Source: Nanobdellota archaeon (lineage in GTDB: Archaea > Nanobdellota > Nanobdellia > Woesearchaeales > UBA583). From it: a stretch of DNA of 54,750 bases. Each line of letters starts with the position of its first letter. Within the stretch, counting starts at the first letter, position 1. Of the stretch, positions 1 through 54,750 are shown piece after piece. The notes beneath the pieces were generated by a model that worked only from the letters and a program-made list of their open reading frames with translations, did no database searches and was not told the origin of the DNA. The position numbers were made by a program, and so were the translations under genes. The stretch spans positions 1-54,750 of the forward strand of contig JBMCRE010000006.1 in assembly GCA_048625195.1 (NCBI GenBank). Direction: 5' to 3'.

Positions 1-105
1 TTAAAATTGTTTTTGTTGTAATATAGTTATTATTATTATATTTTTGTATATCTTTTTTTATCATTGTAATATTTATATAACTATTATATATATAATTGTT
101 TTGGT

Positions 106-258
106 TTATTTGGGTAGGATTTGGGTTATTCTGGATTGATTAACCGAAATAGAGTTTTTAAATTTGTTATAATAATTATCAATTATATTCTCTTGAACTT
201 TGAGTTTTTCTGGTAAATGTTTATTTCTATATTTTAATCTTTTTTTATTTGATTTCAT
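106..258 (-). CDS. possible small basic hypothetical protein (50 aa, MKSNKKRLKYRNKH...)
   Basis: Open frame ATG 258 to TAA 106 read by hand, downstream of the tRNAs; no recognisable motif. Confidence 0.25.
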   Translation of the reverse strand: MKSNKKRLKYRNKHLPEKLKVQENIIDNYYNKFKNSISVNQSRITQILPK

Positions 259-338
259 ACATAATAATAATAATATTTATGAATTGTATAAAAAATAATA
301 ATATTTCAATATATATATATATCAAGTATTTTAAAAAG

Positions 339-413
339 CCCTCTGGCCGGGATTTGAACCCGGGTCACCGCCTCGAGAGGGCGGTATGATTGGCCGGACT
401 ACACTACCAGAGG
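339..413 (-). tRNA. tRNA-Glu(CTC)
   Basis: Reverse complement folds as a cloverleaf: acceptor CCTCTGG/CCAGAGG, anticodon arm CCGCC-CT-CTC-GA-GGCGG, T arm GGTTCAAATCC; no intron, no encoded CCA. Confidence 0.95.
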
Positions 414-436
414 TTAATTGTTAAATTTATTTTTTA

Positions 437-510
437 TGAGCCGTACGGGATTCGAACCCGCGGCCTACGGATTAAGAGTCCGGTGCTCTACCAGACTGAG
501 CTAACGGCTC
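437..510 (-). tRNA. tRNA-Lys(CTT)
   Basis: Acceptor GAGCCGT/ACGGCTC, D arm AGCTCAGTCTGGTAGAGC, anticodon CGGA-CT-CTT-AA-TCCG, T arm GGTTCGAATCC. Confidence 0.95.
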
Positions 511-622
511 ATAATTATTAATTACTAAAATTAATAAATAAAGAATATCTTAAAAGTTTTAAAAATTTATCTATTTAATTATTTGTTATACTTAATGTAC
601 TTAATGTATATTATTAAAAAAA

Positions 623-2776
623 TTATTTTAATTTTTTATGTAAATCATCATAATATAATAAACCATATTGTGGTCCTTTGTATTTTATAACATTAGCACT
701 ATTTTTAACAGCATATTTTAATGCTTTTTGTATTCCATATCCTTTTACATAAAAATAAAAAAAAGTTGATCCAAAACTATCTCCTGCTCCTGTTGTATCT
801 ACTATTTTTGTAACCTTTTGTGCTTTTATAAAATATTCTTGATTTCCATCATATGCATAAGCACCATTGCTACCATCTGTAATTACTACTATTTCTTTTA
901 CAATATTTTTTATATCTTTAAGACAATCTGTAATATTAGTTTTACCTGTTAAGAGTTCTGCTTCATCAAGATTTAAAATAACAATATCCATATTTACTAA
1001 TAGGTTTCTTAAATTCTTCTCTTTTCTAATGAGATGAGAACTTAAAGATAAACATGTTGTTGAATATTCACTTTCTTCTTTTAACTTTCTAGATAATTTA
1101 ATTAATGTTTGAAAAGTATCTCCTCCCATTGCTGTAAAATAATAATTTTTTGCATTAATATCATTGTATTTAAAATCATTTTCTATTAAATCAAAATTTT
1201 GTCCACGATATGTAAATATAATTCTATCATTATCTTTAGTATCTAACAAAATTGATTTAGCACATGGTTTTTTAGTAGGTTTCGTATTTATTATTTCAAC
1301 TCTATCTTTTTTTAATACTTCATAAATTTTATCTTTACTTTCTTGAGATATTTTTCCTAAATATGCAACTTTTGAACCTAAACGAGATAATGCAATTGCT
1401 GAATTTATCCCTCCACCACCAACATTTGTTTTAAAATCTTCATCAATTTTTATTTTATCTCCTAAATAAAATTCTGAAAATTTAACTGGTGCTGTAACAC
1501 CTATATCGATTGTATTAGAACCTACAACTAAAAAATCTTCAAAATGACTATTGTGCATTAAAAAGCTTCTTTGTAAAGAATCAATTCCTGGAAGGGACTT
1601 TCCTGATAAAAATTTAACTAAAGCTCCTCCTGCTAAACTTACATATGAAAAATCACCTAGTTTTGCAAATTTATATAGTGCTGTAACGCTATGTCCTCCT
1701 CCCATAAAAGTAAATGCATTTGAATTGATTATCCCTTTAATTATTCCTTGTGTTCCTCTTTCAAAAGCTTTTTCTTCGAAATTACCTGCTGGTCCTTTTA
1801 AATAAATAGAACCTGTATCTTTTAAAAATTTAGTATAGTAATTTATTGTTTTCTCTCCGATATCTTGAATTAAATATTTATCTATTAAATCTTTTTTTTC
1901 TTTAAGTAAATCTATTTCTATTTCTATTCTTTTTTTTCCATCAAAAATTGCTAAATCTTTTGGTAATATGAAATTTTTAGGGTATTGATCTAATAGTTTT
2001 TTTAAGTCATCTTTTAATGTAAGATATTTTTTTTCTTTTAAAAAATTTTCTTTACATCCTAAATTATACCCTTTAAGAATTAAAGCAATTTCAGCTATAA
2101 CTCCTGTTAATAATACAAAATCTACTTTTTTGGACGGTAAATTTTCCTTTAACATTTCAATTAAATCATCTGGCTTAGCACCACCCATTACGTATACAAG
2201 AGGTCTTTTTGTGTTTGAAATTCTATTTAAACCATTTATTTCTTTTTGCATCTGTCTTCCTGCAATCATTGGAATTTTTTTGAATCCTACAACTGAATTG
2301 TCAACCATTGATGTTTGTTCTCTATGAACAACACTAAATGCATCTGAGACATAAAAATCAAATAATTTTTCTAACTCTTTTATTATATTATTTGGTTTAT
2401 CTATTTTTTTTTCATCTTCATAAAATCTTAAATTTTCTAATAATAAAATATCTCCTTGTTCTAATTTTGAAATTTTCTCTTTTACTTTTGAAGAATATAT
2501 TTGAGATTCAAAATTAACCTTTATTTTTGTTTCTTTTTCTAATAATTTAGAATGTTCTTTTAATGATACACAGCTATCTGTACCTAATCTACCTTGGTGA
2601 GCAAGTATGATAACTTTTGCTCCTTTTTTTGCAAGTTCTTTTATTGTTAATGCTGATGCTTTAATTCTTTGATTCATTACAACTTTTTTGTCAATGATTG
2701 GTGAATTAATATCAACTCTAACTCCAACTATTTTTCCTTTTACATCGAAATTGTCTATAGTGAAATATTTATACAT
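623..2776 (-). CDS. pgk: phosphoglycerate kinase fused to C-terminal PfkB/ribokinase-family sugar kinase
   Basis: N-terminal ~405 aa carry PGK motifs VRVDINSP, AHQGR, LLENLRF, GGAK, GGGHS, SLAGGA; C-terminal ~305 aa carry PfkB signatures GGGGINSAIALSRLG and DTTGAGDSF. Confidence 0.92.
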   Translation of the reverse strand: MYKYFTIDNFDVKGKIVGVRVDINSPIIDKKVVMNQRIKASALTIKELAKKGAKVIILAHQGRLGTDSCVSLKEHSKLLEKETKIKVNFESQIYSSKVKEKISKLEQGDILLLENLRFYEDEKKIDKPNNIIKELEKLFDFYVSDAFSVVHREQTSMVDNSVVGFKKIPMIAGRQMQKEINGLNRISNTKRPLVYVMGGAKPDDLIEMLKENLPSKKVDFVLLTGVIAEIALILKGYNLGCKENFLKEKKYLTLKDDLKKLLDQYPKNFILPKDLAIFDGKKRIEIEIDLLKEKKDLIDKYLIQDIGEKTINYYTKFLKDTGSIYLKGPAGNFEEKAFERGTQGIIKGIINSNAFTFMGGGHSVTALYKFAKLGDFSYVSLAGGALVKFLSGKSLPGIDSLQRSFLMHNSHFEDFLVVGSNTIDIGVTAPVKFSEFYLGDKIKIDEDFKTNVGGGGINSAIALSRLGSKVAYLGKISQESKDKIYEVLKKDRVEIINTKPTKKPCAKSILLDTKDNDRIIFTYRGQNFDLIENDFKYNDINAKNYYFTAMGGDTFQTLIKLSRKLKEESEYSTTCLSLSSHLIRKEKNLRNLLVNMDIVILNLDEAELLTGKTNITDCLKDIKNIVKEIVVITDGSNGAYAYDGNQEYFIKAQKVTKIVDTTGAGDSFGSTFFYFYVKGYGIQKALKYAVKNSANVIKYKGPQYGLLYYDDLHKKLK

Positions 2777-3009
2777 TTTAATATAATTTAAAATATAACT
2801 TATTAAAATAAATTGTAAAAACTAATAGGTGAAAAATACTCTTAACCTTATGATCTATTTAATATTTTTATGTTTGCAATGTAATAATATTTGATCAATT
2901 AATCATTAATATAATGTTGATTATTCTATTTAAATTATTTATTATACTTAAAATTTATTAGTAAAAATGTTAAAATCATCATATTGGTTATTCTAAATAG
3001 GATATATAG

Positions 3010-3510
3010 TTATATATCACCATATCTTTTTGCAAAAAACTCTATAAATACTTTATAATAGTTAGAACTAATCTGAGGTGATTCGTCGAAATTTTCTTTT
3101 TCATATTTTGTATAAATTGAAATTAAATGCGATGTAATTAAATTTAAATCTTGATAATATAATTCTATTATCTTATTTGAAAAGTATATACCTATTATAA
3201 AAATAGTAGTACCAAATGCACTAATAATTTTGCTAATTAAAATTGATAGTTCGGATAATATGAAAATATCAGAGAAAAAAAAAGAAATAAATGAAAAATA
3301 TATAGCTAAATATAAAATAATATTTATTCTAGAATATATCTTTACTTTGGATATGATTCTATTAATTATTATTTCAATATTTTCAATATTTTCTTGATCT
3401 TGTTTATTATTTATCTCAATATGTTTTTTTAATGAATACATATAATGCAAGATACGATTATATCTTGTTGGAGCAGATCTTTCTAATTGAGATTTTATAT
3501 TATGTATCAT
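3010..3510 (-). CDS. hypothetical membrane protein (2 TM)
   Basis: 166-aa ORF with two central hydrophobic segments. Confidence 0.6.
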   Translation of the reverse strand: MIHNIKSQLERSAPTRYNRILHYMYSLKKHIEINNKQDQENIENIEIIINRIISKVKIYSRINIILYLAIYFSFISFFFSDIFILSELSILISKIISAFGTTIFIIGIYFSNKIIELYYQDLNLITSHLISIYTKYEKENFDESPQISSNYYKVFIEFFAKRYGDI

Positions 3511-3767
3511 CTTAGTTTATAATTAATGTCAATTATTTATAAATCTTTTTCATTATTTTTTGCAATTACGAAATTCCAATTAAATAATTTTATCATTTTA
3601 TGTACTATATTTACTTATTTTTTGGCTATCTATATTTATATCATTGAATGAAAGATAACATTTAATAAAAAACAATAAAGATAATATCTATCTAATTTTA
3701 ATGCAATTGTTTAATATATCTAACTGTGTTTAGATAAGTTTTTAAATACATATATTGGTTAAATAAT

Positions 3768-4730
3768 ATGGTAGATAAAAAAACTTTTTATGATTTATAT
3801 ATTGAAAAAGCCAAAAAACCTATAAGCGATATTAAAGACAATAAAAATGTTCTTAATAAATATCTATCAGAAATAGAACAATGGTTTTATAATTTAAAAT
3901 CTAATGAAATTGATAAAAAAAAATTTGAATTATTTTTTGAATATTTTCAGGATAAGACACTCAATATGTTAGCAGACTTAAAACACGAAACAAAAATAGT
4001 AGTCTCTAAAATTATTATCGAATATTTAAATGAAATAAAAGAACATAGTACTTTAGAAATAAAACATGAAATTAAACAATTAATCAATAAAATAGATACT
4101 AGAAACGATATAATTAGCAGAATAAAAAGAATAGAAATGAGTTTTTTTACTCAAATTATTTTAGTAATATTATTAATTATGATTGTAGTTATAGGTCTAC
4201 ATTCTTTTGTTGTAAACAAAAAAGATATGCATAAAAATTATAATATTGATGAAGTAAATCCTCAACCTGATATAAAGGATGAAGACAGTGCAGATAAAAA
4301 CCAAGTAAATAATAAGAATGAGAATCAGAGTGATGATGATAATCAAGAATTGAAACAAGATGGTTTAAATGATATACAAGAAGATGAAATTATAACTATT
4401 AAAAATGATGTTTTAAATAAGTATGAGAAAGTTGTTTTTGAAGAGCTTAACAAAAAAAGAGTAGAATATAATTTGAATGAATTAATACATAATATGAATT
4501 ATTCTGAATTGCTAGATAAACAAGAAACTCAAATTAGTAAAAAATTAAATATTAAAAAATTTGTGTATTTGTATGAAGAAGAAGTTTTAATTGATAATGA
4601 TGAAAATGCTATTGACATCTATAAATCAATCGACAAAAAGAATATATTTTCACCTGATTATAATTATATTGGAATCAATATTGAAAAGTTGAAGTATAGA
4701 ATTTATTTAGTTCAACTTGCCCTTTATTGA
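3768..4730 (+). CDS. membrane-anchored protein with degenerate C-terminal CAP/SCP-like domain
   Basis: Central TM, D/N/Q-rich linker, then VFEELNKKRVEYNLNELIHN...NIFSPDYNYIGINI resembling the CAP domain ends. Confidence 0.5.
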   Translation: MVDKKTFYDLYIEKAKKPISDIKDNKNVLNKYLSEIEQWFYNLKSNEIDKKKFELFFEYFQDKTLNMLADLKHETKIVVSKIIIEYLNEIKEHSTLEIKHEIKQLINKIDTRNDIISRIKRIEMSFFTQIILVILLIMIVVIGLHSFVVNKKDMHKNYNIDEVNPQPDIKDEDSADKNQVNNKNENQSDDDNQELKQDGLNDIQEDEIITIKNDVLNKYEKVVFEELNKKRVEYNLNELIHNMNYSELLDKQETQISKKLNIKKFVYLYEEEVLIDNDENAIDIYKSIDKKNIFSPDYNYIGINIEKLKYRIYLVQLALY

Positions 4731-5083
4731 TGTTGAATTATTTTATTTATAATTATTTCAATTTCTCCTTGATACATTGTAATTTTTCCTTCGAAAGTAT
4801 AATTATTATTTTTTGAATATGTGTGATTGTTTTCAAAAATAATTCCTTTGATTGTTTTATTAGATTTATTATCGCTAATTTTTAGAAATTTTGTATTACT
4901 AATTGTAGTTTGTTGTAATATTTTTCCGTTAATTTTTACATGTTTATCCAAATCTTTCATTGATAAATTTTGGATTAATTTTTCTTGTGGCTCATAGTTA
5001 TTTTCTATAAAGTAAATTGCAATAAATAGCATAAGAAAACCTATGAGTGATATTTTTAATAAACTCCTATTTGATAGTTTCAT
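4724..5083 (-). CDS. membrane-anchored OB-fold nucleic-acid-binding protein
   Basis: N-terminal TM; VKINGKI...FLKISD...IKGIIF...FEGKITMYQGEIEIIINKI OB-fold pattern. Confidence 0.75.
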   Translation of the reverse strand: MKLSNRSLLKISLIGFLMLFIAIYFIENNYEPQEKLIQNLSMKDLDKHVKINGKILQQTTISNTKFLKISDNKSNKTIKGIIFENNHTYSKNNNYTFEGKITMYQGEIEIIINKIIQHQ

Positions 5084-5116
5084 AAATTTATTTATTATCT
5101 ACTATTATAAAAATGT

Positions 5117-6220
5117 ATGGATTATAAAAAAATTATTGGAGTTTTATTTGTATTTATGATTTTAGGATTTTATCATTTTGATGTTATTGATAAAAGTGAG
5201 TTAACATCTATTTTTAATAGTTTGAATGTTGATTCTAATAATGAAAATATGTTTAGTAATATTGAAACTAATTATAATGATTATGAATTGTTAAATTCTA
5301 AATTGGAAGTTATTTTTTGCCCAAGTGATGATTGTTTTAATATTTTTAAAAATAATATTTTAAATGCTAAAAGTAATGTTAAGTGTGCATTTTATGAATT
5401 GAATTTTATGAATTTGTCAAAAGTTTTTTTGGAGTTATCTAAAAACGATATTAATGTTGAAATATTAGTTGATGATGCGTATTTAGAAAAAGAAGGTCTT
5501 GAATTTTTAAAAAATAGTAATATAAAAATTTTTTCTGACAAAAAAAGAGGAACAAGATATAATAATTATATGCATCATAAATTTTGTGTTATTGACGATA
5601 GTGTTGTGATAACTGGTTCTGCTAATCCTACTAATAGAGGTTTTTTAATGAATGATAATAATATTATAAAAATTGAATCATCTAAACTTTCTAAAAATTA
5701 TAATTTTGAATTTGAACAATTAAAATCAGGAAAGTTTGGATATAATAAACAAAGTGCTCTTCATTATAATAATTTAACTTTGAATTATAAAGATGATACT
5801 TATTTAGTTAATACTTATTTTTGTCCACAAGATGATTGTGATAAAGAGTTTTTAAATTTAATTGGTAATGCTGAAAATGAAATTCTGTTTGGAGTTTTTG
5901 CCATAACTTATGATGAATTGAGTGATTTATTGATTGAAAAAAATAATGATGGTGTGAATGTAAAGGGATTGATTGAAAAAAGAAATATTAATTTAAAAGG
6001 TAGTGATTATTATGAATTAAATAAAAGTTTTAATTTTAAGTTAGATGTTAATAAATATAATATGCATAATAAATTTTTTGTAATTGATGAAAATATTGTT
6101 ATTACTGGTTCTACTAATCCATCTGCTTCAGGATTTAATTATAATGATGAGAATATGATAGTAATTGAAAATAGAGATATTGCAATGATGTATAAAAATT
6201 ATTTTTTAAGTATTTATTGA
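5117..6220 (+). CDS. exported phospholipase D-family protein (two HKD motifs; nuclease/PLD)
   Basis: Signal anchor; MHHKFCVIDD..ITGSAN and MHNKFFVIDE..ITGSTN HxKxxxxD motifs. Confidence 0.9.
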   Translation: MDYKKIIGVLFVFMILGFYHFDVIDKSELTSIFNSLNVDSNNENMFSNIETNYNDYELLNSKLEVIFCPSDDCFNIFKNNILNAKSNVKCAFYELNFMNLSKVFLELSKNDINVEILVDDAYLEKEGLEFLKNSNIKIFSDKKRGTRYNNYMHHKFCVIDDSVVITGSANPTNRGFLMNDNNIIKIESSKLSKNYNFEFEQLKSGKFGYNKQSALHYNNLTLNYKDDTYLVNTYFCPQDDCDKEFLNLIGNAENEILFGVFAITYDELSDLLIEKNNDGVNVKGLIEKRNINLKGSDYYELNKSFNFKLDVNKYNMHNKFFVIDENIVITGSTNPSASGFNYNDENMIVIENRDIAMMYKNYFLSIY

Positions 6221-6283
6221 TGTTTTTTACAACAAGTTTAAAAAAGTTTATATATATTATTTATTATGTAGGTTGTTTGTAAA

Positions 6284-7114
6284 TTGAAAATGAAAATTAA
6301 ATTGTTATTAAATAAAGATGTAAATTATAATGCTGATGTTTATTTTAAAAAAGCTAAAAAGTTAAAAGCTAAATTGCCAGGATTAGAAAAAGCTATGGAT
6401 GTGAGTTGTGAAAAGATTGAAAATTTTAATAAAAAAAAAAGTAGCTATATTGAGAAAAAAGTTCAAGAAGAAGTTCTTAAAAATCATGTAAAAAAAGAAT
6501 GGTTTGAAAAATTTAGATGGACAAAAACTACAAGTGGTTTTTTATTTGTTATTGGAAAAGATTCTTCAACTAATGAAATATTGATTAAGAAACATTTAGA
6601 AAACTCTGATATAGTTTTTCATACGATGGCATCTGGTTCTCCTTTTGGTATATTAAAAACTGAAAATAAGGAATTTAGTAAAGAAGATTTATATGAGTGT
6701 GGAGAATTTTTAGCAGATTTTTCTAGTCAATGGAAAAAGGGATTTGGAACTGCTGATGTTTTTTGGGTTTATCCTAATCAAGTTACTAAAAAAGCACAAA
6801 GTGGAGAGTATATTCAAAAAGGTTCTTTTATGGTTTATGGACAAAAAAATAATTTGAAAAATTTACCTTTAAGATTATCTTTAGGGGTTATTGTAAAACA
6901 TATTGAATTGGATGGTAAAAAAATTAAATATGAAGAACTTTTTTCTGGAAGCAAAAAAGCTTGTTTAAAATATTGTGATAGATTTATTAATATTGAACCA
7001 GGGAATAATGGATATAAAAGTTTAACAAAAGAGATTAAAAATAAGTTAAGAATATCTAGAATAGAAGATTTACCTAAATATATTCCTAATAATTGTAAAA
7101 TATTGAAGAAATAA
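6284..7114 (+). CDS. NFACT RNA-binding domain (DUF814) protein, truncated Rqc2/NEMF-like
   Basis: NADVYFKKAKKLKAK coil; WFEKFRW..GFLFVIGKDSSTNE, VFH, GSPF, SGEYIQKGSFMVYG; likely start at ATG 6290. Confidence 0.85.
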   Translation: MKMKIKLLLNKDVNYNADVYFKKAKKLKAKLPGLEKAMDVSCEKIENFNKKKSSYIEKKVQEEVLKNHVKKEWFEKFRWTKTTSGFLFVIGKDSSTNEILIKKHLENSDIVFHTMASGSPFGILKTENKEFSKEDLYECGEFLADFSSQWKKGFGTADVFWVYPNQVTKKAQSGEYIQKGSFMVYGQKNNLKNLPLRLSLGVIVKHIELDGKKIKYEELFSGSKKACLKYCDRFINIEPGNNGYKSLTKEIKNKLRISRIEDLPKYIPNNCKILKK

Positions 7115-7149
7115 TTTAGATTTGTTTATTATAAAAAAAATTATATTTT

Positions 7150-10087
7150 ATTTTTAAAAAAAATCTCTTTGGTGAGTTTTAAAACCTATTTCGTTATATT
7201 TATAAATTAAAAGTAACTGGTATAGAGTAAATAAAGTTATTTATAAAAATGATTCAATATAATAATTTAGAAAATAGAATGGGAATATTTAGAAGAACAG
7301 AAAAAACAATAGGAGAAAAAGATCCACAAGGAAGAAGAGATTTTCTTAAAAAAGTTGGGATTGGCGCTGCAAGTTTATGGTTAGGAAATAGTTTTTTTAA
7401 TACTGATATTGCTCATGCTAGAAAAAAAATTCCTGGTGCAATTAAAGCAGATCCTGATCCTTCAATAGCTTCTGCGTGGAATATTTATCATAACAATATT
7501 TATGTAGAATATCCTAAACATTGGACTGCAAAACGAAGAGCATTAATGATTTTAAGAATGTGGAATGATAATACTGGATGGGGAGCAATTGATCAATTAA
7601 TACATAAAGATACACCTAAAAGTTCTCATGCTTATTGGTTACTTAGTACAAAAATGGGTGCATCTAGTAAAAACATTGTTAAAAGTGAAATATTAAATAA
7701 TCATGGATTGAAAGAATTTGGATTTGGTTTAGTACATTTATACAAAAAAGAAAATGTTTGGGCAAGAGAAAGATTTGCAAATGGAATATTTGTTTCTGCA
7801 AATTTAGAACAAGAAGATTATCAAAGATTAAAAAATATTGGAATTCCTATTAATTATAGAACTGATTTAAACCAGGAAGGAAACGCTAAAATGTTAGCTA
7901 AACAATTTGTTGATACCAACTTACAAAATAAAGAAAATATTTTAAATGTTGGAATTGGTGAAAAATTTAAAAATGTAAATGGTAACTTTGCAACAATGGA
8001 TATTAATACTCCACAATATGCATTAAAAAATGTATATTGGAACCTAGGATTTTATATACTTGCACATTATATGGTAGGAAAAATAACACCTTATAAAAAA
8101 TATAAAGACGAAGCAATTACTTTAAGAAATAAAAAGGATACTTATCCTAATTTTTATAATAAATTCAAATATAATACTGCAAATATGGATTTAATATAAA
8201 CTTATTATATTTTAATTTTCTGCTGGATTTGAATCTCCAGAAATATCATCTCCACTCTCATCTCCATTCTCTTCACCCTCTTCTCCACTTCCTTCTCCCC
8301 CACTCTCTTCTGAATAATCATAATATGAATTTTCTACACAACTCTCACCTTTTTCAGGATCTGGAACTCGTATTTTATAAGAAATACTGTTTGACTTTGT
8401 TGTTTCTGGATTATCTCCTATTTGAGTTGTTAAATCATATAATAATTTTATATTTTGTGTTCCTTCTCCTTTGATTAAATTAATTATTTGACTTGCATCT
8501 TCATTAATATTTTCTATTTTTCCTCTTGCTAAACCATCAATTGTTTCACCTATATCATCATGTCTATATCCTTCAACTGATAATTTATAAGTTAATTTAG
8601 ACATCTCTAATTCTTTATTATCTGAGGTTTGAAATATGTATGATATTGGTAATTCGCTTTTTGTAGATTCTATACAGTAAGAACCACTTTCAAATGGCTC
8701 AACGATTTCGAAACTATAACTTTGAGTAGGTGGAGTTTGACCTAATGTGAAACTTAGTTTCATATAGTCTTGAGCTGCTATTTTATTGTCTGTTTGAATG
8801 TTATCTCCTATAGCTGAATAATCTTTTAAACTTTCACTGTTGATTGCATCGTTTCCTTTGCCTGATGGAAGTAATTTTATTTCTAAAGTACAACTACCAG
8901 CTTTCAGTTTATTGAAATTATATTCATCAACAGAGTCTGCAAAACTGCCTATTGTAAAAGTATATGACCTTATTTTATTCATATCAGTATTATGATGTGC
9001 TACAAGTTCAACATTTATACCTTCAACATCATCTTGAAATTCTATATTATATTTCTTTCCAACTTCAAATGTAAAATCATCATTAATAGGAATTAAATCC
9101 GATGGATTCTCTGCTCCTTGATTTACTGTTAAACTTTGAGGCATTGAAGTTCCAAAAGCATTTTTAATAAAATCAGTTTTTTGAATAAAAAGTGTTTGTC
9201 CTTGAGTACCAGCTGTATTAATAAATTTAAGTTTTAAACTATAATCACTATTATTTAAAACATCATCAATCATTTGTTGAGTTGGGACTAAATAATAATT
9301 TCTACTTTGAGTTTGTTGCTCTTCTCCTAATGTGTCAGGAAATTTGAATAAATCTAATATTTCTAAACCACTTGAGGAAGATGGATTGACATTAATTGGT
9401 TTTACATCTTTATGAATTGCTTGACCATTTTCACCTGTTGCTGGACATGTTATGATATATGCTAAGTCTAATGAGTTTTGCTCGTTTGCAAAGTCAGTTC
9501 TAACATCGTATCCTAAATTTAAAAACAAAGTATTTCCTTGATAAATTGTTGTTTGAGGAATAATTTTTGTGTTTTGTTGGTTTAATTCATAGTTACTCAA
9601 CAATGCATCATTATCAAATAGTGTGTCACAATCAAATCCTGAACCTACTCCTACAACACCACCTGTAAAGTAACAGTTTGCAAGCATGAATTCGCCTTTG
9701 TGATATATATTTTCTTCGTAAACTTTTGTTTTTTGTTCGCCTTTTAATGAGTATTTATGTTCGATTCTAACTTTATTATAACGATATTTTGCTGAAACAT
9801 CAGTTACAACAACTGTATCTTGAACACTTCCTCCTGCTCGTACATATAAATTCTTTAATGAAAAAGATGAACCCATTTGAGGATTAGAAGATGTTTCATA
9901 AGTGCTTGGACAATGTTCACCACCTGGAGATTGTGGATCACAAATAAATTCTACTGAACTTCGTATATCTTGACCACCACTTACTGCTGCGTGCGTGAAA
10001 CGATACATCATAGATAAATCGCCTGTTAGAGGATTGTAGCCTTGAATTCGTGATTCTGGAAACATTGGACCAAATGCTGGCTCAACC
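7150..10087. repeat. tandem segmental duplication, copy A
   Basis: Matches 10142-13052 with near-identical blocks (7724-8058, 8298-8904, 9303-10087) separated by divergent blocks. Confidence 0.95.
7249..8199 (+). CDS. twin-arginine (Tat) signal protein, paralog A
   Basis: GRRDFLKK + hydrophobic stretch + AHA cleavage-like site; paralog of 10240-11199. Confidence 0.8.
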   Translation: MIQYNNLENRMGIFRRTEKTIGEKDPQGRRDFLKKVGIGAASLWLGNSFFNTDIAHARKKIPGAIKADPDPSIASAWNIYHNNIYVEYPKHWTAKRRALMILRMWNDNTGWGAIDQLIHKDTPKSSHAYWLLSTKMGASSKNIVKSEILNNHGLKEFGFGLVHLYKKENVWARERFANGIFVSANLEQEDYQRLKNIGIPINYRTDLNQEGNAKMLAKQFVDTNLQNKENILNVGIGEKFKNVNGNFATMDINTPQYALKNVYWNLGFYILAHYMVGKITPYKKYKDEAITLRNKKDTYPNFYNKFKYNTANMDLI

Positions 10088-10089
10088 AT
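8212..10089 (-). CDS. 5'-truncated alternative C-terminal cassette of the giant secreted protein
   Basis: Identical to the 1715-aa ORF from VEPAFGPMF onward except a ~130-aa variable domain and the acidic tail; no signal peptide; in-frame ATG at 10089 sits on the duplication breakpoint (ORF track starts at GTG 10098). Confidence 0.8.
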   Translation of the reverse strand: MVEPAFGPMFPESRIQGYNPLTGDLSMMYRFTHAAVSGGQDIRSSVEFICDPQSPGGEHCPSTYETSSNPQMGSSFSLKNLYVRAGGSVQDTVVVTDVSAKYRYNKVRIEHKYSLKGEQKTKVYEENIYHKGEFMLANCYFTGGVVGVGSGFDCDTLFDNDALLSNYELNQQNTKIIPQTTIYQGNTLFLNLGYDVRTDFANEQNSLDLAYIITCPATGENGQAIHKDVKPINVNPSSSSGLEILDLFKFPDTLGEEQQTQSRNYYLVPTQQMIDDVLNNSDYSLKLKFINTAGTQGQTLFIQKTDFIKNAFGTSMPQSLTVNQGAENPSDLIPINDDFTFEVGKKYNIEFQDDVEGINVELVAHHNTDMNKIRSYTFTIGSFADSVDEYNFNKLKAGSCTLEIKLLPSGKGNDAINSESLKDYSAIGDNIQTDNKIAAQDYMKLSFTLGQTPPTQSYSFEIVEPFESGSYCIESTKSELPISYIFQTSDNKELEMSKLTYKLSVEGYRHDDIGETIDGLARGKIENINEDASQIINLIKGEGTQNIKLLYDLTTQIGDNPETTKSNSISYKIRVPDPEKGESCVENSYYDYSEESGGEGSGEEGEENGDESGDDISGDSNPAEN

Positions 10090-10096
10090 TCCAATC

Positions 10097-10161
10097 ACAA
10101 CTTTTTAGAAAAAAGTTGTACCAAAACTTTTTTTAAAAGAGATTTTTAAAAAAATCTCTTT
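10097..10161. repeat. two adjacent perfect hairpins at the duplication junction
   Basis: ACAACTTTTT-AGA-AAAAAGTTGT (10097-10119) and AAAGAGATTTTT-AA-AAAAATCTCTTT (10136-10161). Confidence 0.85.
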
Positions 10162-13052
10162 AGTGAGTTTTAAATCCTATTTCGTTATATTTATAAATTA
10201 AAAGTAACTGGTATAGAGTAAATAAAGTTATTTATAAAAATGATTCAATATAATAATTTAGAAAATAGAATGGGAATATTTAGAAGAACAGAAAAAACAA
10301 TAGGAGAAAAAGATCCACAAGGAAGAAGAGATTTTCTTAAAAAAGTTGGGATTGGCGCTGCAAGTTTATGGTTAGGAAACAGTTTTTTAAATACTGATAT
10401 TGCTCATGCTAGAAAAAAAGTTCCTGGTGCAATTAAAGCTGATCCTGATCCTGCTATAACTTCTGCGTGGAATATTTATCATAACAATATTTATGTGAAC
10501 GAACCTAAATATTGGACTGCAAAACAAAGAGCACTAATGATTTTAAGAATGTGGACAGATAATACTGGATGGGGAGTAACTGATGATTTAATACATAAAG
10601 ATACACCTAAAAGTTCTCATGCTTATTGGTTACTTAGAACAAAAATGGGGGGATCTGGTAAAGAACTTGTAAAATATAAAAAATTAAAAAATTCTGGATT
10701 AGAAGAGTTTGCAATTGGTTTAGTACATTTATACAAAAAAGAAAATGTTTGGGCAAGAGAAAGATTTGCAAATGGAATATTTGTTTCTGCAAATTTAGAA
10801 CAAGAAGATTATCAAAGATTAAAAAATATTGGAATTCCTATTAATTATAGAACTGATTTAAACCAGGAAGGAAACGCTAAAATGTTAGCTAAACAATTTG
10901 TTGATACCAACTTACAAAATAAAGAAAATATTTTAAATGTTGGAATTGGTGAAAAATTTAAAAATGTAAATGGTAACTTTGCAACAATGGATATTAATAC
11001 TCCACAATATGCATTAAAAAATGTATATTGGAACCTAGGATTTTATATAAATACAGAATTTTTATTAGCATCAATGCTAAAAAATGAACAATTAGAAAAA
11101 ACAACATTAACTTTAAGAAATAATAACAAATATTTTTATAGAAAAACAAGAAAAAAACTAAATGTAAATTATAATACAGCAAATCTAAATTTATTATAAA
11201 AATTTAATCATCTCCTGTTTTTCCATCTTCCCCATTCTCTCCACCCTCATCTCCAGTCTCCTCTTCCCCACTCTCTTCTGAATAATCATAATATGAATTT
11301 TCTACACAACTCTCACCTTTTTCAGGATCTGGAACTCGTATTTTATAAGAAATACTGTTTGACTTTGTTGTTTCTGGATTATCTCCTATTTGAGTTGTTA
11401 AATCATATAATAATTTTATATTTTGTGTTCCTTCTCCTTTGATTAAATTAATTATTTGACTTGCATCTTCATTAATATTTTCTATTTTTCCTCTTGCTAA
11501 ACCATCAATTGTTTCACCTATATCATCATGTCTATATCCTTCAACTGATAATTTATAAGTTAATTTAGACATCTCTAATTCTTTATTATCTGAGGTTTGA
11601 AATATGTATGATATTGGTAATTCGCTTTTTGTAGATTCTATACAGTAAGAACCACTTTCAAATGGCTCAACGATTTCGAAACTATAACTTTGAGTAGGTG
11701 GAGTTTGACCTAATGTGAAACTTAGTTTCATATAGTCTTGAGCTGCTATTTTATTGTCTGTTTGAATGTTATCTCCTATAGCTGAATAATCTTTTAAACT
11801 TTCACTGTTGATTGCATCGTTTCCTTTGCCTGATGGAAGTAATTTGATTTCTAAAGTACAACTACCAGCTTTTAATTTATTAAAGTTATATTCATCAACT
11901 GAGTCTGAAAATTTTCCAAGTGTGAAAGGATATTTTTCTATAGATGTTGAATCTTTTTTATCTGCAATAAGTTCTATATTTACATTTTCAACATTGCCAT
12001 CAAACTCTATGTTATATCTTTTGTCAGTTTCAAAAATAAAATCATCTTTAATAGAATTTAAATTTGAAGGATTTTCGGCTTCTTGATTTACTGTTAAACT
12101 TTGTCCTATAGAAACACCCATTGCTCCATCTGTAAACTCTGCATTTTTAATTCTGAGAGTTTGTCCTTGAGTACCAGCTGTATTTATAACTTTAAGTTTT
12201 AAGTCATAATTTCCATTATTTAAAATTTCATCAACATCTATTCCACGAGTATTAAAATAATAATTAGTACTTTGAGTTTGTTGCTCTTCTCCTAATGTGT
12301 CAGGGAATTTGAATAAATCTAATATTTCTAAACCACTTGAGGAAGATGGATTGACATTAATTGGTTTTACATCTTTATGAATTGCTTGACCATTTTCACC
12401 TGTTGCTGGACATGTTATGATATATGCTAAGTCTAATGAGTTTTGCTCGTTTGCAAAGTCAGTTCTAACATCGTATCCTAAATTTAAAAACAAAGTATTT
12501 CCTTGATAAATTGTTGTTTGAGGAATAATTTTTGTGTTTTGTTGGTTTAATTCATAGTTACTCAACAATGCATCATTATCAAATAGTGTGTCACAATCAA
12601 ATCCTGAACCTACTCCTACAACACCACCTGTAAAGTAACAGTTTGCAAGCATGAATTCGCCTTTGTGATATATATTTTCTTCGTAAACTTTTGTTTTTTG
12701 TTCGCCTTTTAATGAGTATTTATGTTCGATTCTAACTTTATTATAACGATATTTTGCTGAAACATCAGTTACAACAACTGTATCTTGAACACTTCCTCCT
12801 GCTCGTACATATAAATTCTTTAATGAAAAAGATGAACCCATTTGAGGATTAGAAGATGTTTCATAAGTGCTTGGACAATGTTCACCACCTGGAGATTGTG
12901 GATCACAAATAAATTCTACTGAACTTCGTATATCTTGACCACCACTTACTGCTGCGTGCGTGAAACGATACATCATAGATAAATCGCCTGTTAGAGGATT
13001 GTAGCCTTGAATTCGTGATTCTGGAAACATTGGACCAAATGCTGGCTCAACC
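10142..13052. repeat. tandem segmental duplication, copy B
   Basis: Offset 2991 to 2965 bp from copy A; identity ends at GCTGGCTCAACC (13052 = 10087). Confidence 0.95.
10240..11199 (+). CDS. twin-arginine (Tat) signal protein, paralog B
   Basis: Same Tat motif; central ~110 aa identical to paralog A, flanks divergent. Confidence 0.8.
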   Translation: MIQYNNLENRMGIFRRTEKTIGEKDPQGRRDFLKKVGIGAASLWLGNSFLNTDIAHARKKVPGAIKADPDPAITSAWNIYHNNIYVNEPKYWTAKQRALMILRMWTDNTGWGVTDDLIHKDTPKSSHAYWLLRTKMGGSGKELVKYKKLKNSGLEEFAIGLVHLYKKENVWARERFANGIFVSANLEQEDYQRLKNIGIPINYRTDLNQEGNAKMLAKQFVDTNLQNKENILNVGIGEKFKNVNGNFATMDINTPQYALKNVYWNLGFYINTEFLLASMLKNEQLEKTTLTLRNNNKYFYRKTRKKLNVNYNTANLNLL

Positions 13053-16000
13053 TCGTTCTGATCGATTGAAGATAAAATATTGTCTGTTAGAACTGACCAA
13101 TCGCCTGTTAGAGCAACTAAACACATTTTATTTACTATTTGTTCTGAACCTAAACCTGCTTGTGAATAAAAAGTTCCTTTGTATCGTTCGTTTAATACTT
13201 TATCTCCTTCTTTTAATCCACTAATTCCTTGTAAAAATGGATTTTCGTGTGGATCGGAACCATCTGATCCTGTTCTTGTGCTTTTTTGGGAAAGTGTTTT
13301 AAATATAACATTTGTTGCTATGTCGCAAATTGCTTGTCCCATTAATCTCTCACAATATGAACCTTTTGTTTCTCCTATTTTTGCTTGTTCTAAGCAACCT
13401 TTAATTGATTCCATAATTTTTAAATAATTTTTTAAGTGTGAATAGGTATCAGTTACACAACCACATCTAATACTCTCAATTACATTGTCTGATGAATCCC
13501 ATCCTGGAACACCTTGAGGATCTAATCCAAAAAAATTACATCGTGTTTCATCAAATTTTGGAGCACCTTGAGAAAAACAAACTCCTGATGCAGCTTGAAG
13601 ATTAACAGCTGATACATCAAAAGTTCCATCTTGATTCTCTTCAATAGTTGCAGGAACACATTGTTCATGAATTAAACCTTCAGAGGTTGAAGTATATTCA
13701 AAAATTCCTTCTTCTTTTTCAAATTTAGTAACTCTACCTGAAACTATTACTCCATCCATTTCTTTATTTCCACTATAATCACAAGGTTGTTTAAATGATA
13801 AAGTATCAAACTGAGCAAGTAATTCATCGTCACCTTCTTGATGGGTAACCATCGCTTTACCTTCTAGTTCGGACTGAGTAAAATGTTTTTGCTCTGAATT
13901 TTCTGGAACAAAGACACCGTTATTATTTTGATCTAAACCTACAAAATCTCCTTCACATTCTTGTGGAGATGCTGTACATGCAACTCTATCACAAATCATA
14001 AACATTTTTCGTTTTGCATCATTCTTAGCATCTTCATCATCACCAATACTTGCAACTTTTATTCCATACCAAAATTTAGATGCAGTACATGCAACTACAC
14101 CTACAACTGATGCTGTTCCTGTCCATTCAACTGCTTGTTGTGTAAATGTAATTGTTTCATTTAAATAACCTATCCAATCATCAATCATTTCTGGAGTCAA
14201 CCATTTTGTACTGTCAAGAGGAGATTCTATATTAACTGATGTTTGAAAATATATTGGATTTTGTGTATCAATTGGTATATCACTCTCATCTACTGAATAT
14301 GTTAAATCTGCTCTAAATGCAAATTTTAATTCATCAGGATAATCAAGTGGTTTTATTTTCATTGGTAATATTTTCACTGGAATATGTACTATTAATTCAC
14401 CTGTATCTTTGTCCAATCTATAATTCATTCTTGACTGATCTAATTGAGCATATTGAGAATGTTTAGAAGTTTTTGTATCTTCTCTAATATTTATACGAGT
14501 TAATTGAGAAATTTGTCCTGGTCCAATGTATTGAAATCTTCCAATCATTGCAAATTCTACATTTCCACTACCTGAACGAAAATCTCCGACATTTTCTATT
14601 TCTGATGCGTAAAGTGTATTTGGAATTGTTGTAATCTCTCCTGGTTTCCACATCGTGTTTCCTGCATCTAATTCTACCTGTTTTGAATCTATTCCTACAT
14701 TACCAAATTTATCTTGCATAATAAAACAAATTGTATTTCTACTAGAAACATCACTTACTTCTGGATTTTTATTCTCATTATTAGCTTGATTATAATCTGA
14801 TTGGTCAAAGTTTTTTTCTTGTAATCCAATTCGTGCATCAAAATTTCCACTACTATCTGAAGTTATTGTTGTTTTTTGAAACATATAATTTGTTAAAGAT
14901 ATTTGTTTTTCTTCTAAATTTAATTCTGGATCATCTACTCTTTCATTATCTAATTGTCCTAAATTTCTTACAAATAAATCCTGATAATCATCACATCTAA
15001 TATTATTTCCATCACTATCTTGTGCATCATAAGGTAGAGTAAATATTGTCATTTCAACTCCTCCTTTATTTGTTTTACCTTCTATTTCTTGAGAAAAAAA
15101 TCTTGCAACTCCATTTTTAAACATTTCTTCGGGCTCTAATGTTTCATCAATTAGTGCTGGTGGTTTATTACTAAACATAATATTATGAGCCTGCTTGTTT
15201 ATATTACCTGCTAAGTCTACTGCGATAAATGTTAAATTATTTTGTCCTTCAACTAAATTTAATTGAATGGTTGTTAAATTATCTTCTATTGTTGATGTAT
15301 AATTTTTATTATTAAAAGTATAATTTAAAACATTAGCATCTGTTGAAATATTATAGATTAAACTATTTCCATTAACATATAAATCATCATTGAGGTTATT
15401 AGTTAATTTGACATCTGCGTTATTCATTGATGAACGATAGTTAACTGATAAAATATCAACATATGGAGGTAATCTGTCAACTGTTACTGACATGTTTGTT
15501 AAACTTGTAAATAAGTGATCATTTGAAGGGTTAGTTGTTACAAAATAAATTTGATTTTCGTTTTCTCTTAACCCACTAATAATAATTTCAAAAAGACTTC
15601 CTGTTAAATCAATTTTACTTAAAAGACCTAAGTTACCAATATTATTAGGGTTTTTATTAAGTATATAATACAAGTTATCATCTGAATCTGAAATACTTCC
15701 TGAAATATTTACTGATGTTTCTGAAATAACATTTTCATAATCACTGATATTTATTGAGTTAGAATATTTATCAAATGTTAAAGTGTGAGTATATTCGTTG
15801 GAGCTCTCATATGTTGGAAAAGGATATTTTTGAACTATTTTTATTTCATTTTCTCCTGAAATTAAATCATCTTGAATTGTAGAAAAATTGATATCAACTA
15901 ACTGGTCAACAACTGTGATTCTTTTTTGAGTTCCTATTTCTTCATCTTTATATATTATTTGTGAAATTTCTTCTGGTTGAAAAGATATTGAATCACCATT

Positions 16001-16351
16001 ATTTAATATTTTTTGTGTGCCTGTAGAAATATTTATATTATATATTCTTGTGGGATGATTATTGTAAATGTTTAAAGTTGCTCCTAGTGGAAGTGTTATA
16101 TCTTCAATATCATCTCCCTCTAAATAAATGTCTATGTTTTCTGCATAAACATCTTGTTGTGCTTTTAAAATATCATTTAAATATAGTTCTATTTGAGTTC
16201 CTGAAGATGTTTTCATATCTATTGTTGCTTGAGATGTTAAACTAGATGGTGTTGTATATTCAAATTGAGGATAAGATGCAAAACTTATTGTTATTAAAAA
16301 AAATGCTATTAAAATGTTTACAATTATCTTGTTTTTGTTAGAAAGATTCAC
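11204..16351 (-). CDS. giant secreted/surface protein (1715 aa): Ig-like beta-rich N-terminus, Cys-rich core, variable domain, acidic tail
   Basis: GTG start, Sec-type signal peptide; Ig-like motifs (VDRLPP, LVEGQNNLTFIAVDLAGN); many Cys in aa ~740-1260; E/G/D-rich C-tail. Confidence 0.8.
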   Translation of the reverse strand: MNLSNKNKIIVNILIAFFLITISFASYPQFEYTTPSSLTSQATIDMKTSSGTQIELYLNDILKAQQDVYAENIDIYLEGDDIEDITLPLGATLNIYNNHPTRIYNINISTGTQKILNNGDSISFQPEEISQIIYKDEEIGTQKRITVVDQLVDINFSTIQDDLISGENEIKIVQKYPFPTYESSNEYTHTLTFDKYSNSINISDYENVISETSVNISGSISDSDDNLYYILNKNPNNIGNLGLLSKIDLTGSLFEIIISGLRENENQIYFVTTNPSNDHLFTSLTNMSVTVDRLPPYVDILSVNYRSSMNNADVKLTNNLNDDLYVNGNSLIYNISTDANVLNYTFNNKNYTSTIEDNLTTIQLNLVEGQNNLTFIAVDLAGNINKQAHNIMFSNKPPALIDETLEPEEMFKNGVARFFSQEIEGKTNKGGVEMTIFTLPYDAQDSDGNNIRCDDYQDLFVRNLGQLDNERVDDPELNLEEKQISLTNYMFQKTTITSDSSGNFDARIGLQEKNFDQSDYNQANNENKNPEVSDVSSRNTICFIMQDKFGNVGIDSKQVELDAGNTMWKPGEITTIPNTLYASEIENVGDFRSGSGNVEFAMIGRFQYIGPGQISQLTRINIREDTKTSKHSQYAQLDQSRMNYRLDKDTGELIVHIPVKILPMKIKPLDYPDELKFAFRADLTYSVDESDIPIDTQNPIYFQTSVNIESPLDSTKWLTPEMIDDWIGYLNETITFTQQAVEWTGTASVVGVVACTASKFWYGIKVASIGDDEDAKNDAKRKMFMICDRVACTASPQECEGDFVGLDQNNNGVFVPENSEQKHFTQSELEGKAMVTHQEGDDELLAQFDTLSFKQPCDYSGNKEMDGVIVSGRVTKFEKEEGIFEYTSTSEGLIHEQCVPATIEENQDGTFDVSAVNLQAASGVCFSQGAPKFDETRCNFFGLDPQGVPGWDSSDNVIESIRCGCVTDTYSHLKNYLKIMESIKGCLEQAKIGETKGSYCERLMGQAICDIATNVIFKTLSQKSTRTGSDGSDPHENPFLQGISGLKEGDKVLNERYKGTFYSQAGLGSEQIVNKMCLVALTGDWSVLTDNILSSIDQNEVEPAFGPMFPESRIQGYNPLTGDLSMMYRFTHAAVSGGQDIRSSVEFICDPQSPGGEHCPSTYETSSNPQMGSSFSLKNLYVRAGGSVQDTVVVTDVSAKYRYNKVRIEHKYSLKGEQKTKVYEENIYHKGEFMLANCYFTGGVVGVGSGFDCDTLFDNDALLSNYELNQQNTKIIPQTTIYQGNTLFLNLGYDVRTDFANEQNSLDLAYIITCPATGENGQAIHKDVKPINVNPSSSSGLEILDLFKFPDTLGEEQQTQSTNYYFNTRGIDVDEILNNGNYDLKLKVINTAGTQGQTLRIKNAEFTDGAMGVSIGQSLTVNQEAENPSNLNSIKDDFIFETDKRYNIEFDGNVENVNIELIADKKDSTSIEKYPFTLGKFSDSVDEYNFNKLKAGSCTLEIKLLPSGKGNDAINSESLKDYSAIGDNIQTDNKIAAQDYMKLSFTLGQTPPTQSYSFEIVEPFESGSYCIESTKSELPISYIFQTSDNKELEMSKLTYKLSVEGYRHDDIGETIDGLARGKIENINEDASQIINLIKGEGTQNIKLLYDLTTQIGDNPETTKSNSISYKIRVPDPEKGESCVENSYYDYSEESGEEETGDEGGENGEDGKTGDD

Positions 16352-16483
16352 TTTATATTATTTGTTTAAAAGAGAATTTATTAGTGTTTTGGTTTACTGG
16401 GTAGAGACAAAACTCCAGAATATAATTAAATCTTAAAATAACACAAAAATATATATAAGTTTATTTCTTATTAAAATAATATA

Positions 16484-17461
16484 ATGCAAAACAAATATGT
16501 AGATTTAAAATTAGGTTATAGTTGTAATAATAACTGCCTACATTGTGTAATTTCTAATCAAAAAAAAGAGGCACAAAATTTAAGAGGAAACTTTAATAGA
16601 ACAATTCAAGAAATTTTTAAAGAACTTGAAAAATCAAAATCTAATGGATGTGAAAGAGTTACTATTACAGGTGGAGAACCTACTATAAGAAATGATTTTT
16701 GTGATATAATTAATTATGCAAAAAATGATTTGAATTTTATTGTTTATTTACAAACTAATGGAAGAATGTTTAAATCTTTAGAATTTACAAAAAAGACATT
16801 ACTTTTTATTGATTTTATTATTATTGCATTACATTCTGATAAAGAATCAATTCATGATAAAATTACTCAGAGAAAAAATAGTTTTAAAGAAACAATTGAT
16901 GGTATTAAAAATTTAATTTCTTTGAATGCTAATATTGGAATTAAAATTGTTATTTCTAAATATAATTATAAAGATTTAAAAAATATATTAATTTTATTAA
17001 AATCTTTAAAAGTAAATTATGTTAATATAGCTTTTCCACATGCTAATGGAAATGCTTTGAAGTATTTTGATAAAGTTGTACCTAATTACAAAGATATTGT
17101 ATCTTATGTTGAAAATGCAATAGAGTTTTCAAAAGAAAATAATATTATTTTAGAATTAGAACAAGTTTTACCTTGTTGTTTAAATAAAAATTATGATATG
17201 AAATATTTTACTGATATAAAATTAAAATCGAATGAATGTGAATTAAAACAATTAAATCAAGATATGTTAAAAGGAAAAAATTTATTCAAAAAAGATAAAA
17301 GAAAAATCCCACAATGTAAAAGTTGTATTTATAATAGATATTGTGATGGATTTTGGAAAGAGTATATTGAAAAGAGAGGATATGATGAATTTAAATGTGT
17401 AAATATTTTTTCTAAAAAGGTAAAAGACATTATAAAAGATAAAATTAATCAATGGAAATAA
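16484..17461 (+). CDS. radical SAM protein with C-terminal SPASM/twitch-like Cys cluster
   Basis: CNNNCLHC, TGGEPT, QTNG; CKSCIYNRYCDG. Confidence 0.9.
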   Translation: MQNKYVDLKLGYSCNNNCLHCVISNQKKEAQNLRGNFNRTIQEIFKELEKSKSNGCERVTITGGEPTIRNDFCDIINYAKNDLNFIVYLQTNGRMFKSLEFTKKTLLFIDFIIIALHSDKESIHDKITQRKNSFKETIDGIKNLISLNANIGIKIVISKYNYKDLKNILILLKSLKVNYVNIAFPHANGNALKYFDKVVPNYKDIVSYVENAIEFSKENNIILELEQVLPCCLNKNYDMKYFTDIKLKSNECELKQLNQDMLKGKNLFKKDKRKIPQCKSCIYNRYCDGFWKEYIEKRGYDEFKCVNIFSKKVKDIIKDKINQWK

Positions 17462-17465
17462 AAAA

Positions 17466-17978
17466 ATGATAAAATTAAATCACTTTACACTAACTCTTGC
17501 AATATCTTTTTGGATATATTATTTTATCTTTTCCATTAATTTGGCCTTTACTTTTTTATTATCTTTAATAACTGCAATGTTATCTTCACTTCCTGATATT
17601 GATATTAAAATTATAAAACAAATTAATAGTTATAATAGAAAAACATTATATCTTTTATATCCTATAACTTTTTTATTAAAATTAATTTTTAAACATAGAA
17701 CTATAACACATAGTATTTGGTTACCTTTGTTTTTGTTATTATTAGATATTATTTTTAATTTTAATAATATTATTATAGATTATTCTTTAAGAGTTTTTTA
17801 TATTGCAATTTTTTTACATATTATAGAAGATGCTACAACAAAAAAAGGTGTTAAAATATTTTTTCCTATTCCTTTTAATTTAAGATTATTTGTTTTTTCT
17901 ACAAGTTCTAAAATTAATTTTTTATTAATACAATTAATTTCTTATAGTATTATATTTATGTTTTTTTTAAATATATAA
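17466..17978 (+). CDS. membrane-bound metal-dependent hydrolase (YdjM/DUF457-like)
   Basis: SLPDID, HRTITHS, HIIED motifs in a multi-TM protein. Confidence 0.85.
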   Translation: MIKLNHFTLTLAISFWIYYFIFSINLAFTFLLSLITAMLSSLPDIDIKIIKQINSYNRKTLYLLYPITFLLKLIFKHRTITHSIWLPLFLLLLDIIFNFNNIIIDYSLRVFYIAIFLHIIEDATTKKGVKIFFPIPFNLRLFVFSTSSKINFLLIQLISYSIIFMFFLNI

Positions 17979-18066
17979 TGTGTTTGTTAATAAAAATATG
18001 CTAATATTAAAGAATTCTATCTTGAATTTTATTTTTTTTATCTATCACTATTATATTGAACTATTT

Positions 18067-18570
18067 TTAATCATTATTTATAATTTCTTTTATTTTTAAA
18101 AGTATGTTTGTTACTTTTTGAGCTAGAGTATCAATATCAAAATGTTTAATATTTGTTTTTATAGAATAACTTGCTTCATTTCTTTTTTCTTTTAAAGTAG
18201 TATAAAACATAGCATCTTCTTGTGAGATATTTAATTTTTCTAAAATTTCAATATCTTCTTTATTTATTTCAACATAATTTTTTAAAATAAATACAATTGT
18301 TGCATTATGATTTTTTGACGAATAACCTTTATTTTCAACTAATGCTAAAAATGAATGATATAAACAATAGTATAAAACTACTATTTTCCAATCATCAAAA
18401 CTGTTATCTTTAATTGTTTTAAAAAAATATAAATTATGATTTGCTTTTTCTAAATGTCCAAATTTTAATTGATTTGAATTAAAAGATTTTAATAATATTT
18501 TTCTTTTAGTGTAATTTAGATAGTATTCTTCTAATAATTCTTTGTTTTGTATTAGTTTATTAATATTCAT
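18067..18570 (-). CDS. HEPN domain protein (MNT-HEPN toxin-antitoxin)
   Basis: HLEKANHNL, W..VVLYYCLYH..LAL, SKNH, RNEASY; overlaps MNT gene. Confidence 0.85.
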   Translation of the reverse strand: MNINKLIQNKELLEEYYLNYTKRKILLKSFNSNQLKFGHLEKANHNLYFFKTIKDNSFDDWKIVVLYYCLYHSFLALVENKGYSSKNHNATIVFILKNYVEINKEDIEILEKLNISQEDAMFYTTLKEKRNEASYSIKTNIKHFDIDTLAQKVTNILLKIKEIINND

Positions 18571-19168
18571 TTTTTAAATAATATTCTGCTTGATTATATA
18601 TTGGATAACCTGTTTCTTTTGCGCTTAATACTACATAATCCTCTTTAACATTTATAAAATTTTGTTCATCAATATAAAAACAAGATATTGGATAAATACT
18701 TGTAACATTAGTTTTTTGTTTTATTTCTTCAATATTTTGAGTTATTTCTTTTTGATATAATTTGTTCAAATCATCATTTTCAAATGAGTTTAAAACTACT
18801 AATAAGTCTATATCACTATCTTCTTTTTCTTCTGCTCTTGATGATGAGCCAAAATGGATTATATATTTTATATTATTTATCTCTTTTAAAAAATCTTGCA
18901 AAGGTATCTTTACCTTATAATTTAGATTTTGAAATTTTTCTATTGCAAATTTTGCAAAATATACTGATTTTAATTGTTTATTTTTTAAAGAATAATATGT
19001 ATTTGATTTTTCTTTCTCTTTTTTTATTTCTTTTTTATCAACTAATTCTTTTAGATTTTTATTTAAAGAACTATCTTTTAATCCTGAAATTTTTTTTAAC
19101 TCATTAAAATATAATTGATTTTTTTTAGCTTTAAAAAATGCAAAATAAATTTTTTCAATGGGTTTCAT
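18560..19168 (-). CDS. wHTH + minimal nucleotidyltransferase (MNT) antitoxin
   Basis: N-terminal winged helix; HFGSSSRAEEKEDSDIDLLVV nucleotidyltransferase motif. Confidence 0.9.
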   Translation of the reverse strand: MKPIEKIYFAFFKAKKNQLYFNELKKISGLKDSSLNKNLKELVDKKEIKKEKEKSNTYYSLKNKQLKSVYFAKFAIEKFQNLNYKVKIPLQDFLKEINNIKYIIHFGSSSRAEEKEDSDIDLLVVLNSFENDDLNKLYQKEITQNIEEIKQKTNVTSIYPISCFYIDEQNFINVKEDYVVLSAKETGYPIYNQAEYYLKNEY

Positions 19169-19198
19169 AACTATATAAAGATTTGTTTATTTATAAAT

Positions 19199-19242
19199 TT
19201 GCTTCTTTTTTAGAAGTGATTGCTTCTTTTTTAGAAGTGATT
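19199..19242. promoter_or_regulatory. perfect 21-bp tandem repeat with internal dyad; putative operator upstream of MNT-HEPN
   Basis: TTGCTTCTTTTTTAGAAGTGA x2, each containing CTTCT-N4/5-AGAAG, next to a TTTATAAA TATA-like box. Confidence 0.55.
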
Positions 19243-19288
19243 TTATCAAATTTTTCATAAAATTATTGAAATAAAATATTTTTAGATT

Positions 19289-19304
19289 AGTAACATATGT
19301 TACT
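19289..19304. promoter_or_regulatory. perfect 16-bp palindrome in divergent intergenic region
   Basis: AGTAACATATGTTACT. Confidence 0.45.
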
Positions 19305-19366
19305 TGATTACACAGTTGTAAAAAAATAGATAATTTTATAATATATATTTTTTTGATTAAAATAAA

Positions 19367-20233
19367 ATGGATATAAAAAAACATTTTGAAAAACATTGGA
19401 AAGATTATTTAATTGGACTTTTCGTAGTTATTATCTTATTTGGAGGATTTATTGCTTTATTAGGTAATCTTACAATAGGTAGTTTTGATAAGTCTTTAAA
19501 TATGGCTGAAAGTTATAAAGGAGGATACACACAAAGTAGTTCTAATTATAATAATAATAATGATGATGAATTTGCACCTGAAATTGAAGATAGAATTATT
19601 GTTAGGAATGCAAATGTAAATATGGAATCAAAAAATTATGATAGTTCAAAAAGTTCTATTGAAAACTCTGTTAATGTACATGATGTTGTTAAAATAACAG
19701 AAAATGAAAGAAAATATAAATCTGATTATAGAAGTATTAATTATAAATTTAAAGTTCCTGCTGATAAATTAGATTTATTTATATCTGAAATTGAAAAATA
19801 TGGTGAAGTTAGTAATATTAATATTTATATGTTAGATGTTACTGGAAATTATGCTGATTATACTAATAGATTAAATAGATATCAAAATCAAATGTCATCT
19901 TACGAGACTATGTTGAGTAAACCTAATTTAGAAATTGAAGATGAAATAAAAATTCAAGAAAGAATTGATAGTATAGAAAATAATATTTTTTATCTACAAA
20001 ATAGAATTGGAAATTTAAAAGAAGATGTTAGTTATAGTGATGTTACTTTAAATTTAGTTGAAAAACAAACTGCTTTATCTGAAATTGACTTTTTAGGTTT
20101 AAGAGAAGGATTTCAATTATTTATAAATTCAGTTCAAGGAGCTGTAATGACTATACTTGCAATTGTTGGATTTTTAATACCATTTGTAATTTGCTTTGGA
20201 ATTTATAGAGGAATTAGAAGATTTTTTAATTAA
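19367..20233 (+). CDS. DUF4349 domain membrane protein
   Basis: DRIIVRNANVNM, FKVPADKLDLFI, DVTGNYAD, coiled coil, VSYSDVTL, C-terminal TM. Confidence 0.85.
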   Translation: MDIKKHFEKHWKDYLIGLFVVIILFGGFIALLGNLTIGSFDKSLNMAESYKGGYTQSSSNYNNNNDDEFAPEIEDRIIVRNANVNMESKNYDSSKSSIENSVNVHDVVKITENERKYKSDYRSINYKFKVPADKLDLFISEIEKYGEVSNINIYMLDVTGNYADYTNRLNRYQNQMSSYETMLSKPNLEIEDEIKIQERIDSIENNIFYLQNRIGNLKEDVSYSDVTLNLVEKQTALSEIDFLGLREGFQLFINSVQGAVMTILAIVGFLIPFVICFGIYRGIRRFFN

Positions 20234-20382
20234 TATTTTTTTATTTTTTAATATGTATTATCTCTGAGCAAATATTTTACAGCATATAATATTATAATTA
20301 GAGTAAATATTTTTGTGTTTATAATTGTTACAATATAACATATTTAATTAATTATTATTATTAATTATATTTTTATTAAAAA

Positions 20383-22911
20383 TTATCTAATATTAACAGA
20401 TGGTTCTGGATAAACATATTGTCTCATTTGAGAATATCCTAACATATTAGTTTCATCACCATCACTATCTTCTTCATAATATCCCCAAACTGGTTTATCA
20501 CATTCTATTTTAAATCCATTAGTTAAATAATTATTACTATTTCCTGTTCCAAAATCATATTTATAAACACCATTTGTACCAACTCCATTTTCTATTGTTT
20601 CAAATATATTTCCACTATTATCATAAGTAGAACAATTTGCATTTTCATAAGGAGATACTAATGTGATATATTCTGTAGATAAAGCCGAACCAAATTTAGT
20701 ACTCATTTCATATTCTGGAACAAATACAGTACTTTCAGTTCCATCAAGGTCTGCTTGTTGAATTATTCCAATCAAATCATTTGTGGTAATTTTATGACCT
20801 GGAGCAGTTCCATGTCCACTTCCTATAGTTCCTGTTCCATAAGCACCATAAGAAAACGAACTTGTAGAACCATCACTTAAAATAATTGAACCGCTTGCCC
20901 CTGTTGGACCTGATGCAATATATCCATTATTAGATGGAATTCCATATAAATCATCTTTAGTTGCAGGATAAAAAGCAAATGCATCATTACTACCACTACC
21001 TTCATAATGTACAAGAATTGGTATATCTGAATGAATTGCCAAAGCATTATTAGTTGCAATATCATTATTAACACAAAATCCACTATTATCTACATCACCA
21101 GACCACTCTAAAACTCCATCATCTAAAATTTTTACACTTGCACTACCAAAAGGGCTTAACATACAAAATCTATCTGTATTATCTCTAAAACCTCTATAAT
21201 AAAAACTTGTACTTGCCCAAGAAATAGGAACTATCATATCATCTGCATTACCATTCCCTTCAATTTGTGTTAAATGTTTTAATTTAATTGAATCGTTTTG
21301 TTCAATATTTGCAGTTGATAAAGTTGAGGTTTGTTGTTCATTTAAATTAAATTCATTAGTTCCAATTTTAATTGTATTATTATTTTCTAAAGAATAAATA
21401 CTCAAACCGGTTGTTGAGCTTATTCTATCACTTACAACATAACCTATTGTTTGTGGAGAATTATAACTAAAAGTAGATATTATATTTGATTTTGTTAATA
21501 TCTCTTTTGATGTTTCAATATTATTATAATATAAATGAATTGATAAATTAGAATTTGCTAAAATTGTTGGTATTTTTGAAAATATTTTTGCATTATTAGT
21601 TTTTTTATCAAATTTTGAGATATAAAAATCTAATTCTCTAAATCTTAAATTATTATGATATAAATCTTTAATCTCATTTTCATTTAAATCTAATGCAAAT
21701 ATTTTAACTTCATCAATTAAACCATTATAAAGTGCATAATTACCTCCACTCCCTATGTAATTACTGTTAGAATATGTGTTAATTCCTCCTTCAATTGATT
21801 TATTTGCTGTTAATATAGAATTTACATATATTTTCATTTCTGTTCCATCATAAGTTGATACTATATGATTCCATTTTTCATCTATTTGAATATCTGAATA
21901 TAAACTTTGAGATGTTCCATCAATATTCAATTTAAATAAAATTTTATTATCGTTTATTCCACCATCGTTTACTATTTGTAGAGAATTTTCATCTGCTCCA
22001 TTTGTAATAATATTTTGTTGTACTCCTCCTGAATTATTCCATTTTATCCATGCTGAATATGTTATTGAGTTAGTTTGTTCTAAAACATTATTTGAAGATA
22101 TATTAATAAATTGTGAACCATTGAATTTTAATCCATCAAAAATAACACCTTTTGTTTTAGTTGGATCATCATTTGAAATTAAATTATTTTTTCCTAAATA
22201 AGCATCTAAATTATGATTTGAATAATCTTTTAATTCTTGATTGTAATTGTCAAAATTTAAATCTAAAATTAATAATTCTTTTAGAGGAATTAATATTCTT
22301 AATTCATTTTCATTTGCTAAACTAAAATCAAAATTTGTAGAATTTAAATTTGTTTCAATTTGATATTGGGGTAAATTTTTATTTAAATTATTTTTAATAT
22401 CTATTATTTTTCTTGATTGCCAATTTGTATCCCACCAATCAATTTTAGAAAAATCTATATATGTTTTTTTATCAATTCCATCACAAGAAATAGTTTTTAA
22501 ATTACCATTTTTATAATCAAATGTTTTTAAAAATAATAAACCAATATCATTTTCATCAATTACTGAATAAGTAGATGGGATATAACCTTTTGGAGTAATT
22601 AAAAAATCTTCTTGATTTACATATGTTGTATCATAATAAAAATCAAAGCAATTTTTATCATTTTCTAAAATTTTTATCTCATTTTCTCCAGTATTTTCAA
22701 AATATAAGTTCATTCTACCTGAAAAAATAAATGGTTGATAGGTTTCATAACCATAATTTACAGAATTAAGATAATTGCTTTTTTCAACACTGTCTATTAA
22801 TTTAGATTGTTCTATTATTCCTTGTTGATATGTGTAAAATGTTCCTAAAAAAACTCCTATAATTATAAAGAATGATAACATAAATCCAACGATTGTGCTA
22901 AACCCACTCAT
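20383..22911 (-). CDS. flaF: ArlF/FlaF-like protein fused to DUF2341, LamG and further beta-rich adhesin-like domains
   Basis: MSGFSTIVG..TM and FENTGE ArlF-like N-terminus directly after arlG; WWDTNWQSRK and IFSKIPTI..IHLYYNN (DUF2341); TYSAWIK, WNHIVSTYDG, YNGLIDEVKIF (LamG). Confidence 0.7.
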   Translation of the reverse strand: MSGFSTIVGFMLSFFIIIGVFLGTFYTYQQGIIEQSKLIDSVEKSNYLNSVNYGYETYQPFIFSGRMNLYFENTGENEIKILENDKNCFDFYYDTTYVNQEDFLITPKGYIPSTYSVIDENDIGLLFLKTFDYKNGNLKTISCDGIDKKTYIDFSKIDWWDTNWQSRKIIDIKNNLNKNLPQYQIETNLNSTNFDFSLANENELRILIPLKELLILDLNFDNYNQELKDYSNHNLDAYLGKNNLISNDDPTKTKGVIFDGLKFNGSQFINISSNNVLEQTNSITYSAWIKWNNSGGVQQNIITNGADENSLQIVNDGGINDNKILFKLNIDGTSQSLYSDIQIDEKWNHIVSTYDGTEMKIYVNSILTANKSIEGGINTYSNSNYIGSGGNYALYNGLIDEVKIFALDLNENEIKDLYHNNLRFRELDFYISKFDKKTNNAKIFSKIPTILANSNLSIHLYYNNIETSKEILTKSNIISTFSYNSPQTIGYVVSDRISSTTGLSIYSLENNNTIKIGTNEFNLNEQQTSTLSTANIEQNDSIKLKHLTQIEGNGNADDMIVPISWASTSFYYRGFRDNTDRFCMLSPFGSASVKILDDGVLEWSGDVDNSGFCVNNDIATNNALAIHSDIPILVHYEGSGSNDAFAFYPATKDDLYGIPSNNGYIASGPTGASGSIILSDGSTSSFSYGAYGTGTIGSGHGTAPGHKITTNDLIGIIQQADLDGTESTVFVPEYEMSTKFGSALSTEYITLVSPYENANCSTYDNSGNIFETIENGVGTNGVYKYDFGTGNSNNYLTNGFKIECDKPVWGYYEEDSDGDETNMLGYSQMRQYVYPEPSVNIR

Positions 22912-22990
22912 CTTTTTTTAAAACCTCTTATGTTTTCATTTTTCATTTTTTTATTTAATTTTATATAACTTAATATAAGATTTAATATGA

Positions 22991-23455
22991 TTATATATTA
23001 AATGAATCTGATTGACTACTACCATATTGAGTTGCAATTTTAACTTTATGTGTTCCTGGATTTAAATTTATATTTTGAATAATAACCATAGTATCTTGTG
23101 GTTGAAATAATGTTAAATTTTTTGTTAAATTATTTGCATAAACTATAGAAAAATCATCTTGAAAAGCTTCATTTATAAATAAATCAAATAGTTTGCTACT
23201 TAATTTTGTTTCTCCTATATTTTTTACATATACATGTAAATCCTGAGAACTATCATTATAATGTATATTTGTAATTGCAAGACTTGTTTTTATTTTATTA
23301 GAAGATAATTCATTTTTTTTACTAAATGATTGCTGTGTATCATTTACATAGTTCATAAATAAAATGACTAAACTTGTAGTTACAATTAATACTGCAATGA
23401 ACATAATCAATGTACTTACTGCTCCTCCAAATGCTTTTTTGTTTTTTAATCTCAT
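22991..23455 (-). CDS. flaG: archaellum accessory protein ArlG/FlaG
   Basis: AVSTLIMFIAVLIV N-terminal helix, YVKNIG, PGTHKVKIATQYG. Confidence 0.85.
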   Translation of the reverse strand: MRLKNKKAFGGAVSTLIMFIAVLIVTTSLVILFMNYVNDTQQSFSKKNELSSNKIKTSLAITNIHYNDSSQDLHVYVKNIGETKLSSKLFDLFINEAFQDDFSIVYANNLTKNLTLFQPQDTMVIIQNINLNPGTHKVKIATQYGSSQSDSFNI

Positions 23456-23595
23456 TTTATTTTAGGTTTAATTGTAACTAATTTATATTGTTTTATTAAT
23501 GTATTTAAATGATGTAATTTATTTGTTATTATTGTATTATTATATAATAGTATTAATATAAATTAAAAATTATTAATCTTATAATTATCTTCTAA

Positions 23596-24666
23596 TTATT
23601 CATTGTTAATAATTTGCAATACTGCTTTTGTTAGTTTTTCATCTAAATTTTTTTCGTTTAATTTACTAATAAAATATAATGATACTATGTGGTCTTTTAC
23701 ATTTAAAGACTTTGATTTTTTTTCTGTATCAATGTCATCCATTCCCTTTAAAAATTTGTCTAATTCAAAAAAAACTTCAGGAGTAATCCATTTTAATGTT
23801 TCTGTATAATACCTTAGAATATTTTTGCTCTCTTCTACTCCTATTCTTTTTACTAAATATTCTAACCAACTTAATATAATCACTAAAGAATTTGTATTTG
23901 TTTTCAGACTAGTTAAAGGTACTGCATCTGATGCTGCCTCTTCGATATTTAAAGTGTCTAACTCTAGAAGCGAATGTTTTAAATCATCTTTTGAACTTCT
24001 ATTTTGTGATGAATTTGTATAATTTGAAATATCCAACTTTTGAATACTCTCATTTTCTGATTCTTGATTATTTTGTTCATCTTGATTAGTACCATCATTA
24101 TTTAAAACTATTTTTTTTGGTTCTGGTGATGCATCTTGATCGATAAAAGGATTATATTGATTGTTTACTAATTCATATAAAGATAAAAATTTGCTCATAT
24201 TATTATTAATATCTTTTAATTGTTCATCTGATGTTGTAGTTTTAGTTTCCAAGTCTGAAACTCTATGCTCCATTGAACTGACTGTTCCTTGTAAATCTTT
24301 AATTTCTGTATTTAAATTTACTATATTATCATTTGTTTCTTTTAATTCTGATCTTATTTTGTTTAAGACTTCTGATAAAGACTTTTTTGTACCACTGTTT
24401 TGATTATTATTTACTGATGAATTATTTTGTGGTTGGTTGGAGTTTTGTGAATTAGAATCTTGAAAATTAAGATTACCTTGGGGAATTGTCGTTGCATTCC
24501 CTTGATTATTTGTATTATTTACATTCTCATTTTGATTGTTTTCAACTTGATTTTGTTGCACATTACTTGATTGAGCATTATCATAAGATGCTCCTGTCTG
24601 CTTATTTTTAGGGGGTTGTGTTTTTTTTTTGCCCCCTAATAAAAAGTCAATTAAACCTAATACCAT
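23596..24666 (-). CDS. archaellum accessory protein ArlC/D/E fusion
   Basis: Coiled coil + LSLYELVNNQYNPF (ArlC) and WLEYLVKRIG..LRYY..LKWI..DHIVSLYFI (ArlD/E). Confidence 0.85.
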   Translation of the reverse strand: MVLGLIDFLLGGKKKTQPPKNKQTGASYDNAQSSNVQQNQVENNQNENVNNTNNQGNATTIPQGNLNFQDSNSQNSNQPQNNSSVNNNQNSGTKKSLSEVLNKIRSELKETNDNIVNLNTEIKDLQGTVSSMEHRVSDLETKTTTSDEQLKDINNNMSKFLSLYELVNNQYNPFIDQDASPEPKKIVLNNDGTNQDEQNNQESENESIQKLDISNYTNSSQNRSSKDDLKHSLLELDTLNIEEAASDAVPLTSLKTNTNSLVIILSWLEYLVKRIGVEESKNILRYYTETLKWITPEVFFELDKFLKGMDDIDTEKKSKSLNVKDHIVSLYFISKLNEKNLDEKLTKAVLQIINNE

Positions 24667-24818
24667 TTTATATTTTAATTATTCAACCAAAAGTTTATAT
24701 TTATTTGTAACTATTTTTTAAGGGCTATGAATTATCATTGTCTATGTATGAAAAAATAGAAAATCTCTAAATAATAGTAACAAATTTTTAAAAGACCTAT
24801 TCTCAAATTAAAATATAG

Positions 24819-27800
24819 ATGAGTAGAATTAAAAGATTAAAGATGAAAGGGTTTAAATCTTTTGCAAATCCAACTGTATTAAATTTTGAAAATGGTTTTA
24901 ATACTATTGTTGGTGCAAATGGATCTGGAAAATCTAATGTATTTGATGCTATGTGTTTTGTTTTAGGTAGAATGTCTTCAAAGGGATTAAGAGCAGATAA
25001 ACTTGGAAACTTAGTTTTTAATGGAGGAAAAACTACTAAGCCTTCAAAAGAAGCAGAAGTTGCAATTTACTTGTCTAATGATGAAAGAGAGTTGTTAAAT
25101 GTTGAATTAGATGAGATAAAAATCTCAAGAGTTGTTAGCAAAAAAGGTAATTCTAATTATTATTTAAATAATAATAAAGCAACAAGAACACAAATTGTAG
25201 AAATATTAAAAAGAGCATATATTGATCCTGATGGATATAATATTATTCTTCAAGGTGACATTATGAGAATTGTTAATATGACAACTATTCAAAGAAGAGA
25301 ATTAATTGAAGAAATTGCAAATATTTCTAATTATGAAGAAAAAAGACAAAAATCACTTCAAAAATTAGAGAAAGTCGAGACAAGCTTAAAAGAAGCAGAT
25401 TTATTACTTGAAGAAAAAACTAAGTATATTAAAGATTTAAAATCAGAAAAGGATGCAGCAGAGAGATTTCATAGTGTAAAAGATGATTTAAGATATAATA
25501 ATTTATTACTTGTAAAAGCTAAATTAGTTAGAAATGCTAATTTAAAAAAAATTAAACAAGAAAAAATTGAAAGTGAAAATGAACAATTAAAAATTTACAA
25601 GGATAAATTAGAAAAATTTGAAGAAGAAGAAAAAGAAATTGACAAATCTATTAATGAACTTGAAAAATCTATCGAAATAAAATCACACAATGATTTTATA
25701 AGTGTTACAAATAAAATTACTGCTATAGAATCTCAAATTCAAAATTTAAAAGAAAAAAAAGCAGAATATACAAAACAAAAATCAGAAATCTCAACAAAAA
25801 CCCAAGGAATTAAAGAAAATATCAAAACTAATAATGAAAAAATTAAAAATATAGATTTAGAAAATAAAAAAATTGAAAATAATAAAAAAGAAATCGAAAA
25901 ACAATTATTAGAAGTTGAATCTAAATTGAATATTAAAAAAAAAAAAATTTCTTCAACTAGTTTTGATAAAATTGATTTAATTGACAAAAAAATAGATGAG
26001 TTAAATGAAAAAAAATATAATAAAAATCAAATAAAACAAGATAATTTTGTTCAGATTGAAAAGTTGAATACCAAAATTGAACATCTAGAAGAAGATTTAA
26101 AAGAGATTGAACAAAATAGTGCTCAAAATAAAGATCAAGTTAAAGAATTAGATAATAATAGAAAAAAATTAAAAAAGTTAATTACTAAAATTTCTCAGCT
26201 AACATCTAATAATTCTCAAATAAATGCAAATCTTGCATCATTAAATCATGAATTTTCGTCTTTAGTAGAAGAGCATTCTAAATTAAAGATGAAATCTCAA
26301 AGTTCTAAAGATCTAATGGCTACTAACAAAGCAGTTGATTCTATTTTAAAATTACAAAACAAAGATCCTAATATTCATGGTTCAATATCTCAGTTAGCAT
26401 CAGTTACTCCTAAATATTCTATGGCATTAGAAACAATTGCTGGTAAATCTTTATTTAATATAGTTGTTGAAAATGATAATACTGCTGTTAAATATATTAA
26501 TTATTTAAAATCTAATAAAATAGGTAATTGTACTTTTTTGCCATTAAATAAAATAAATGCGAAATTCCAATTAGATGATAGTGTATTAAATAAAAAAGGT
26601 GTTATAGATTATGCATTAAATTTAGTAAAGTATGATAAAAAATATGAAAACGTTTTTCATCTTATTTTCCAAAACACTTTAGTTATTGAAAATATTGAAT
26701 ACGCAAAAGGAGTTGGTATTGGTAGTTATAAAATGGTAACTCTTGAGGGAGATTTAGTTTTGAAATCTGGTGCAATGAGTGGTGGCTTTAAAGCTAGAAG
26801 AAATAGTTTAGGAGCTTTTAAAGATGATAAAACCGATGAGAGATTGAATCATGTTGAAAATAAAATAAATACTTTAAAAAATACTTTAGATCATTTAAGA
26901 GATGAAAAAGAGAGTAGTGAGGAAGAGTTGTATAATACCAGACAAGAAAAAGCTGAATTAGAAGGAGATATTTCTAAGTTAGAAAAATTGTTATCTATCG
27001 AAGGAAAAGATACTTCTAGTATTAAAAAAGATATTGAAATTATTTTAGGTGATAAATCAATTATTAATAATAGTTTGAAAAAAATTGATAGTCAAATAAA
27101 AGAATTAGATAAAGAAATTGAAAAATTACAAATTCAAAAAACTAAATTAAAAGGAGATTCATCTGGAGATAAACAATTTAATGAAATTTCTCAATTAGAA
27201 GAAAAAAGAGATAAACTTAAAGAAAATTTAAGAAAAGTTAATTCAATTACTGATGGTAATAATATTCAGATTAAAAATGTTTTAAAACCTGAAATTCTTA
27301 ATTTAGAAAAAATTCAAAAAGACTCATTAAGTTCTAAAGACAAATTGAATGAACAAATAAATAATTTAACTAAACAAATTAAAGAGTTAGAATATGAATT
27401 AAAAATTAATAAATCTAAAGAAAAAGAGTTATCAAAAGATTATAAAGAGTTTATTTCTCAAAGAGATAAATTAAAAGAAAATAAGAAAAAAATTGAAGAA
27501 AAGTACGAAAAAGAATATGAGAAATTTGATAAGATAAAAGAGAAGATTGCTCAATTGAATTATGCAATTTCTGAATATAATACTTTAAATAATAATTTGA
27601 ATGAAGAATTAGAATTATTATATGAAAATTTAAAAGTAGAATTTGTCGAGAGTGGTGGAGATGATAATGAAGGTGAAGATAAATATGATGAGAAAAAAAT
27701 TGTAGAGTTATTAGAAAAAGTCGATAAAGCATTAGAAAATAAAAATATTGATATTAAAGAACTTCAAAATAAAGTGAATAATTTGAAAACTAAATTAAAT

Positions 27801-28433
27801 AGTTTTGGAGCAATTAATATGAAAGCTGTTAAAATTTATGATAAACTTAATGAAGAGTTTAATTTGCTTTTAGATAAAAGAAAGGAATTAACTAGTGAGA
27901 GAATTGAAATATTGAAATTAGTTGATGAGATGGATATTAAAAAAAAAGAGAAGTTTATGACAACTTTTAATCAATTAAAGGAAAATTTCCAGAGAATTTT
28001 TGCAAAGTTATCAACAAAAGGTAAAGCTGAATTACATTTAGAAGATGAAAAAGATTTATTTAATAATGGTGTAGAAATTAAGGTTAGGATGACACAAAAA
28101 AATTATTTAGATATAAAATCATTGTCTGGAGGAGAAAAAACTATAACTGCTATTGCTTTTATTTTTGCAGTTCAAGAATTTAATCCTGCATCTTTTTATA
28201 TTTTTGATGAAGTAGATGCTGCACTTGATATTTTAAATGCTGAAAAATTAGGAAAATTAATTAATAATTATTCAAGAAATGCTCAATATATTGTAGTTTC
28301 ACATAATGAATATTTAATTCAATCTTCTGATGTTATTTATGGAGTTACTATGAATGATTATAAAATCTCAGATGTGGTAAGTTTGGATTTAAGAGATATG
28401 AAAGATTATATTGATAGTGATGAGAGTACTTAG
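24819..28433 (+). CDS. smc: chromosome segregation protein SMC
   Basis: GFKSF, GANGSGKSN Walker A, hinge (TFLPLNKI, GAMSGG), LSGGEK, DEVDAALD. Confidence 0.97.
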   Translation: MSRIKRLKMKGFKSFANPTVLNFENGFNTIVGANGSGKSNVFDAMCFVLGRMSSKGLRADKLGNLVFNGGKTTKPSKEAEVAIYLSNDERELLNVELDEIKISRVVSKKGNSNYYLNNNKATRTQIVEILKRAYIDPDGYNIILQGDIMRIVNMTTIQRRELIEEIANISNYEEKRQKSLQKLEKVETSLKEADLLLEEKTKYIKDLKSEKDAAERFHSVKDDLRYNNLLLVKAKLVRNANLKKIKQEKIESENEQLKIYKDKLEKFEEEEKEIDKSINELEKSIEIKSHNDFISVTNKITAIESQIQNLKEKKAEYTKQKSEISTKTQGIKENIKTNNEKIKNIDLENKKIENNKKEIEKQLLEVESKLNIKKKKISSTSFDKIDLIDKKIDELNEKKYNKNQIKQDNFVQIEKLNTKIEHLEEDLKEIEQNSAQNKDQVKELDNNRKKLKKLITKISQLTSNNSQINANLASLNHEFSSLVEEHSKLKMKSQSSKDLMATNKAVDSILKLQNKDPNIHGSISQLASVTPKYSMALETIAGKSLFNIVVENDNTAVKYINYLKSNKIGNCTFLPLNKINAKFQLDDSVLNKKGVIDYALNLVKYDKKYENVFHLIFQNTLVIENIEYAKGVGIGSYKMVTLEGDLVLKSGAMSGGFKARRNSLGAFKDDKTDERLNHVENKINTLKNTLDHLRDEKESSEEELYNTRQEKAELEGDISKLEKLLSIEGKDTSSIKKDIEIILGDKSIINNSLKKIDSQIKELDKEIEKLQIQKTKLKGDSSGDKQFNEISQLEEKRDKLKENLRKVNSITDGNNIQIKNVLKPEILNLEKIQKDSLSSKDKLNEQINNLTKQIKELEYELKINKSKEKELSKDYKEFISQRDKLKENKKKIEEKYEKEYEKFDKIKEKIAQLNYAISEYNTLNNNLNEELELLYENLKVEFVESGGDDNEGEDKYDEKKIVELLEKVDKALENKNIDIKELQNKVNNLKTKLNSFGAINMKAVKIYDKLNEEFNLLLDKRKELTSERIEILKLVDEMDIKKKEKFMTTFNQLKENFQRIFAKLSTKGKAELHLEDEKDLFNNGVEIKVRMTQKNYLDIKSLSGGEKTITAIAFIFAVQEFNPASFYIFDEVDAALDILNAEKLGKLINNYSRNAQYIVVSHNEYLIQSSDVIYGVTMNDYKISDVVSLDLRDMKDYIDSDEST

Positions 28434-28499
28434 AATAGGAATTGAGTGGTTTATTAAAAAAAGATTATTAAAAATAATTTCATTAAATTTTATCTAAAA

Positions 28500-28796
28500 T
28501 CACAAATCACTAAACTTACCCATATTTAAAGCATCCAAACTAGAATCAACATTCCTTTTCGCCCTGGCCATCTCATAAAAATCATCCGTAAACGTCTTTG
28601 ATGCACTAGTTATACGCATAAACTTCTCTTTTCCGTTTTTAGTTAAAACTAATCTTTCATAAAACTTATTTGCATTATTAATCTGAGAATTAATAAAACG
28701 CTTATGTTCTTGTCTCCACAAGCCTTCTTTATCTTCTCTAATTTTATTAGCGTAAAAATCTATGAATTCTGCCCTCTCTTTTTTTATTCTCTCCAT
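28500..28796 (-). CDS. small hypothetical protein, likely partner of adjacent nucleotidyltransferase
   Basis: ATG 28796 preceded by GGAGG, immediately after upstream stop; ORF track extends to 28820. Confidence 0.65.
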   Translation of the reverse strand: MERIKKERAEFIDFYANKIREDKEGLWRQEHKRFINSQINNANKFYERLVLTKNGKEKFMRITSASKTFTDDFYEMARAKRNVDSSLDALNMGKFSDL

Positions 28797-28797
28797 A

Positions 28798-29358
28798 TTA
28801 ATCCTCCAACATTTTATCAATTAAAAATGAATACCTATCAATTTCTTTTTCATCAATCTCTTCTAAATAAACATTCCTTAAATGTCTTGCATCTTCTAAA
28901 TCTTTCTCACTCCCTAAATACTTTTCCTTAAAGACAATAGCACACTCAATTGGCGCAAAATAAATATCAAGGTCTGTTAAATTGATCTTCTTTCTTTTCT
29001 CCAAATTATCTTTATCAATAAGAGTTTTTGCAAATTTAAACTCCATATTTGGAATAATAGTTCCCTTATAAACATATCTAATATTTGAATCTTTCAAATA
29101 ATCATAAACATCCTCAACTAACAACTCATCTAAATGTAATAAACTAAACTTCTTAAGCAAATCCTTATGCAATTCTTCAAACTCTTTTAAACTCAAATGA
29201 GAAACAATTATATCGATATCTTCTGTACCACGACTTCTACCAGAACTAATTGCTAAAAATCCTGAAACAACAACATACTTACAATGTTTTTCGACAATTT
29301 CACAAAAATCATTTGTAAATTGACTCAAGATATCAATATTATCCACTTTCATAAACAT
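28798..29358 (-). CDS. nucleotidyltransferase-fold protein (AbiEii/DUF6036-like)
   Basis: VVVSGFLAISSGRSRGTEDIDII and K..LGSEKDLEDA motifs. Confidence 0.75.
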   Translation of the reverse strand: MFMKVDNIDILSQFTNDFCEIVEKHCKYVVVSGFLAISSGRSRGTEDIDIIVSHLSLKEFEELHKDLLKKFSLLHLDELLVEDVYDYLKDSNIRYVYKGTIIPNMEFKFAKTLIDKDNLEKRKKINLTDLDIYFAPIECAIVFKEKYLGSEKDLEDARHLRNVYLEEIDEKEIDRYSFLIDKMLED

Positions 29359-29482
29359 TTATGTAAATGAGTTTTTATAAATCTAAGCAAAAATTCGGCT
29401 GTGGGACAAAAGTCTTCAATTCAATTTTCTAAAATAATAACTATAGCCTTTTTACCTATATTCTTTTTTTGAGCATCAATTA

Positions 29483-29712
29483 TTACACCATTTTATCGGA
29501 AATTGTAAATATGTAATTTAATTTAACTATACTTTTTTTCATAGCACCATCCTTCTTACACAACACAACACCACTTATATTAATGTTACTTATAATTCCT
29601 GCTACAACTGAAATTCCAAATTCTTCAAACAACACTAAAGCAGGCCTAACTTTTACTTCATAAATATCAGTAAACTGAATTTTAATTAAAATAATATATC
29701 CTGAATATACAT
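29483..29712 (-). pseudogene. MazF/PemK-family toxin remnant
   Basis: Hand translation: SGYIILIKIQFTDIYEVKVRPALVLFEEFGISVVAGIISN...KSIVKLNYIFTISDKMV*; its ATG (29712) is out of frame and the C-terminal helix is truncated. Confidence 0.75.
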
Positions 29713-29716
29713 TATC

Positions 29717-29929
29717 CTAATACTCATCCTCTTCATTATCCCACAATTCACTCATATTATCCTGCTAAATCTTATGTAAAAATTCATCGTATTGATTTTT
29801 CTTCTTAACACCATTAAAAACTTTTATCATATCTTTTATTAATTCATTATAAGTCTGTCTTGGATACTCTTTTGATGCTTTTAAGGAATCAACTAAAGAC
29901 TTATCTAACTGGATAGTTGTATAACTCAT
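29717..29929 (-). pseudogene. RHH-type antitoxin remnant with internal stop
   Basis: MSYTTIQLDKSLVDSLKASKEYPRQTYNELIKDMI...HKI*QDNMSELWDNEEDEY*; GGTGA SD upstream; TAG at 29765. Confidence 0.7.
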
Positions 29930-30131
29930 TATATATCACCTATGATTAATATCTAAATCATTATGTATAAAAATTATGATTTAGATATTGCAAAAAAAAG
30001 CATTATATTTATATTTTATACAACACAAAACACAAAGAAAGGTCTAATTTTTAGTATTTTCAATATTTCATTTCTTTTATTTTATTTTTTTAATAACTAA
30101 TTTTATAAAATATAGTCTATTATAATTAAGT

Positions 30132-32060
30132 ATGAAATTTGAATTAAAATCTAATTTTAAACCTGCTGGTGGACAAGTTGATGCTATAAATAAATTAGTA
30201 AATGGTTATAATAAGTATCCTAAACAAACTTTACTTGGTATTACTGGGAGTGGAAAAACTTTTGTTATTGCAAATTTAATTGAAAAAATTCAAAAAAAAA
30301 CTTTAGTATTAGCACATAACAAAACACTTGCTGCGCAATTATATCAAGAATTAAAAGAGTTTTTTCCTAATAATAGAGTAGAATATTTTATATCTTATTA
30401 TGATTATTATCAACCTGAAAGTTATATACCAACTAGTGATACTTATATTGAAAAAGAAGCTACTGTAAATAAAGAAATTGAAAAGATGAGATTAAAAGCT
30501 ATTAGTTCTGTGTTATCAAGAGATGATACTATTATAGTTGCATCAACTTCTTGTATTTATGGAGCTGGGAACCCTGAAGATTTTAAAAGTTTAGCTTTTG
30601 AAGTAAAAAAAAATGATGAAATATCAAGGACTAAAATTATTTCTAATTTAATTAATATGCTTTATGAAAGAAATGATGCTGTATTAGAAGAAGGAAGATT
30701 TAGAGTAAGAGGAGATACTATTGATATATTTCCTCCTTATTATGATAAAATAATTAGAATTGAAATGTTTGGAGATGAGATTGAAAATATATTTGAACTT
30801 GATAAAATAACTAATAATAAACTACAAAGTTTAGATTCTATTAGATTATTTCCTGCAAAACAATTTGTAGTACCACAAGAAAAACAAGAGTTGGCAATTA
30901 AACAAATCCAAGAAGAATTATCTCAAAGAGTAAAAGAATTACCTTTATTGGAAGAACAAAGATTAAAACAAAGAGTAAAGTATGATATAGAAATGATGCA
31001 AGAAGTTGGATATTGTACTGGTATTGAAAATTATTCTAGATTTTTTGATGATAGAAAACCAGGTGATCCTCCTTTTGTTTTATTAGATTATTTCGGAGAT
31101 GATTTTATGATGGTTATTGATGAGTCTCATCAAACTATTCCACAAGCAAATGCAATGTATAAAGGAGATTATTCTAGAAAAAAAAATTTGGTAGATTTCG
31201 GATTTAGATTGCCTTCTGCATTTGATAATAGACCTTTAAAGTTTGAAGAATTTGAAAAATATTTAAAACATACTGTATTTGTTTCTGCAACGCCAGGTGA
31301 TTATGAAGTAGAAAAATCTGGACAAATTGTTGAACAAATTATTAGACCTACTGGTTTATTAGATCCAATTATTGAAGTAAAATCTAGTGATGGACAAGTT
31401 CAAGATTTAATTAAAGAGATTAAAAAAGTTGTAAATAAAAATGAAAGAGTTTTAGTTACAACTCTTACTAAAAGAATGGCAGAAGATTTAACTGATTATT
31501 TTTCACAAAAACAAATAAAAGTTAGATATATGCATTCTGATATTGAATCTTTAGATAGAATTGAGTTAATTAGACAATTGAGAATTGGAGAATTTGATGT
31601 TTTGATAGGAATTAATTTACTAAGAGAGGGATTGGATATTCCAGAGGTTAGTTTAGTTGCAATTTTAGATGCTGATAAAGAAGGTTTTTTAAGAAATGAG
31701 AGGTCTTTGATTCAAACAATTGGAAGAGCTGCAAGAAATTCTAATGGTCGAGTTATAATGTATAGGGATGTTATGACTAAGTCTATAAAACAAGCTATTG
31801 AAGTTACTAATTATAGACGAGAAGAACAAATAAAATATAATAAAAAACATGGTATTACGCCTACAACTATTATTAAGAAAGTTGAAAACAAAGTAATAGA
31901 TAAAAAAATTCGTGGATTTAAGCATTTATCAAAAACTGATATTAAGAAAAAAATTATAGAATTGGAAACACAGATGAAAAAATCTGCTCAAAGTTTGGAT
32001 TTTGAAAAAGCGATAGAGATAAGAGATGTATTAGAAGATATGAAAAAATTAAAAGAATAA
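30132..32060 (+). CDS. uvrB: excinuclease ABC subunit B
   Basis: GITGSGKT, HNKTLAAQL, SYYDYYQPE, DESH, GINLLREGLD, QTIGRAARN, C-terminal UVR domain. Confidence 0.98.
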   Translation: MKFELKSNFKPAGGQVDAINKLVNGYNKYPKQTLLGITGSGKTFVIANLIEKIQKKTLVLAHNKTLAAQLYQELKEFFPNNRVEYFISYYDYYQPESYIPTSDTYIEKEATVNKEIEKMRLKAISSVLSRDDTIIVASTSCIYGAGNPEDFKSLAFEVKKNDEISRTKIISNLINMLYERNDAVLEEGRFRVRGDTIDIFPPYYDKIIRIEMFGDEIENIFELDKITNNKLQSLDSIRLFPAKQFVVPQEKQELAIKQIQEELSQRVKELPLLEEQRLKQRVKYDIEMMQEVGYCTGIENYSRFFDDRKPGDPPFVLLDYFGDDFMMVIDESHQTIPQANAMYKGDYSRKKNLVDFGFRLPSAFDNRPLKFEEFEKYLKHTVFVSATPGDYEVEKSGQIVEQIIRPTGLLDPIIEVKSSDGQVQDLIKEIKKVVNKNERVLVTTLTKRMAEDLTDYFSQKQIKVRYMHSDIESLDRIELIRQLRIGEFDVLIGINLLREGLDIPEVSLVAILDADKEGFLRNERSLIQTIGRAARNSNGRVIMYRDVMTKSIKQAIEVTNYRREEQIKYNKKHGITPTTIIKKVENKVIDKKIRGFKHLSKTDIKKKIIELETQMKKSAQSLDFEKAIEIRDVLEDMKKLKE

Positions 32061-32359
32061 TTAAAAAAATATTTCTTTTTAATTGCTTTATTTATGGTGT
32101 TTTTGAAAATATGTCTCGAATTTGTCAATATTTATTTTGAACTAATATCTTGAATTTAGTTTTAGTTTTTAATTATAATTGAATTAATGATTTTGTGTTT
32201 TATCATTATTTATGTCAAATAATTAGATCTGTTTTTTTTCTCTTTTTATATATTTTGTTCCTCAACTGAATAACAAATAGAAATGTGTCACTGTATTATT
32301 AGAGCTTAATTTTATATAATTAGAAAACCATATAATTAATCCTTTTATACAAATTTAAG

Positions 32360-32560
32360 GTGAAATTAAAAATGCAATATTTAAAGTGTCAGGATTTAGG
32401 AATTAGGAAGTGTAGGTGCGTTATTAAAGGTAACACAGAGTTAAATGTTGTAAATTCAGTTATAAAACATATTAAAACAAATCATTCTAATTTATTTAAA
32501 GATATGAATTCTAATGATATATTTAAATTGAGAAAACAAATTAAGAAAAAGATTATATAA
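32360..32560 (+). CDS. DUF1059-like small metal-binding protein
   Basis: LKCQDLG..C....G.TE..V...H...H pattern; start may be ATG 32372. Confidence 0.7.
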   Translation: MKLKMQYLKCQDLGIRKCRCVIKGNTELNVVNSVIKHIKTNHSNLFKDMNSNDIFKLRKQIKKKII

Positions 32561-32583
32561 TTTAAATCATTTTTATAAATTAT

Positions 32584-32919
32584 TTAAGTACTATAAGTTT
32601 TTAAATCAAAATCTGTCTCAATGTCAAATGACACTTTTTGTCCTGAAATTTCAAAATTACGAATTTTTAAATCTTTTAAAATATAAGCATTATCAATGAA
32701 TAAATGTTTTTTTACTATACTAGAAAGTCGTTTTTCTAATTCTTCTTGAGTTAAAAATTGATTGTTATAGTTGATTTTTCTACAAACATTACAATATTGT
32801 AAATTAATTGGCTTTAATTCTATGATCGGTGGATTTGTATCTTTAAAACATTTAGGACATTTTCCTTTATATAATATATCTTCTTTTGCACCACATAAAA
32901 AACATGTTTTTTTTAACAT
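32584..32919 (-). CDS. NMD3-related zinc-binding protein (N-terminal part only)
   Basis: CFLCG..GKCPKCF..CNVC arrangement typical of the NMD3 N-terminus; only 111 aa. Confidence 0.65.
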   Translation of the reverse strand: MLKKTCFLCGAKEDILYKGKCPKCFKDTNPPIIELKPINLQYCNVCRKINYNNQFLTQEELEKRLSSIVKKHLFIDNAYILKDLKIRNFEISGQKVSFDIETDFDLKTYST

Positions 32920-33129
32920 AAAAAAATTAAGTGTTAAAGTTTTATAAATTCTTTGTCAAAATTTACAGATAATTTTAAAAAATACTGATTTTATAAAACA
33001 AACTATATATTATTTTTGAATTTATGATTTAAAAGATATTTTATAAAACTGTTAAATTTTTCGAAGCTATTTATTGTAACTTTACAATAGTATTATAATT
33101 TTATATTGTAAAGATAATCAAAATTACTA

Positions 33130-35301
33130 GTGGAAAGTGAGAAAGATAGATTCATGAGGAGTTTTGAAGATAAACTAAAAAAACAATTGGATTCTAAAAC
33201 TTATTCTAAATTAAAATATGGTACTTTGGGAGATGATGATGAAGTTTCAGTTGATTATGAAAAATTTAGAATAGAAACTTTACCAAAAAGTATAAATTTA
33301 TACGAGAGAATTTGTGATTTTTGTGAAAAAATTTTAAAAATTAAACCTGATGAAAAAACCTCAAATAAAATAAATCAAATTTTATTTAAAGCACATTTAA
33401 ATTGCTCTCCAACAGGTGTTCAGAGTACATCTATTTTTTTTTCTATGATTATTTTAATGTTAGGGTTTGTTTTGTTGTTAATCACCCCTATAATTGGAAG
33501 TGGATTTATATTTATTGGATTGGGAGTTTATTTTGGTTTACAATCAATACCTGGAATGTTTGCAAAAAAGATGCAGTCTCAGGCAAATGATGAGGTAATT
33601 GTTGCAGTTTTTTATATAGTTGCATTTATGCGGTTTAATTCTAATTTCGAACTTGCAGTTAATTTTGCAGCAAATTATTTGAATCCACCATTGTCATTAG
33701 ATTTTAAAAGATTATTGTGGGAATTACAAAATTCTAAATATCCAAATATCAAACAAGCTATGGATAAATATCTTGAAAGCTGGAGAGATGAGAATTTAGA
33801 ATTTTTAGAGGCAATTTATCTAATAGAGACTTCACTTTATGAATCAGAGTCGGTTAGAAGAATTTCTTTACTAGATAAAGCTTTAGATATAATATTACAA
33901 GGTAATTATGAAAAAATGCTTCATTTTGCTCAAGAATTAAAAGGTAAAGTTACAACTTTTAATATGATGGGTATTGTTTTACCTATTTTAGGACTAATTA
34001 TTTTGCCTCTTGCAGCATCATTTGGGGACCCAAAAAGTGTACTTGAAGTTGTTGTTTTATTATATATTATTCTTATCCCTTTTATGGTAGGTTATTTTGG
34101 TTTTATATTGGTGTTTAATAGACCTTCAAATATTAATGCTATAAAAATTCCTAAGTTAAAAAAAAATAAACAAGATGGTCAAATAAAATTTAAAATATCT
34201 TCTAAAAAAAAAATTTATCTTTCTCCAAAAATTCCTGCAATATTTATTCTTTTATTATTCTTATTTATTGGACTTATTCCTTTAATTGTACATTATAGTG
34301 GAATGGAAAATAATTTGAATAGTAACTTGAGAAGTTTGATTCCTGATTCAAAATCACCTTTTGCAGTTTTTCAAGAATATAAGTCAATAGAAAAAGATGA
34401 TGGTAGCGAGTATTCTTTTGGACCTTATGGTGTTTATCCTGGAATTTTAAGTTTATTTATACCACTTGCTTTTGCTTATTCTTTAGGGTATTATTTTAGA
34501 TATAGATATAAAGAATTAATTAAAATAAGAGATAATACTAAAAAATTAGAAGTGCAATTTCCTTCTGCAATGTTTCAATTGGGTAATCGTATTAATGAAG
34601 GAATTGCCGCTGAACTTGCATTTGGTGCAGTGGCTGATACTATGAAAGGAACTCAAGTTGCAACTTTTTTAGAACAAATTGATTCGAATATAAAATTTGA
34701 AGGTATGGGGGTAGAAGCTGCAATTTTTGATCCACAAAAAGGAGCAATTTTAGAATACCCTTCAGATTTAGTAATTAGTTCAATGAAAATTTTACTAAGA
34801 GCTATTGAGAAAGGACCTGAAATTACTTCACAAACTTTAATGGATTTGTCTAGGTATTTAACTGAAATGCATTTATCTGCAGAAAGAATGAGAGATCTTT
34901 TAAGTGAAAGTGTTGGGAGCATGAAGGCACAAGTTAATTTTTTAGCTCCTTTTATTTCTGGAATTGTTATTTCAATTGTTTCATTGGTTACAATTATTAT
35001 GGGAACATTATCTAATGCTACAAGAGAGCTTTCTTCTGGAGATATGGGTATACCTAATTTTTTAGGAGAAAGTATGCCTACTTATTTGTTCCAAAGTGTT
35101 GTTGGTATTTATTTAGTGATGTTAATTATTATATTAGTGTATGTTATAACTAATTTAGAAAATGGTAATGATATTATATTTACTAAGTATGAAATGGGTC
35201 AAAAAGTGCAGAGTGCGTTTTTAAAATATACTATAGTTGTTACAATAGGTATCTTATTTTTTACTTATATAGGTTCTAAAATTTTAGTTAGTATTGCCTA
35301 A
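33130..35301 (+). CDS. type IV pilus / T2SS-F platform membrane protein (TadC/ArlJ-like)
   Basis: Two cytoplasmic domains (NFELAVNFAA..PLSLDFKRL; LEVQFPSAMFQLG..G) each followed by TM bundles; GTG start. Confidence 0.75.
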   Translation: MESEKDRFMRSFEDKLKKQLDSKTYSKLKYGTLGDDDEVSVDYEKFRIETLPKSINLYERICDFCEKILKIKPDEKTSNKINQILFKAHLNCSPTGVQSTSIFFSMIILMLGFVLLLITPIIGSGFIFIGLGVYFGLQSIPGMFAKKMQSQANDEVIVAVFYIVAFMRFNSNFELAVNFAANYLNPPLSLDFKRLLWELQNSKYPNIKQAMDKYLESWRDENLEFLEAIYLIETSLYESESVRRISLLDKALDIILQGNYEKMLHFAQELKGKVTTFNMMGIVLPILGLIILPLAASFGDPKSVLEVVVLLYIILIPFMVGYFGFILVFNRPSNINAIKIPKLKKNKQDGQIKFKISSKKKIYLSPKIPAIFILLLFLFIGLIPLIVHYSGMENNLNSNLRSLIPDSKSPFAVFQEYKSIEKDDGSEYSFGPYGVYPGILSLFIPLAFAYSLGYYFRYRYKELIKIRDNTKKLEVQFPSAMFQLGNRINEGIAAELAFGAVADTMKGTQVATFLEQIDSNIKFEGMGVEAAIFDPQKGAILEYPSDLVISSMKILLRAIEKGPEITSQTLMDLSRYLTEMHLSAERMRDLLSESVGSMKAQVNFLAPFISGIVISIVSLVTIIMGTLSNATRELSSGDMGIPNFLGESMPTYLFQSVVGIYLVMLIIILVYVITNLENGNDIIFTKYEMGQKVQSAFLKYTIVVTIGILFFTYIGSKILVSIA

Positions 35302-35421
35302 AAAAAAATTAACTCTTTTGAGTAAATATTTCAAAGTAGATACGAAATATTTATAAAAACATCTTAGTTCTTATATAGTAATACGATACGTATTATCAAA
35401 ATAATAATATCTGATAAAAAA

Positions 35422-36696
35422 ATGGCAAGTAATAAAGAACACTTTAATGTAGTATTCATCGGTCATGTGGATCATGGAAAGTCAACTACTGTTGGTAGAA
35501 TGCTTTATGATTCTGGTAATATTGATGAACAAGTTATGAGAAAATTAAAAGAAAAAGCTGCAGAATATGGTAAACAAGGTTTTGAGTTTGCTTATGTTAT
35601 GGATGGTTTAAAAGAAGAACAAGAAAGAGGTGTGACTATTGATTTAGCACACAAAAAAATTGAAACAGACAAATATGAATATACTATCATTGATGCTCCT
35701 GGGCATGCTGATTTTATTAAGAATATGATTACTGGTGTTTCACAAGCAGATGCTGGTGTTTTAGTTGTTGCTGCAACTGATGGTGTTAATGAACAAACTA
35801 AAGAACATGCATATTTATCTAAAACATTTGGAATTGACCAACTAGTTATTGCTGTTAACAAAATGGATATGGTAAAATATGAACAAAACAGATATAATGA
35901 AGTTACAGCTGAGTTAGATAAATTATTAAAACCACTAGGATTTAAATCTATTAGATATATACCTATTGCTGCTTTAGTAGGAGACAATGTTGTAAAAAAA
36001 TCTGAAAATATGCCTTGGTATGATGGTGAAGTATTATTAACTATGCTTGATCAATTTGAAGTATCAGAATCACCAGTTGATTTACCTTTAAGACTTCCTA
36101 TTCAAGATGTTTATTCAATTAAAGGTGTAGGATTAGTTCCTGTAGGTAGAGTTGAAACTGGATTATTAAAATCTAATATGAAAATTGTTGCTGTACCTGC
36201 TAAAAACGGTACTGGAATGAAAGGAGAAGTAAAAGACATTGAAATGCATCATGAAAGAGTTCAACAAGCTAAACCTGGTTTTAATGTTGGGTTTAATGCT
36301 AAAGGATTCAACAAAGGGGATATTGCTAAAGGAGATGTAATTGGAACTCCTGAGTCACCTCCTACATTAGTTTCAGAATTTACAGGACAAGTTTTAGTAT
36401 TAAACCATCCGTCTGTTATTACTGTTGGATATTCTCCAGTATTTCACATTCACACTTCACAAGTTTCATGTAGAGTTACTCAAATAGTTAAAAAACTTAA
36501 TGGTGATATGGCAGAAAACCCTGATTTCATTAGAAATGGTGATGCTGCTGTTGTTAAATTTACTCCTTTAAGACCTGTAGTTATTGAAAAAAGAGATGAA
36601 CTTCCTCAACTTGCAAGATTTGCAATTAGAGATTCAGGTAAAACTGTTGCAGCAGGTCAATGTATGGATGTTGTGAAAAAAGAATTAAAATTCTAA
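35422..36696 (+). CDS. tuf: translation elongation factor EF-1alpha
   Basis: [30 protein letters not shown]. Confidence 0.98.
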
Positions 36697-36711
36697 ATTT
36701 TTTTATAAAAA

Positions 36712-37020
36712 ATGAGTAAAGCAAGAATTAAGCTAGTTGGTAACAATATTGATAAAATAAATCTTTTTATTGATGAAATTAGAGATGTTGTTGAAAAGTT
36801 GGGAGTAGGACTTACTGGGCCTATTCCAATGCCGACTAAAAAATTAAAAATTACAACTAGAAAATCGCCTGATGGTGAAGGGAAAGCATCATTTGAAAGA
36901 TATCAAATGAGAATACATAAAAGGTTAATTGATTTAGAAGTAAATGAAAGAGTGCTTCGAAAAATTATGAAAATACAAATACCTCAAGGTGTTAAAATAG
37001 AAATTAAATTAGTTGAATAA
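36712..37020 (+). CDS. rpsJ: 30S ribosomal protein S10 (uS10)
   Basis: GPIPMPTKK..TRKSPDGEG..MRIHKRLID; follows tuf. Confidence 0.97.
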   Translation: MSKARIKLVGNNIDKINLFIDEIRDVVEKLGVGLTGPIPMPTKKLKITTRKSPDGEGKASFERYQMRIHKRLIDLEVNERVLRKIMKIQIPQGVKIEIKLVE

Positions 37021-37184
37021 ATTTAATTTCTATCTATATTCTTCAATATTTAAAATTAAATGAGTTTTTTATGTTGTTTCATTTTAAATAAAAATTATTT
37101 ATTTATAACCTTTTTTATTAAATATAAAGAAATTTAAAAATAATTTTCATAAAATTTATAAATGAAATATAATAAAGTATTATT

Positions 37185-38441
37185 ATGGCTCAAAGTAAAA
37201 AAAATACTAAAAAAAGTAGTCAAGAAAGTAAAAGTAAAGCTTCATCAAAAAAAGTTGATGCTAAAACTAATAAGACAAGTGCTTCGAAAAAGAAAAATGA
37301 ACCAATTCAATCAAAGGTAAATCATGATTCTAAAAAAAAGCATGACACAACTAAATCAAAGGATAGTCATGATAAAAAGAAGCAACATGTTTCTCAAAAA
37401 GAAGTTCAACCAAACAATAATGTTTGGATGATGGTTGCAATGATATTAGGAATATTAATTATATTACTAGTAATTGCTCTTGGTGTAATGTATTTTGACC
37501 AAAACAATAAAACTAATGATAATAACAATGATGTTCCTACTAATAATGAGTCAAATGTACAATTACTAATTATTGAAGATCCTGAATGTATAAATTGTGA
37601 AGTTGATTTGTTTGTAAGTCAAGTTAAAGAAAACTTAATTCCTAACTTAGAAATAGAAAAGTTAGATTATGAATCACAATTAGGAGAAGCTATTTTAAGT
37701 GATATAAATGCTAAACAAGTTCCTGTTTATCTTTTTAGTACAAATTTTGACCAAAGAGATGATTGGACAGAGTTGAAAGAAGCTTTTGTGGAAGTAAATA
37801 CTAATGAAGAAACTTATTATATGCTTAATCCTCAACTTATTCCAAATAAAGTATTAACTCAAGAACCTATTATTACAGATTCTGCAATTGTAATTGGAGA
37901 TGAAAATGCACCTGTAACTTTAATTAAATTTACAGATTTTGAATGTCCTTATTGTGCAATTGCTGAAGGCAATAAAGAATTAGTTGAACAATTTAGTGCA
38001 GAAGCCCCTAACTATGTTCCTGCACTACCTAAAATTGAATCTGAATATATAGATACTGGAAAAGTAAAAATGGTATTTTATAATATGCCTGCTAATTCAT
38101 TATCTGCTCATTTAGCAGGACTTTGTGCTAATGAACAAGGTGCTTTTATTGAATATTCACAATTATTATGGGATAAAAAAGATAATTGGGATACTAAAAT
38201 TGATGAAGAGAGAATTAAATTATATAAACAATTTGCACAAGAAGTTAATCTAGATACAGATAAATTTGATGAATGTTTTGACAGTGAAAAATATATTCAA
38301 CAAATTGAAGAAGAAAAGGCACTTGGTCAAGCATACGGAATTACAGGCACTCCTGCTTTTGTAGTTGGAACAACTTTAATTTCTGGAGCACAAGACTATA
38401 GTGTGTTTAAACAAATTATTGATGCAGAACTTGCTAAATAA
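37185..38441 (+). CDS. membrane-anchored DsbA-family thioredoxin-fold protein
   Basis: Lys-rich N-tail, TM, CINC domain, then FTDFECPYC and GITGTPAF. Confidence 0.88.
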   Translation: MAQSKKNTKKSSQESKSKASSKKVDAKTNKTSASKKKNEPIQSKVNHDSKKKHDTTKSKDSHDKKKQHVSQKEVQPNNNVWMMVAMILGILIILLVIALGVMYFDQNNKTNDNNNDVPTNNESNVQLLIIEDPECINCEVDLFVSQVKENLIPNLEIEKLDYESQLGEAILSDINAKQVPVYLFSTNFDQRDDWTELKEAFVEVNTNEETYYMLNPQLIPNKVLTQEPIITDSAIVIGDENAPVTLIKFTDFECPYCAIAEGNKELVEQFSAEAPNYVPALPKIESEYIDTGKVKMVFYNMPANSLSAHLAGLCANEQGAFIEYSQLLWDKKDNWDTKIDEERIKLYKQFAQEVNLDTDKFDECFDSEKYIQQIEEEKALGQAYGITGTPAFVVGTTLISGAQDYSVFKQIIDAELAK

Positions 38442-38452
38442 TTAAATTAAAA

Positions 38453-38917
38453 ATGCTTAATTTATTTCTTTATTTTTTTTCTTTTTTATTTGGTCAATTA
38501 GGGTTTTTATTAGGAAATATAACTAAAGAAGAACATAATGAAATAAGTAAGTTTGTAGATTATTGTGTAAATATTTTAATAATCATTTTTTATGGTTTTA
38601 TGCTTTATTTGTTTTCTTATAATTTCATAATTCTAAATATATATATTATTTTGTTAATTTCTCACATAATTATTTTATATAAAAATAAAAATAGTTTAGA
38701 AGAAATATTTAATGTTTTTTTATTATCAATAAGTTTTATACTTTTATTTATTACAAGTAAAAATATTTACTTTATTATATTATTAATTTTTGTCTTATTT
38801 TTAAAAAATTCTTTTAAAAAATATAACAAGAAAAAAGAAATAAAATTATTTATCATTTATTTAACTATTTTAATTATATACTTTTTATTCGATTATCTTT
38901 TAGGCAATATTTTATAA
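38453..38917 (+). CDS. hypothetical multi-TM protein
   Basis: Highly hydrophobic ORF co-oriented with dsbA. Confidence 0.6.
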   Translation: MLNLFLYFFSFLFGQLGFLLGNITKEEHNEISKFVDYCVNILIIIFYGFMLYLFSYNFIILNIYIILLISHIIILYKNKNSLEEIFNVFLLSISFILLFITSKNIYFIILLIFVLFLKNSFKKYNKKKEIKLFIIYLTILIIYFLFDYLLGNIL

Positions 38918-38939
38918 CTTATAAATTATTATTTTTTAT

Positions 38940-39221
38940 ATGTTAATAATATTATTTGCTTTAGTAGATATACATACATTATTCGTATTAATTTTTCATG
39001 AGTATCTATCTAATTTATATGTTTTTTCTGGAGCATCGTTTGCAATATTAAAAGGGTTATTGTTCTTTTTACCATCAAGAGATTTATTTAGTTTGTTAGA
39101 TATAATTTGTGGTTTTTTTATGTTATTTTTGTTAATTACTAATTTGCCTAATTTTATATGCTGGACAATTATAGTTTATTTAGTTTATAAAATTATTATG
39201 AGTTTTGGAGCAATCAAATAA
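38940..39221 (+). CDS. hypothetical small membrane protein
   Basis: Hydrophobic 93-aa ORF. Confidence 0.6.
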   Translation: MLIILFALVDIHTLFVLIFHEYLSNLYVFSGASFAILKGLLFFLPSRDLFSLLDIICGFFMLFLLITNLPNFICWTIIVYLVYKIIMSFGAIK

Positions 39222-39222
39222 A

Positions 39223-40191
39223 TTACAAGTCTATCCCTTTTTTACATCCATAGTTTTTATCAAAATAATGTTTTTGACCTATTACTTCTATTTTGTACTT
39301 TGCAATTTCAATTATTTTTTTATTTGTTGTTCTTCCAGATATTAAAATTTGATTTTTTATTGATTTTAGAACTTTAATTATCTCTTCTTCTTTTAGTAAT
39401 TTGGAATCGATTGTTGTGTTTAGTTCATCTGCTATTAATAAGTCTATTTGAAAAGAATTTTTTATTTCTAATAAACCCTTTTGAGCTTCTTTTATATCTT
39501 GAGGGATATTTGTATATCTAAATTCGTTATTTTCAATTCTAGATAAACCATAAGACTTATAATTAAAATTTAGCTTTGCCTTGTTGAGTTTTGTAAAAAA
39601 GTATTTTTCTCCATAAAAATCTCCACCTTTATCAAAATAAATAATTTGTAATGTTTGATTATTATTTTTAATATTATTGTTTATTAATTCTTTTATGGCT
39701 CTACCAAAAACATAAGTTGATTTTCCTTTTCCATTTCCATAGATATTTGTTATATTATTTCTCCCTTTAGGATTTTTTGTATACTTGTATTGGCTAATTA
39801 AATCGAATTTTTTTTTTATTGCATTAAATTCTTTTTGCTTTTTAAATACAAATATTATTTCTGTTTGTTTTTTTTTGTTTATTAAGATTTCATCAATTTG
39901 ATTAATAGAAAGATGAGAAAATGAAAAATTATCAAATATTATTAAATCATTATTTTTTATGTAGTCCAAACAAAATGAATCGTAGTCAAAAAAATTTATA
40001 TTTTTTAACAGATAAGCACTAAATGAATCAATTATTTGAAAAGCATTCCTTTTTGAATTTATATAAGTAATTTTTAAATTATGACCTATTGCTCTACACA
40101 AAATTCCCAATGCTACATTGGATTGCTTCTCTTGCTCTTCATCTAAATAGATGTGACTTAAACCTTTCCTATTATTCTTTTGTGCTTTCAT
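39223..40191 (-). CDS. CobA/BtuR-type ATP:corrinoid adenosyltransferase-like, tandem domains
   Basis: C-half IYGNGKGKST, ADELN, ISGR, HYFDK..KKGIDL; N-half KGLSHIY..ALGILCRAIGHNLK is a degenerate repeat. Confidence 0.75.
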   Translation of the reverse strand: MKAQKNNRKGLSHIYLDEEQEKQSNVALGILCRAIGHNLKITYINSKRNAFQIIDSFSAYLLKNINFFDYDSFCLDYIKNNDLIIFDNFSFSHLSINQIDEILINKKKQTEIIFVFKKQKEFNAIKKKFDLISQYKYTKNPKGRNNITNIYGNGKGKSTYVFGRAIKELINNNIKNNNQTLQIIYFDKGGDFYGEKYFFTKLNKAKLNFNYKSYGLSRIENNEFRYTNIPQDIKEAQKGLLEIKNSFQIDLLIADELNTTIDSKLLKEEEIIKVLKSIKNQILISGRTTNKKIIEIAKYKIEVIGQKHYFDKNYGCKKGIDL

Positions 40192-40412
40192 ATTCTTTTC
40201 TAAATTATATATATTATAAACTTTTGTTACATCTTTTTATAGGAAACTTTTTATTGAAAATATATTTCAATAAGTCATAATTAAATTATTTTATTAAAAA
40301 ATGATAAATTGAAAATTAGAAAATTAAATATTCAAATTAAAATATTAATGATAGAATTAAAAGAAAAAATTAATAGAGAATATTTATAAAGATGCTATTG
40401 TTTATTTATTAT

Positions 40413-41516
40413 ATGAAAAAGGGTTTATCTGAAAAATTAAAATTTAGAAAATTAATTAAACAATTAAAGGAATATCGTGGGAGACATACTGAATTTGTTA
40501 GTGTTTATATTCCTAGTGGATATGATTTAACAAAAATAATTAATCAACTTCAAGATGAGCAAGGAACTGCAACAAATATTAAAGATAAAAATACTTCTAA
40601 AGCAGTAATAACTGCCCTTGAAAGAATGATTCGAACATTAAAAACTTATAAAGAAACCCCTGAAAATGGTCTTGCTATTTTTAGTGGAAATGTTTCAGAC
40701 AAGGAAAATGTTGCAAACTGTCAAGTTTTTGAAATAGAACCGCCTGAACCTTTAAATTTAAAATTATATAGATGCGACCAAAAATTCTTAACAGAACCAC
40801 TTGAAGAGATTGATGCAAGTGAAACTACTTATGGTTTAATTGCAGTAGATAAAGGAGAGGCAACTGTTGGATTACTAATTGGTTCTTCAATTAAAGTTAT
40901 CAAAAATATGCATTCAAATGTTCCTGGGAAACATAAAACAGGAGGTCAAAGTGCACAAAGATTTGAAAGAATTAGAGAAGGAGCTGCTGTTGAATTTTAT
41001 AAAAGAGTTGCAGACTGTATGATTCAAGAATTTACTTTTATGAAAAATTTAAAAGGTATCATTATTGGAGGACCTGGAACGTCTAAAAACAATTTTATTA
41101 GTGGAAATTATGTTAATGAAGATTTAAAAAAAAAGGTTATTGGAGTCAAAGATATTACATATACTAACACTTCTGGATTATATGAATTATTTGATAAATC
41201 TGCTGATATATTAAAAGATGATGAAGTTATGACTGAGAGAAATAATTTACAAACTTTTTTTGAAACATTAGCAAAAGATTCTCATAGAGTAGTATATGGA
41301 TTTGAAAATACTAAATCAGCTTTAGAGATGAATGCAGTTGATAAATTAATTATTATTGATATTATGATTTCTGATGAAGATTTAAGAGCTTTTAGTGATT
41401 TGGCTGATAATTCTGGAACCGAATTGATATTAGTAACTGATAAAACTCCTGAAGGTGTTCAGTTTAAAGCATTAACTGGAATTGGTGCTATTTTAAGATT
41501 TCCTATTCATAATTAA
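40413..41516 (+). CDS. prf1: archaeal peptide chain release factor aRF1
   Basis: GRHTEFVSVYIP, TATNIKD, YRCDQKF, GGQSAQRFER, GIGAILRF; ORF track starts 40392. Confidence 0.96.
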   Translation: MKKGLSEKLKFRKLIKQLKEYRGRHTEFVSVYIPSGYDLTKIINQLQDEQGTATNIKDKNTSKAVITALERMIRTLKTYKETPENGLAIFSGNVSDKENVANCQVFEIEPPEPLNLKLYRCDQKFLTEPLEEIDASETTYGLIAVDKGEATVGLLIGSSIKVIKNMHSNVPGKHKTGGQSAQRFERIREGAAVEFYKRVADCMIQEFTFMKNLKGIIIGGPGTSKNNFISGNYVNEDLKKKVIGVKDITYTNTSGLYELFDKSADILKDDEVMTERNNLQTFFETLAKDSHRVVYGFENTKSALEMNAVDKLIIIDIMISDEDLRAFSDLADNSGTELILVTDKTPEGVQFKALTGIGAILRFPIHN

Positions 41517-41559
41517 AATTTAGAAGAAATTGTTTTTAAAAATTAAAAATTGTTCTTAA

Positions 41560-41904
41560 TTAATTATTAAAAGAACAAACAAAAACGCATTGTTTTGTAC
41601 ACATTTGAGCATCTGGATCATGTCTACAAGCTGAAGCACAACTGTTATAATTACCACCTAATTCTAAACAAATATTTTCACTAATTCCTTCACATTCTTG
41701 AAAGTCTTCTATCCATTTTCCATTATTATTTTCACATGCTAATTTTAAATCTTGATTATTTTCATTATTATCAGAGTTATCATCAGTTTGATTATTATTA
41801 TCAATATTACTATTATTGTTATTATCTAAATTTAAATCTTGACTACAACCTACAAATATTATTAAAGAACTTATTAATAATAATGTTATAATTTTTTTTA
41901 CCAT
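41560..41904 (-). CDS. lipoprotein with Cys-rich C-terminal domain
   Basis: Lipobox-like FVGC, Asn-rich linker, 8-Cys domain (CASACRH..CTKQCVFVC). Confidence 0.75.
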   Translation of the reverse strand: MVKKIITLLLISSLIIFVGCSQDLNLDNNNNSNIDNNNQTDDNSDNNENNQDLKLACENNNGKWIEDFQECEGISENICLELGGNYNSCASACRHDPDAQMCTKQCVFVCSFNN

Positions 41905-41983
41905 TGTAATTATTATTAAATCATTGTTTATTTATAAAAATATTTTTAATTTCCAATGAAGTTGAAGTTATTGAAAAGGGATG

Positions 41984-42132
41984 AAGAGCTCAAGAGACTA
42001 AGAGCTTAAGAGCTCAAGAGCCAAAGAGACAGTGGGCACTTTTAGCACTTTAGCACTTCAGCACTTAGGCACTTCACCACTTAGGCACTTAGGCACTTAG
42101 GCACTTAGGCACTTAGGCACTTCAGCACTTAG
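41984..42132. repeat. bipartite 8-bp tandem repeat: AAGAGNNN x6 then GCACTTAG/GCACTTCA x12
   Basis: 41984-42031 and 42036-42132; last unit supplies the stop codon of the DUF1653 gene. Confidence 0.95.
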
Positions 42133-42362
42133 GCTATAAATTCAAATCTTTGAACTTCTTTACCATCAATTTTTTTCTTAGATAAAAACATAGAAAGTGG
42201 TCTTGCCCATAAAGATTGGTTTCCAAATTGTTTAGATTCATACAAAGCTTTGTATATAACTAATTTTTCAAGTGTCTCACTATGCCTTGCAACACCAATA
42301 ACTTCATAATGATTTCCTTTATAATGCTTATATTTTCCCAATCTAATTTCTTGATTTTCCAT
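42129..42362 (-). CDS. DUF1653 domain protein
   Basis: GKYKHYKGNHYEVIGVARHSETLEKLVIYKALY..WARPLSMF..RF. Confidence 0.92.
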   Translation of the reverse strand: MENQEIRLGKYKHYKGNHYEVIGVARHSETLEKLVIYKALYESKQFGNQSLWARPLSMFLSKKKIDGKEVQRFEFIA

Positions 42363-42537
42363 AATAATATAAAATATATTTTGAATATATATAAACTTTT
42401 AGATTTTATTTTTTAATGATGATAAGATATTTTATTTTACCGATTATTAATATTAATTAATATAAAATTCGTAAAAAATTATTGAAATTTGAAATTTAAG
42501 TCATTTTAAAACATAAGAAAACTTATTGTAAAAAAAA

Positions 42538-43401
42538 TTATTTTTTTAAAATGTTATTTTTAGGAGCATTACAAAACATATCGTAACAACATCCAACACC
42601 TTTATCTTTCATATTTTTAGATTTATCTATCATTGCTCTTTGAAATTTTATTCCTGCAAATCTGTTTATATGTCTAAATGTTTCTTCTTTTGAAACACCT
42701 TTTTCTTCTAATAATTTAAAATAAGCATTAAAGTTTGCATCTTCATAAGGGCCTCTACATCCAACACATCCATAACCTTCCATAGGACACATAACAGAAC
42801 AATTTCCAAATGTAATAGGTCCTAAACATTCTTTTCCTTCTTCCAATAAACAACCTCTTTCTCTTAAATTACATTCGTAACATATGGGTTTTTGGTAAAT
42901 TTTAAATTCTTTTCCTAAAAGTTCTGATTTAATAAATTGTAAAAATTCTATTTTATCCATAGGACATCCTCGAATGTAACCATCTACTGTTACAAATTCA
43001 TCAATTGGTTTTGGGTCTAAACTTTTTAATTCTTTTAATTCATCAGAATTATAAACTGTTAATTCAATATTTTTATTGTTTATAAAGTTTTTAATTGCAG
43101 GAACACATCCATCTGTTGCACATGAACCAATTGCAATTAATTTGTTTGTTTTATTTCTATAATTTTTTAATTCTTCTAAATCTTTTTCATTGACGACTAC
43201 TCCTTCTAAAAATATAATATCAAAATCATTATCCATAATATTTTTTTCGTTTGTAACTGGAAATGCTTTTAAATCAATTGCTCCTAATATATCAAATAAT
43301 TCTTTTTGATATATAATATTTAAATGACATCCCATACAACCTGTTATACCAAAAATACCTACTTTTAATTTTTTTTCTGGAACTCTTTGTGGTAGTGTCA
43401 T
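42538..43401 (-). CDS. group 3b [NiFe] hydrogenase small (delta) subunit
   Basis: TGCMGC, FLEG, AIGSCATDG, GCP, ICYEC, CLGPIT, CVGCRG; probable start ATG 43401. Confidence 0.88.
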   Translation of the reverse strand: MTLPQRVPEKKLKVGIFGITGCMGCHLNIIYQKELFDILGAIDLKAFPVTNEKNIMDNDFDIIFLEGVVVNEKDLEELKNYRNKTNKLIAIGSCATDGCVPAIKNFINNKNIELTVYNSDELKELKSLDPKPIDEFVTVDGYIRGCPMDKIEFLQFIKSELLGKEFKIYQKPICYECNLRERGCLLEEGKECLGPITFGNCSVMCPMEGYGCVGCRGPYEDANFNAYFKLLEEKGVSKEETFRHINRFAGIKFQRAMIDKSKNMKDKGVGCCYDMFCNAPKNNILKK

Positions 43402-43402
43402 T

Positions 43403-44254
43403 TTAATCAGTATACTCCTCCATTTCATCATATCTAAAGACTGGTCCATCTGTACAACAATATTTATCATTAATCATACAATGTCCACATCTACCTACTC
43501 CGCATTTCATATGTCTCTCTTCACTAAAAAATATTTGATCTTTATTAAATCCATTTTCTAATAATTTTTGACATGTCATTTTAATCATAATGGGTGGACC
43601 ACAGACTATTACTATTTTATTTTCATTAGATTTTATTGATGTACTATCATTTAATAAATCAGTTACAAAACCTTTTTGATATGGTTGTGTATTTTCATCT
43701 TCACTTAATGCAATATTTAAATTCATTGATTTATCTGTCCATTCTTTAAAATCTTTTTGAAATAAAATATCTTCTTTTGTTCTAAATCCAAAAAAAATAT
43801 CTACATTATAAAATTTTCCTCTATTATTTTTAATATATTCTATAACACCTCTAACTGGAGCAGTTCCACAACCTCCACCAATAATAATGATGTTGTTATC
43901 GTAAAAATGTTGCATATTATATCCATTACCATATGGACCTCTAATCCCTAAAACTTCACCTTTTTTTAAACCACATATATGTGAAGATACATTTCCTACT
44001 GCTCTTACTGAAATTTCAAAGTATTTATCATTATAAGAGCAAATAGAAATTGGTGCTTCACCTATACCTAAAATGCTTGCTTGTATAAATTGTGCAGGAT
44101 TATGTTCGATTGGAACATTAAATCTTAACAAATATTCATCTGAAGTTTGTTTTGTTATTTCGTCTACTTTATAAAATTTTACATCATTTTCACTTAATAA
44201 TATATTCTTTGATAAACTTTTCTTTTCATCTATTAAAAAATTTATATCACTCAT
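43403..44254 (-). CDS. sulfhydrogenase gamma subunit (FAD/NAD(P)-binding, 2Fe-2S)
   Basis: GEAPISI, RGPYGNG, GGGCGTAP, CGPPIM, MKCGVGRCGHC..CTDGP; ATGA overlap with beta gene. Confidence 0.9.
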   Translation of the reverse strand: MSDINFLIDEKKSLSKNILLSENDVKFYKVDEITKQTSDEYLLRFNVPIEHNPAQFIQASILGIGEAPISICSYNDKYFEISVRAVGNVSSHICGLKKGEVLGIRGPYGNGYNMQHFYDNNIIIIGGGCGTAPVRGVIEYIKNNRGKFYNVDIFFGFRTKEDILFQKDFKEWTDKSMNLNIALSEDENTQPYQKGFVTDLLNDSTSIKSNENKIVIVCGPPIMIKMTCQKLLENGFNKDQIFFSEERHMKCGVGRCGHCMINDKYCCTDGPVFRYDEMEEYTD

Positions 44255-45234
44255 TTTGTTTCTACCTCTAATTTGTTTATTAGTTCTATCCAATCAATTT
44301 TTGTAGGACATCCTCTAATACATCTACCACATCCTGTACACATTACCATATTAGTTTTCTTCTTGAAATAATCAAGTTTATGATAAAATCTATGTTTAAA
44401 TCTTTTTAATCTTTCATCTCTAAAAACATTGTTTCCAGCAACTAATGTAAAATCTCTATACATACATGAATCCCATTTTGAAATTCTTTTTCCAGACACT
44501 AAATCTAAATTAACTTCATCTTCAATATCAAAACATAAACAAGTAGGACATAAACTTGTACAATTTCCACAACTTAAACATTTTGTTGCTCCTTTTTGCC
44601 AGATATCATCTCTATTGAAATATTTTGCAATATCTATAGTTAATAATTTGTTTTTGCATCTTGGAATTTGAGGAGAGTAGTTTGTATCAGTGTCTAATTT
44701 CATATTATTTACTATTTCTAAACCTTTAAGAGATCCGGTTTTTATATGAAAATATTTTCCTCTATCAAATAAACATAAATCATAATAATTTTCTAAATTC
44801 AAACTATCACAAAAACAATATTCATCAATAGGTTTGTCACACCATAATCCTATTAATAATAAATTTTTTCTTCTTTGTTCATAATTTTCATGTTTTGGGT
44901 TTTGTTTTAAAAATAAAACATCATTTATTCTAAATGAATTTAAATCACATAATCTTAATCCAAATAATACTTTTTTTTCATTATCTTGTGATTTGATTAT
45001 TTGATTATTATTAAATTCAAATAAAATATCTTTTTGTTTTAAAACATGCTTTTTTGCACTATACCAACTAAGACCTTCAAATGTAATATCTTTAGGATTA
45101 TTAAATTCTTCAAGATGAATCCAATTATTTTTATTGGTAGGCGCATAAACTTTTCCAAATTCTTCTAAGTATTTGAGAAATTTATTGATTTTTTTTTTGG
45201 GTAATTTATATCCATTTATATTTTCAAAAGACAT
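44251..45234 (-). CDS. sulfhydrogenase beta subunit (AsrA-like 4Fe-4S protein)
   Basis: GLRLCD, CFC, CLSCGNCTSLCPTCLCF, WDSC, CTGCGRCIRGCP. Confidence 0.9.
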   Translation of the reverse strand: MSFENINGYKLPKKKINKFLKYLEEFGKVYAPTNKNNWIHLEEFNNPKDITFEGLSWYSAKKHVLKQKDILFEFNNNQIIKSQDNEKKVLFGLRLCDLNSFRINDVLFLKQNPKHENYEQRRKNLLLIGLWCDKPIDEYCFCDSLNLENYYDLCLFDRGKYFHIKTGSLKGLEIVNNMKLDTDTNYSPQIPRCKNKLLTIDIAKYFNRDDIWQKGATKCLSCGNCTSLCPTCLCFDIEDEVNLDLVSGKRISKWDSCMYRDFTLVAGNNVFRDERLKRFKHRFYHKLDYFKKKTNMVMCTGCGRCIRGCPTKIDWIELINKLEVETK

Positions 45235-45491
45235 TTTAATAATATATATTTTATTGCATATAAAAGAATTGATTAGTATTAAAAAGGAGTGAAGTTTTAA
45301 TTAGTTTTTTAAAATGTGTTAAATGAGATTATTCAAAAGATATAAAAAATATAAATTAAAAAAATAAAGCACTTACTTACCAGTAACATTGAATTGTGAA
45401 AAAAATATGTTTTATTTATACTATTTTTAAATTTAATTTAAAATTTTTATAGGAACTTTTTTATAATTAAAATGAGTCAAATATTTGCAAA

Positions 45492-45740
45492 ATGGATAGT
45501 AAAAATTTAACAGAAAAAAAAGAACAACCAACTTTTAAAGTTAAAGTAGCAAATATTGACCTTGCAGTTTGGAGCAATGAAAATGATTCAGGAAATCAAT
45601 ATTTTAGTGTATCATATAATAAAAATTATCTTGATAAAAATAAAGAATGGCAAAAAACTAATCATTTACTTGTAAATGATATTCCTAATCTTCAAGTTGC
45701 ACTACAAAAAGCATATGAAGGAATTAAAGTTAAAAATTAA
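45492..45740 (+). CDS. small PC4/whirly-like putative ssDNA-binding protein
   Basis: LAVWSN..SVSYNKNYLDKNKEWQKT..DIPNL..ALQKAY beta-beta-beta-helix pattern; fold is inference. Confidence 0.55.
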   Translation: MDSKNLTEKKEQPTFKVKVANIDLAVWSNENDSGNQYFSVSYNKNYLDKNKEWQKTNHLLVNDIPNLQVALQKAYEGIKVKN

Positions 45741-45793
45741 TTTTATAACAAATATGTGCTTATTTTTATAAATCATATTTTATTTTTTATTTT

Positions 45794-46921
45794 ATGCATT
45801 ATTATTTATGTTTAACTTCAGTTTGTAATTTGAATTGTAGATATTGTCAAGGAAAGTCTGTTGAAGATTTTATGAGTTATGATGAGAGTTTAAATTATGA
45901 ATTTGATATTCCAAATGTAAGTAAAATAAAAATAGATGATTTAATTAATTTTTCAAAAGATGATGATAATTTTGTTTTGACTTTTTATGGTGGTGAACCT
46001 TTATTAGAGATTAATAAAATAAAAGAAATTATTAATAGAGTTCCTGCAAAGGATTTTATGATGCAAACAAATGCTCAAGATTTAAATAAATTATCTATTA
46101 ACTATTTAAATAAGATTTCTACTATTTTAGTTTCAATAGATGGCACAAAAAAACATACTAATTTTCAAAGAGGAAATAAAGTGTATGAAAATATAATTTC
46201 TAATGTAAAAAAGGTTTCTAAGGATGGATATAAAGGTGAAATTATTGCAAGGATGACTGTTGATGAAAAATCTAATATTTATAAAAATGTTACCCATTTA
46301 TATGATAATTTAGATTATTCTTTTTCTTCTATTCATTGGCAAATAGATGCTCAATTTTTTCAAGAAGATTATAAAGCAAGAAATTTTAAATATTGGTTAG
46401 ATAATGATTATAAACCTAATTTAAAGAAACTTATTTTTTGGTGGTTAGAGATAATTAAAAATACTAAAAAAGTTCCTAGAATTTATCCGTTTGTAGGAAT
46501 TGTTTATTCACTTTTAACACAAGAAAAGTCATTGATGAGATGCGGAGCGGGGCATAGTTGTTTAGGTATACAAACTAATGGAAAAATTGTTGCATGTCCA
46601 ATTTCTGCTGGTTATAAACCACTTTATATGGGAGATGTTTATAATTCTACTTTATTGGATGTTAAAAAAAATAAAATGTTTGTTAATAAACAATGTTTAA
46701 AATGTTCAATTTTAGATATTTGTGGTGGAAGATGTTTGTATGCAAATAAAACTCAACTTTGGGGAGAAAAAGGTTATAATGAAGTTTGTGAGAGTATTTT
46801 TTATTTAGTTGACAATTTAAAGTCTATTATTTCTGAAATAGATAAGATGATTCAAAAAAAAGAAATAGAAATAGAGGATTTTAATTATCCAAGATATAAT
46901 GGATGTGAAATTATTCCTTAA
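45794..46921 (+). CDS. radical SAM/SPASM protein, AF0577 (TIGR04084)-like
   Basis: CNLNCRYC, FYGGEP, RCGAG, ACP, CLKC....CGGRC, terminal NGCEIIP. Confidence 0.88.
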   Translation: MHYYLCLTSVCNLNCRYCQGKSVEDFMSYDESLNYEFDIPNVSKIKIDDLINFSKDDDNFVLTFYGGEPLLEINKIKEIINRVPAKDFMMQTNAQDLNKLSINYLNKISTILVSIDGTKKHTNFQRGNKVYENIISNVKKVSKDGYKGEIIARMTVDEKSNIYKNVTHLYDNLDYSFSSIHWQIDAQFFQEDYKARNFKYWLDNDYKPNLKKLIFWWLEIIKNTKKVPRIYPFVGIVYSLLTQEKSLMRCGAGHSCLGIQTNGKIVACPISAGYKPLYMGDVYNSTLLDVKKNKMFVNKQCLKCSILDICGGRCLYANKTQLWGEKGYNEVCESIFYLVDNLKSIISEIDKMIQKKEIEIEDFNYPRYNGCEIIP

Positions 46922-46977
46922 AGATTTTAATTTGAAATTTTTTAAAGAAAATAAAAAGATAATATACTTATATTAAA

Positions 46978-47928
46978 TTATTCTTTTTGTAATAATATTT
47001 GAGATTTTGTTTTTGAATTACTAAATATTGAATTAATTCCTAAAATTTCTGTGAAAGATTGTTGTGGTGCATAATCAACAGCAATTGCATTTAGTGATTG
47101 GACTTCTTCTTTTATATCTGAGAGTATATCTGGATAGTAACCTATTTCATCTATAAATCCTATTTCTTTTGCTTGAGTTCCTAAAAAAATTTCTCCTGTT
47201 GAATAATTTAAAACTTTGTCATAAGTCATATTTCTATTCTTGGCAATATGTGTTATAAAATTTTGATGTATTTCTTTTAATAAATTATCAATTATTTTTT
47301 CTTCTTTAAGTGTTGGTTCTCTAAAAGCTGACCCCATATCTTTGTGCTCTCCTGCTGTATATCTTCTATAAGTGATATTATATTCTTCAATTAAATCTTC
47401 AAAGCCAAATCCTACTGAAGTAACTCCTATACTACCAAGTGTTGACATTGAAGATGAATATATTTTATCTGAACTTACTGCAATCCAAAATGCACCTGAT
47501 GCACCAATATCATTTATTAATGCATAAACTGGTTTTACTTGTTTTAATTCGTCTATTGCTTGTGAAATTTCATCTGATGCAACTGCACTTCCACCTGGAG
47601 AGTTTATATCTAAAATTACTCCTTTAACACTATTATCATCTTTTAAATCTCTTAATATATCAGCAATCTCTCTTGATGATATAGAAGTTTGTGTTAATGT
47701 AGATGTTTTTTGTGTCATTATAGCACCTTGTATTGGAACTACTCCTATTTTTGGAGTTAGTAAATATGTTATAGAAGAGATTATACTACTTATTATAAAT
47801 ACTATTAACAATAAAATTATTATTGACTTTAAATTTAATCTTGATCTTCTTTTTTTATAATAAATCGCTTTTGGTGGTTGTTTACCATTTTTATCATTTT
47901 CGTCTTGAAGTTTTACATAGTCTACCAT
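46978..47928 (-). CDS. sppA: signal peptide peptidase SppA (S49)
   Basis: DINSPGGS, GASGAFW, GSIGV, AGEHKD, GFIDEIG. Confidence 0.93.
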   Translation of the reverse strand: MVDYVKLQDENDKNGKQPPKAIYYKKRRSRLNLKSIIILLLIVFIISSIISSITYLLTPKIGVVPIQGAIMTQKTSTLTQTSISSREIADILRDLKDDNSVKGVILDINSPGGSAVASDEISQAIDELKQVKPVYALINDIGASGAFWIAVSSDKIYSSSMSTLGSIGVTSVGFGFEDLIEEYNITYRRYTAGEHKDMGSAFREPTLKEEKIIDNLLKEIHQNFITHIAKNRNMTYDKVLNYSTGEIFLGTQAKEIGFIDEIGYYPDILSDIKEEVQSLNAIAVDYAPQQSFTEILGINSIFSNSKTKSQILLQKE

Positions 47929-48192
47929 ATTAATTAAATATTATTTGAAATTTATAAAACTTACCAATTATTTAAAATATTCTCTAGCTTCTTATCTTTT
48001 GATTGAATAATTCAATCAATTTTCACATTATATATTTATTTTCATTTAAGTTTTTTTATTATTTTTTTGTCAATAATCAATTTTTATAATTAATTTAAAA
48101 CTCTATATCTCTAATTTCTATACTGTATTATATAAAAACAGAAATTGTTATTAATGGCAACTTATATAAATTATTATAAATTATAATATGTA

Positions 48193-48843
48193 ATGGTAGA
48201 TGCTGGAATGATAATCTTTTTTAGTCTCTTTATAGGTTTTATAATGTTTATTGTATTTTTAACAAGGTTAGGTTTTAAAAGAGAAGCAGAGCGAACAGAA
48301 GATATTAAAAATTTTGCTATTTCTAGAGGATTAGATTTTTATGAAAAAGAAGATGGTAATTTTGTAAACGTAAAAAAAGATTTTTCTTTATTTATGTATG
48401 GTAGAAGACAAACAGTTAAAAATATTATTATTAAAGATAAATTGTTAATTTTTGATTATTCATACTATATCTCAACTGGTAAAGGTGGTAGTGTTAAATA
48501 TTTTACTGTTGTTGAAAAAAAATTAACAAACGATGTTCCTAATTTTATAATAAAGAAACAAAAAAAAATTCATAGTTTATTAAAGAAGGTAGGATACCAA
48601 GATATTGATTTTAAGGAAAACCCTAATTTTTCTTCTAAATATGTATTGCGTGGTCAAAATGAAAGTATGATTAAAAGTTATTTTAATACACAAAGATTAA
48701 AAGATTTTGAAAATTTACATATAAAAAATAAAATTGAAATTAAAGATAATGTATTAATTTGCTATGTTAAAAGAATTCAATTAAAGAATTATCCTGAGTT
48801 TATTGAAGAAATAAATAAAATTATTAATGCTTTAGAAAAATAA
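48193..48843 (+). CDS. hypothetical membrane-anchored protein
   Basis: N-terminal TM; GYQDIDF..FSSKYVLRG motif. Confidence 0.65.
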   Translation: MVDAGMIIFFSLFIGFIMFIVFLTRLGFKREAERTEDIKNFAISRGLDFYEKEDGNFVNVKKDFSLFMYGRRQTVKNIIIKDKLLIFDYSYYISTGKGGSVKYFTVVEKKLTNDVPNFIIKKQKKIHSLLKKVGYQDIDFKENPNFSSKYVLRGQNESMIKSYFNTQRLKDFENLHIKNKIEIKDNVLICYVKRIQLKNYPEFIEEINKIINALEK

Positions 48844-48994
48844 AATTTATTAAATGAATTTTTATTATTATATGAAAGAATAAATAACTTGTTTTTTTAG
48901 TTATTTTTATAAACGAAGTTGTATTTATTATTTTAATCTCATTAGTTGAGGTTTATGATACCAAATAATTAAAAATTATTTATTAAACATAAAA

Positions 48995-49450
48995 ATGGTA
49001 GAAATCGATGAAAAACAAGGATTTTCAATTATTCAAAAAGCAAAAGAAACCGGTAGTGTAAAAATCGGGGTTAATGAAGTTACAAAATCAATTGAAAGAG
49101 GACAAGCAAAATTAGTTTTTTATGCAAATGATGTTAGTCCAAAAGAAATTGTAGCACATCTTCCTGGAATTTCTAAAGAAATGAATATTATTTGTGTAGA
49201 ATTAGGAAATAAAACTGAATTAGGTTCAACAGTAGATATTAAAGCTACAACTGCTATTGCTATTACTGATGGTGGTACTGCTAAGGCTGAAATTCAAAAA
49301 CTTAATGAAGAAAATAAAAAAAAGTCTAAAGAAACACAAGATTCTAAAAAAGAAGTAAAGAAAGAAAAAGATTCTAAAGAAGGTTCTAAGAAAGAAGTAA
49401 AAGAAGAAAAAGTTTCTAAAGAAGATAAAACTCAGGAGAGTGAAAAATAA
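48995..49450 (+). CDS. rpl7ae: 50S ribosomal protein L7Ae with K/E-rich C-terminal extension
   Basis: KIGVNEVTKSIERGQAKLV..DVSP.EIVAHLP. Confidence 0.95.
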   Translation: MVEIDEKQGFSIIQKAKETGSVKIGVNEVTKSIERGQAKLVFYANDVSPKEIVAHLPGISKEMNIICVELGNKTELGSTVDIKATTAIAITDGGTAKAEIQKLNEENKKKSKETQDSKKEVKKEKDSKEGSKKEVKEEKVSKEDKTQESEK

Positions 49451-49460
49451 TTAGTTGAAA

Positions 49461-49712
49461 ATGGCTAAAGCAAAAAAAGTTACTGTTTCACAAAGTATAC
49501 CGGGCAATGTAGAAAGCGTTGTTGGAAATGCTAGTGCCAAAGGTGGAGTTACTCAAGTTAGAGTTAAAGTTTTAGCAGGTAGAGATGAAGGTAAAATAAT
49601 TACTAGAAATGTAAGAGGACCTGTTAGAGTTGGAGATACCTTAATGATGACAGAAACCGAATATGAAGCTAGAAAAATTTTCAAAAAAAAAGGAGGAAGT
49701 AAGAATGGTTAA
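49461..49712 (+). CDS. rps28e: 30S ribosomal protein S28e
   Basis: GVTQVRVKVLAGRDEGKIITRNVRGPVRVGD..ETEYEAR. Confidence 0.95.
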   Translation: MAKAKKVTVSQSIPGNVESVVGNASAKGGVTQVRVKVLAGRDEGKIITRNVRGPVRVGDTLMMTETEYEARKIFKKKGGSKNG

Positions 49713-49953
49713 TTGTTCATTTTGTGGAAAAGAAGTTAAAAAAGGTTCTGGTAAGATGTTTGTAAGGGATAATGGTCAAATTCTCTATTTTTGTAAATCT
49801 AAATGTGAAAAAAATATGTTAAAATTAAAAAGAGATGCAAGAAAGTTTAAATGGACAAACTTTTATTCAAAAGGAGAATCTGTTCAAGTTGATCCTAAAC
49901 AAACAAAACAAAAACAAATAAAAACAAGAAAGAAAGAAAATGGGAAGAATTAA
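49705..49953 (+). CDS. rpl24e: 50S ribosomal protein L24e
   Basis: CSFCG..GSGKMFVRDNG..FCKSKCEK..KWT; AGGAGG upstream of ATG 49705. Confidence 0.95.
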   Translation: MVNCSFCGKEVKKGSGKMFVRDNGQILYFCKSKCEKNMLKLKRDARKFKWTNFYSKGESVQVDPKQTKQKQIKTRKKENGKN

Positions 49954-50134
49954 AAGTACTTTTGTTAAAACTTCTGCAAAAAAAATTTATAAAAAAGCTC
50001 CACAAGAGTTTTGTGAAAATTTTAACAAAAATAAAGAAATTGTAGAAAATTATGCAAATATACCTTCTAGTAAATTAAAAAATACTATAGTTGGATATAT
50101 TACAAGATTAAAAAAACAAGATAAAGTAGAGTAA
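49940..50134 (+). CDS. rps17e: 30S ribosomal protein S17e
   Basis: MGRIKSTFVK..F..NK..SSKLKNTIVGYITR. Confidence 0.93.
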   Translation: MGRIKSTFVKTSAKKIYKKAPQEFCENFNKNKEIVENYANIPSSKLKNTIVGYITRLKKQDKVE

Positions 50135-50168
50135 TTTTTTATTTCTATACTAAATTATTCATTTTGTA

Positions 50169-50522
50169 ATGAGTGCAAAAAGTTTTAAATTTATTTATTT
50201 TAAATTAAGTATGATAGATTTGTTTCCTTTTACAATAGGTTTTATTATATATTTATTTTTTAATATAATTACATTTAAAGTTTATTCAAAAAAAGAAGAA
50301 ACAATAAATAAGGTAATATTGTTTTTAATATACGTTTATTATACTATTTTAGCTGCATATGTTATTCAATTAGTAGATTATAGTATAATTTATAAAAACT
50401 ATGTTGAAATTATTATTCAAATTGTATTATTTGGTATAGCAGGAGGATTATTCATGATTCATTATTATATTAGTCATCTTAAACCTATGAATGAAAAGTA
50501 TGATACGAAATTTAATTTGTAA
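50169..50522 (+). CDS. hypothetical membrane protein
   Basis: Three hydrophobic segments. Confidence 0.55.
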   Translation: MSAKSFKFIYFKLSMIDLFPFTIGFIIYLFFNIITFKVYSKKEETINKVILFLIYVYYTILAAYVIQLVDYSIIYKNYVEIIIQIVLFGIAGGLFMIHYYISHLKPMNEKYDTKFNL

Positions 50523-51057
50523 AATTGTCATTATTATTTTTTTGTAAAAATTGTTTAATTAATTTACCTTGAATATTATTAATTGAATAATTGTGAGAAT
50601 CTATTTTAAGATTTTTAATCCACTTGATATATTGCTGTTTTTGATTATTATTTAATTTTTTAAAAATCTCAACAGTTATACATTTAAAGTTTACATCACA
50701 ATGTCCCCATCTTAAATCTTTTTTGCTTAAAAATCTAAATTCTGATTTTGGAATTATTTTATTAATTGAAATATGAAGTGGGCATGCATATAGACCATTT
50801 CTAAATTTTACTAAATTAGAACAAATTCCTGATTTCTTAACTTTCCAACTATCTCTACTAAATCTTTCTCTAAAATTGTATAAGTTAAATTTTGTGTGTA
50901 ATATTAATTTCTTAAAATCTTTTGTATTATCTTGAATGTCTTTTATAATATCTTTTTTGTCTGTATAATTTCTTCCACAGCAACCATAACAAGAAAGTTT
51001 TATATCTGGCATTTGACAAATTGCATATTCTTCTATATTTTTATTTTTTAAAGTCAT
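50512..51057 (-). CDS. Cys-rich hypothetical protein (possible Fe-S/Zn binding)
   Basis: C..SCYGCCG..C.NL..ACPLH..CD..FKC. Confidence 0.6.
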   Translation of the reverse strand: MTLKNKNIEEYAICQMPDIKLSCYGCCGRNYTDKKDIIKDIQDNTKDFKKLILHTKFNLYNFRERFSRDSWKVKKSGICSNLVKFRNGLYACPLHISINKIIPKSEFRFLSKKDLRWGHCDVNFKCITVEIFKKLNNNQKQQYIKWIKNLKIDSHNYSINNIQGKLIKQFLQKNNNDNFTN

Positions 51058-51073
51058 AAATCTGTTATGTTAT

Positions 51074-52654
51074 TTAAATATTACCGTTTTTGTTTAATTT
51101 TTCTGCTGCAATAATATCATCTATTCTTAAGATCATTGAAGTTATTTCTGTTGCACTTTTTATAGCTTGTGATTTAACATCAATTGGTTCTATTATTTTA
51201 TTTTTAATTGTATCATCTACAACTCCAATAAAGCCATCTAATCCTGATTTTTTTTTATTTTTCTCGTGATTTGATATTAATTTTGCAATAGTTTCTATTT
51301 CGTCAAATCCACTATTTTCACAAAGTGTTTTGGGAATTGAAAGAAAACTATTGGCAAAATATTCAACAATTAATTGTTCTTTTCCTTCTAATGTTTTAGA
51401 ATATTTAACTAGTTCTTTATATAATTCTATTTCTATTGCACCACCACCTGCTACAATTCTTTTACTTTTTAAAAGAACATTTATATCTCCTATTGCATCT
51501 TGAGTTGCTCTTTCTATTTCATCTAATATATATTTTGTTGATGCTTTTAAAAATAAAGTTGTTGCTTTTGGATTTTTTAAACCTTCAATAAATAAATAAT
51601 GTTCATCTAGTATCTCTTTTACTTCAATATTTTGTGCATTACCTAGATTATTTTTTGTTAAATCATCAATTGAATTAATTATTGGTTTGCATAATGCTTT
51701 TGACAATTTATTCATATCGGATTTTCTTGTTCTTCTTATTGCCATAATATTTGATTTTGCTAAATAATATGCAACACTATCATCTATTCCTTTTTGACAA
51801 ATAACTAAGTCTACTCCTATTTCTTTAATTTTATATGCAAGCTCTTTTAGATAATCGTGTTCTTGTTGTAAAAAAATTTGATAATCTTGTGATGTGTTTA
51901 TTGATATTTTTGCATCAGTGTCTAATTCTCTTACTTCGAGTGGAAAATCTATTAGTAATATTTTGCCTTGTTTTTTTATAGTTGGCATATTAGGATTTAT
52001 AAGTTTTTTATCTACTGCAAGACCATTTAAAACAAAACTATCTGATGTATCTCCACCTGTTAATTTGTGAATTTTGATAGAATCTTTAGGTATATAATTT
52101 TTTTCTTTTACATATTTTGTTATATCATAAATTATTTTTGATAATGTTTCTTTTGCTTGTTCTGCTACTTTTCCTGTCATTGCAGTTTCACAAATATCAC
52201 GAATAACTTTCTCGTTTTCAATATTAATTTCCATAGAATTTTCTTTTAATATTTCTAATGATTTTTGTGATGCTTTTTTGTATCCTTTAATTATAAGTGT
52301 TGGGTGAATCTTTTTTCTAAATAGTTCTTGTGCGTTTGACAACATTTCTCCACTTAAAATGACTGCTGTAGTTGTTCCATCTCCTACTTCACTCTCTTGA
52401 GTTTTTGCAACTTCTACAAGCATTTGAGCACCAGGATGGTTAATTTCCATCTCTTTTAGTATTTTTACACCATCATTTGTAATAATAGTATCTCCTAAAT
52501 TATCTATTAACATTTTATCCATCCCCATTGGACCAAGAGTGGTTTTTATTATTTGTGCAACAGCTTTTGTAGCTTCAATATTTGAATTTAGAGCATCTAT
52601 ACCTTTTGTTCTTGTAGTTGTATCTTCTAATACTCTATTATTGTTATTGTTCAT
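51074..52654 (-). CDS. ths: thermosome (group II chaperonin) subunit
   Basis: TTLGPMGMDKM, ITNDG, GDGTTTAV, AGGGAIE, ILRIDDII; probable start ATG 52654. Confidence 0.95.
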   Translation of the reverse strand: MNNNNNRVLEDTTTRTKGIDALNSNIEATKAVAQIIKTTLGPMGMDKMLIDNLGDTIITNDGVKILKEMEINHPGAQMLVEVAKTQESEVGDGTTTAVILSGEMLSNAQELFRKKIHPTLIIKGYKKASQKSLEILKENSMEINIENEKVIRDICETAMTGKVAEQAKETLSKIIYDITKYVKEKNYIPKDSIKIHKLTGGDTSDSFVLNGLAVDKKLINPNMPTIKKQGKILLIDFPLEVRELDTDAKISINTSQDYQIFLQQEHDYLKELAYKIKEIGVDLVICQKGIDDSVAYYLAKSNIMAIRRTRKSDMNKLSKALCKPIINSIDDLTKNNLGNAQNIEVKEILDEHYLFIEGLKNPKATTLFLKASTKYILDEIERATQDAIGDINVLLKSKRIVAGGGAIEIELYKELVKYSKTLEGKEQLIVEYFANSFLSIPKTLCENSGFDEIETIAKLISNHEKNKKKSGLDGFIGVVDDTIKNKIIEPIDVKSQAIKSATEITSMILRIDDIIAAEKLNKNGNI

Positions 52655-52856
52655 TTTAATTAAAATAAAGTTAATTAAGTTTATAAGTTTTATTGATTTG
52701 AGAGTTTTATTTGGTTTTCTGAAATTATTTCTAGTCATCTAATTATATTGCTTTATAAGTTTTATTTTAAATTGTAAAATTAAATTTAATTGCGTAAAAG
52801 AAATAAAAAAATGATAATATTAAATGAGGTAAAAAAATAATAATTATTTTAGAATT

Positions 52857-53102
52857 TTATAATCCTAAGTATTTGAATAATTCAAAAATTAAAAATGCTG
52901 GCCATACTAATGCTTTTAAAAAACCTATTAATATATTAACAAATCCTGAAGAAGTTGTTATATAATATATTAATGCTCCTATGAATCCTAATCCATAAAT
53001 GATTGGAGGATTTGTACAGTTGTTATCTTTACCTCTAGTACATACATTTTCTTTCCAGTTTTCTTTTTTGTTTTTTTCTTTTATATTTTGTTTTTCTTCC
53101 AT
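52857..53102 (-). CDS. small conserved membrane protein
   Basis: IYGLGFIGALIYYI..GFLKALVWPAFLIFE hydrophobic hairpin. Confidence 0.7.
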   Translation of the reverse strand: MEEKQNIKEKNKKENWKENVCTRGKDNNCTNPPIIYGLGFIGALIYYITTSSGFVNILIGFLKALVWPAFLIFELFKYLGL

Positions 53103-53346
53103 AATATAATATATTGTATATTATATATAAATATTTAGTTTTTTTAGTTTTGGATAAAAGTGTCATGTATTTATAAACCATCACTATTTATCATCCAACA
53201 ACTCAAAGATTAAATATAACTATATCATAAATATGAGAATTTGTGACCAATTTGACTGGAGAAGTGCAAAAATACGTAGTTATCCTTGTTATAATCCTCT
53301 AAGAGCTAAAATTTGAACAAAAAAATTATGTTATTTTATTATAAAT

Positions 53347-53748
53347 TTAAGAATTGTTTAAGTGACCAATTTTATTTGGTGCAAATAAATCTAACTCAAA
53401 ATAATTGCATGTTAATTCTTCGTTTTTTTTAATGTTTTTAATAGTAACGGTATATGATTCTTTATAGTTTTCTGACGTTTCTTTTGTGTTTGGATTTGAG
53501 GAATGATTAAAGAATTTAGCATTATCTATACAATAAACGATTCTTTGATCTTTTTTATTTTTATAACCATATTTTATTATATCTTTTTTAATTGGTTCGG
53601 GTAATTGTAATAATTCTTCTTGAGAAAAATTTCTGTCATATCCTTTATGAAACTTCCAAATCTTTTTTCCTTTTGGTATATCTTCTTTTGAAAAAATTCC
53701 TATCCCATGTATTTTACTTTCTTTCAAGTAGGTTTCTATTAACATCAT
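53347..53748 (-). CDS. SET domain protein
   Basis: SKIHGIGIF, FFNHSSNPN, IKKNEELTCNY. Confidence 0.92.
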   Translation of the reverse strand: MMLIETYLKESKIHGIGIFSKEDIPKGKKIWKFHKGYDRNFSQEELLQLPEPIKKDIIKYGYKNKKDQRIVYCIDNAKFFNHSSNPNTKETSENYKESYTVTIKNIKKNEELTCNYFELDLFAPNKIGHLNNS

Positions 53749-53989
53749 ATAATTTATTAAAAGAGAATCTTTTTAAATTTTTCTAAATGTTAGAAAAAAA
53801 AATTGATTAATTTAAAAATCGGATTTTAGTTTATTATGCTTGTTGCTATAAAAATTTGTATTTAATTTAAGAGACAACTTCAAGAAACAAAGTTGTAAGT
53901 GTAAATGTGTGTAGTATCAGGTCTTATCCTTTTCTTTCTTTTATTTTTATTATATCCTTTTTACATTTTAGCTAATAAAAAATTATTTC

Positions 53990-54154
53990 ATTTAAAATCG
54001 GAATTTAGAGAAGTTTTACAACGAAGAGAAAAATTTGGAAAATGCCAAGCTTAGGCATTTCTCTTTAAAATGCTGTTAATTGCTCCGAGCAGATAGGCGA
54101 GAACGCAACGTGGTTGAAGAGCGAAGTGACGAAGAAGTTGATAGTTAAAAATTT
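53990..54154. repeat. long imperfect palindromic element, copy 1 (cassette-site-like)
   Basis: GC-richer than background; shares anchors TTTA[GA]AGAAGTTTT, AAAAATTTGG, TGTTAA, GCAACG, CGAAGA(A)GTT with 54506-54690. Confidence 0.7.
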
Positions 54155-54157
54155 CTT

Positions 54158-54472
54158 TTAGTATATTATGGCTCCAATTATAATAAGTAGATCAATCATT
54201 ATTAATGAACCATACATAATAATAAGCGGTTTTTCTTTATGAATAATGCCATACAATGTCATTATTACAACAATCAACAAATAGGAAATCCAAGTTATTA
54301 ATGAAATACCTGAGGCATCTTTGAAAATCCAAATTTGAATTAATTGAGGCAAGGTTACAATTGGACTAGCAATTCCAGCAATATATGCTAGTTTCTCAAT
54401 AGTATTGTTGAATAAACCTGGTTTTTTCTTATGAAGATGATGCATTGCTTTACTTGTTTGAGCCATAATCAT
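54158..54472 (-). CDS. SemiSWEET / PQ-loop family small transporter
   Basis: LPQLIQIW..KDASGISLITW..LYGI; 3 TM. Confidence 0.85.
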   Translation of the reverse strand: MIMAQTSKAMHHLHKKKPGLFNNTIEKLAYIAGIASPIVTLPQLIQIWIFKDASGISLITWISYLLIVVIMTLYGIIHKEKPLIIMYGSLIMIDLLIIIGAIIY

Positions 54473-54505
54473 TATTAAAGAAATGTTATATATAAAACTT
54501 TTGTA

Positions 54506-54690
54506 AAATTTTTAACTATCAATTGTAATTAACAGAACACTTTAAAGAAGTTTTTCATAATGAAATGGATAAAAATTTGGGAGAAAACTACAAGTTTCTG
54601 GAATCTCTAAATCCTTGTTAAATGAGGTGAGGAGCGAGAGCGACGAAAGTGCAACGGTCGGCGAATCCGAAACCCGAAGAGTTAGGTTTA
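54506..54690. repeat. long imperfect palindromic element, copy 2 (cassette-site-like)
   Basis: Diverged direct repeat of 53990-54154; core AATTAAC...GTTAAAT. Confidence 0.7.
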
Positions 54691-54750
54691 TTTTTTATTT
54701 AATAATTTCAAGACCAATGCAATTGTAATATAAATTACTACACATCCTCC

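Follow-up and report, generated by a model that had tools for sequence, protein, structure and literature searches.

A tandemly repeated locus in a 54,750-nucleotide stretch of DNA (here called the window) from contig JBMCRE010000006.1 of a Nanobdellota archaeon is, on balance, probably a genuine two-gene hypervariable surface module of a Woesearchaeota-type DPANN archaeon, with a spare tail and partner that can be swapped by recombination. What we establish here is how the locus is built, to which families its proteins are related, that the stored allele evolved in the manner of coding sequence, that the arrangement recurs in three genomes, and that another sample holds a recombinant allele. 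DPANN archaea spend their lives attached to other cells, and it is an open question by what means they recognize their hosts. The locus is a candidate for host recognition, since it combines a lineage-specific giant surface protein, a hypervariable exposed end, spare copies, and a co-varying partner. The arrangement looks like a means of swapping surface identity.

The repeat, of ~2.97 to 2.99 kb, consists of positions 7150-10087 (copy A) and 10142-13052 (copy B) and was defined by repeat search, blastn, and a MAFFT identity profile in 60-nt steps. All three agree with an earlier note on this DNA, which had claimed a tandem duplication of the partner gene together with the convergent 3' end of a 1715-aa gene. 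As a correction, the copies do not abut: a junction (J) lies between them, with hairpin stems of 10 bp and 11 bp (Table 1). Copy A begins at ~7150-7152, 36 nt past the stop of an RqcH-like gene (7114), and no further occurrence of the repeat was found within the 838-kb genome. Positions 7150-8058 match 10142-11049 at 95.4% identity across 911 nt, and 8258-10087 match 11226-13052 at 93.3% identity across 1833 nt. The offsets between A and B (2991, 2968, and 2965 nt) vary because small indels sit in the diverged parts. The repeat is thus a mosaic of three diverged blocks (V1, V2, and V3) and exact blocks of 747 nt (9341-10087), 580 nt (8298-8877, identical to 11266-11845), 335 nt (7724-8058, identical to 10715-11049), and 204 nt (7185-7388, identical to 10176-10379).

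Table 1. Features of the tandem locus, in window coordinates
Feature	Position	Strand	Remarks
Upstream region of partner gene A	7150..7248	+	Homologous to 10142-10239
Partner gene A, 316 aa	7249..8199	+	Twin-arginine-type signal and predicted TPR-like all-helical mature domain
V1, allele a	7389..7723	+	Counterpart 10380-10714; inside partner mature domain
V2, allele a	8059..8297		Counterpart 11050-11265
Orphan cassette A, 628 aa	8212..10098	-	Intact open frame equal to residues ~1091-1715 of full gene
V3, allele a	8878..9302	-	Counterpart 11846-12267; ~55-82% identity
Near-identical recombination block	9303-10087 vs 12268-13052	-	784/785 identical; lone mismatch at 9340
Junction J between copies A and B	10088..10141		54 nt unique; two strong hairpins
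Partner gene B, 319 aa	10240..11199	+	80-82% identical to A; last ~50 residues replaced
Full-length gene, 1715 aa	11204..16351	-	Intact; copy B is its 3' end

The reading frames confirm that copy B is joined to the full gene and that copy A has no signal peptide. Cassette A begins MIGMVEPAFGP, without a hydrophobic N terminus, and an in-frame ATG at 10089 sits immediately ahead of the start of homology (10087). The 785-nt block that the earlier note described as near-identical codes for the conserved first β-sandwich of the module, and run X1 contains it whole as one 785-nt unitig. Coordinate arithmetic shows that A and B share codon phase across it, so that a crossover within it would yield an in-frame fusion, as had been claimed.

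At its N terminus the 1715-aa protein carries a hydrophobic signal or anchor, with hydropathy peaking over residues 2-13, and this is followed by a β-rich N-terminal half, a Cys-rich helical core (~740-1100), a chain of Ig-like β-sandwiches (~1100-1685), and an acidic disordered tail. Its AlphaFold model (pLDDT 77.9) gave solely generic Ig-array matches. Searches of Pfam and NCBIfam assigned no family to the 1715-aa or the 628-aa protein and found no toxin or enzyme family, so that these databases and the structure model agree with the earlier statement that no toxin domain is recognizable. The big protein is a member of an unnamed DPANN (Woesearchaeota/Nanoarchaeia) family, and its homologues carry the names Woesearchaeota archaeon or Nanoarchaeota archaeon. 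The window also encodes aEF-1alpha, aRF1, thermosome, and archaellin, and these archaeal genes and the homologues' names bear out the DPANN assignment.

The three variable blocks differ in their degree of divergence. Identity in V1 is ~82-95% per 60-nt step, and its alleles a and b form separate 151-nt unitigs in runs X1 and X3. V2 is ~50-63% identical and gapped; it runs from the last ~50 codons of the partner across the intergenic spacer into the stretch that encodes the acidic C-terminal tail in the cassette or big gene. V3 codes for roughly one Ig-like β-sandwich in the AlphaFold model and coincides with the zone (residues ~1310-1490) that a profile of the family's 12 closest members shows to be least conserved. 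Its two alleles differ at 117 of 396 nt and 56 of 133 aa (dS 0.72, dN 0.31). Since V3a has an omega of 0.43, and its frame stays open in 0.145% of 20,000 random-substitution replicates, we conclude that its evolution was that of a coding sequence. A simple duplication with later drift was rejected, because a dS of 0.72 in V3 stands between flanks that show full identity for 747 and 580 nt.

Each C-terminal copy has its own partner allele, as the earlier note had claimed, and the partner gene is convergent with the 3' end of the big gene. Partners belong to a true family linked to the big gene. The family is fast evolving, and a profile search retrieved 136 representative clusters with a cutoff of E ≤ 1e-3 and 72 with E ≤ 1e-10. 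The profile matches 13 of the 19 other genomes of the genus, and 12 of these have the matched gene adjoining the big one. The next relative has a partner of 37% identity and a big protein of 62% identity, each on a contig of 8866 nt. The mature domain is predicted to adopt a TPR-like fold.

The earlier note called the partner a Tat protein. The motif is there: the signal reads GRRDFLKK and then a hydrophobic stretch, TIGR01409 matches both partners (19 bits; cutoff, 16.7), and, of 86 family members, 61 have a twin-arginine motif and another 3 have KR. The mechanism is doubtful. PF00902 (TatC) was detected in 0 of 20 genomes of the genus, compared with 2 of 21 genomes from other families in the order, and, at E ≤ 0.1, TIGR00945 and PF02416 (TatA) in 0 of 5 genomes of the genus, a set that includes two single-contig genomes; the genome of this window (G000), for its part, is 87% complete. 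That members of the genus conserve a twin-arginine signal, with no Tat machinery detected among them, is a separate puzzle.

Units of the same kind occur in two relatives, which supports the orphan-module logic that the earlier note had proposed. G015 carries a tandem copy, in which one stretch of 823 nt reaches 98% identity, another of 712 nt reaches 78%, and an upstream region of 106 nt reaches 99%. The 5' boundaries in G015 and G000 lie ~18 codons apart, at the linker ahead of the first β-sandwich. The small proteins neighboring the G015 copy had no detectable membership in the partner family (hhalign probability, ~1%). The single-contig genome G011 has two units, each a partner gene with a convergent C-terminal fragment (146 aa or 228 aa; 65% and 75% identity to the G011 full gene), located ~580 kb away from the full gene amid six partner paralogues. 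All stored frames in the three genomes are open. The survey of relatives for cassette copies that the earlier note had suggested thus turned up these units, but the conserved part of the module is present twice in only 2 of 36 matched genomes (order sample, n = 301), from which we conclude that the arrangement is occasional and not a fixed feature of the family.

Judging from sequence, recombinant alleles exist. In run X2, from another sample, a 2180-nt contig links an A-type 3' end (V2a) to a B-type V3 and continues into the full gene; among the 35 listed of its 100 differences from copy A, 24 are the copy B letter. P0057 represents a third, mosaic partner allele. Contigs from X3 (10120-10496) and X5 (9638-10110; another study) enter J from opposite sides, each overlapping it by 22-23 nt, compared with a bridging threshold of 31 nt.

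We consider it improbable that the assembler strung two strain haplotypes of a single-copy locus in tandem. In X1, the depth of shared unitigs is about the sum of the A- and B-specific depths (13.7-18.3), as would be expected of two equally abundant strains no less than of two copies. Short reads make it difficult to phase exact repeats of 580-747 nt, and X2 holds a different combination of blocks. However, J connects the cassette, at its 5' end, with the region upstream of the partner through sequence that is unique in the genome, a join that a single-copy locus would be without, and the X3 and X5 contigs extend into it. An artefact is also disfavored because the unit recurs, in tandem in G015 and as a distant array on the single contig of G011. 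These recurrences also bear on a neutral reading, which we regard as rather unlikely: unequal crossover between diverged alleles of coexisting strains, at an otherwise hypervariable locus, would have left a transient variant whose headless copy has no role and will vanish or decay. The identical flanks imply that the event or the last homogenization was very recent, and the X2 contig resembles the single-copy recombinant expected from unequal crossover; the low count of second module copies and the lack of a dedicated recombination gene nearby also point this way. Against it, the same kind of unit has been kept independently in three genomes, once as a six-paralogue array, with 5' boundaries at the same linker in two of them and every stored frame open.

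It is very improbable, in our view, that the locus is a polymorphic toxin-immunity system, in which the variable C terminus would be delivered as a toxin, the partner would confer immunity to it, and copy A would be an orphan toxin-immunity pair. Orphan CdiA-CT/CdiI and Rhs-CT/immunity modules are 5'-truncated variable 3' ends with their own neighbor gene, whose homology permits recombination, and the truncated copies with their own neighbor genes in G000, G015, and G011 share this layout. We found no toxin domain and no demarcation motif, and the variable part is modeled as an Ig-like β-sandwich followed by more sandwiches and an acidic tail. Immunity proteins of those systems are small, cytoplasmic, and encoded downstream on the same strand, whereas the partner here is convergent, 316-319 aa long, equipped with an export-type signal, and predicted to be TPR-like.

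According to the two-gene module that we favor, gene 1 would encode an exported protein of ~1700 aa whose distal chain of Ig-like β-sandwiches ends in an acidic tail, and gene 2, convergent at its 3' end, a fast-evolving signal-peptide protein of ~300 aa with a predicted TPR-like fold. The extra 5'-truncated copy would retain the partner gene and the 3' end of gene 1, with long exact blocks surrounding variable blocks that are probably old and still coding. Because exact blocks flank variable ones, homologous recombination could bring the stored tail and partner allele into the expressed gene, either through gene conversion or through a deletion between the direct repeats. Both routes would change the exposed end of the protein and the partner jointly. 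We infer that such switching takes place and that the stored copy is its donor. The partner may bind the variable tail, and the purpose may be host or kin recognition or virus escape. A deletion-type switch would be irreversible. The neighboring proteins scanned gave no match to a recombinase, invertase, or reverse transcriptase family; any switching would therefore be left to general recombination and would not be programmed. Tentatively, we speculate that the genus possibly runs a recombination-based system of surface variation, in which headless cassettes store distal Ig-like domains with a matched TPR-like partner (exported by a twin-arginine-type signal without a Tat translocase) and exchange re-specifies host attachment or virus resistance within the population.

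Among silent-copy systems, Neisseria pilE/pilS and Borrelia vlsE/vls use arrays of silent headless copies for gene conversion into one expressed gene. The headless copy here, with alternating conserved and variable blocks, could likewise donate to one expressed gene, and sequence hints of such transfer are the X2 contig and the mosaic third partner allele. The locus differs in having one stored copy instead of arrays, in the second gene that travels with each cassette, and in that donation here is our reading of the sequence. Unlike the setting of those systems, to our knowledge the archaeon has no known adaptive-immune adversary.

The closest described analogue, and the only archaeal one, is the VARTIG module of Thermococcales, as it is presented in the sections of Makarova et al. 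(2021; PMC8416519) used here. There, a large archaeal signal-peptide protein has several Ig-like domains, of the arCOG07710/CARDB type, with the C-terminal Ig region the most variable and a C-terminal DNNxxxGG motif after a hydrophobic stretch. Smaller neighbor genes can be aligned to that C-terminal part and are presumed to recombine with the long gene. The same sections liken the layout to polymorphic toxin systems, with no toxin identified, and report that recombination within loci went undetected and that no counterpart turned up beyond Thermococcales. By our profile and model, the large Ig-domain protein here is also most variable in its C-terminal Ig region, and cassette A, the G015 orphan, and the G011 fragments correspond to the smaller aligning genes. 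A Pfam scan of the big protein gave no CARDB or other match at E ≤ 0.01, on which basis the two protein families may be unrelated. Compared with that description, both copies here end in acidic Gly/Glu/Asp-rich tails without DNNxxxGG, the tail varies in concert with a dedicated TPR-like partner that bears a twin-arginine signal, and the stored copies are exact-flanked direct repeats in one genome. Our locus would extend the VARTIG theme, as set out there, beyond Thermococcales.

A retroelement or an invertible segment finds little footing in the locus. For a diversity-generating retroelement, no reverse transcriptase family was found among 36 window proteins (34 of the 35 ORFs of at least 150 aa plus two shorter ones, leaving out the ORF at 8229-8474 and other short ORFs); the A/B differences are not adenine-specific and include all base types. 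The G segment of phage Mu and the C segment of P1 encode alternative tail-fiber C termini, each with its own assembly chaperone gene. Our locus resembles them in storing alternative C termini of a putative recognition protein with a cognate accessory gene but differs in consisting of direct repeats, not an invertible segment. Inversion of the Mu Gin or shufflon type would have neither an invertase or recombinase family among the neighbors nor meaningful flanking inverted repeats to act on; the three inverted pairs that turned up lie elsewhere and are 70-76% AT-rich matches.

The account of this locus that we consider best supported is a hypervariable surface module of two genes, in which headless 3' units are kept in store and could recombine with the expressed large gene. 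The window is contig C6 of a genome (G000) of 838 kb in 23 contigs, with 24% G+C and an estimated completeness of ~87%. A repeat search, blastn, and a MAFFT identity profile concordantly placed a tandem direct repeat here, and ORF calling found two small genes on the plus strand (316 and 319 aa, partners A and B) and, on the minus strand, a 1715-aa gene and a 628-aa frame. The latter corresponds to the last third of the 1715-aa gene without a signal peptide, and an in-frame ATG lies immediately 5' of its first homologous codon. An earlier note had described a tandem unit, a 785-bp block, and a headless copy A, all of which were confirmed; 784 of the 785 positions in the near-identical block agree. 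The repeat is a mosaic in which exact runs of 204, 335, 580, and 747 nt alternate with three diverged blocks (V1 to V3), and the repeat region had no further match elsewhere in G000. Nor did the junction between the copies (J) have a source sequence anywhere in that genome. Contigs from two public sequencing runs, X1 and X5 (depth 29.5 in X5), carry the same hairpin-forming 21 nt at 10128-10148 with a different sequence before 10128, so that this AT-rich hairpin motif must also be present in the mats in some other context or organism.

Positions of the repeat, its parts, and other genes in the window
Feature	Position	Strand	Description
Copy A	7150-10087		Partner A and headless cassette A
Copy B	10142-13052		Partner B and 3' end of full gene
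Partner A	7249-8199	+	
Partner B	10240-11199	+	
Large gene	11204-16351	-	
Junction J	10088-10141		54 nt of unique sequence between the copies, folding into two hairpins
First matched segment	7150-8058 / 10142-11049		95.4% match
Second matched segment	8258-10087 / 11226-13052		93.3% match
V1			Diverged block inside the partner gene
V2			Diverged block spanning both convergent 3' ends (partner and large gene)
V3	8878-9302 / 11846-12267		Diverged block
Kinase fusion gene	623-2776	-	717-aa frame
RqcH-like ORF	6284-7114	+	276 aa
Radical-SAM gene	16484-17461	+	Head-to-head with large gene
Archaellin, FlaC/D/E-type, and DsbA-like thioredoxin-fold genes	22991-24666; 37185-38441	-; +	
Second radical-SAM gene	45794-46921	+	

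V3 comprises 133 codons, over which the two alleles (V3a in copy A, V3b in copy B) differ at 56 amino acids and 117 of 396 nt (dS 0.72, dN 0.31, omega 0.43). When the same number of sites was substituted at random, the frame stayed open in a mere 0.145% of 20,000 trials. V3a is thus an old allele whose divergence took place in a sequence translated as protein. Its flanks show zero differences between the copies, and this mosaic of an old V3 between identical flanks rules out plain duplication followed by drift or divergence. Import of a foreign allele or ongoing gene conversion of the flanks can produce such a pattern. V3 falls within residues ~1310 to 1490, the least conserved stretch in a profile of the 12 closest family members, and V3a and V3b are equidistant (28 to 29%) from the nearest alleles of other species. 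A diversity-generating retroelement and an inversion switch were rejected: the repeats are direct, the copies differ by all base types, and no reverse transcriptase or recombinase family came up among the 36 window proteins scanned.

The large protein matched no family in Pfam or NCBIfam and had no PDB hit by sequence at an E value of ≤1; the ESM Atlas gave a weak lead only (0.77), to Big_3/DUF4165 clusters. A word-seeded search with 8000 candidates scored returned 55 relatives at an E value of ≤1e-3, mostly "hypothetical proteins" of 1650 to 1880 aa from Woesearchaeota or Nanoarchaeota MAGs. Among nine public loci recovered with one peptide pattern, several contigs encoding this DPANN-type protein (L025, L027 to L030, and L032) sit in MAGs titled "Methanosarcinales archaeon" or "Bdellovibrionales bacterium," labels that may be automatic or reflect mixed bins. 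Among 41 whole genomes, the 628-aa module was matched in 21: G000 itself, 17 of the 19 further members of the genus, and 3 of the 21 from other families. In a sample of 301 genomes of the order, 36 matched its conserved first 225 residues, one of them the unpublished G130. Residues 740 to 1715 were modeled with AlphaFold from 51 sequences (pLDDT 77.9, pTM 0.68), and the model has three parts: a Cys-rich helical core, a chain of beta-sandwiches, and a disordered acidic tail. The cysteines of the core are invariant throughout the family. Fold searches with the model found generic Ig arrays only (complement MG domains, integrins, adhesins, and S-layer proteins), with a query-normalized TM of ≤0.12 in Foldseek and Z scores of ≤9.0, on single ~100-residue sandwiches, in VIA.

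Evolution has been faster in the partner than in the large protein. For the nearest relative, in which the two lie on contigs of the same length (8866 nt), the partner is 37% identical versus 62% for the large-protein core. Over the whole gene, partners A and B yield an omega of 1.4 (13.2 synonymous and 75.8 nonsynonymous differences), with the last ~50 residues replaced. The C-terminal type of copy B's partner reappears in the 37% relative, and a third allele, on a public contig (P0057, 79%), mixes A-type and B-type residues with private ones. A single-sequence search of the 41 genomes found the partner in G000 only and in 0 of the 40 other relatives, a limit of sensitivity that was overcome with profiles. 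An 11-sequence profile matched 136 representative clusters at an E value of ≤1e-3 (72 at ≤1e-10) among 1.84 billion proteins, and an 86-sequence profile matched 13 of the 19 other genomes of the genus, adjoining the large gene in 12 of the 13, and 0 of 21 genomes outside it. Nine loci of relatives were inspected, and seven of them have, at the large gene's 3' end, a gene for a protein of 233 to 396 aa with the motif [SGN]RRxF[LIM]; of the remaining two, G013 has a 910-aa coiled-coil protein there, and G015 has small signal-bearing proteins without RR.

The mature domain of the partner was modeled with good confidence as an all-helical repeat (pLDDT 85.2, pTM 0.81). Foldseek returned no PDB match at an E value of ≤0.001, and VIA-align pointed to TPR proteins with a best Z score of 9.7, which is below the tool's caution level for helical folds; "TPR-like" is thus a description of the predicted model and not a family assignment. 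Cofolding of large-protein residues 1300 to 1715 with the mature partner, with custom-built alignments, gave no answer (0.00 in 2 runs) and is neutral on binding.

Partners A and B both pass the TIGR01409 twin-arginine signal model (19 bits against a cutoff of 16.7), and they are the only genes with such a signal in a pattern search of the 749 ORFs of ≥100 aa in G000. Of 86 family members, 61 have the motif and another 3 have KR; the only Pfam model matched by these 86 was TAT_signal, in 10. TatC (PF00902) went undetected in all 20 genomes searched from the genus; the same search picked it up in 2 of 21 genomes from the order's other families and in 11 of 14 controls. TIGR00945 and TatA (PF02416) gave no match at an E value of ≤0.1 in five genomes of the genus, two of them single contig. 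By these results, the motif is a trait conserved in the partner family and not one of a general export route. The earlier note's interpretation is partly supported: the tandem arrangement, with a partner allele for each C-terminal copy, is present in the sequence, the orphan-module logic is strengthened by the recurrence of the unit in relatives, and a Tat mechanism for the partner is doubtful. Options for the signal are Sec export or membrane anchoring, an unknown translocase, or, more speculatively, a host's system. A second conserved N-terminal motif, MG[ILFVM][FW], often following LE, lies ~15 residues before RR in 15 of the 86 members.

A survey of related genomes for cassettes, which the earlier note had proposed, turned up headless 3' units in G015 and G011. 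In G015, another species of the genus, the large gene is followed by a plus-strand gene for a small secreted protein and then by a headless 3' copy, the duplicate matching over 823 nt at 98% and 712 nt at 78%, and a 106-nt region upstream of the small gene is 99% identical. Partner family membership was not detectable for the G015 small proteins. The 5' boundary of its copy (DWSAFTEG) lies ~18 codons upstream of that in G000 (VEPAFGP), so the two events are independent, yet end at nearly the same linker. The G015 large gene (L013, G015:C1 9442-16141) is in two frames of 1445 and 792 aa with a 17-nt overlap, the second starting with its own signal peptide, and the orphan copy is split in two likewise (315 and 540 aa). 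The single-contig genome G011 has a full gene with partner at ~755 to 761 kb and six partner paralogs at 167 to 183 kb, two of which are each followed by a convergent open C-terminal fragment (146 or 228 aa; 65% and 75% identical to the C terminus of the full gene). The island that holds this array (L022/L023, G011:C1:163000-190000) also encodes a DDE transposase, a Fic/DOC protein, a DUF2779 protein, and a beta-propeller protein of 735 aa. Among the 36 order-sample genomes with a match, only G000 and G015 carry the conserved part of the module twice, a count that leaves out the shorter G011 fragments, which do not contain that part.

Of five public runs with Logan contigs, four were compared with region 8200-11225. 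The stretches without contig cover (10119-10421 in X2 and 9008-9209 in X3) are not readable as absence. Depths in X1 were 18.3 for V3a and 18.1 for V2b, 13.7 and 16.7 for the two V1 variants, and 26.9 to 41.3 for shared blocks, which fits two copies in one genome and equally two strains of equal abundance. Two positions, 10848 and 10894, differ between X1 and the window with full depth in X1, which may therefore come from a sample other than the source. In X1, X2, and X3, sequence continues out of the 785-nt block into the remainder of the large gene. J is entered by an X3 contig (10120-10496, zero differences) and by one from X5, a run from another study (9638-10110), each overlapping it by only 22 to 23 nt; in X1, the depth bins across J are filled, by unspecified pieces. 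An assembly artefact is improbable given the unique junction and the recurrence in relatives, including one single-contig genome.

A 2180-nt X2 contig runs from the partner shared block through an A-type 3' end and V3 on into the full gene. Of its 100 differences from copy A, 35 are listed; 24 of these agree with copy B and the other 11 are private. A crossover within the 580-nt block would yield such a contig, which could alternatively be a sign of uncertain block phase in the assembly. Unequal crossover might also have left the tandem as a transient product without a role, which we regard as rather unlikely. A toxin-immunity system is very improbable; the gene orientation, the partner's signal, and the predicted folds argue against it.

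The likeness to orphan CdiA/Rhs modules, to pilE/pilS cassettes, and to the Mu G segment is one of function alone: Pfam and NCBIfam recognized no toxin domain, the partner is convergent, the repeats are direct, and transfer from the stored copy to the expressed gene is a prediction. The nearest described system is VARTIG of Thermococcales, which shares with this module a large Ig protein whose C-terminal Ig domain is hypervariable, smaller genes aligning with the C-terminal region, and a polymorphic-toxin-like layout without a toxin (PMC8416519). That paper reports having found neither a counterpart among other archaea nor recombination inside the loci (PMC8416519). The protein families appear unrelated and the C-terminal motif differs, and our module, unlike VARTIG, has a dedicated covarying partner and stored copies that are exact-flanked repeats in the same genome. 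Among the publications listed for twin-arginine signals in DPANN, hypervariable Woesearchaeota surface proteins, and archaeal cassette gene conversion, we found no description of the module.

The window also encodes aEF-1alpha, aRF1, a thermosome, an archaellin, SMC, and a DsbA-like gene, which indicate an archaeon with means for extracellular disulfides; the archaellin, FlaC/D/E-type, and DsbA-like thioredoxin-fold genes occur in a small genome. The RqcH-like ORF matches only positions 381 to 619 of the 645-position archaeal RqcH model (NF041120, E value 2e-75; NFACT-R), and upstream of it is a gene for a PLD-type nuclease, not the N-terminal half of RqcH, so that RqcH seems to be split or truncated. 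The unusual kinase fusion joins a complete phosphoglycerate kinase domain (residues 7 to 393) to a PfkB-family sugar kinase domain (440 to 704). The radical-SAM protein encoded beside the large gene is most like HxsC-type peptide maturases, far under the family cutoffs.

Follow-up and report, generated by a model that had tools for sequence, protein, structure and literature searches.

A SemiSWEET gene cassette in the likely tail of an integron-like array of a Woesearchaeales archaeon

The SemiSWEET-like gene near the end of the 54,750-nucleotide stretch analysed here (the window; positions 1 to 54,750 of contig JBMCRE010000006.1 from a Nanobdellota archaeon of the Woesearchaeales) is probably a cassette in the decayed tail of an integron-like array, whose members are joined at a GTT triplet and are likely served by a XerA-like tyrosine recombinase without the insertion of IntI integrases, and the swapped arms of its two flanking sites probably go back to one rare exchange at the site core. 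Site anatomy, crossover position, the ending of attI-like sites at GTT and the divergent insert-less recombinase at array heads are established here at the level of sequence. As to the mechanism, the recombinase would act on the folded bottom strand of a site, excise cassettes as circles and insert them at attI. The first-pass annotation of this DNA had taken the SemiSWEET gene for the cassette of an integron-like system, and our results support it in this respect.

The SemiSWEET cassette and its flanking sites

The window is the entire contig C6 of a genome of 838 kb (24% G+C, 23 contigs, 87% complete). From a reading of its ORFs it carries archaeal housekeeping genes, e.g. those of a thermosome and a release factor, as well as three genes at 42538-45234 that resemble hydrogenase or sulfhydrogenase subunits, and the SemiSWEET cassette with its sites is confined to the final 800 bases (Table 1). 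A 1435-base contig from run X1 extends beyond position 54750. The 104-aa cassette protein matched SemiSWEET models below their cut-offs (NF037969, E 1.9e-14) and matched no family in Pfam, and family sites were absent at 10 of 10 loci of SemiSWEET relatives, drawn from 9 of the 19 genomes of the genus. A SET-domain gene (PF00856, 53347-53858) immediately follows the degenerate third half-site and may be an old cassette that became fixed where the array ends.

Table 1 Features of the SemiSWEET locus and of the related array ends in the same genome.
Feature	Coordinates	Strand	Remarks
3' end of the upstream cassette's gene	54688..54750	(-)	20 codons and stop, cut by contig end; frame translation
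Upstream site, left arm	54605..54625	(-)	6-base R'' box, AAC, 12-base L'' arm (commonest type in the family)
Upstream site, conserved core	54571..54580	(-)	separates the two sub-hairpins; same 10 bases as in the downstream core
Upstream site, right arm	54525..54554	(-)	L' arm, spacer with 2-base bulge, GTT, 6-base R' box
Outer stem, 5' half	54506..54522	(-)	17-bp repeat, begins 8 bases past GTT
Cassette gene	54158..54472	(-)	104-aa SemiSWEET-like transporter; ORF and NCBIfam model match
Outer stem, 3' half	54138..54154	(-)	
G+C-rich hairpin region	54084..54137	(-)	from outer stem to R''
Downstream site, left arm	54063..54083	(-)	rare L'' type
Downstream site, conserved core	54029..54038	(-)	
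Downstream site, right arm	53988..54017	(-)	common type
Start of a cassette leader widespread in relatives	53876..53999	(-)	decayed, A+T-drifted
Degenerate third half-site	53810..53858	(-)	remnants of core and right arm, upstream of SET-domain gene; below site finder's threshold
Array head	G000:C9:37391-39092 (L002 1321-3022)		tRNA, insert-less recombinase, attI-like site, first cassette, start of the second
Array tail	G000:C5:59740-60520 (L004 7740-8521)		antitoxin/RelE-like cassette, decayed last site, then 505-aa secreted-looking protein

Along the gene strand, a site runs from a 6-base box, AAC, a 12-base arm and hairpin A to the core, which is followed by hairpin B, an 8-base arm, a spacer, GTT and another 6-base box. 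The four arm strings and the 17-bp inverted repeat hugging the gene, as initially described, are all present at their positions, the repeat matching at 17/17 bases. As a special feature of this gene the repeat was ruled out, since it is the ordinary outer stem of the family, which reaches at least 8 bp in 40 of 56 cassettes (median 13). The two direct repeats, first thought to span about 170-185 bp, are indeed related but align well over merely about 105-115 bp, with 81 of 103 aligned bases identical between 54004-54110 and 54541-54656; 0 of 1000 shuffles attain their alignment score. The core AAAAATTTGG is present too, and forms the junction of two sub-hairpins instead of the tip of a hairpin.

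The GTT of the upstream site (54531-54533) is the crossover point of the family, and the R' box after it begins the SemiSWEET cassette; the right arm of this site fits the cassette's own left arm. The R'' box of the downstream site is complementary to the start of the cassette at 5/6 bases, and the crossover triplet of this site (53994-53996) reads TTT in place of GTT, suggesting that the site is probably dead. The decayed leader shares 75% identity over 126 bases with locus L136 (E 3e-15) and has further relatives in L067 and L040. By G+C content, the window sites rank 0 and 3 of 177, among the lowest of the family.

The site family and the position of its crossover

Both sites belong to an attC-like family of this archaeal order, in which 87 of 401 genomes (two of the 87 being unpublished) match the strict right-half pattern, compared to 19 genomes, as counted from the table, for the reversed pattern used as a control. 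The fetched genome regions yielded 179 unique sites, and at least 87 further unique sites were obtained from at least 77 metagenome loci, with none in the reversed controls. The site finder was trained on GTT-type sites and made no use of arm pairing. The scan left out duplicate loci (L005, L006, L014, L015 and L080) and non-array loci (L001, L003, L037, L078 and L079), as well as plasmid relatives from Chryseobacterium and Clostridium tagluense, which were viewed by annotation and one of which adjoins an IS91 transposase. GTT is found in 173 and AAT after the 6-base box in 154 of the 179 sites; the RYYYAAC / GTTRRRY consensus is not followed, GTTRRRY fitting 55 of the 179.

Between such palindromic sites lie tandem gene cassettes, 77 of which were verified (the metagenome part from the matches listed). 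The longest ORF runs along the array in 39 of 56 cassettes, is opposed to it in 13 and absent in 4, and the genes are diverse, including those for restriction and HNH nucleases, methyl- and acetyltransferases, nucleotidyltransferases, regulators and unknowns, with 46 of 51 cassette proteins covered by the Pfam scan. Hairpin B and the outer stem, which lie on either side of the R-L helix, are closed by one and the same AAT/ACT stem base containing an A-C mismatch, and these shared stem bases are candidate binding or second cutting sites.

Neighbouring sites were compared position by position for pairing within and across sites. In the genome set, the six bases after GTT match the R'' box of the next site at 5/6 bases or better in 56 of 75 adjacent pairs, against 5 of 75 natively. 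Arms were scored in pairs lying no more than 3500 bases apart and passing this 5-of-6 test, which 19 of 75 genome and 10 of 31 metagenome pairs failed. The arms pair better natively in 44 of the 56 verified genome pairs, tie in 9 and pair better across sites in 3, the window included. Among the matches listed for the independent metagenome set, 21 of 31 pairs pass, of which 19 pair better natively, 2 tie and none pairs better across sites. The 77 verified pairs combined (metagenome part again from the matches listed) give 63 in favour of native pairing, 11 ties and 3 in favour of pairing across sites, counts that are not independent because these genomes are related and have cassettes in common. 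Outside GTT, cross-site pairing at positions 2-6 amounts to 0.72-0.88, compared to 0.31-0.47 natively, and this complementarity stops at position 7, ending after position 6 in the genome and the metagenome sets alike; inside GTT, the variable positions of both sets pair better natively.

Sites resembling attI, consisting of GTT and six bases that match the first site and lying within 330 bases of the recombinase start, were found in 17 of 24 recombinase-headed arrays against an expectation of 2.1, although that in L105 is in fact a missed attC. They have no core and end at GTT, and the one on contig C9 of the window's own genome is among the 17. Six of them (L068, L072, L095, L125, L139 and L150) carry a short inverted repeat that resembles the L-arm pair and directly precedes a conserved TAAT-N4-GTT; to judge from these repeats, attI might fold too.

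Together, the 77 pairs and the core-less attI-like sites place the crossover at GTT, within the limits of the invariant bases. Crossover at GTT is also what the pertinent section of PMC4792948 describes for integrons. The first-pass annotation had instead proposed a different site-specific mechanism at the palindrome centre, and this proposal was not borne out, as most pairs are better paired natively and the attI-like sites stop at GTT. That the recombinase of the system crosses over at the centre, each cassette carrying the inner halves of both flanking sites, is hardly credible. The window pair does have a specific inner match (see below) and folds better after a centre swap, the core shows high conservation, and chimeric sites occur often, mismatched arms with no more than 9/12 pairs being present in 44 of 179 genome sites and, among the matches listed, in 11 of 87 metagenome sites. 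Against it stand, besides the native pairing of the 63 pairs and the GTT ends of the attI-like sites, the site of the first cassette on C9 in the same genome, whose arms pair natively at 11/12. The window is the sole pair among the 77 with an inner match of at least 10 that exceeds both native values, and with the specific swap in 1 of 77 pairs the centre crossover was rejected as a rule of the family.

Origin of the swapped arms

At the 12 diagnostic positions, the arms of the window sites pair at 8 and 9 within sites and at 10 and 10 across them. The better pairing across sites claimed at first pass thus holds for inner and outer arms, but is specific only for the inner ones: equally good pairing with either inner arm occurs in 1 of 177 other family arms, and none of the 177 attains 12/12 with G-T pairs counted, whereas 39 and 44 of 177 other arms are as good as the outer ones.

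A family site folds into an R stem of 9 bp and an L stem of 12 bp, with a bulge of 2 bases, and two sub-hairpins around the core close the R-L helix. In the circular form of a cassette a 13-bp outer stem forms additionally, and the bottom strand is the more stable one in 97 of 99 intact sites. Comparison of native and recombined folds agreed with the initial expectation for the SemiSWEET cassette: centre-swapped constructs, with about 19-20 base pairs between the arms, gave top-strand DNA energies of -16.1 and -9.5 kcal/mol, compared to -8.2 and -11.7 kcal/mol for GTT-crossover constructs and -7.4 and -8.2 kcal/mol for native sites. Because the centre-swapped sites outfold the native and GTT-crossover ones, a single exchange inside the arms has probably taken place.

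In 16 of the 44 mismatched genome sites both arms fit intact arms of other sites, compared to 25 of 880 in a point-mutation control, indicating an exchange of half-sites at some point between the arms, for which the conserved core is the simplest location. A deletion between two sites would leave one chimera and the insertion of a circle two reciprocal ones, as in the window. The stretch between the L arms, which bounds the one-off exchange, holds two shared blocks of 10 and 9 bases, and the upstream core would be the candidate location. A SemiSWEET circle with its own complete site would thus have entered the neighbouring site via an exchange between the L arms, for which the 10-base core common to both sites is the simplest place, through microhomology recombination or an aberrant recombinase event, and the locus would afterwards have decayed through C-to-T drift with the loss of one GTT. 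Those inner mismatches that remain are top-strand G-T pairs, as expected of C-to-T decay, and from the state of its bases the event looks old and the locus inactive. For IntI1, L-box events are rare (1 of 607 recombinants in the data of PMC4792948 that bear on this point), and such an event would not swap a whole arm. The search for empty sites and circles proposed at first pass gave no exact ones in the contigs of four runs from one study. Cassette-skipping joints were dismissed as empty sites, given that their intervening letters differ or their mismatches are many, and were assigned to other family sites.

The same arrangement could have arisen without a reciprocal insertion if the SemiSWEET cassette was duplicated in tandem and then suffered two separate deletions at the core through replication slippage between sites. 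We regard this as rather improbable: three events would be required instead of two, and the outer arms fit at 10/12, the right arm being one C-to-T change away from a common partner type. What recommends it is that non-reciprocal chimeras are common in the family, that the outer arms are of common types (the 39 and 44 of 177 above) and need no former partnership, and that a 10-base homology would be better explained by slippage than by strand exchange. An artefact, the swap being an assembly chimera at the repeated core, is extremely unlikely. The locus does adjoin a contig end, with related repeats around it, and none of the contigs listed bridges the upstream core, but the downstream site, which is mismatched itself, is covered without differences by contigs from two further samples of the same study (runs X2 and X3; spanning 53308-54424 and 53370-54120), and the fit of the upstream right arm to the rare left arm of the cassette also argues against a chimera.

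An unlikely extension would make core exchange a route in its own right, i.e. a second kind of integron in Woesearchaeota, with insert-less XerA-like recombinases, branched single-strand sites, ordered capture at GTT and a rarer core exchange by the same recombinase. Core exchange would then sit at the second AAT/ACT stem, and this route would shuffle half-sites, delete cassettes and be able to insert one, as in the window.

Array heads, the recombinase and known integrons

We return to the preferred reading, a GTT-joined array with an insert-less recombinase and a single core exchange in its tail. A profile built from the two window sites found relatives at the ends of contigs C9 and C5 of the same genome. 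A tyrosine recombinase or HUH nuclease had been suspected beyond the window, and the former was found at the head of the array on C9, whereas PF01797 (Y1 transposase, HUH/RAYT-REP) was not found in this 87% complete genome. The order on C9 is a tRNA (read as Leu from its sequence), the tyrosine recombinase facing away from the array, the attI-like GTT, a 119-aa cassette gene and its site, and the array head is cut by the contig end. The end of C5 holds two sites around a pair that reads as antitoxin/RelE-like, with no NCBIfam match. The last box of C9 matches the first site of C5 at 5/6 bases, so that the two may be one array; no overlap joining the C6 or C9 end to another contig was found. 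In total, one head and two tails of arrays are present in the genome, the window's array and the recombinase being on different contigs; unless a link is concealed by the assembly, one or both tails are orphan clusters.

Contig ends of this genome show further repeats. A 14-base word occurs in repeats of about 50 bases and two types at seven contig ends (the starts of C8, C10, C13, C15, C18 and C20 and the end of C23) and inside C8 (C8:29190), possibly representing a second cassette or mobile system, and short tandem repeats of 8-9 bases break contigs at ends of C3, C8, C13, C17, C20 and C21.

The best structural-database match of the C9 protein is XerA of P. abyssi (PDB 4A8E, E 6e-42), and the protein aligns to VchIntIA in two pieces. 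The catalytic Lys-to-His distance, counted from alignments, is 63 residues in C9, 66 in P. abyssi XerA and 107 in VchIntIA. It amounts to 58-66 residues in 46 of 46 measurable recombinase rows, the other 7 of 53 rows having no measurable motif distance. Sites are present in the locus in 23 of the 53 rows, upstream and on the opposite strand in 23 of 23, and all 21 of these array-heading relatives that were measured lack the IntI insertion. The array-heading recombinases do not form one clade and are scattered in the tree among rows showing no array; a search with the C9 protein alone gave 2 related loci. Its position suggests that the recombinase is likely linked to the array. With NF040815, the C9 protein scored 213.8 bits (cut-off 220) and a second XerA-like protein on C17 passed with 243.7, which makes the latter, to judge by these scores, the likelier housekeeping enzyme. 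XerA resolves chromosome dimers at one double-stranded site, and what the C9 protein shares with the archaeal XerA/dif system of P. abyssi is the length of its catalytic domain.

With TIGR02249, the IntI model, C9 scored 177 bits against a cut-off of 265, and no protein scored above the cut-off in any of the 36 array-carrying genomes. The array works like an integron, yet its recombinase falls outside IntI. It had been considered at first pass that the sites might be standard attCs beside a typical IntI; the crossover is indeed the standard one, but the recombinase is no typical IntI. That the arrays are ordinary CALINs, attC clusters lacking an integrase, which are mobilised by a genuine IntI supplied in trans or by a different organism, with the XerA-like gene as a bystander, is very unlikely, considering that the recombinase has a fixed divergent placement wherever an array locus includes one (23 of 23), that attI-like sites lie beside it, that no IntI exceeds the cut-off in the 36 genomes and that the sites fit GTTRRRY poorly. 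Such a view can draw on six Woesearchaeales genomes in which 2-12 attC sites occur without an IntI and on the uptake of archaeal attCs by IntI1, both given in the relevant parts of Ghaly et al. 2022 (PMC9668308), and also on the incompleteness of the genomes.

Like integrons (class 1, VchIntIA, PDB 2A3V), the archaeal arrays have an attI-like site from which a tyrosine recombinase diverges, cassettes of one gene in tandem, palindromic sites, a terminal GTT/AAC crossover and a better-folding bottom strand. Unlike them, they have a recombinase without the insertion, which the pertinent passages of PMC4889954 and PMC4792948 describe as specific to IntI. Their sites exchange six free bases and a conserved AAT instead of RRRY and have a 2-base bulge next to the R stem, a branched interior and a conserved core, and their cassettes carry the 13-bp outer stem hugging the gene.

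The attC clusters in Nanoarchaeota that Ghaly et al. describe in the sections concerned (PMC9668308) are a similar case, and some of their Woesearchaeales attCs may belong to the site family of the window. The archaeal IntIs in those sections carry the IntI-specific domain by definition, and no insert-less recombinase at Woesearchaeales attC arrays is named there. According to the corresponding part of Smyshlyaev et al. 2021 (PMC8138268), the insertion is incompletely conserved within an 'integron-like' subgroup of simple tyrosine recombinases and is essential for integron function; the arrays described here differ in that no insert-less member of the subgroup is linked to cassette arrays in that part. 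In the literature outside subscription journals, no description of insert-less recombinases heading such arrays was found.

The ability of integron integrases to work on folded single-stranded sites is ascribed to the IntI insertion, whose presence is required by detection tools. By itself the SemiSWEET locus is a decayed array tail, and the array-head recombinase on C9 is the interesting part; what the window contributes is a mapped crossover point and evidence for the reshuffling of sites at the core. If real, a widespread crossover of the integron type with a plain Xer-like enzyme would escape IntI-based detection tools. Such an insert-less system could account for the integrase-less attC clusters reported in these archaea, and between Xer recombinases and IntI it provides an intermediate that can be put to the test.
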